Shown here in pieces: positions 1-14,828 of a DNA stretch of 14,828 nucleotides; positions within the stretch are counted from its first letter, which is position 1, and each line of letters begins with the position of its first letter. Origin of the DNA: Thermoplasmata archaeon (GTDB taxonomy: Archaea > Thermoplasmatota > Thermoplasmata > Lutacidiplasmatales > UBA184); NCBI GenBank assembly GCA_028864975.1, contig JAGWLG010000050.1, positions 1-14,828 of the forward strand, in the 5' to 3' direction. The notes beneath the pieces were generated by a model, which worked only from the letters and a program-made list of their open reading frames with translations, searched no databases and was not told where the DNA came from. The translations under genes and the position numbers were made by a program.

Positions 1-722
1 GCGGAGACCCACGCCACCTCCTTTTCGACGGTACGTGAGGAGAGGCCTCCACGGTAGCACCCGCGACGGAATCCCTCGAGCAGCTTGCGGTTCCGCCGAC
101 GGATGTGGGGAAGGCGCTCCGAGGGTTCGGCCGCCCCGGTCCGACGGGGGAGCGAGGTGATGAGCCCATCCCGCGAGAGGGCCTTCTCGTAGTCCTCCAG
201 GAACGTTCGACGGATCCCGGGCCCGAAGGAGAAGTTGAAGGTGCTGAGGAGACCGTCGTAGGCGATCCTTCCTTCGAACGGGAGGAGCACGCCCTCCACG
301 GCCCTGGGAAGGTAAGGCCCTACCACTTCGTCGAACGGGCTGAGGAGGGGGTGGACGGCGTAGACGCCGCGGTTCTCCTCGTCGCCGCCCAGGAACACCG
401 AGTGGTCCTTCTTGTGCCGCACGATGATGAACTTCCCCTTGACCCGGTGCTTCCAGGAGAGCACCAGCGCGCGGTCCGCCTCCGAGAGGCCATCCCGGTG
501 CGATCCGACGAACCGTTCAAGGAGCTCAGGACGCGACCACAGGAGGTCGCGGACCGGTACGACGTCCTCCATCGGCAAGTACTCTCCATGAAGGAAGTCG
601 ACCGTGGATCGGAGATCCTCCGAACGGCTCACGAACTGGAGCAGAGGCCTCCAGATCGAATAGAACCGGTCGCTTTGCGTTCCAGGGGCGGGAAGGGAGG
701 CTGCGGGCACGAGGAAGGACAT
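1..722 (-). CDS. Conserved hypothetical protein, 3'-partial (runs off the left edge); C-terminal part may be an integrase-N/SAM-like helical domain
   Basis: Hand translation from ATG at 722 (in-frame TAA at 744-746 upstream) gives 240 open codons: MSFLVPAASLPAPGTQSDRFYSIWRPLLQFV...LLWSRPELLERFV...LVLSWKHRVKGKFIIVRHKKDHSVFL...VYAVHPLLSPFDEVV..YLPRAVEGVLLPFEGRIAYDGLL..FNFSFGPGIRR...NRKLLEGFRRGCYRGGLSSRTVEKEVAWVS. Composition is globular and protein-like, unlike the +105..740 mirror ORF. Confidence 0.8.
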   Translation of the reverse strand, partial: MSFLVPAASLPAPGTQSDRFYSIWRPLLQFVSRSEDLRSTVDFLHGEYLPMEDVVPVRDLLWSRPELLERFVGSHRDGLSEADRALVLSWKHRVKGKFIIVRHKKDHSVFLGGDEENRGVYAVHPLLSPFDEVVGPYLPRAVEGVLLPFEGRIAYDGLLSTFNFSFGPGIRRTFLEDYEKALSRDGLITSLPRRTGAAEPSERLPHIRRRNRKLLEGFRRGCYRGGLSSRTVEKEVAWVS

Positions 723-917
723 CAGGGCGAGGGCGAGTAAGGATTACGGGTCCGCTCTGCGAGGTCTCCAACCCATTCCTCTTGGATGGGGCCGGGCCCT
801 TCCCCAGGACCTTCCACCGCCGAGCGAGGGCGAGGGTTTGCCGGACACGGTCGCCGTGACGTTCCCCCGGACGCGTCCGAGGGATTCGACGGAGCCTCGG
901 ATGGCGGGACAGGTCCT

Positions 918-1292
918 TCAGAACCCAGCGCGGACCTTGTGGCGGTCGATCTTGATCCCCGAAGGGGTGATCGCGAGGAGGTTCTTCCCAATCCCCGCCA
1001 CGTCGCCGCCGGTGTCGCGGATGACGTTCTTCAATTCCGCGTTCATCCGGTTCAGGGTCACCTGGTCGTTGGCGATCGACGTGTAGTCCAAGAGGACCAC
1101 GTCCCCGCCGTAGCAGTACTTCGTGATGGTCTGCAGGTCCTCGAACCGGAAGATCTCCGCGCAGCGGATGGTGCTCTTCGCGTTCGCGAGCGCGGCCTGC
1201 TCGTCCTCCCAGTGCATGGCCCCCAGGTCCAGGACCTGGGTCTCTTCCAGCGTCTCGTCGTCGTGCTTCTTGAGGAGGCTGATCTTCGACAT
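918..1292 (-). CDS. sepF: Cell division protein SepF (archaeal type, FtsZ membrane anchor)
   Basis: 124 aa with LDL in the N-terminal region, then IRCAEIFRFEDLQTITKYCYGGDVVLLDYTSI...LKNVIRDTGGDVAGIGKNLLAITPSGIKIDR, which fits the archaeal SepF pattern (G.ivi.D...GGDiag.g...i..TP..vki.R). Confidence 0.85.
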   Translation of the reverse strand: MSKISLLKKHDDETLEETQVLDLGAMHWEDEQAALANAKSTIRCAEIFRFEDLQTITKYCYGGDVVLLDYTSIANDQVTLNRMNAELKNVIRDTGGDVAGIGKNLLAITPSGIKIDRHKVRAGF

Positions 1293-1327
1293 CGGCGGTT
1301 CCCTACCGAGAGCGATTGACGGTGCGG

Positions 1328-1345
1328 TTAAAATACTAACCTTTC
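1328..1345 (-). promoter_or_regulatory. Putative BRE/TATA promoter of sepF overlapping the nmd3 stop codon
   Basis: Minus strand reads CGAAAGGTTAGTATTTTAACC. This AT-rich island (TATTTTAA, 1335-1328) lies 36-43 nt upstream of the sepF ATG, preceded by a BRE-like CGAAA, in otherwise very GC-rich DNA. Confidence 0.55.
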
Positions 1346-2472
1346 GAGTTGCGGCGGTCCTCTCGGCCCCGGCCGCCCCCGTGGGGGGCCCACCAGGCTT
1401 CCTTTTCCCCGAGGACGAGGGGATAGCGCGAGGGCTCCCGGCCTTCCTGGACTCCCTCTTCCGGCGAGGGGGGAGGGGGGAGCACGCCGTGAAGCGGGAG
1501 CGACTCTCCCGAGGTCGGGTCGCGCGCGAACGGTGGCCCCTGCGCGGGAAAGACCAGGGGCAAGGGCTGCCGTCCCCGGGGACCGGAGACCAGACGCATC
1601 CGGGCCACCTCCGCGCGCTCGAGCTTGCGATGCCCGCCCTCCTGCACGTCCACGAGATCGATGGTCCCCTTGCTCCCGACCGAGGAGACCTCCCAGAGAT
1701 GCCCCGCGTCCTCCAGATGGTCGCCCACCGCGACCGGGGGAAGTCGAAGGAGGAAGGTCAGCCGATGCACCTCCCGCCCGTTCTTCATCCCCCACAGCGA
1801 GGCGGTCTCCTTGGCGGAGGCCCCGACACGTTCCTTGAAGGAACGGGCCACCGCGCGGGCGGCGGCTGTGTCGGCGAAGAAGATGTCCCAGCCCTCCTTG
1901 AGCTCCTCCTCCCGGCTCACGGCCTCGCGCTGCTTCTCGGAGCACGCGCGGAGGTGGGCTTGCCAGAGCTCGTAGGCCCAGGACTTGAACTCGCGCAGGT
2001 CGCGAGGCGAACCCTCCTCCGCTGCGCGAAGCTGGATGCGGGCCGTGAAGTAGCGACCCCCTCGACGGCTGCAGTCGGGGCAACTGTGGAGGATGATGTG
2101 CACCTCGGTCCGTGCGGGGACCTCGACCTCCTGCCCCTCGACCTCCACGACGACCTTCGCTTCGACCTCCCGTAGACGGGGATTGTGGCCGCTCACCTCC
2201 CAGGAGACCCGCCGCAAGCGGGCGGGCTGTGTCACCGAGAGGCTGCGCTCAAGGTCCGAGCGGCGGACCTCCTCGGGCCGGTCGGAGCGTACCTTCTCCC
2301 AGTGGTTCCCGACCTGCCGGGACCCGCAGGTCGAACAGAGGACGACATCGATGTACGGAGGCAGGACAACGAGCGGCGTCCGTGCGGTGAAGCAACTCAG
2401 GCAGAGCGCGCCCAGGAACGGAGGTGAGGTGGCCCCGCACTGAACGCAGAACGTTGCGCCTTCCTCTTCCAC
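1336..2472 (-). CDS. nmd3: NMD3 family protein (large ribosomal subunit maturation factor, Zn-binding)
   Basis: Four CxxC pairs (CVQC, CLSC, CSTC, CPDC) and the motifs FC..CG, LC..C, C..CG.....W and CPDCSR..G.YF.A.IQLR typical of NMD3. GTG start with an SD-like motif upstream. Confidence 0.9.
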   Translation of the reverse strand: MEEEGATFCVQCGATSPPFLGALCLSCFTARTPLVVLPPYIDVVLCSTCGSRQVGNHWEKVRSDRPEEVRRSDLERSLSVTQPARLRRVSWEVSGHNPRLREVEAKVVVEVEGQEVEVPARTEVHIILHSCPDCSRRGGRYFTARIQLRAAEEGSPRDLREFKSWAYELWQAHLRACSEKQREAVSREEELKEGWDIFFADTAAARAVARSFKERVGASAKETASLWGMKNGREVHRLTFLLRLPPVAVGDHLEDAGHLWEVSSVGSKGTIDLVDVQEGGHRKLERAEVARMRLVSGPRGRQPLPLVFPAQGPPFARDPTSGESLPLHGVLPPPPSPEEGVQEGREPSRYPLVLGEKEAWWAPHGGGRGREDRRNSKG

Positions 2473-2476
2473 AGGC

Positions 2477-2481
2477 CCTCC
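2477..2481 (-). promoter_or_regulatory. Shine-Dalgarno motif for nmd3
   Basis: Minus strand GGAGG-GCCT-GTG directly before the GTG start at 2472. Confidence 0.5.
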
Positions 2482-2533
2482 GGTGGCGGACGCGATGGTC
2501 GGCGCCCGCGCTCTCAGGACGGAAGGGAGAGGG

Positions 2534-3292
2534 CTACTTGCCCTTCTTGGCCGGAGCGGCGGCCTTCCCGCCCGCCTCGGCCTTCGCGGGCTCGGCCTTC
2601 TTTCCCGCCGCCTCGCCCTTCTTGCCGCCGGCCTCTTCCTTCTCCTTCTTCCCGCCGGCGCCCTCTTCCTTCTTCTCGCCCTCGGCCGCAGCCCCCTCGG
2701 CGGCCGCTCCTTCGACGGGTGCGGCCTCCTCCTTCTTCTTCTCCTCGATGAGGGGCGCGATGGCCGCGTAGCGCGTCTCTTCGACCAGGCCCGCGTGCTC
2801 GATGACCTCGACGCGCGTGGGGGTGGGCAGCTTGCATGCGGCCTTCCTCAGGGCCTCCTTGGCCTCCGGGATGTTCTCGGAACGGCAGGAGAGCGTGATG
2901 AGCGGCTCGTTGATCTGCGCGCGCACGGCGTGGCCCACGGGCTTGCCGAAAGCTCCGCGCATTCCGTCCGAGATACGGTCCGCGCCGGCCCCCGTGGCCA
3001 TCTTGTGTTCGCGCAGGATCGCGTGGGGATAGCGTCGGACCTTGATGTGGAAGTTGTTCGAAGCGGCCTTGTCCATCACCCGGACGATGGAGACCCGGGC
3101 GGCCTCGAGCGCACGGTCCTGGACGTTGCAGGCCTCCTCGGCTCGGAGCGTGAACTGGTACTTGTACCGCTGGTGGGGGTTCCCCGTGTCGAACTGCGTG
3201 ATCCGACAGTGAGGGATGCCTCCCATGTACTCGGTCCGGGTGTAGATCTGTCCCTCGATCTCCCGGTACATCCGGTTCGGCTTGCGGGTCAT
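2534..3292 (-). CDS. rpl10e: 50S ribosomal protein uL16 (L10e) with a C-terminal low-complexity extension
   Basis: RKPNRMYR...YTRTEYMGGIP..RITQFDTG; ALEAAR; YPHAILREHKMATGAGADRISDGMRGAFGKPVG; ALRKAACKLP are diagnostic of archaeal uL16. Confidence 0.97.
   Translation of the reverse strand: MTRKPNRMYREIEGQIYTRTEYMGGIPHCRITQFDTGNPHQRYKYQFTLRAEEACNVQDRALEAARVSIVRVMDKAASNNFHIKVRRYPHAILREHKMATGAGADRISDGMRGAFGKPVGHAVRAQINEPLITLSCRSENIPEAKEALRKAACKLPTPTRVEVIEHAGLVEETRYAAIAPLIEEKKKEEAAPVEGAAAEGAAAEGEKKEEGAGGKKEKEEAGGKKGEAAGKKAEPAKAEAGGKAAAPAKKGK
2537..2746 (-). repeat. Low-complexity K/E/A/G coding tail with short repeats (GAAAE x2, GKK x3)
   Basis: EEKKKEEAAPVEGAAAEGAAAEGEKKEEGAGGKKEKEEAGGKKGEAAGKKAEPAKAEAGGKAAAPAKKGK at the end of uL16. 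Confidence 0.8.
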
Positions 3293-3348
3293 GGGCGAAT
3301 CCCCCAGAGGGGGCCCTTCTTGAGGATTACCTCTCGTTCGAGGGCGCC

Positions 3349-4293
3349 CTAGGGGGGGTGCAGGGTAAGGGGAGCGGCCCCCCGCGAGCCCACGTGCACC
3401 CTCCAGGGCGTGAGGTGCGCCCTGCGGAGCGTGGATAGGAGCCGCATCTCGGCCTCCTCATCGGGGGCCCATGTCAACAGCGTGTTCCCCAGCATCGCTT
3501 GGGCCGCGCGACACCCCTGTTCCCGCAACGACGCGATGACCACCCGCAACGCCGAGGGAGCGAGACCAAGATCATCGGTGAAGCGCTCGAAGACCTGCAG
3601 GGCGTCGTCCCATCGGAGCGGCGGGGAGCCTAGGGTGCGTACCCAGCGCTGCGCGGCCGAGCTCACGCGTTCCAGGAACGCCGGGTCGGAGAGCAGTGGA
3701 GGGGAGGGGAGCGAGGCTCCCGTGGTCGCCAGGAAGAACCCGAGCTGGAACATCGTCCGCTCGATGTGGCCGTGAGGAGGGAGCCCGGCGGTCCTGCGGA
3801 CCTCCAGCCCCCCGCCAAGGATGGCGGGGACCCCGCCTAGGCCTCCGTGCAGCTCGATCTCCGCCCGGTGGGCCGCGGCGTGGGCCGCCTCTGGGGGAAG
3901 CCCCATCGCGGTCGCGGCGGCGAGCGCAGACGCGAGGGAGCCCGCCGCGCTCATGCTTAGCCCTTGGGCGATGGGGAGCTCGTGCACCAGTTCCACCCGG
4001 ACAAGGTGGTCCTTGGCCCCGGGAAGGTTCGCCACGGCCCGCTCGGTGATCGGCAGGGAGGCGGGGCGCCCTCGGTCGGAGACCTCGACCCGGCCGGTCC
4101 CGGGGGCGACCGGCCACACGTGGGCACGCGCCCTTGCCCCCAGATCTAGTACGACACCTGCCCCAAGGGATCCCCGAGCGAGGGGGTCCGAGGGGGCGAG
4201 CACCGGTTCGAAGATCCCGGTGACGTGGCCAGGGGCGAAGGCGGCGGCCCACGAGCCCGATGGAGGGACCGGTGGGGGCATCCGCCTGTTCAA
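3349..4293 (-). CDS. pok: Pantoate kinase-like GHMP kinase (archaeal CoA biosynthesis); ATG at 4281 is an alternative start to TTG 4293
   Basis: AFAPGHVTGIF..V, GSLGAGV.L, GHMP ATP loop LPIAQGLSMSAAGSL, AH.AE...GGLG, GGGLEVR..AG.P and AQAMLGNTL match the PoK family. The usual GLGDV reads GLGGV here. Confidence 0.8.
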   Translation of the reverse strand: MNRRMPPPVPPSGSWAAAFAPGHVTGIFEPVLAPSDPLARGSLGAGVVLDLGARARAHVWPVAPGTGRVEVSDRGRPASLPITERAVANLPGAKDHLVRVELVHELPIAQGLSMSAAGSLASALAAATAMGLPPEAAHAAAHRAEIELHGGLGGVPAILGGGLEVRRTAGLPPHGHIERTMFQLGFFLATTGASLPSPPLLSDPAFLERVSSAAQRWVRTLGSPPLRWDDALQVFERFTDDLGLAPSALRVVIASLREQGCRAAQAMLGNTLLTWAPDEEAEMRLLSTLRRAHLTPWRVHVGSRGAAPLTLHPP

Positions 4294-4410
4294 GAGCCAT
4301 CCCTAAAGAAGAACCGGCGTGCCGACGGCCCTAGCCGGGAAGCGCCGTGGGGGACCGATCGGAAAGCTGGGCACCCGAGTTGAGGACACGCTGAAATATT
4401 TCTAAACCGC

Positions 4411-4417
4411 TTTATAA
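4411..4417 (+). promoter_or_regulatory. TATA box of the pan promoter
   Basis: TTTATAA within the AT-rich stretch AAATATTTCTAAACCGCTTTATAAC, 65-71 nt upstream of the pan ATG, in a divergent intergenic region. Confidence 0.7.
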
Positions 4418-4481
4418 CGCGGGGGCTCTTCTATCGTCAGTAGGTTGTCCGACCGGCAGCCGAAGGGGAAACCGTTCTTCC

Positions 4482-5690
4482 ATGGCCGAGAATGAAGCGG
4501 CTCCCTCCGGCCGCGAGGAGACCTACGACCGGCTGAACTTCCTAGAGCTTCGGAACAACCAGCTCGCGGAAGCGATCAAGCGCGTCGAGAGCGAGCGCCA
4601 CTACATGGAGGCGGAGATCCTCCGCCTGCAGCGTGAGGTCAAGCGGCTCAAGACCGAGCTGGACCGCCTGCGCTATCCTCCGCTCATCGTCGGGACCGTC
4701 CGCGACGTGCTGACGGACGGACGGCTCGTCGTGAAGAGCTCGACGGGACCCGACTTCGTCGTGAACGCGGCGGAGACCGTCGAGCACGAGAAGATCTCGG
4801 TGGGGAGCCGCGTCGCGCTCAACAAGCAGACCCTGGCGGTGATGGGGGTCCTTCCGGCTTCCCTCGATCCCCTGGTGACCGCGAGCGAGATCGTTTCGCG
4901 TCCTGGGATCTCCTACGAGGACATCGGTGGACTTGGCGACCAGATCCGGGAGATCCGCGAGGCCGTGGAGTACCCGCTCCTGCGCGGCGAGCTCTACCGT
5001 AAAGTCGGGGTCGAGCCTCCGAAGGGGGTCCTGCTGATCGGGCCCCCCGGAACGGGGAAGACCATGATCGCGAAGGCGGTCGCCCACCACACTCATGCCA
5101 CGTTCATCCGGCTCGTGGGGAGCGAGCTGGTCCAGAAGTACATCGGCGAGGGAGCGCGCCTGGTCCGCGAGCTCTTCCAGTTGGCCCGCGAGAAGGCCCC
5201 GACGATCATCTTCATCGACGAGATCGACTCCATCGGCGCGAAGCGCCTGGAGGTCGCGACCTCGGGGGACCGCGAGGTCCAGAGGACCTTGATGCAGCTC
5301 CTCGCTGAGATGGATGGGTTCGAGCCCCTCTCCAATGTCAAGATCACCGCGGCGACGAACCGCCCCGACATCCTCGACGAGGCGCTGCTGCGCCCCGGCC
5401 GGTTCGACCGGATCGTGGAGATCCCGGTCCCCTCGTTCCAGGGGCGCGTCGAGATCTTCAAGATCCATTCCCGTGGGATGAGCCTGAAGGACGCCATCGA
5501 CTGGGAGGCGCTCGCCGCCCGGTGCGACGGGTCGACCGGCGCCGACATCAAGTCGATATGCACGGAGGCCGGGATGTGGGCCATCCGGGAGGAGCGCGAC
5601 GCGGTCAACATGTCGGACTTCGAGCGCGCCATCGAGAAGGTCATCGGCGAGGAAGACACCGGTAAAGAGACCGTCGGCATGTTCGCCTGA
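4482..5690 (+). CDS. pan: Proteasome-activating nucleotidase (AAA+ ATPase PAN)
   Basis: N-terminal coiled coil, OB domain (PPLIVGTV...VVKSSTGP.FVV), Walker A GPPGTGKT, pore loop ELVQKYIGEG, Walker B IIFIDEID, SRH AATNRPDILDEALLRPGRFDR, C-terminal GMFA. Confidence 0.97.
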   Translation: MAENEAAPSGREETYDRLNFLELRNNQLAEAIKRVESERHYMEAEILRLQREVKRLKTELDRLRYPPLIVGTVRDVLTDGRLVVKSSTGPDFVVNAAETVEHEKISVGSRVALNKQTLAVMGVLPASLDPLVTASEIVSRPGISYEDIGGLGDQIREIREAVEYPLLRGELYRKVGVEPPKGVLLIGPPGTGKTMIAKAVAHHTHATFIRLVGSELVQKYIGEGARLVRELFQLAREKAPTIIFIDEIDSIGAKRLEVATSGDREVQRTLMQLLAEMDGFEPLSNVKITAATNRPDILDEALLRPGRFDRIVEIPVPSFQGRVEIFKIHSRGMSLKDAIDWEALAARCDGSTGADIKSICTEAGMWAIREERDAVNMSDFERAIEKVIGEEDTGKETVGMFA

Positions 5691-5749
5691 GGTGGACGGT
5701 ACTTCCGCCGTTCCTCCGCGGGCGTCGAGCGCGGCTCGGGTCGCGGTCG

Positions 5750-6796
5750 CTACGGGCGCGAAGGCGCTCCGAGCATCCGGTCGTACCGGTGGTTGACGGG
5801 CGTCACGAGCCCGGTGAGGGGGGTCCGGAAGACCTCGATCCCCTTCAGGAAGGACTCCAGCGTCGCGGAGACCGAGGCCCGGGGGACTCCCGGCTTCTCG
5901 GGCGCGGGACCCGCGGCGGCGAGAGAGCCTAGCAGGAGTCGCCGTCCATCGCACGCGAACAGGAAAGGGCTCAACCGGCAGCCGTCGACCAGCGCGTGGA
6001 GGAGCGCGAGAGGCTCGCTCTTGGGGAGAAGCTCGCCCTGGACGAAGGCCAGGTTCTCGACCTTCCATCCCCCCATCTGAAGGAGCTTCTGCGGGTCGAG
6101 GAACACCCGCCGCTGGACCCATCCGCGCTCCATCGCTCTGCGCTGCGAACGGGGGACGAAGAAAGGGGCCGCATGCACCGCGCTCCGCCCCTGCGCCTCG
6201 AGCTCGAAGGGGCGACGCACGAGCCCAGCGAGCGTGGAGCGGGCGCCGGGTGAGATCTGCGCCGCTTCGTCACCTTCGGATCTCACGCTCGACCTCCATC
6301 CGTGAGGGTAGGCGAGGGACCCGGTCAGTCCAGCCCAACGCCCCCAGGACCCCTCGAAGTCGAAGTAGACCGGGAGCCCTGAACTGCGGCTATCGACGGT
6401 GAGGGCTGAGTGCCTGCGGAGCGCGCTGACGTCCGAAACCTCCTGGACTCCCGGGACCCTGACGTTCGTCTCTGAGGTCGCCAGGACCACGAAGACGTAC
6501 TGGGGACCCTTCCAGAAGTGCACCACGCGGGGGTCGGCGCCCCACGACTCGATCACGGCGCTGAAGCGCTCGACGAACGGCTCGCCGAGGACGAACGTCA
6601 GGAACGGACGCGAGACCATGACGGGGTCGGGCAGGTAACGGTCGACGATCCATCCCTCCTCGTAGGCCCTCGACCGGATGCCTCGGAAGGTGCGGGGGGG
6701 GATGCCGGACTCCTGGATCCGCTCCCGCTCCGAGGAGGGAAGGGCGGCCAGCATGGCCCGCACCACCGACGCCTCCCCCGCGGTGAGGTTGCGCAA
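5750..6796 (-). CDS. Putative transcriptional regulator, Lrp/AsnC-like winged HTH with internal duplication (paralog 1); start revised to TTG 6796 (ORF track extends to ATG 6868)
   Basis: LTAGEASVVRAML...S.RERIQESGIPPRTFRGIRSRAYEEGWIVDRYLPDP resembles the Lrp/AsnC N-terminus (LD..D..IL..L.....S..ELA..vGlS..TV..RikrLee.GvI.gy.a.iDp). A second GWV.RRVFLDP motif occurs mid-protein. Aligns along its full length with 11708..12748. Confidence 0.7.
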   Translation of the reverse strand: MRNLTAGEASVVRAMLAALPSSERERIQESGIPPRTFRGIRSRAYEEGWIVDRYLPDPVMVSRPFLTFVLGEPFVERFSAVIESWGADPRVVHFWKGPQYVFVVLATSETNVRVPGVQEVSDVSALRRHSALTVDSRSSGLPVYFDFEGSWGRWAGLTGSLAYPHGWRSSVRSEGDEAAQISPGARSTLAGLVRRPFELEAQGRSAVHAAPFFVPRSQRRAMERGWVQRRVFLDPQKLLQMGGWKVENLAFVQGELLPKSEPLALLHALVDGCRLSPFLFACDGRRLLLGSLAAAGPAPEKPGVPRASVSATLESFLKGIEVFRTPLTGLVTPVNHRYDRMLGAPSRP

Positions 6797-6897
6797 GCCC
6801 GGGGACCCCCCTGAGAGAACGTAGCACGTGCGGCCACGTTTCGAGGTTCCCGAAGCCGCCCCGTTCATGTAGTTCGCGGTCCCCCTGGACCGTCACC
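6797..6897. promoter_or_regulatory. Divergent control region of cassette 1: conserved block A (6821-6834), central palindrome (6838-6856), conserved block B with TATA-like TTCATGTA (6855-6882)
   Basis: Ungapped alignment to 12761-12832 at offset 5950: block A 11/14 and block B 24/28 identical. Palindrome GTTTCG-N7-CGAAGC is centred on 6847. Confidence 0.7.
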
Positions 6898-9800
6898 ATG
6901 ACCCCAGGAGCGGGCCCCTGGCTTCCTGCCTCACGCGTGAACGATCTCCGAAGGCGAACCCTTGGGAGGCTGTTGCTGGTCGGGGTTTGGGCCGCGGTGC
7001 TACTCATGCTGCTGCCCAGCGGGGCGTCACCCCACGCGGCGCTCTCCTCATCTCCCCCCGGTGAACCTACCGAGGTGGTCGGGACACGTGAGGTCGCCTC
7101 TTCCCTCGCCTCGGTCGGAACGACCTGGACCCAGCTGTGCCCGTCGTGCGGGCCCTCGCCTCGAGGGGACTCGGCGGAGACCTACGACCCCGCGCTTGGG
7201 TACACCCTCCTCTTCGGCGGGGGGGATGCCTCGAGTGTCCGCCTAGGGGACACCTGGAAGTTCGAGAACGGGAACTGGACGCTGCTGCACCCCGTGACCT
7301 CCCCCACGGCTCGTCAGGGTGCCGAGATGGTCTACGACCCCACGGACCACGAGGTGGTGCTGTTCGGTGGCCTGGACAACTCCCGGAACGTTCTGAACGA
7401 CACCTGGGTTTTCGTCGGCGGGAACTGGACAGCGCTCTCCACGCCCCATGCCCCCGCCCCGCGCTACGACACGGCGATGGTGTGGGATGCCTCCGACGGC
7501 TATGTCCTGCTCTTTGGCGGCTGCCAGGTCGGTTGCGCGTCGACCTTTGGCGACACCTGGAAGTTCCTCGGGGGGGGCTGGACCCAGCTCACTCCGACCA
7601 CGTCGCCCTCGACCCGGGGATGGGTCCCGATGACGTTCGACACGGCGGACGGCGATGTCGTGATCTTTGGCGGGTGCGCCCCGAGCTACGTTTCGCTCGC
7701 CGACACCTGGACCTACCACGCGGGGCTCTGGACCCAGATCTACCCCTCCGCACGCCCCGCGGCACGTTGTGGCGGGCTGAACATGGTCTTCGACGCGTCG
7801 CTCGGGTACGCGATGATGTTCGGCGGCTCGGACAACGGCACGATCCTCCTTGACACTTGGTCGTGGGCCTCGGGAGCGTGGACCCAGCTCTCTCCTGCGG
7901 TCTCCCCCGCGGGCGGTCCTCTTCTTGCGGATGACCCCGCGCAGGCGGGCGTCATGGGCTTCGGTGGGACCATCGGGTGCAACAACTGTGTCGACAACAA
8001 CACTTGGCTCTACCACGATACCGTACCGACCCCGCTCGGCATCTCCTCCTTCTCCGCGTCAAGTTCGGGGGTCGCACTAGGCCAAAGCGTAACCTTCTCG
8101 GTCGTCGCGAAGGGGGGCACCCCTCCCTACACCTTCGCCTACGCCGGGCTCCCGAAGGGATGCTCGTCGGCGAACACCGCCTTGCTCAGTTGCGCGCCAG
8201 CGGCCCCCGGGACCTCGACGACGCGCGTCTACGTGAACGACACGGCGTCGGGCACGGTCTCCGCAACGACCACCCTCGACGTGTACGCCCCGATCTTCCG
8301 CAACTGGACCGAGATCTGTGCGACCTGCGGACCCCTGCCCCGGGGCGACGACCCGATCGCCTACGACCCCATCGACGGCTACACCCTGCTCTTCGCCGGT
8401 GGCACGTCGGTGTCCAACCTCTACAACGACACCTGGATGTTCAGGAACGGCCTCTGGAACCAGCTCCACCCCTCGAGGGCCCCGGTCCCGATGCAGGGGC
8501 CCGACCTGGTCTGGGACCCGGTGGACCATGAGTTCGTCCTCTTCGGAGGCCTGGATACCGGCAGGGTCACCCACAACGAGACGTGGGTCTTCTCCCCGAC
8601 CACCCTGGACTGGACCGAGCTCTCGACCCCTCACGCCCCCGTGCCTCGATACGACGGGAGCATGGTCTGGGACACCTCGGATGGATACGCCCTGCTCTTC
8701 GGAGGGTGCCTGGTCACCTGCAAGCCTACCCTCGGCGACACGTGGACGTTCGTCGGAGGGACCTGGACCGAACTTTCGCCGGCGACCGCTCCGTCCTCTC
8801 GGGGGTGGGCCCCGATGTCCTACGACTCTGCCGACAACGAGGTCGTGCTCTTCGGGGGAGCGGCCCCGAACTACGTGCCACTGGGCGACACGTGGACCTT
8901 CCACGCTGGGAGCTGGACCCAGATCTTCCCCGCCCTCTCCCCTTCGCCCCGCTTCAACGGCATCCAGGGGTTCAACGACGACCCCGCTGTCGGATATGCG
9001 GTCATGTATGGGGGCGGGAACGACACGACCAGCTTCCCTCAGACGTGGGCGTTCCGAGGGGGGAGCTGGACCCCGTTCACCACAGCGGTCTCCCCGGGCC
9101 TGAACGGTGACATGGGGAGCGTCTACGATGCGTCGGCGGGGGGCATGATCATCTTCGGGGGTGGGAGCCCCATCGACAATGCCACCTGGATCTTCGGGCC
9201 GTGGGTCGCCCCGCTCGGCATCCAGCAGTTCGTGGCGAGTCCCGCGGTAATCCCCCTCGGAGGGTCCACGACCCTGACCGTCCAGGCGGTCGGAGGCACA
9301 GCGCCCTATCACTACGCGTACAGCGGTCTCCCGGCGGGCTGCACGAGCACCAATGTCGCCAGCCTCCCATGCTCCCCCTCCGCGGTCGGCACCTACAGCG
9401 TTGATGTGTGGGTCAATGACTCGGCCTCCGGAAAGGTCTCGTCCACGACGAGCTTCACGGTCTACCAACCGATCTTCCACAACTGGACGGAGATCTGCGC
9501 GGCCTGCGGGCCCTCCCCTCGCGGCGACGCCCCGCTCGCCTACGACCCTGTGGATGGCTACACCCTGCTCTTCGGTGGGGGGTCGGGCCCCTCCTACGGC
9601 CCGCGGCTCAATGACACCTGGATGTTCCATAACGGGGTATGGACGCAGCTCCACCCGGCCCACACTCCCGTCGGGCTCCAGGGAGCGGACCTGGTCTGGG
9701 ACCCGACCGACCACGAGTTTGTCCTGTTCGGGGGGCTCGACGGCAATCGGATCACCCACAACGAGACCTGGGCCTTCTCCCCAGTCACCCAGGACTGGAC

Positions 9801-11694
9801 GGAGCTCTCGACCCCACACGCGCCCGCGACACGGTACGACGGGAGCATGGTCTGGGACGCGGCCGATGGCTACGTCCTCCTCTTCGGGGGATGCTACGTC
9901 ACCTGCAAGTCCGTCTTGGGCGACACCTGGAAGTTCCTGGGGGGGACATGGACAGAGCTTACCCCCGCGAGCGTCCCTTCGGCCCGTGGTTGGGCGCCGC
10001 TGACCTACGATTCGGCGGACAGCGAGGTCGTCCTCTTCGGAGGAGCGGCGCCCAACTATGCCGCGCTTGGCGACACCTGGCTGTTCAAGGGCGGGACCTG
10101 GACGGAGATCTTCCCATCCACCTCTCCTGCGGCGCGCTGGAACGGGCTTCAGGGCTTCAGCGACGACCCCGCGCTGGGCTACGCGGTCATGTACGGCGGC
10201 ACCACGGGGGCGGTCAGCCTCTCGGACTCTTGGGCGTTCAAGGCGGGGACCTGGACGCAGGTCACCACCGCGACGAACGCCGGCACGAACGGGGACATGG
10301 GCATGACCTACGACGCGTCGGCCGGTGGGGTCATCATGTTCGGGAACGGTCAACCGGGAACGATCGACAACTCGACCTGGATCTACGGCCCCTGGAGCCC
10401 TCCACCCCTCTCCGTCTCCCTGACCGCGGCCCCGAGCCCGACCGACTCAGGGTCCCCGGTCGACCTCACCGCGACCTCGAGCGGAGGGGCGGGCTCCATA
10501 TCCTACGCGTTCGCCTTCGGCGACGGGAGCCTCGCCTCCGGGATGGGCCCAAAGGTGAACCACACCTATGCTCGGGCCGGGACTTACGTCGCCACAGTCT
10601 GGGCGAACGACTCGGTCTCACAATCCGCTTCCGCTCAGGCCTCGGTGGTCATCCTCCCCCCAATGGTGGTCTCGCTCCAGGCGAGCCCGAACCCCGCGGT
10701 GCTTGGAAGCCCGGTCGCTTTCACCTCCACGGTGAGCGGCGGCCTGGGACCCTACACCTACGCCTGGAACTTCGGGGATGGAGGGCTGGGCGGCAACCTC
10801 GCGAACATCACGCACATCTTTGCCACCAACGGGCCCTTCACGGTGGTCCTCTCCGTCCGGGACGCGAACGGGATCACCGCGTATGGCTCGCTGCAGATCT
10901 CGATCCTCCTGCAGGTCGACATGTCCGCGAACGTCACGCTCGGGGCGACCCCTCTGGTCACGGCGTTCACGAGCTCGGTCACGGGTGGGGTGGGACCCTA
11001 CGCCTACGCGTGGGTGTTCGGCGACGGTGGGACGAGCAACGTAGCCTCCCCGACCCACACCTACACGGTCGCGGGGAGCTACTCTGCGAAGCTGACGGTC
11101 ACCGACGCGGCCGACCACACGGCGGTGCGCACCTGGAACCTGACCGCGTTCTCGGGTGGAGGGCCTCTTCAGGTCGCCTTGAACGCGAATCCCAGCCAGT
11201 TCTATCTTGGGAACTCGACCCTGATCTCCGCCGCCATCACCGGCGGACATGGCGGGTACGTCGTCAGCTGGTCCACGCTCCCTACCTGGTGCTCGGCCTC
11301 AGGGCTGACCTCGCTCTCCTGCAAGCCGACGGTCACCGGGAGCTACACCTTTGAGCTCACGGTTACGGATGCGGCCGGTTCGACACAGACAGGCTCGGTC
11401 ACCATCCATGTCCTGGGGCCGAACCAGAAGACCACGAGCCCGACGGGGCCCTTCGGGCTCCCGGCGACGCTCGGCTGGACCGTGGTCGTCCTCCTGGTGG
11501 TCGCGGCGTTGGCGATCATCCTCGCGGTCACCTACGAGGCACGCCGCCGCTCCCGACGGGTGCCGCCCCCTCCTGCTCCCATTTCCGGGGTCGGTGCGTG
11601 GGCTCCCCCCTCACCCGCCGGCCCCACGGCTCCTGGAGAGCGCAAGCCCATACCCCCTTCGGGGGAAGGGGACCATCTGAGGGACCTGTTCTGA
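6898..11694 (+). CDS. Large membrane-anchored surface protein (1598 aa): signal peptide, 3 six-bladed Kelch-type propellers separated by Ig-like domains, 3 PKD domains, Ig-like domain, TM helix, Pro-rich cytoplasmic tail
   Basis: Blade motif P.PR...m.yD..dgy.llFGG......DTW.f..g.Wt repeats 18 times. PKD signatures y.w.FGDG....HtY...G.Y at 10408-11151. Hydrophobic WTVVVLLVVAALAIILAVTY followed by RRRSRR. Confidence 0.92.
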   Translation: MTPGAGPWLPASRVNDLRRRTLGRLLLVGVWAAVLLMLLPSGASPHAALSSSPPGEPTEVVGTREVASSLASVGTTWTQLCPSCGPSPRGDSAETYDPALGYTLLFGGGDASSVRLGDTWKFENGNWTLLHPVTSPTARQGAEMVYDPTDHEVVLFGGLDNSRNVLNDTWVFVGGNWTALSTPHAPAPRYDTAMVWDASDGYVLLFGGCQVGCASTFGDTWKFLGGGWTQLTPTTSPSTRGWVPMTFDTADGDVVIFGGCAPSYVSLADTWTYHAGLWTQIYPSARPAARCGGLNMVFDASLGYAMMFGGSDNGTILLDTWSWASGAWTQLSPAVSPAGGPLLADDPAQAGVMGFGGTIGCNNCVDNNTWLYHDTVPTPLGISSFSASSSGVALGQSVTFSVVAKGGTPPYTFAYAGLPKGCSSANTALLSCAPAAPGTSTTRVYVNDTASGTVSATTTLDVYAPIFRNWTEICATCGPLPRGDDPIAYDPIDGYTLLFAGGTSVSNLYNDTWMFRNGLWNQLHPSRAPVPMQGPDLVWDPVDHEFVLFGGLDTGRVTHNETWVFSPTTLDWTELSTPHAPVPRYDGSMVWDTSDGYALLFGGCLVTCKPTLGDTWTFVGGTWTELSPATAPSSRGWAPMSYDSADNEVVLFGGAAPNYVPLGDTWTFHAGSWTQIFPALSPSPRFNGIQGFNDDPAVGYAVMYGGGNDTTSFPQTWAFRGGSWTPFTTAVSPGLNGDMGSVYDASAGGMIIFGGGSPIDNATWIFGPWVAPLGIQQFVASPAVIPLGGSTTLTVQAVGGTAPYHYAYSGLPAGCTSTNVASLPCSPSAVGTYSVDVWVNDSASGKVSSTTSFTVYQPIFHNWTEICAACGPSPRGDAPLAYDPVDGYTLLFGGGSGPSYGPRLNDTWMFHNGVWTQLHPAHTPVGLQGADLVWDPTDHEFVLFGGLDGNRITHNETWAFSPVTQDWTELSTPHAPATRYDGSMVWDAADGYVLLFGGCYVTCKSVLGDTWKFLGGTWTELTPASVPSARGWAPLTYDSADSEVVLFGGAAPNYAALGDTWLFKGGTWTEIFPSTSPAARWNGLQGFSDDPALGYAVMYGGTTGAVSLSDSWAFKAGTWTQVTTATNAGTNGDMGMTYDASAGGVIMFGNGQPGTIDNSTWIYGPWSPPPLSVSLTAAPSPTDSGSPVDLTATSSGGAGSISYAFAFGDGSLASGMGPKVNHTYARAGTYVATVWANDSVSQSASAQASVVILPPMVVSLQASPNPAVLGSPVAFTSTVSGGLGPYTYAWNFGDGGLGGNLANITHIFATNGPFTVVLSVRDANGITAYGSLQISILLQVDMSANVTLGATPLVTAFTSSVTGGVGPYAYAWVFGDGGTSNVASPTHTYTVAGSYSAKLTVTDAADHTAVRTWNLTAFSGGGPLQVALNANPSQFYLGNSTLISAAITGGHGGYVVSWSTLPTWCSASGLTSLSCKPTVTGSYTFELTVTDAAGSTQTGSVTIHVLGPNQKTTSPTGPFGLPATLGWTVVVLLVVAALAIILAVTYEARRRSRRVPPPPAPISGVGAWAPPSPAGPTAPGERKPIPPSGEGDHLRDLF
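7126..10386 (+). repeat. Intragenic tandem repeat of a propeller+Ig module, period 1179 nt (393 codons)
   Basis: Equivalent Trp codons at 7126, 8305 and 9484; RGD codons at 7162, 8341 and 9520; Ig-like domains at 8032-8286 and 9211-9465. Confidence 0.9.
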
Positions 11695-11707
11695 GAGGCG
11701 CGGGCGC

Positions 11708-12748
11708 CTACGAACGGACCAATCGGTCGTAGCGGTGGTTCACGGGAGCCCTGAGCGAGGTCAGCGGGACGCGGGTAACCTCGATGCCTTCCAGGTAGTT
11801 CCCCAAGGTTGCCGACACCGATGTGCGCGGCGCGGAGCTTGAGACGGTGGAAGGCGGGAGCGGGGAGACCGCGCCGAGGATCAGGCTCGTCCCGTCGGAC
11901 GCGTACAGGTAGGGGGTCACGAGGCAGCGCGTGACCAGCTCCTCGAGGAGGCGGTCCGGGAGCGAGCCTCGCAGCATCCTACCATGGATGAAGACCAGGT
12001 TTTCGATACGAGGGGCTTGAAGAGCAGAGAGGTGCACGGGGTCGAGGAAGACACGTCGGTGGACCCAGCCTTGCTCCAGGGCCCGGACCTGCGAACGCGG
12101 GAGGAAGAAGGGTGCGTTGAGGTTGGGAGGCCGTCCGGAGCTTTCCACCTCGAAGGGCCGGTTGACGAGCCCAGCGACCGAGACCCTAGCAGGAGCTGAT
12201 GGAAGCCGAGGGGCCGTTGCCCCGGGTTCGCGAGGGACCGAGGTCCAGCCATGGGGGTAGGCGAGGCTTCCCTGAAGCCCAACCGCTCGACTCCAAGCGG
12301 CTTCGAAATCGAAGTAGATCGGGAGCTGAGCAGCACGCGTGTCGAGGGTTAGAGCGAATTGCCGTCGGAGCGCCCTCCCGTCCGAGACATCGCGGATGCC
12401 CGGCAGAGAGGGCTTGGGCGAGCTTCCGAGCCTGACCGCCAGCAGGCCCTGCGGAGAGGTCCAGAGGAGGACGATACGGGGGTCGGCTGACCAGGTCTCC
12501 AGAACTGCGCTGGCGTGCTCGACGAAGGGTTCGGCCAGAATCAGAGTGACAAAGGGGAGCTCGAGGAGGCCGGGCTGCGGTAGATACCGGTCCACGATCC
12601 ACCCCTCCGAGAGAACCCGACCCCGGACGTCGGTGAAAGTTCGGGGAGGGATTCCACTGCCTCGGATCCGGTCCCGCTCAGGCAGGTCCTCGCACGCGAG
12701 TAGCGAGCGGACCACCGCCGCCTCGGCCGGGGTCACGCCTCGGGACAC
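11708..12748 (-). CDS. Putative transcriptional regulator, Lrp/AsnC-like winged HTH with internal duplication (paralog 2)
   Basis: GTG start. Roughly half of the residues match paralog 1 by eye, including SGIPPRTF, EGWIVDRYLP, EPFVE, ADPR, YFDFE, GSLAYPHGW, PFF.PRSQ, GWV.RRVFLDP, SVSATL, GIEV and PVNHRYDR. Confidence 0.75.
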   Translation of the reverse strand: MSRGVTPAEAAVVRSLLACEDLPERDRIRGSGIPPRTFTDVRGRVLSEGWIVDRYLPQPGLLELPFVTLILAEPFVEHASAVLETWSADPRIVLLWTSPQGLLAVRLGSSPKPSLPGIRDVSDGRALRRQFALTLDTRAAQLPIYFDFEAAWSRAVGLQGSLAYPHGWTSVPREPGATAPRLPSAPARVSVAGLVNRPFEVESSGRPPNLNAPFFLPRSQVRALEQGWVHRRVFLDPVHLSALQAPRIENLVFIHGRMLRGSLPDRLLEELVTRCLVTPYLYASDGTSLILGAVSPLPPSTVSSSAPRTSVSATLGNYLEGIEVTRVPLTSLRAPVNHRYDRLVRS

Positions 12749-12846
12749 CGGGTCACGCCCCTGTCAAACTGTAGCATTCGCGGCACCGCGTACAGTGAGC
12801 GTACGCCGACCCGTTCTTGTAGTTCACGGACCGACTCCCTCCCGCC
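12749..12846. promoter_or_regulatory. Divergent control region of cassette 2: block A (12771-12784), perfect palindrome GCGTAC-N7-GTACGC (12788-12806), block B with TATA-like TTCTTGTA (12805-12832)
   Basis: Homologous in position and sequence to 6797-6897; read directly from the sequence. Confidence 0.7.
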
Positions 12847-14828
12847 ATGTCCCGCGGAAACCACAACTCTGCGCCGAGCTACAGCGCGAACCGACGCTTT
12901 TGGATGAGGACCCGATCGAGCCTGATCCTGGTTGCCGCAATCACGCTCCTCGTCGCCCTTCCCCAACCCGGACTGGGGGCACGCCCAGGTACTCAAGCGT
13001 CTCCTCACGCAAGCTCGGCAGGCGGGCTTGCTCCTACTTGGAAGCAGTTCTCGAGCCCAGCGAACGTCTCAGCTTCGGATGCGGGCGGTGGCTACCTGGT
13101 CTGGGACCAGGCCGAGCATCTGGACACCTACTGGGACCCGAACTCGGCTTCGAACCATCTCTACTACTTCTACGCTGGCAATAGCACATGGCGAGTCGGC
13201 CCTGAGATGCGTAACATGTCGAGCCGACTTGGGGCCAACGAGTGGATCATCGGTGCAGCGTACAATTGGCAAGACGGAGTCATCGATGTGACCGTTCAGG
13301 CCCAGGGAACTTGCGCGCCTTCGGGCTACGTGTGCTTCTTCACCTACGCGCACGGGAACATGACCCGGATTGGGTCGTTCGCGCAGGGCAGCTGTTACGG
13401 CCTTTCGGCCTGGGACCCAATGGATCACTACGTATGGTGGATCTCAACCGGCGGAAATGGCGACACTTACGCAATCATCAACAACACGGTAACCCAGCTC
13501 TCGGCACCGGCTCCGGCTTCGAACTGCAACACGGGGAACGCTGTTTGGGACCCAGTGCATGGCTACCTTGTCCTTGCCCTCGGAACCAGCTACGGGTTCT
13601 CCACATTCGTTGGAGGCACTTACTCGGCCATGTCGTCGCCCTATGGCTGCAATGATCCCATCTTGGCTTTCGACCCAGACCCGTCCATTGATACGGTCGT
13701 CTCCTACGGCTGCTACACCGGCGGAGTGGACTCCGACGAGTACACCTGGGGGGGTACGAGCTGGAGTAACATGGGGGTGCCCTCTGCAACTCCGCCCTCT
13801 ACCGACTCGGGGAGTTTGGGAGGGTTCGACCCCATTCTCGGCCGGGAGCTTATCGTCACGGGAACCTACTCTGCCGGTGCGGACGGGCTCTGGTCGCCTG
13901 GGGTCGGGATTGCGCCGGGCCCGCTGATGGTCAGCGCTTCGGGGTCCCCCCTGAGCGGACGCGCTCCGCTCACGGTATCACTTGCCTCCACACCGTCGGG
14001 GGGAAGTGGTACCTACTCGACCTTCTCCTGGCACCTTGGGGACGGAAACGTGGCTGCCACGCAGACCCTCGTACACACTTACTCCTCTGCGGGCACCTAC
14101 TATGCGTGGGCCAATGTGACCGACTCTCTCGGATCCACCGCCATGAGCAACGTCTTGGTAATCACCGTATCCCCACCGCCTCCACTCTCCACGAATGCCT
14201 CGGTTTCCCCGCGGAGTGGCCCCCTCGGAACGAACTTCCAGTTCTCCTCGGTAACCACGGGAGGCAGCGGGACGTACACGTGGAGCTGGAGGTTCGGTGA
14301 TGGTAGCTTCTCGATCTTGTCTGCACCGTCACACGCTTACGCGCGTGTTGGATCATACACCGCCAGGCTCTGGGCAAACGACACCACCGGGGCGAGCGCC
14401 ACAGGATCGGTCTCCGTTCAGGTCTACCAGCCCATCTTCGGCAATTGGACGGAGATCTGTTCGTCATGCGGTCCGGAACCTCGTGGGGACGCGGCTATGG
14501 CCTTCGACCCGGTCGATGGCTATACGGTCATGTTCGGTGGAACTCCCGGGTTGCCTACGTTCTACAACGACACCTGGGCGCTTTCGAGTGGGGTCTGGTC
14601 GAAACTCCAGCCCGCGGTTTCCCCAAGCGCACGCCAGGGCGCTGTGATGGCGTTCGATCCCACGGACGGCTACCTCGTCCTCTTCGGCGGATTCGATGGG
14701 AGCGTGCTGTTGAACGACACCTGGACGTACTCTGCGGGATCTTGGACGAATCTTCACCTCTCCCACTCTGCCTCCCCCCGGTACGACGCGAGCATGGTGT
14801 GGGACGCCAAGGACGGCTACCTCCTTCT
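12847..14828 (+). CDS. Second large secreted surface protein, 3'-partial: signal peptide, divergent N-terminal propeller, 2 PKD domains, then a Kelch-type propeller like those of 6898..11694
   Basis: Hand translation from ATG 12847 (in-frame TAG at 12820-12822 upstream) is open to the window end, 660 codons: MSRGNHNSAPSYSANRRFWMRTRSSLILVAAITLLVALPQPGLGA...WDPMDHYVW...WDPVHGYLVL...FSWHLGDG...HTYSSAGTY...WRFGDG...HAYARVGSY...VYQPIFGNWTEICSSCGPEPRGDAAMAFDPVDGYTVMFGG...NDTW. It is absent from the ORF track because it has no stop in the window. Confidence 0.92.
   Translation, partial: MSRGNHNSAPSYSANRRFWMRTRSSLILVAAITLLVALPQPGLGARPGTQASPHASSAGGLAPTWKQFSSPANVSASDAGGGYLVWDQAEHLDTYWDPNSASNHLYYFYAGNSTWRVGPEMRNMSSRLGANEWIIGAAYNWQDGVIDVTVQAQGTCAPSGYVCFFTYAHGNMTRIGSFAQGSCYGLSAWDPMDHYVWWISTGGNGDTYAIINNTVTQLSAPAPASNCNTGNAVWDPVHGYLVLALGTSYGFSTFVGGTYSAMSSPYGCNDPILAFDPDPSIDTVVSYGCYTGGVDSDEYTWGGTSWSNMGVPSATPPSTDSGSLGGFDPILGRELIVTGTYSAGADGLWSPGVGIAPGPLMVSASGSPLSGRAPLTVSLASTPSGGSGTYSTFSWHLGDGNVAATQTLVHTYSSAGTYYAWANVTDSLGSTAMSNVLVITVSPPPPLSTNASVSPRSGPLGTNFQFSSVTTGGSGTYTWSWRFGDGSFSILSAPSHAYARVGSYTARLWANDTTGASATGSVSVQVYQPIFGNWTEICSSCGPEPRGDAAMAFDPVDGYTVMFGGTPGLPTFYNDTWALSSGVWSKLQPAVSPSARQGAVMAFDPTDGYLVLFGGFDGSVLLNDTWTYSAGSWTNLHLSHSASPRYDASMVWDAKDGYLL

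Follow-up and report, generated by a model that had tools for sequence, protein, structure and literature searches.

A family-specific gene pair joining a double Lrp/AsnC-like protein to tail-tagged membrane proteins in uncultured Thermoplasmata

Uncultured Thermoplasmata of one family carry a two-gene module, specific to that family, in which the gene for a double Lrp/AsnC-like protein (REG) is paired with the gene for a membrane protein. Computation established the gene pair and its duplication, the fold of REG, the family-wide linkage of the two genes, a motif at the end of the partner's cytoplasmic tail with a near-exclusive association with REG, and a predicted complex between REG and that tail. 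REG and its partner may constitute a split membrane-coupled regulator or feedback pair, a reading based on the models described below to which we give an even chance. Wall-less Thermoplasmata possess very large sets of giant surface proteins, and to the question of their control and possible signalling the present analysis contributes an unannotated regulator family, a seven-residue cytoplasmic tag that marks its partners and a predicted docking site that can be tested without culturing. A preliminary description of this DNA knew of no described archaeal system with such a layout. The literature that we searched likewise yielded no description of the REG family, of an Lrp-type protein binding a protein tail, or of the tail motif.

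Results

Two adjacent regulator-surface protein units

The window analysed here is the whole of contig C82 (14,828 nt) from an uncultured Thermoplasmata archaeon. The gene order is REG1 (5750-6796, minus strand), SURF1 (6898-11694, plus strand), REG2 (11708-12748, minus strand) and SURF2 (12847-14828, plus strand, running to the contig end). REG1 encodes 348 aa comprising two successive Lrp/AsnC-like units, each a winged helix followed by a RAM-like domain, while its paralog REG2 starts with GTG and encodes 346 aa. The longest REG1 ORF spans 5750-6868 on the minus strand, up to an ATG at 6868; the true start is likely the TTG at 6796, since the resulting 348-aa product matches public protein P0005 at every residue and agrees with the family consensus M-R-x-L-T.

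The two units are offset by 5958 nt between REG stops (11708-5750), 5949 nt between SURF starts and 5950 nt between conserved boxes, and only 13 nt lie between the SURF1 stop and the REG2 stop. REG1 and REG2 share 53% identity over 342 aa (E 3e-125). SURF1 and SURF2 share 46% identity over their common PKD/propeller stretch and are mutual best matches in the genome by bit score (177/179 versus at most 118 for other loci). The preliminary description was therefore right that the unit occurs twice in a row, with these offsets and this gap, and that regulator, intergenic architecture (two aligned boxes) and propeller module are all homologous. Judged from the sequences, the REG-SURF unit was duplicated as one block. 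A quick tree of the REG proteins places REG1 and REG2 in a clade (SH-aLRT 98) with the pairs of two sister species, so that the duplication would predate those species. At one locus of a related genome (L047 of G002), the partner is closest to SURF1 while REG groups weakly with REG2 (SH-aLRT 83); REG and partner may therefore not always have been inherited together in the window's clade.

Tandem arrays, which had been put forward as a feature of the system, were rejected as typical: among 24 related genomes two adjacent units exist only on this contig, and the next-closest REG pair is 15 kb apart. Extension of the contig, suggested earlier as a way of finding more units, led at best to a candidate continuation of SURF2 at one end of contig C123, which carries no third regulator.

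The surface proteins

SURF1 (1598 aa) resembles a type-I membrane glycoprotein, with an N-terminal hydrophobic signal region (6961-7023), three Kelch propellers (Pfam E 1e-56 to 1e-52), several PKD domains (1e-35) and 22 N-x-S/T sequons. Its C-terminal transmembrane helix (11476-11535, residues 1527-1546) is followed by an Arg-rich stop-transfer stretch and a cytoplasmic tail of 52 aa (11536-11691), which is Pro-rich, contains no domain and ends in D-H-L-R-D-L-F (11671-11691). SURF2 is cut by the contig end, and its first 660 aa (ORF 12847-14826) comprise a signal region (12919-12972), an N-terminal domain, two PKD domains (1e-21) and the start of a Kelch propeller (4e-11). By their Pfam domains and N-terminal signal regions, and by the C-terminal helix located in SURF1, both proteins fit the Kelch-propeller/PKD type of surface protein. 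The domain order differs between them, as had been noted; the tip domain, said to differ as well, probably does not represent a different fold, because the N-terminal tip of SURF2 (residues 55-355) is 32% identical to SURF1 and a feature search, which we treat as a lead, scored 0.94, both pointing to a diverged Kelch propeller.

The piece on C123 is a C-terminal fragment 55% identical to SURF1 residues 1002-1598 and ends in D-T-L-G-D-I-F. It may be the remainder of SURF2, a link that stays a guess since the end of C82 shares no overlapping sequence with the ends of other contigs.

Control regions

The divergent starts of each pair enclose a control region of 101 nt (6797-6897) in the first unit and 98 nt (12749-12846) in the second, each with two boxes. 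Box A spans 6811-6837 and 12761-12787, and its TAGCA core in the first region precedes the REG1 start by about 30 nt. Box B (6855-6879 and 12805-12829), which reads TTCATGTAGTT in the first region, has a TGTAG core about 25-30 nt before the SURF1 ATG, at the expected position of a TATA box for this gene. Both boxes are kept in three species of the window's clade, including three loci of two sister species. Across genera, 42 of 72 loci have a TAGCA-core box that precedes the REG start by about 30 nt (position weight matrix score >10). On the family matrix, the box A copies of the window reach scores of 4.8 and 13.2 and lie within the genome background of about 100 sites above 12, so that they point only faintly to an operator here. 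As patterns for the REG box, simple regular expressions lacked selectivity, and when the genome was scanned with the position matrix only the copies on contigs C115 and C46 and one orphan site on C75 stood out, the window's copies not being among them. With so few outstanding sites, we claim no genome-wide regulon.

Distribution and gene linkage of the REG family

Of 24 genomes in one Thermoplasmata family, 23 contain REG, with 1-10 copies per genome; the public copies are annotated as hypothetical proteins and the family comprises 438 clusters at 50% identity. Among 72 members examined, which span seven genera, 43 are head-to-head with a detected surface-protein gene, encoding either a P0155-like surface protein (24) or a Kelch/PKD protein (19), and about 55 directly adjoin such a gene. 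Divergent gaps in this set are mostly 95-140 nt. P0155 itself has no Pfam or NCBIfam match. All seven REG paralogs of the window's genome have a divergent membrane or surface partner, and five of these seven have a divergent Kelch/PKD upstream neighbour versus 46 of 2952 other genes (1.6%), so that the pairing of REG with surface-protein genes exceeds chance. The linkage on which the preliminary description had made its proposal depend thus extends over the whole taxonomic family. Its suggestion that the cell would choose by such regulators which surface protein to display finds no such backing, because about 135 of the approximately 142 Kelch/PKD genes in the window's genome lack a REG of this kind, and REG is consequently no general way to select the displayed adhesin.

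A conserved cytoplasmic tail motif

REG partners range from 132 to 1598 aa and their ectodomains are of Kelch/PKD type, beta-barrel-like or very small. At the sequence level, the feature that they conserve is a motif at the C-terminal end of the cytoplasmic tail of a type-I membrane protein, rather than a Kelch/PKD ectodomain. The tails are Pro-rich and end in [E/D]-D-P-L-x-x-L-W or a close variant, such as DHLRDLF in SURF1, with clade-specific final residues (W, M, F/Y or L/V).

The association of this motif with REG is near-exclusive. An adjacent ORF ends in the motif for 46 of 72 REG genes, against a background of 0.9% of proteins, and none of 14 non-adjacent Kelch/PKD proteins at the same loci has it. 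A loose C-terminal pattern retrieved 8 of the 3085 called proteins in genome G000, four of which are encoded head-to-head with REG and two more at contig ends. When a true stop codon was required after DPLxxLW, the sequence was present in 16 related genomes of the family; in 15 it lies about 1.4-1.6 kb from a REG gene, and the copy in the remaining genome (G013) sits at a contig start. It had no match in 16 genomes outside the family. Exceptions exist in both directions: the C38 partner in the window's genome and those at three loci in relatives (L058, L060 and L086) lack the motif, and a P0155-like protein of 519 aa on contig C97 bears it with no adjoining REG.

Fold and relatives of REG

REG1 and REG2 match no Pfam or NCBIfam family at E values up to 0.1, including the Lrp/AsnC models HTH_AsnC-type (PF13404), HTH_24 (PF13412) and AsnC_trans_reg (PF01037), and contain no hydrophobic segment. 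The AF2 model of REG2 (pLDDT 91.7, pTM 0.91) displays a winged helix-turn-helix with helices at 7-17, 24-31 and 35-47 and a wing strand. RAM-like domains are found in both halves of the protein, stand-alone RAM proteins matching at Z 7.5, although the first of these domains lacks helix 2 in the model. The N-terminal and C-terminal halves align with each other with an hhalign probability of 87%. From these models we conclude with high confidence that REG consists of two fused Lrp/AsnC-type units, each made of a winged helix and a RAM-like domain.

Solved structures gave as best whole-chain match the siroheme decarboxylase NirDL (4czc; Z 12.2, rmsd 5.1, 255 residues aligned over 7-346), a fused Lrp-like pseudo-dimer that is an enzyme rather than a regulator, while Lrp/AsnC regulators matched residues 5-157 at Z 7-8.2. 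With NirDL as the top fold match, we considered a siroheme decarboxylase identity for REG and rejected it on gene context, copy number and the absence of a sequence match. The family profile matched a single solved protein significantly by sequence, the Pyrococcus Lrp/AsnC regulator PH1519 (E 1.7e-4), over the helix-turn-helix and half of the RAM domain. Among predicted structures, full-length matches had a TM of 0.75 with double winged-helix regulators of Thermoplasmatota and of 0.66-0.68 with tandem Lrp/AsnC regulators from bacteria; for NirDL and predicted tandem regulators together, the whole-chain TM spans 0.66-0.76. In other Thermoplasmata families, Pfam recognises two winged helices (HTH_24, TrmB, MarR or HTH_AsnC) in distant relatives of about 360 aa, and these distant double winged-helix proteins adjoin aconitase and isocitrate dehydrogenase genes. 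Given the modelled fold and relatives whose winged helices Pfam detects, the earlier proposal that the REG proteins are transcription factors is plausible.

In its first helix-turn-helix, REG retains a sequence pattern of Lrp type in which T37, R44 and R54 are near-invariant. The most invariant residues (D147, P165 and P279, REG2 numbering) lie outside the helix-turn-helix, and the most invariant motifs are Y-F-D-F-E-G, Y-P-R and H-R-Y-D-R. Searches with a single protein or a 70-sequence alignment found no fused or longer REG-surface forms, which we regard as weak evidence.

Predicted REG-tail complex

For complex prediction we combined the REG encoded on contig C115 with the C-terminal 45 residues of its partner, an ancestral-type pair distinct from those of the window. 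The complex scored 0.83, while the best of three controls scored 0.00. Among 80 solved complexes 58 attain this score mark, as do 2 of 110 mismatched pairs, counts that apply only roughly here because we used our own alignments. The runs agreed in at least 43% of contacts, with a low pLDDT for the tail peptide (44-48). The predicted interface involves exactly the last eight residues of the tail and REG residues 158-163, 256-262, 283-286, 301-306, 319-326 and 335, which places the docking site on the second RAM-like domain and the loop following the conserved Y-F-D-F-E-G motif. The regulators had been described as probably ligand-sensing; on this model, REG would more probably have its partner's tail as ligand than a free small molecule.

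Discussion

We propose that REG, a cytoplasmic protein of about 350 aa, would bind the shared control region of about 100 nt, where the boxes lie over both promoters, and set the transcription of the pair. What we infer here is that REG binds DNA, where its operator sites lie, in which direction it regulates and any response to an external signal; the conserved boxes of the shared control regions are the indirect evidence for sequence-specific binding. The second RAM-like domain would grip the free C-terminus of the partner's tail, so that the membrane protein would titrate or modulate its own regulator. Either the amount of surface protein would then be under feedback control, or the ectodomain would signal to the gene, as in a transmembrane regulator split into two polypeptides.

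A more conventional possibility, about which we are doubtful, is that REG is an ordinary soluble Lrp/AsnC-type factor that senses a free small molecule, for instance an amino acid, and switches the adjoining surface gene without contacting its product, the tail motif then serving another purpose. RAM-like domains would suit this role, being amino-acid binders in the classical family, as would the divergent, promoter-sharing layout with its conserved boxes, and the aconitase and isocitrate dehydrogenase neighbours of the distant relatives are what one would expect of metabolic regulators. Such a factor, however, leaves unexplained why the cytoplasmic C-terminal heptapeptide is kept while the ectodomain is free to vary (132 to 1598 aa), why the motif is almost confined to REG neighbours genome-wide, and why the predicted complex puts it in the RAM-like domain with all controls at zero.

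Tail binding as predicted would equally suit a cytoplasmic adaptor, chaperone or enzyme that reads the motif in order to sort, anchor, cluster or modify the membrane protein, its winged helices being relics as in siroheme decarboxylase. This is an unlikely role in our view, even though the closest whole-chain structure is that of the enzyme NirDL (Z 12.2), the most invariant residues lie outside the helix-turn-helix and no Pfam helix-turn-helix model detects REG. The first helix-turn-helix nevertheless keeps its Lrp-type pattern, and the sole significant solved match is a DNA-binding Lrp protein. Moreover, a constant divergent spacing and a conserved box some 30 nt ahead of the regulator gene, as seen for REG, are what autoregulated regulators typically show, and relatives of the same architecture have clear DNA-binding domains.

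That the two units are a one-off segmental duplication of functionally unrelated neighbours, in a genome crowded with some 142 Kelch/PKD genes and with side-by-side units on this contig only, is very improbable, as family-wide linkage already contradicts it (7/7 paralogs here and most of the 72 members over seven genera are paired, the divergent Kelch/PKD background is just 1.6%, and the clade shared with two sister species' pairs, SH-aLRT 98, makes the duplication older).

Within the split-regulator reading, we tentatively advance a bolder version, namely a split transmembrane signalling device of a kind undescribed in archaea. The variable ectodomain would sense contact or a ligand, the C-terminal residue of the tail would occupy the former amino-acid pocket of the RAM domain, and capture or release of REG at the membrane would switch the promoter of the pair and possibly others. 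If so, the 7-10 pairs per genome with clade-specific tail endings would represent separate, insulated channels. Should tail binding prove true, an Lrp-type effector domain would have been re-used for reading a protein C-terminus; should it prove false, REG would still be a new lineage-specific regulator family with dedicated surface-protein targets.

Comparison with known systems

Lrp/AsnC (feast/famine) regulators, including the tandem forms annotated in Actinomycetota and Chloroflexota, share with REG the winged helix-turn-helix and RAM-type alpha/beta domain, present twice per REG chain, as well as the pattern of the first recognition helix and the divergent seat beside the regulated gene. 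REG differs in escaping the curated Pfam and NCBIfam models and in lacking the second helix of its first RAM-like domain. The RAM domains of classical Lrp/AsnC proteins bind free amino acids, whereas the ligand predicted for REG is the C-terminus of a membrane protein; to our knowledge, binding of a protein tail has not been reported for any Lrp-type protein. The siroheme decarboxylase NirDL/AhbA-AhbB, an enzyme that acts in haem d1 and alternative haem synthesis, shares with REG the fused double Lrp-like architecture. REG does not match its Pfam families, reaches 10 paralogous copies in a genome and in each case adjoins a membrane-protein gene rather than haem genes.

Several bacterial systems share the logic by which a dedicated membrane protein, through its cytoplasmic part, holds or releases a soluble transcription protein, in pairs that expand with different ectodomains. 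SigI-RsgI of Clostridium thermocellum and FecI-FecR are paralogous sigma/anti-sigma pairs with variable outside sensor domains, and Mlc is sequestered at the membrane by PtsG. The protein families involved are unrelated to REG, for which the predicted contact is a terminal heptapeptide in a RAM-like pocket, and archaea, as far as we know, have no sigma factors. The predicted REG-tail contact itself resembles the recognition of the C-terminal Y-x-F of outer-membrane proteins by the PDZ domain of DegS.

Transmembrane transcription regulators such as ToxR and CadC combine a DNA-binding domain and a transmembrane region in one polypeptide (census by Demey et al. 2023, PMC10269533). In function, such regulators link an extracellular domain and a single membrane pass to a winged-helix output, as we propose for the REG pair. 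REG and SURF are two proteins, predicted to be joined non-covalently through the C-terminal tail motif, and so are not members of that class; if the binding is true, they would be a two-protein counterpart of membrane-tethered regulators.

Layout and homology of the two units

The source genome (3.6 Mb, 67% G+C, 124 contigs) contributes the window as the whole of one contig, C82. Housekeeping genes of archaeal type occupy positions 1-5690, upstream of the first regulator gene, and include those for an NMD3 homolog (1336-2472, minus strand), ribosomal protein L10e (2534-3292, minus strand), a GHMP kinase (3349-4293, minus strand) and a proteasome-activating AAA ATPase (4482-5690, plus strand); Pfam recognised nothing in two further ORFs, at 3-722 and 786-1319. 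From position 5750 on, ORF analysis agrees with the layout given in the preliminary description. REG1 (5750-6796, minus strand), encoding a member of the regulator-like family of about 350 aa that we call REG, is separated by 101 nt from SURF1 (6898-11694, plus strand), which encodes a surface protein of 1598 aa; after a further 13 nt come REG2 (11708-12748, minus strand), a gap of 98 nt and SURF2 (12847 onward, plus strand), interrupted by the contig end after 660 aa. The offsets of 5958 and about 5950 nt reported there between the units, and the 13-nt spacing, are also correct. The first divergent gap measures 101 nt because the REG1 start was placed at the TTG at 6796, which agrees with the consensus start of the family and from which the protein, at 348 aa, is the same as in the public record; the longest REG1 ORF begins at 6868. 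A public REG homolog is labelled 'hypothetical protein [Thermoplasmata archaeon]'.

REG1 and REG2 share 53% identity, SURF1 and SURF2 are reciprocal best matches within the genome by bit score, and the two control regions can be aligned, with two conserved boxes that are also present at three loci of two sister species. The copies of the sister species G002 and G003 group with REG1 and REG2 in a single clade of a quick maximum-likelihood tree (SH-aLRT 98), and the duplication therefore predates these species. SURF1 combines three Kelch propellers with several PKD domains and ends in a membrane helix and a tail of 52 residues. The N-terminal domain of SURF2, unrecognised by Pfam, is probably a propeller that has diverged; two PKD domains and a propeller come after it. 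The best candidate for the missing SURF2 end is a gene fragment open at the end of contig C123 (7316-9142), whose product is a C-terminal piece with 55% identity to SURF1 residues 1002-1598; contig C123 carries no REG gene. Kelch and/or PKD domains are encoded by about 142 of the 3085 called genes, a very large surface-protein expansion for a 3.6-Mb archaeal genome.

REG proteins are related to double Lrp/AsnC-type regulators

REG has no match among Pfam or NCBIfam models. A profile generated from seven paralogs retrieved 438 clusters (50% identity), almost always of 330-370 aa, from a set of 1.8 billion representatives, and the family profile matched the Pyrococcus Lrp-type regulator PH1519 (E 1.7e-4). 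The AlphaFold2 model of REG2, obtained from 70 sequences, is of high confidence (pLDDT 91.7, pTM 0.91) and contains a winged helix-turn-helix and a RAM-like alpha/beta domain, a unit present twice in succession, and the N and C halves of REG are alignable with each other at 87% probability. The best solved whole-chain match is NirDL, a fused Lrp-like pseudo-dimer (Z 12.2, rmsd 5.1, 255 residues aligned), and classical Lrp/AsnC regulators are similar to the first unit (Z 7-8.2). Among predicted structures, full-length matches were found to double winged-helix regulators of Thermoplasmatota (TM 0.75) and to bacterial tandem Lrp/AsnC regulators (TM 0.66-0.68). Based on these fold, profile, half-to-half and predicted-structure matches, REG is a strongly diverged branch of double Lrp/AsnC-type regulators, and it presumably binds DNA.

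Distant relatives of about 360 aa, with two winged helices detectable by Pfam, occur in other Thermoplasmata families. Two of these (L108:3840-7062 and L109:3321-6504) lie head-to-head with aconitase, followed at the second locus by an isocitrate dehydrogenase-like gene (identified by eye only), an arrangement that points to metabolic regulators within the wider protein family.

REG genes are paired with membrane protein genes

Seven REG paralogs were found in the source genome. Five are head-to-head with Kelch/PKD genes, one with the gene for P0155, a surface protein of 506 aa that belongs to no known family, and one with a gene for a 132-aa membrane protein, while also lying upstream of a sedolisin-PKD gene. 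By comparison, a divergent Kelch/PKD neighbour is present at just 1.6% of the remaining genes. Among the 40 related genomes searched, REG was found in 23 of the 24 belonging to the same taxonomic family, with 1-10 copies each; the genomes outside this family gave weak matches only, to the N-terminal region. The neighbours of 65 copies from relatives were surveyed over 6 kb on either side, bringing the classified members to 72. A head-to-head P0155-like gene accompanies 24 of them, an arrangement which is probably ancestral since the single copies of most genera have it. Kelch/PKD genes are head-to-head with 19 more, about 12 adjoin genes of either kind in another orientation, and for 17, several of them at contig ends, the domain models used recognised no neighbour. 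Divergent gaps are 95-140 nt for most loci.

The linkage of REG homologs to surface-protein genes, on which the preliminary description depended, is thus borne out for most of the 72 members. Two of its broader proposals do not hold. Tandem organisation is confined to the two adjacent units on this contig, the next closest REG pair in the genomes searched being 15 kb apart, and a general mechanism for choosing among adhesins is at odds with the absence of a REG at approximately 135 of the source genome's 142 Kelch/PKD genes.

P0155 (contig C115, 32275-33795; L008:10275-11795) contains 7 N-x-S/T sequons and belongs to no Pfam family. Its ectodomain was modelled with moderate confidence (pLDDT 73) as some 12 long antiparallel strands; among solved structures, it comes closest to the beta-barrels of autotransporters and outer membranes (Z 9-11.4, rmsd 5.7-7 A). 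As this archaeon lacks an outer membrane, the resemblance is odd. The same contig encodes a Kelch/PKD protein convergent with REG (27458-30916; L008:5458-8916), in which the membrane anchor is followed by a DUF835 (KaiC-like) domain on the cytoplasmic side.

A cytoplasmic tail tag is shared by REG partners

The partner ectodomains are wholly unlike, extending from Kelch/PKD giants and the P0155 family to proteins down to 132 aa. Nearly all partners are type-I membrane proteins that share their inner end: a membrane helix, an Arg cluster, a linker that is Pro-rich and 40-55 residues long, and [E/D]-D-P-L-x-x-L-W at the very end. The conserved feature of REG partners is this cytoplasmic tail tag. 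Variants of the tail follow the REG clades, a correspondence that is not independent evidence as relatives share labels: ...L-M marks the clade with convergent P0155 genes, ...L/I/V-F/Y the clade of the window (SURF1, DHLRDLF; G002, DSLRDLF; G003, DTLGDVY; C123 fragment, DTLGDIF) and ...L or ...V several Kelch/PKD clades.

In the source genome, the strict tail pattern is restricted to 4 of the 3085 called proteins, namely SURF1, P0155, the C123 fragment and a second P0155-like protein. Relaxing the pattern brings the number to 8, of which 4 are head-to-head with REG and 2 at contig ends, with the neighbour beyond view. Over the 72 loci, 46 REGs adjoin an ORF with the terminal motif (background, 0.9%), and none of the 14 non-adjacent Kelch/PKD proteins carries it. 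As an independent check, whole-genome DNA was searched for DPLxxLW followed by a stop codon, using the reversed pattern as a control. The motif with a true stop was detected in 16 related genomes of the family, about 1.4-1.6 kb from a REG gene in 15 and at a contig start in G013, with 0 matches in 16 genomes outside the family; the reversed pattern gave 8 scattered matches. A Kelch/PKD protein of contig C58 (631-3825) also has the tail motif, ending in NDPMSDAL, and its start touches the contig end. The second P0155-like protein (C97, 15115-16674; end DPLGHLY) has no REG beside it; a REG encoded elsewhere may serve it in trans.

Control regions

At 42 of the 72 loci, in several genera, the REG start is preceded at a distance of about 30 nt by a box with a TAGCA core (PWM score above 10), which in some loci takes the form of a 7+7 inverted repeat, ACACCGT-N3-ACGGTGT. 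A second box, with a TGTAG or TTATAT core about 25-30 nt before the partner start, is most simply the TATA box of the partner. Both are kept across three species in the clade of the window; scored with the family-wide matrix, the copies in the window reach 4.8 and 13.2, weak values that do not rise above genome background. We interpret the boxes as promoters that an operator may overlap, and REG may regulate its own expression since Lrp-type regulators usually behave so. Elsewhere in the genome, a near-consensus REG promoter box (C75, 12886-12906; matrix score 22.3, ranking second genome-wide) adjoins a Kelch/PKD gene; no REG ORF follows this box, which may be a remnant of a lost regulator gene.

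Predicted contact between REG and the partner tail

The complex of the C115 REG with the last 45 residues of P0155 was predicted, this being an ancestral-type pair with the deepest alignments rather than one of the window's own pairs. It scored 0.83, with none of the three controls above 0.00. Of 80 solved complexes, 58 attained this mark, as did 2 among 110 mismatched pairs, counts that apply only roughly here since custom alignments were used. Runs share at least 43% of contacts, with a partner pLDDT of at least 44. The confident interface comprises exactly the last eight tail residues, which contact the second RAM-like domain in its strands and helix (REG 256-262, 283-286, 301-306, 319-326 and 335) as well as the loop (158-163) that follows Y-F-D-F-E-G, a motif invariant in the family. 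We know of no similar solved complex, so a score that merely reproduces a known structure seems unlikely. The model supports, short of showing, binding of the P0155 tail by the C115 REG.

We give an even chance to a mechanism in which REG would act as transcription factor of the gene pair, its second RAM-like domain would read the free C-terminus of the partner tail, and the membrane protein would feed back on, or signal to, its own promoter. That REG senses a small molecule and makes no contact with the tail, a reading akin to the ligand-sensing factor of the preliminary description, seems rather unlikely next to the predicted interface. Still less probable is a role as tail-binding adaptor or enzyme devoid of DNA binding; NirDL offers a precedent, and the most invariant residues of REG fall outside the helix-turn-helix. 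Chance neighbourhood is excluded by the family-wide data and keeps the slimmest of prospects.

Comparison with known systems

Two ORFs of the source genome, C101|86 (499 aa) and C115|449 (472 aa), tentatively assigned by custom PKD/Kelch domain models, close with a segment similar to the wing of a winged helix (R-R-M-K-V-Y-R-L-T-x-R-G-E-A-L-A), a likeness that makes them candidate fused membrane-tethered regulators. No description of the REG family, of the tail tag or of the predicted RAM-like binding of a protein C-terminus was found in the literature; the protein fold, and the logic of a regulator with a dedicated membrane partner, are of kinds already known. Transmembrane transcription regulators have been catalogued by Demey et al. 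2023 (PMC10269533), and if REG does read the tail of its partner, the pair would amount to such a regulator divided between two proteins.

Follow-up and report, generated by a model that had tools for sequence, protein, structure and literature searches.

A strongly diverged, probable single-chain double Lrp/AsnC regulator adjoining surface-protein genes in one family of Thermoplasmata

Canonical Lrp/AsnC regulators are monomers of ~15 kDa and 150 aa which form dimers and multiples of dimers. They bind DNA in a sequence-specific manner that is modulated by a small effector located between the RAM domains, and in canonical Lrp the strand beta5 that comes after the RAM core mediates higher-order assembly. 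Two units of this descent can also be joined in one chain, as has been described for NirDL and for the fused AhbA-AhbB, each formed by two HTH plus ferredoxin-like units (PMC4835899, PMC4145669); according to these sources they are enzymes of haem or haem d1 synthesis with their catalytic residues on strand beta2. Literature searches for regulators with two Lrp/AsnC units, whether termed tandem, double or fused, turned up no paper.

We analysed a stretch of 14,828 nucleotides (the window) from a thermoplasmatal archaeon of the lineage UBA184, where the initial annotation had proposed a fused double Lrp/AsnC protein. By homology, the N-half of this protein is like Pyrococcus FL11/PH1519 (PDB 2cyy, 1ri7, 2e1c) and PH0140, and the likeness covers the wHTH, the hinge strand and the RAM domain. 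Unlike the 150-aa Lrp monomer, it has 348 aa and two units per chain; the Pfam models HTH_24, HTH_AsnC and AsnC_trans_reg are blind to the family, and extra invariant motifs follow each RAM-like core. Its length and its (HTH-RAM)x2 order, with the second RAM predicted from a structural model, are similar to those of bacterial ESM Atlas clusters of 300-357 aa carrying HTH_AsnC plus AsnC_trans_reg, and to those of a 338-aa tandem Lrp/AsnC family of the same genome (G000:C54, here the cousin), which NCBI and JGI name Lrp/AsnC. In the cousin, each half matches Pfam HTH models as well as solved Lrp/AsnC chains; in the present family such similarity is limited to the N-half and to profile level, a YFDFE block is inserted and the neighbouring genes are different. 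Like many archaeal Lrp genes as described in PMC2995911, the gene lies beside its probable target, in this case divergently.

Regulator genes, domain layout and conservation

Regulator gene 1 (P0006) occupies 5750..6796 on the minus strand. The open reading frame as such (5750..6868(-)) has 372 aa; the start at ATG 6796, backed by the family alignment and by the database gene call, gives the 348 aa of the protein, which by homology was assigned as single-chain tandem Lrp/AsnC-like. Its sister paralog, regulator gene 2, is located at 11708..12748, also on the minus strand, with 346 aa from GTG 12748 or 342 aa from the database call at ATG 12736. In BLASTP the two proteins shared 180/342 identical residues (53%, E 3e-125), and they formed a sister pair in the family tree with an SH-aLRT support of 100. 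The gene and its paralog, as initially annotated, are real. All the motifs quoted at that time occur in the translations of both paralogs: EGWIVDRYLP[DQ]P and, ~177 residues further on, [RQ]GWV[QH]RRVFLDP with ENL.F..G; LP.YFDFE..W.R..GL.GSLAYPHGW at residues 141-167; and PVNHRYDR at residues 333-340. The putative recognition helices PPRTFRGIRSR and PPRTFTDVRGR were both present too, and helix 3 of HTH-1 differs among paralogs. The protein is basic (K+R 43, D+E 34). The pair found in the window is probably the product of duplicating one whole regulator plus target cassette.

The features of regulator 1 all lie on the minus strand. The first winged helix, wHTH-1 (residues 4-60; 6617..6787), was aligned to the HTH of PH1519/FL11 and of the local Lrp proteins; its helix 3 is IPPRTFRGIRSRAYEE and its wing GWIVDRYLPDP. 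It is followed by a RAM-1-like domain (residues 61-140; 6377..6616), for which the profile alignment to PH1519 reaches chain residue 147/151, and by a conserved core foreign to Lrp, core 1, which was delimited by conservation and reads LPVYFDFEGSWGRWAGLTGSLAYPHGW (residues 141-167; 6296..6376). A variable linker (residues 168-185; 6242..6295), with the lowest conservation and with indels among members, leads to wHTH-2 (residues 186-238; 6083..6241), which was located by the internal repeat found with hhalign and aligns with HTH-2 of the cousin family; here helix 3 is VPRSQRRAMERGW and the wing VQRRVFLDP. The fold of the RAM-2-like region (residues 239-333; 5798..6082) comes only from the ESM Atlas model; read by eye, it follows a beta-alpha-beta-beta-alpha-beta pattern, and P277-F278-L279 is nearly invariant. 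Conserved core 2, VNHRYDRM (residues 334-341; 5774..5797), comes next, with H336 at 96%, R337 at 87% and Y338 at 93%. A low-confidence global hhalign alignment placed core 2 opposite the YFDFE of the N-half.

In the alignment of 150 family sequences D146, P164 and P277 were invariant, and T36, R43, R53, P56, P73, W95, P142, F145, E148, W151, Y163, R230, G254, L269, F278, L279, H336 and Y338 were conserved in at least 90%, with R230, in wHTH-2, reaching 98%. Conservation of the motifs is far beyond chance. The strong conservation that had been attributed to the non-Lrp motifs was confirmed, since YFDFE..YP and HRYDR contain the most conserved positions of the family and are outside the Lrp core; the PH1519 match stops short of the core 1 block and, set against the cousin, this block is an insertion. 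In contrast, the proposal that the second HTH had degenerated was not sustained. Among paralogs, helix 3 of HTH-2 (LPRSQRR) is better conserved than the recognition helix of HTH-1, with mean pairwise identities of 0.57 and 0.38, respectively, over the 7 paralogs of the genome. HTH-2 is selected and not decaying; its variability is confined to the helix-2 region.

Comparison with Lrp/AsnC proteins and evidence for a tandem architecture

Scans of both window proteins with Pfam and NCBIfam gave no match at E<=10. At E<=0.01, Pfam HTH_24/HTH_AsnC matched 0/137 family members and any Pfam family at all matched one of the 137 (TrmB, 5.8e-4); PF01037 matched 6 other genes of the genome and 0/7 paralogs. 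Against the PDB, a phmmer search with P0002 and a 9-sequence profile gave nothing useful. With the N-half of the 150-sequence family profile, the PDB match was PH1519/FL11 over residues 7-147 of 151 (E 6.2e-6), and further matches were 1ri7, 7fby and PH0140. By hhalign, the N-half was also related to 10 canonical Lrp proteins of related genomes (Prob 93.3%). An N-terminal AsnC-type winged HTH is therefore detectable, though at profile level only. Since RAM-1 alone was not significant against the local Lrp proteins, its assignment rests on the match of the whole unit to PH1519.

The internal repeat was evaluated by aligning both halves of the family. N-half 2-74 and C-half 5-83 aligned with Prob 91.8%, E 7.3e-7 and a score of 45.0, while 60 column shuffles reached a maximum of 16.3 and the reversed profile 11.4; the C-half opens with a diverged copy of the wHTH and first strand of the N-half. 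With an HMM of the C-half, the N-terminal HTH was recovered in 43/44 regulators of other genomes (34 at E<=0.01); this repeats the signal of the hhalign test and is not independent evidence. The family also aligned with the cousin tandem-Lrp family (Prob 80.6%, E 1.3e-5) in a collinear way, residues 7-228 of P0006 corresponding to residues 4-198 of the cousin, from HTH-1 through the recognition helix of HTH-2. Taken as profile alignments, these comparisons show the Lrp/AsnC homology of the N-half, the duplication of the wHTH and the collinearity with a genuine tandem Lrp family.

The profile of the C-half (44 sequences) had no significant match in the PDB (best, an FMN reductase, E 0.13), and neither the 10 canonical Lrp proteins (Prob 2%) nor the cousin family (E 0.083) matched it significantly. 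It was observed that the best alignments of the C-half to canonical Lrp and to the cousin are in the expected register, which does not count as evidence. RAM-1 against RAM-2 scored 9.5, below the shuffle maximum of 14.8, and each of them against Lrp was at noise level. Split or single-unit relatives of 30-160 aa were not found by a word-index search of limited sensitivity.

Considering that RAM-1 against RAM-2 was at noise, RAM-2 and the pseudo-dimer packing rest on one ESM Atlas model of the regulator (pTM 0.72, mean pLDDT 0.66). This model had full-length TM values of 0.60-0.63 with tandem HTH_AsnC+AsnC_trans_reg proteins. Its nearest structural neighbours were Thermoplasmatota clusters of 326-376 aa (TM 0.69-0.79), automatic clusters which were likened by structure alone; TrmB/MarR/HTH_24 is present in five of the seven, and the two nearest are without a common Pfam family. 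The first-listed of these clusters may be the regulator's own. The C-half of the model gave TM 0.50-0.52 with ACT domains and with a double-HTH_AsnC cluster, and in an Atlas feature search its best score, 0.77, was below the level that is meaningful for the tool. The model suggests that a second RAM-like domain is present. The fused double Lrp/AsnC of the initial annotation stands as regards the N-half unit, the wHTH repeat, the collinearity with the cousin and the Atlas model, and at sequence level it does not extend to the second RAM. For this strongly diverged protein, found in one family of soil and mine-water archaea, the double Lrp/AsnC description is largely right.

Gene neighbourhood and control regions

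Members were present in 23/23 of the genomes sampled from a single GTDB family of Thermoplasmata, to which UBA184 belongs, and in 0/177 others; the tally of 23 takes in the unpublished genome G106. Each genome has 7-10 paralogs, and one core ortholog is present once per sampled genome of that GTDB family. The proteins formed 400 clusters at 50% identity, which public databases describe as 'hypothetical protein'.

In the window, putative target 1 (6898..11694, plus strand) is a surface protein of 1598 aa, recognised by Pfam, by its termini and by its tail motif: its N-terminus is of signal/TM type, it contains Kelch propellers and PKD domains, and a C-terminal TM helix leads to a cytoplasmic tail whose last residues are GDHLRDLF. 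Putative target 2 (12847..14826, plus strand), assigned by Pfam, is a Kelch/PKD surface protein which is incomplete at the window end. A surface-protein gene adjoins 7/7 paralogs of the genome, and in 6/7 it is divergent and encodes a PKD/Kelch protein or a 506-aa anchored glycoprotein-like protein. In other genomes, a homolog of this ~500-aa protein (SP500 type) was located divergently upstream in 36/57 loci. PKD/propeller proteins accompany other loci of the 57 (5 divergent, 4 upstream and co-directional, 2 downstream), the PKD gene being co-directional and not divergent in 6 loci; in ~10/57 the neighbour was unidentified or lost to the contig end.

Taking into account that the genome holds ~100 Kelch/PKD-like regions, which makes bare adjacency weak evidence, immediate-neighbour counts were used; a general Kelch/PKD association was set aside for the same reason. 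The type of neighbour tracks the regulator tree, with 5 changes where shuffling gave 20.7 on average. The tree had 59 rows, with L021 (in-frame stop), L051, L056 and L062 (partial or uncalled) and L064 omitted and L043 entered from match coordinates; L029, whose upstream side was lost to the contig end, was uncounted in the tally of changes. It is probable that the regulator controls the surface-protein gene that nearly always adjoins it. The DNA is present at mine-drainage or soil sites, and no RNA run was listed among the public runs that contain this stretch.

The two intergenic regions are candidates for the site of this control. Divergent control region 1, between regulator 1 and target 1, has 101 bp (6797..6897) and divergent control region 2 has 98 bp (12749..12846). 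In the former, GTAGCAC is found ~25-31 nt from the regulator start, as a half-site common to other cassettes. The SP500-type cassettes have a conserved box, TGGAC-N4-TGCTA-N5-T(A/C)GCA, whose TGCTA is at -34/-32 from the regulator start in 19/24 cassettes and at -43 in a twentieth. This count covered the genome's own copy and 24/36 SP500-type loci, taken because their regulator start was called and no fewer than 230 nt lay upstream of it. Because the distance to the start codon is fixed, the box could be a promoter element instead of an operator. A single perfect palindrome TGCTA-N5-TAGCA was found in the 3.6-Mb genome, within the control region of paralog C72a; such symmetry is a better fit for a pair of identical HTHs than for two that differ. 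Together with the box, this palindrome supports sequence-specific DNA binding indirectly.

Proposed mechanism and alternative readings

The reading that we consider best, with a probability of about 0.6, is that of a single-chain Lrp/AsnC-type pseudo-dimer, cytoplasmic and basic, which regulates locally the adjacent surface-protein gene. The chain would be ordered as wHTH-1 and RAM-1, a family-specific conserved strand/loop (PVYFDFEGAW...YP), the variable linker, wHTH-2 with the RAM-2-like domain, and a C-terminal HRYDR strand. The two RAM-like halves would pack together like the subunits of an Lrp dimer, so that one chain would present two non-identical HTHs. With these the regulator is predicted to bind the ~100-bp divergent control region and to regulate the adjacent surface-protein gene, probably together with its own promoter. 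The paralog-variable helix 3 of HTH-1 would confer cassette specificity, while the paralog-invariant helix 3 of HTH-2 may make a contact that every cassette shares. Both extra motifs would be located where strand beta5 follows the RAM core, and most likely they seal the pseudo-dimer and/or form an assembly or effector surface.

The surface proteins themselves lead to two other readings. It is decidedly unlikely that the protein is mainly a partner of them, a cytoplasmic adaptor or anchor which docks on the conserved tail ...DPLxxLW-COOH and in which the HTHs are structural, as in AhbA/B. The strict tail pattern was found in 4 ORFs genome-wide, 3 of them adjoining a regulator, and in the stretches from three other genomes it was found in 3/27 adjacent and 0/113 non-adjacent genes; a looser motif was present in 9/27 and 0/113 of the same genes. 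This evidence is partly circular, because the patterns were written after seeing the tails of the neighbours, and the loose one was widened after viewing the three genomes counted. The tail and the non-Lrp core of the regulator are both invariant across paralogs, and Lrp-fold proteins which are not regulators exist (PMC4145669). Nevertheless, the common tail may merely reflect shared descent of the anchor module of the targets. The divergent, non-operonic order is, as described in PMC2995911, typical of local regulators; helix 3 of HTH-1 retains T36 and R43 and yet varies among paralogs like a specificity helix; and the conserved box of the control regions and the basic charge also speak for DNA binding. 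We regard as unlikely, though conceivable, that each regulator is paired with its neighbour for signalling across the membrane, one to one and in a manner undescribed in archaea. The neighbour combines a large propeller/PKD or glycoprotein ectodomain with a single TM helix and a cytoplasmic tail rich in Pro, which ends in a conserved free C-terminus, ...DPLx[NHD]L[WF]-COOH. This tail might dock into the YFDFE..YP/HRYDR core or into the pocket of the RAM pseudo-dimer, where its terminal hydrophobic residue and the carboxylate would imitate the amino acids that act as effectors on classical Lrp. Depending on its state or abundance, the surface protein would either sequester the regulator or free it, and the regulator would in turn set the transcription of that surface-protein gene; a paralog-specific HTH-1 would keep every cassette private.

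Considering the fused AhbA-AhbB and NirDL, which besides having the same single-chain (HTH + ferredoxin-like)x2 build are homologs of PH1519 (PMC4835899, PMC4145669), a siroheme-decarboxylase-type enzyme or a tetrapyrrole-binding protein was also weighed, and it is highly improbable. The HxYxR spacing of His98/Tyr100/Arg102 in AhbB (PMC4145669) is repeated in the HRYDR of the family, and PF17805 has no match in the genome. However, the axial His of the enzyme is described on ferredoxin strand beta2 (PMC4835899), whereas the strand beta2 of this family, assigned by eye, reads V.PFLF and HRYDR comes after the last strand. No sequence-level match to NirDL/AhbA-AhbB was obtained: the PDB profile search matched Lrp regulators, and 4CZC/4CZD/4UN1 were absent at E<=10. 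For the family, neither PF17805 (AsnC_trans_reg2) nor a haem-synthesis context was found; the neighbours are surface proteins, and a housekeeping enzyme would not be expected to have 7-10 paralogs in a genome, all of them next to surface-protein genes. The genome encodes the coproporphyrin route, with ChdC, UroD and ferrochelatase clustered on contig C95, so a siroheme decarboxylase is not needed; the idea that the family supplied a missing one was ruled out by this route. A global or architectural DNA-binding protein like Escherichia coli Lrp, not specific for its cassette, is improbable as well. Proteins of the Lrp type can act globally and oligomerise on DNA, as described in PMC2995911, and the core ortholog is present once per sampled genome of the taxonomic family; against this, synteny with one type of neighbour is stable along the tree, the family expands along with the targets and the perfect palindrome has no second copy in the genome.

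The proposed local single-chain regulator provides a family invisible to Pfam and NCBIfam with a name and with a mechanism that can be tested. It ties this family to the genes of large surface proteins, the most expanded and variable class in these uncultured archaea of acid soil and mine water. It also illustrates how far the tandem Lrp scaffold can diverge, with a second unit unrecognisable by sequence and yet conserved, and with new invariant motifs gained. If the docking of the tail were true, it would represent a new archaeal coupling of the cell surface to transcription.

Regulator genes and extent of the family

The G+C content of the window was 66-70% in 1-kb bins, save the last bin (62%), and its archaeal genes include NMD3 and a PAN-type proteasomal ATPase (Pfam). 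Regulator gene 1 occupies 5750-6796(-), as in the initial annotation, and encodes 348 aa; its ORF is open as far as 6868, but both the public gene call and the alignment of family members place the start at MRNLT. Its paralog, regulator gene 2, lies at 11708-12748(-). The two products share 53% identity over 342 residues (E 3e-125), and all the motifs originally quoted were found in the translations. Each gene is divergent, with about 100 bp between, from that of a giant Kelch/PKD surface protein: target 1 at 6898-11694(+) and target 2 from 12847(+) to the window end.

Neither regulator gave a Pfam or NCBIfam match, even at E ≤ 10, and of 137 family members scanned one had a Pfam match at E ≤ 0.01 (TrmB, 5.8e-4). 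An HMM search through all of 1.84 billion representatives yielded 400 family proteins at E ≤ 1e-3, of which 378 reached ≤ 1e-10 and 304 reached ≤ 1e-30; among the matches listed (150 of 400), length was 277-434 aa and alignment to the family HMM ran end to end. Ten family clusters were looked up, and the sole name from any source was "hypothetical protein" (two clusters), the rest being nameless. A motif-seeded scan, with one genome per species, yielded 57 loci, titled Thermoplasmata archaeon in 56 cases and Methanobacteriota in one; two came from UBA184. When 201 genomes of the class were searched with the profile, the family was present in 23/23 other genomes of the window's GTDB family (including G106, marked unpublished) and in 0/177 genomes from 29 other families. 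Most genomes hold one copy, those of one genus 8-10, and the window's genome seven. Three copies elsewhere (L021:6001-7011, G054:C4:5754-6764 and G174:C2:26017-27039) carry an in-frame stop, one unspecified, one TAG and one TGA, and may be pseudogenes or sequencing errors.

Proposed double Lrp/AsnC architecture and the enzyme alternative

The protein had been proposed to be a fused double Lrp/AsnC, and profile comparison of each half had been suggested. The 150-sequence family profile matched PH1519/FL11 in the PDB (2cyy; model 6-140 to chain 7-147 of 151, E 6.2e-6), followed by 1ri7 (9e-6), 7fby (0.006) and PH0140 (0.008), and the N-half aligned with ten canonical Lrp proteins from the window's and related genomes (hhalign Prob 93.3%, E 2.7e-7). 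At profile level, the N-half is recognisable as an Lrp/AsnC unit. An internal repeat was detected between N-half 2-74 and C-half 5-83 (hhalign Prob 91.8%, E 7.3e-7, score 45.0; maximum of 60 column shuffles 16.3, reversed profile 11.4), which covers the wHTH and the first strand. The C-half alone showed no significant match to the PDB, to canonical Lrp or to a cousin family encoded on contig C54 of the same genome, and RAM-1 against RAM-2 scored at noise level. Since these comparisons were negative, the second RAM domain is a putative one, suggested by one model and a by-eye beta-alpha-beta-beta-alpha-beta pattern; the N-half and the repeated wHTH of the proposed double thus stand, and its second RAM has no sequence support.

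A model of exactly the regulator 1 protein is available in the ESM Atlas (pTM 0.72, pLDDT 0.66). Its nearest structures were Thermoplasmatota clusters of 326-376 aa (TM 0.69-0.79); TrmB/MarR/HTH_24 is assigned to five of these seven clusters, and the two closest have no common Pfam family. Bacterial 300-357-aa HTH_AsnC + AsnC_trans_reg proteins reached TM 0.60-0.63, and for the C-half alone the matches, at TM 0.50-0.52, were ACT domains and a cluster with a double HTH_AsnC.

As had been noticed, non-Lrp motifs are strongly conserved: YFDFE..YP and HRYDR are among the family's most conserved positions (P142, Y144, F145, D146, E148, W151, Y163 and P164; in the C-half, P277, F278, L279, H336, R337 and Y338). 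The first motif starts where the PH1519 match ends, and its YFDFE stands opposite HRYDR in a global, low-confidence N/C alignment, which suggests that each motif would follow the last core strand of its half. In canonical Lrp, strand beta5, at the corresponding position, helps build higher oligomers (PMC2995911). The second HTH had been thought degenerate; mean pairwise identity among the seven paralogs of the genome was 0.57 in its helix 3 (LPRSQRR...) vs 0.38 in that of HTH-1, so that HTH-2 is diverged yet conserved, with no decay.

A single-chain double Lrp fold is also described for the enzymes fused AhbA-AhbB and NirDL (PMC4835899, PMC4145669), and it was considered that the family might be of this siroheme decarboxylase type. 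The spacing of the residues used by AhbB, HxYxR (His98, Tyr100, Arg102; PMC4145669), is found again in HRYDR, but by our assignment the latter is on another structural element. PF17805 siroheme decarboxylase was not found in the window's genome (89.6% complete), but a ChdC/HemQ-type gene, UroD and ferrochelatase form a haem cluster on contig C95 (38507-44101), indicating a coproporphyrin-dependent route. Decarboxylase chains were not among the PDB matches of the family profile, and a set of seven to ten paralogs, each next to a surface-protein gene, is ill-suited to such an enzyme, a reading we regard as highly improbable.

Control regions and surface-protein partners

Comparison of 24 500-aa-type cassettes showed a conserved box, TGGAC-N4-TGCTA-N5-T(A/C)GCA, amid flanking DNA that is not conserved. 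Measured from the regulator start, TGCTA is at -34/-32 in 19 cassettes and at -43 in another (20/24); at least four of the five bases of the second half-site are retained in 12, and four have the perfect palindrome. The box keeps a nearly fixed distance from the regulator gene, ~20-50 nt before its start in loci of other genomes (L010-L064). In the 3.6-Mb genome of the window the perfect palindrome has a single occurrence, at C72:50046-50060, within the control region that belongs to paralog C72a, and both control regions of the window keep a GTGCTA half-site ~25-31 nt from the start of the regulator gene. The box could serve as an operator, as a promoter element or as both. On the target side, a TATA-like element (TTTATGA/TTTAAGA) was seen ~27-33 nt before the target ATG.

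A surface-protein gene adjoins each of the seven paralogs in the genome. The divergent gene encodes a PKD or Kelch/PKD protein for five of them, a 506-aa protein for one and a 132-aa TM protein for one, the last regulator also lying upstream of a sedolisin-PKD protein. The 506-aa protein (C115:32275-33795(+)) has no Pfam match and comprises a signal peptide, an N-x-S/T-rich ectodomain, a pair of Cys residues preceding the TM helix and a conserved tail. Its homologs are divergently upstream at 36 of the 57 loci in other genomes (e.g., L061:4415-5896:-); PKD/propeller neighbours were divergent at five, upstream co-directional at four and downstream at two, the neighbour at the remaining loci having no assignment or being lost at a contig end. 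The regulator's ancestral partner is this ~500-aa protein, which may be the chief surface glycoprotein of these archaea, which lack a wall. A quick maximum-likelihood analysis of 59 regulators placed the window's two as sisters (support 100), and on the tree neighbour type changed five times (mean of 200 shuffles 20.7, minimum 17), which points to stable cassettes and not to co-evolution, because kin share labels. About 100 separate regions of the genome match the window's Kelch/PKD proteins (tblastn, E ≤ 1e-10), an unusually large propeller/PKD surface-protein complement for a 3.6-Mb archaeal genome.

The regulator-adjacent surface proteins share a C-terminal layout of TM helix, basic stop-transfer stretch and Pro-rich cytoplasmic tail, closed by a conserved terminal sequence, ...[DE]DPLx[NHD]L[WF]. 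In the 500-aa family, which further carries PPxYPNAxLYPPG, the tail ends in ...DPLx[NH]LW, and in target 1 (C-terminal part at window 11500-11694) in GDHLRDLF. With patterns that are partly post hoc, the strict form was found in four ORFs of the genome, three of them beside regulators, and the looser one in seven: four beside regulators, two at contig ends and one orphan of 519 aa (C97:15115-16674(-), ending QQDPLGHLY), the only clear bearer lacking an adjacent regulator. Stretches of three further genomes gave 9/27 adjacent vs 0/113 non-adjacent genes with the loose pattern, and 3/27 vs 0/113 with the strict one. Few genes of the genome carry the tail motif, and they cluster beside regulators. 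These observations underlie a rather unlikely reading in which the tail would dock on the regulator, and the surface protein would sequester or release it and thereby affect transcription of its own gene.

Place of the family among tandem Lrp proteins

The cousin on contig C54 (42208-43224(-), L107:1208-2224; 338 aa) has an HTH_AsnC match (1.7e-9), and its relatives carry the name Lrp/AsnC at NCBI and JGI. Its N-half matched E. coli AsnC (1.4e-4) and its C-half PH0140 (1.6e-3) and two more AsnC-type chains. The two families align collinearly from HTH-1 through the recognition helix of HTH-2 (Prob 80.6%, E 1.3e-5), and the PVYFDFE block of the regulators stands opposite a gap in the cousin, a canonical tandem Lrp/AsnC and a useful bridge family. 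Considering that single-chain tandem Lrp proteins are already known (this cousin family, bacterial Atlas clusters, NirDL/AhbAB) and that our literature search brought up no publication about tandem Lrp regulators or the present family, the latter is probably a new, strongly diverged form of tandem Lrp. It is set apart by its added invariant motifs, by its confinement to a single family of Thermoplasmata and by a fixed pairing with surface proteins that bear the tail.

Follow-up and report, generated by a model that had tools for sequence, protein, structure and literature searches.

The window analysed here, the whole of a 14.8-kb contig (68% GC) that is part of a 3.6-Mb Thermoplasmata MAG, raises the question of whether each of two neighboring paralogous regulators has an operator of its own. 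Besides archaeal housekeeping genes recognized by Pfam (PAN, NMD3 and a GHMP-type kinase), it carries two tandem cassettes, each made of a ~345-aa minus-strand gene divergent from the gene of a very large Kelch/PKD protein, with a shared control region of ~100 bp per pair. At the center of each control region a 6-7-6 palindrome had been flagged, GTTTCG-AGGTTCC-CGAAGC at 6838-6856 in cassette 1 (5/6 positions complementary) and GCGTAC-AGTGAGC-GTACGC at 12788-12806 in cassette 2 (6/6). The original prediction took them for paralog-specific operators, each read by its own Lrp-type regulator and insulated from the other. Both palindromes are found in the sequence as described. At an offset of 5950 the two control regions can be aligned gap-free and are 59% identical across the 101 intergenic nt, and this alignment confirms that the palindromes occupy identical coordinates in its least conserved part. 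Three arm positions are changed on both sides between the two, with complementarity retained.

Regulators, targets and their family

The cassette 1 regulator gene (5750-6796, minus strand) encodes 348 aa from TTG 6796, the start chosen by a gene caller (product P0001). That of cassette 2 (11708-12748, minus strand) encodes 346 aa from GTG 12748, or 342 aa from GTG 12736 according to the gene caller. The two proteins are 53% identical. Neither start is secure: the cassette 1 frame stays open upstream through 6797-6868 to an ATG at 6868, across the whole control region, with TTG being the likely start, and cassette 2 offers a GTG at both 12748 and 12736. The palindrome centers had been placed ~50 nt from the start codons on both sides (51/51 and 49/50 nt), which holds only for the starts chosen and is as insecure as these are (ATG 6868, TTG 6796, GTG 12736). 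The targets lie on the plus strand. The first (6898-11694) encodes a secreted or membrane-anchored surface protein of 1598 aa with Kelch-propeller and PKD domains by Pfam, and the second (12847-14826), a PKD and Kelch surface protein also recognized by Pfam, runs off the contig end. Both have a signal-peptide-like N terminus.

No Pfam match was obtained for 41 members of the regulator family at E values up to 10, which leaves them outside Lrp/AsnC by sequence, and no source record gives a protein name or a Pfam domain for the regulator. The family profile matched FL11/PH1519 weakly (E 0.005), over the whole N-terminal unit. The AF2 model of the cassette 1 regulator (pLDDT 90.8, pTM 0.90) begins with a winged HTH (wHTH) followed by a RAM domain (beta-alpha-beta-beta-alpha-beta), which is the Lrp/AsnC fold, and it contains two such HTH-RAM units in one chain, as in the fused architecture of NirDL. 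Model residues 1-156 aligned with ~30 Lrp/AsnC structures over 132-145 of ~150 residues (Z 6.3-7.8); Foldseek gave E values of 3e-5 to 1e-2 for Lrp/AsnC matches, with 2e-6 cited for the tandem fold. The best full-length match was NirDL (Z 12.2, 262 residues aligned, model residues 6-345), and an internal repeat connects residues 43-58 to residues 220-235, linking the wings of the two wHTHs. By this model the regulator is, at the fold level, a fused double Lrp/AsnC unit. The tandem fold match makes the predicted term “Lrp-type” right at that level, although the Pfam thresholds are not reached.

Seven paralogs of the regulator are encoded in its genome. Of 24 further genomes searched within its taxonomic family, 23 contain it, compared with none of 16 from neighboring families; all named records are Thermoplasmata MAGs. 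Copy number ranges from 1 to 10 per genome, each copy lying beside a secreted surface-protein gene. Our cassette set comprised 76 upstream regions (68 non-redundant), later joined by 49 more non-redundant ones; the replication tests, run with frozen parameters, used 17 new non-redundant cassettes fetched after the first set. Nearly all cassettes face a gene with a signal-peptide-like start that encodes either a Kelch/PKD protein or a domain-less WAYG-motif protein. Pfam searches left several targets of the other cassettes without a domain, and in many non-Kelch/PKD targets (L011, L013, L014, L015, L017, L022, L024, L035) a WAYG motif directly follows the signal peptide. The WAYG targets would seem to make up a so far undescribed family of secreted proteins associated with the regulator family. 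In a relative (L077/L078, GCA_027376515.1, locus 2640-4032), a Methyltransf_24 gene and then another regulator paralog of 346 aa come after the cassette; the clustering of cassettes therefore recurs.

Architecture of the control regions

Across the family, the control region follows one order: regulator start, TAGCAC box, 8-nt half-site, 14-nt spacer, inverted 8-nt half-site, TATA-like block and target ATG. The left box reads TAGCACGT in cassette 1 (6822-6829, 25-31 nt from TTG 6796) and TAGCATTC in cassette 2 (12772-12779). Its consensus, T[AGC]GCA[CT]G[CG], had a PWM match at +25 to +34 from the regulator start in 44 of the 68 non-redundant cassettes. The left half-site abuts the box: it is GCGGCCAC in cassette 1 (6830-6837, core GCGGC at 6830-6834) and GCGGCACC in cassette 2 (12780-12787, core CGGC at 12781-12784). 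Beyond an unconserved 14-nt spacer (6838-6851 in cassette 1) comes the right half-site, which is GAAGCCGC in cassette 1 (6852-6859, core GCCGC at 6855-6859), where 6/8 positions pair with the left half-site, and TACGCCGA in cassette 2 (12802-12809, core GCCG at 12805-12808), where only the 4-bp core pairs (4/8). The two half-sites form a wide dyad with arms of 6-8 bp lying ~22 bp apart, center to center, and spacers of 14-18 nt.

A BRE/TATA-like block of the target promoter follows on the plus strand, CCCGTTCATGTAGTTCGCGG at 6860-6879 in cassette 1, conserved in all clade members, and CCCGTTCTTGTAGTTCACGG at 12810-12829 in cassette 2. The right half-site ends 5-8 bp before its AT-rich run (in the window, 6852-6859 before 6865-6874), and family-wide an AT-rich peak stands at outward positions 13-19, reading TGTAGTT in the window and TGTAAG, TTTAAG or TTATAT elsewhere. 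The target ATG at 6898 follows the end of TGTAGTT by 24 nt, which would make the target mRNA leaderless or nearly so; this distance agrees with a weak genome-wide AT peak at -30 to -26 before start codons. Because a crude genome-wide promoter consensus derived from long ORFs showed no clean TATA or BRE motif, we can only infer a TATA role for TGTAGTT and for the TAGCAC box. The original prediction drew on archaeal Lrp-type activators such as Ptr2, which bind palindromes just upstream of the BRE/TATA. A dyad-symmetric element does lie just upstream of the target BRE/TATA position, between the divergent TATA-like blocks, and it is the wide dyad rather than the flagged palindrome. We also asked whether the half-sites could be BREs, one for each divergent promoter, and rejected this, as they differ per cassette, unlike a general promoter element, and lie 5-8 bp from the AT-rich block.

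The left box may mark the TATA position of the regulator gene or be a site for the second wHTH. In one genus, an in-frame ATG is found no more than 6-9 nt past the box, at odds with a TATA role. Comparing the left box with the region beyond the right half-site gave 2.0-2.5 matches of 8 at all shifts, and thus no extended symmetry. A third conserved block, a C-run followed by TG(T/A)(C/G)A (TGTCA or TGACA), stands on the side of the left box that faces the regulator start, at 6807-6818 in cassette 1, at 12759-12768 in cassette 2 and at the same place in other cassettes. Its T, G and A columns are invariant in the clade alignment, and across the family a C-N-T-G pattern recurs outside the left box, 9-12 nt away. 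The CAT of this block is, in one genus, an in-frame regulator ATG. The block may be a G-run or SD-like element on the minus strand, or else a promoter-proximal element.

Two further observations concern the spacer and the surroundings of the box. Some clade members have an AT-rich 14-nt spacer, reaching 64-71% AT in GC-rich genomes (L084, L087, L089, L090); these spacers, and 6838-6851 in the window, tend to start with TTT and end with AAA, a symmetry that was non-significant in the test applied. An AT-rich spacer may be a bending region or the regulator’s own TATA element. Perfect short palindromes of Lrp-like geometry are centered on the left box in some cassettes, for instance GACACCGT-AGC-ACGGTGTC and CATGCTA directly followed by TAGCATG. 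Such a palindrome is seen at about +18 to +40 from the regulator start in a cassette of the same genome (L003, contig C115), and also in L018, L007, L068 and L069. Palindromes of 6/6 with a short spacer start at +12 to +20 in 12-13% of cassettes, compared with a background of 3-4%, and short palindromes of Lrp-like form are confined to the surroundings of the left box, where some clades have them. They may represent a second, autoregulatory site.

Symmetry at the palindromes and at the wide dyad

In DNA of 68% GC, a lone 5/6 or 6/6 palindrome is expected by chance. A co-located pair of at least 11/12, with any spacer of 0-15, arose in 70 of 2000 column shuffles of the 101-nt region, which preserve composition and the identity pattern, the palindrome arm length having been picked post hoc. 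The co-location of the two palindromes is therefore only weakly beyond chance. A search for the longest perfect inverted repeat over the whole region, scored against dinucleotide shuffles, was non-significant (6 of 68 cassettes at p<0.05), and position-anchored tests were used in its place. The left box is their only anchor, so 44 of the 68 cassettes were usable.

The prediction expected additional cassettes to carry a palindrome at the same position, and it fails here. In five of the seven other clade members, the close relatives L009, L031, L010, L033 and L077 (the last by sequence inspection), 0-1 of 6 positions pair, and the family at large lacks the palindrome as well. The exact 6-7-6 geometry reached at least 5/6 in 4 of the 44 anchored cassettes, namely the two discovery ones, L082 and L039. 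L082, a clade member with 43% identity, has GATTTG-N7-CAAAGC (5/6), and these two additional cases make a role in a subset possible. Among the 40 other family cassettes at the same anchored position, with the discovery pair excluded, 6-7-6 symmetry scored 1.95 within cassettes and 1.74 across them (z 1.3), and in the 17 new cassettes it scored 1.18 and 1.38, respectively (z -0.9). In the nine-member clade alignment 46% of the cells were paired versus 41% after shuffling (62/500), the outermost G-C pair being the only one retained. Short-spacer palindromes showed no positional peak at +36 to +50, over the spacer, and inner palindromes within spacers were not enriched over shuffles (z 1.5). The cassette 1 palindrome consists of the variable spacer (6838-6851) plus 5 nt of the right half-site, and its center lies 2.5 bp to the right of the wide-dyad center. 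The flagged palindromes are most likely a chance symmetry in GC-rich DNA.

The wide dyad behaves differently, and it is there that the predicted pattern of kept symmetry and changed sequence is found across the family, not at the 6-7-6 palindrome. When the 8-mer after the box was compared with the 8-mer 14 nt further on, 3.9 of 8 positions were complementary within cassettes and 2.9 across cassettes (z 6.0-6.5; 0/20000 permutations). With free spacing z was 5.4, and the best spacer was exactly 14 in 21 of 44 cassettes. Taking a single representative from each of the 16 protein clusters at 45% identity leaves the signal in place (z 3.5-4.2). When every one of the 190 six-mer geometries was scored, the window cassettes being excluded, three concentric wide dyads came out on top and the 6-7-6 geometry 33rd. 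At the exact geometry the 17 new cassettes gave z 2.4, rising to z 3.8 (2/20000) when spacers of 12-16 were allowed, and perfect dyads such as CCGACA-N15-TGTCGG and CCGCAA-N15-TTGCGG occur among them. In the nine-sequence clade alignment, 69% of the dyad cells were paired versus 61.5% after shuffling (0/500), covariation was 0.243 versus 0.083 (0/500), and slid controls gave 17-58% paired. Two-sided changes are found within the clade, for example from GCGGCA/TGCCGC to GTGGCA/TGCCAC. Orthologous groups keep their half-sites while the spacer varies, as with GTCCAA-N16-TTGGAC in four species. Perfect 6/6 inverted repeats with a spacer of 14-22 start at +28 to +41 in 15 of the 68 cassettes, versus 3-4% elsewhere outside the regulator coding region; within that coding region, local inverted-repeat peaks reach up to 15%.

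The half-sites are clearly different in five of the seven cassettes of the same genome. The window cassettes are the most recent duplicates; their dyad cores, GCGGC/GCCGC and CGGC/GCCG, are nearly the same, and cassette 2 combines a weak dyad (4/8) with a perfect inner palindrome. Because both cassettes share nearly the same dyad core, the insulation claimed for these two paralogs is not borne out.

Recognition of the dyad and competing explanations

Taken together, these comparisons of sequences suggest, with a probability of about 0.6, that the conserved regulatory element is the wide dyad, a candidate operator of the double-Lrp regulator, and not the 6-7-6 palindrome. Two regulator chains would bind the dyad through the first wHTH of each. 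At the right half-site the regulator would control the surface-protein promoter, and at the left half-site and box it would autoregulate its own gene. Against the wide-dyad reading count the weak dyad of cassette 2, the limit of the anchored tests to 44 of 68 cassettes, the non-significant whole-region search, the inverted-repeat peaks in the regulator coding region, and a half-site spacing of ~22 bp compared with 13-17 bp for the classical Lrp site. Lrp/AsnC regulators bind as dimers to a (semi)palindrome of 13-17 bp with an A/T-rich center; they also form higher oligomers and take a small-molecule effector at the RAM interface.

Half-site type follows the type of the first recognition helix (HTH1): PRSTYHA occurs with GTCCA, P(P/S)RT(F/Y) with GCGGCA-like half-sites and SRT(S/A)YH with CGTGC. 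Half-sites thus seem to track the first recognition helix, an association that is confounded by shared descent. The lock-and-key co-evolution with the HTH that had been proposed for the palindromes would accordingly apply family-wide, at a different element from the one flagged.

Could the inner 6-7-6 palindromes still be private operators, perhaps acquired after the duplication, that insulate proteins sharing an outer dyad core? With outer cores nearly the same, any discrimination must lie elsewhere, and HTH1 does differ between the two regulators of the window, at residues 38, 39, 40 and 42. The 13-bp half-site spacing of the palindromes is nearer to that of classical Lrp sites, and the co-located 5/6 and 6/6 matches with their three two-sided changes, as well as the 5/6 matches of L082 and L039, speak for the same idea. 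It has to contend, however, with the five close relatives that barely pair, the single outermost pair kept in the clade, a family score that is low once the discovery pair is left out and a replication score below the cross level, the missing positional peak and spacer enrichment, a center displaced from that of the dyad, and spacers that lack the AT-richness of FFRP sites (PMC2715240). We find this quite improbable. Even less probable is that the wide dyad is a nucleic-acid structure, a 5' leader hairpin or a cruciform, in which complementarity rather than sequence is selected. Complementarity does survive two-sided changes, as a stem would show, and transcription may run through the region. 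The dyad lies between the two TATA-like blocks, however, upstream of both, and arms of 5-8 bp with unconserved loops of 14-20 nt would be weak. Single-strand folds of the control regions were no stabler than shuffles (z -0.1 to -0.9), an Rfam scan of the window returned no match, and half-site type follows recognition-helix type.

A third model is a refinement of the wide-dyad model and compatible with it. Here a single chain would occupy a composite site, with its nearly invariant second wHTH (PRSQRR, regulator residues 215-224, encoded at 6125-6154 on the minus strand) on the TAGCAC box and its variable first wHTH on the adjacent 8-mer, 8-9 bp apart center to center as in an Lrp dimer, and the right half-site would be a second, weaker site about three turns away. 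Of 42 cassettes that have the box, 38 carry Gln218 in the second recognition helix, compared with 8 of the 24 that lack the box (Fisher 2e-6, a value that ignores kinship), and the genus with TRPEHR in the second helix has no box, yet keeps GTCCAA half-sites and PRSTYHA in HTH1. The box-centered Lrp-like palindromes of some clades, such as GACACCGT-AGC-ACGGTGTC, and the spacing of Lrp sites at two to three turns (PMC2995911) would also fit. Both recognition helices are nevertheless about equally variable overall, the box also lies where a regulator TATA is expected by symmetry with the target promoter, and the association with Gln218 is confounded by phylogeny and by cassettes with a different upstream context. 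We consider the composite site unlikely.

Returning to the wide dyad as operator, archaeal Lrp activators bind a few bp upstream of the BRE, with two or three helical turns separating their sites (PMC2995911). For the surface-protein gene, activation in the manner of Ptr2 is slightly favored over repression, together with autoregulation, because the right half-site lies just upstream of the BRE and the spacing is in whole helical turns (PMC2995911). Such activation might proceed through TBP recruitment. Like Ptr2, LysM and Ss-LrpB (PMC2995911), the window regulators have a wHTH and RAM fold and genes that lie beside their target, which in those systems is often divergent; the dyad resembles their sites in its position a few bp upstream of the BRE/TATA, a likeness of position only, and in its whole-turn spacing. 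Autoregulation from the shared control region is known for those regulators and would be expected in the window system. Unlike them, the window regulator fuses two Lrp units in one 345-aa chain with no Pfam match, and its dyad has arms of 6-8 bp ~22 bp apart with a free spacer that is not AT-rich, where they use a site of 13-17 bp. A further difference is the expansion of the family to 1-10 copies per genome, each by a secreted surface-protein gene.

Two other proteins are close in sequence or structure. FL11/PH1519 of Pyrococcus (PDB 2cyy, 2e1c), the best profile relative of the regulator, matches it in fold with Z 7.2-7.6. FL11 has just one such unit, and its binding site consists of 5-6 bp arms that flank an AAT/ATT center (PMC2715240), a form seen in neither the flagged palindromes nor the wide dyad. 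The siroheme decarboxylase NirDL/AhbA-AhbB (PDB 4ch7, 4czc, 4czd), the only solved full-length match, shares with the regulator its two Lrp/AsnC-like units, in one chain or as a heterodimer. It is, however, an enzyme of heme d1/heme biosynthesis with no known operator, whereas the regulator has Arg-rich motifs in both recognition helices and lies in the context of a surface-protein gene rather than heme genes; no heme genes were seen in the window, and the neighbors examined were all surface-protein genes. A literature search on fused or tandem Lrp regulators and on Kelch/PKD surface proteins of Thermoplasmata found nothing relevant. What is new is the expansion of the family, its association with surface proteins and a wide dyad that covaries.

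A broader scenario, which we put forward tentatively, is that a lineage-restricted double-Lrp family has co-diversified with private wide-dyad operators through an HTH1-to-half-site code, giving each surface-protein gene an insulated switch, and that the inner palindromes are possibly newly evolving discriminators in the window pair. Co-located palindromes in two paralogs are weak evidence alone, and more cassettes can shift the call to a neighboring element. If the wide dyads are operators, the family would provide paralogous regulator-operator pairs by the dozen within a single fold, with several to a genome, and the differences in half-site and helix would be material for a recognition code of archaeal Lrp-type wHTHs. 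It would then be a system for asking how duplicated regulators avoid cross-talk, and would give a first handle on the control of very large Kelch/PKD surface proteins in uncultured soil and peat Thermoplasmata.
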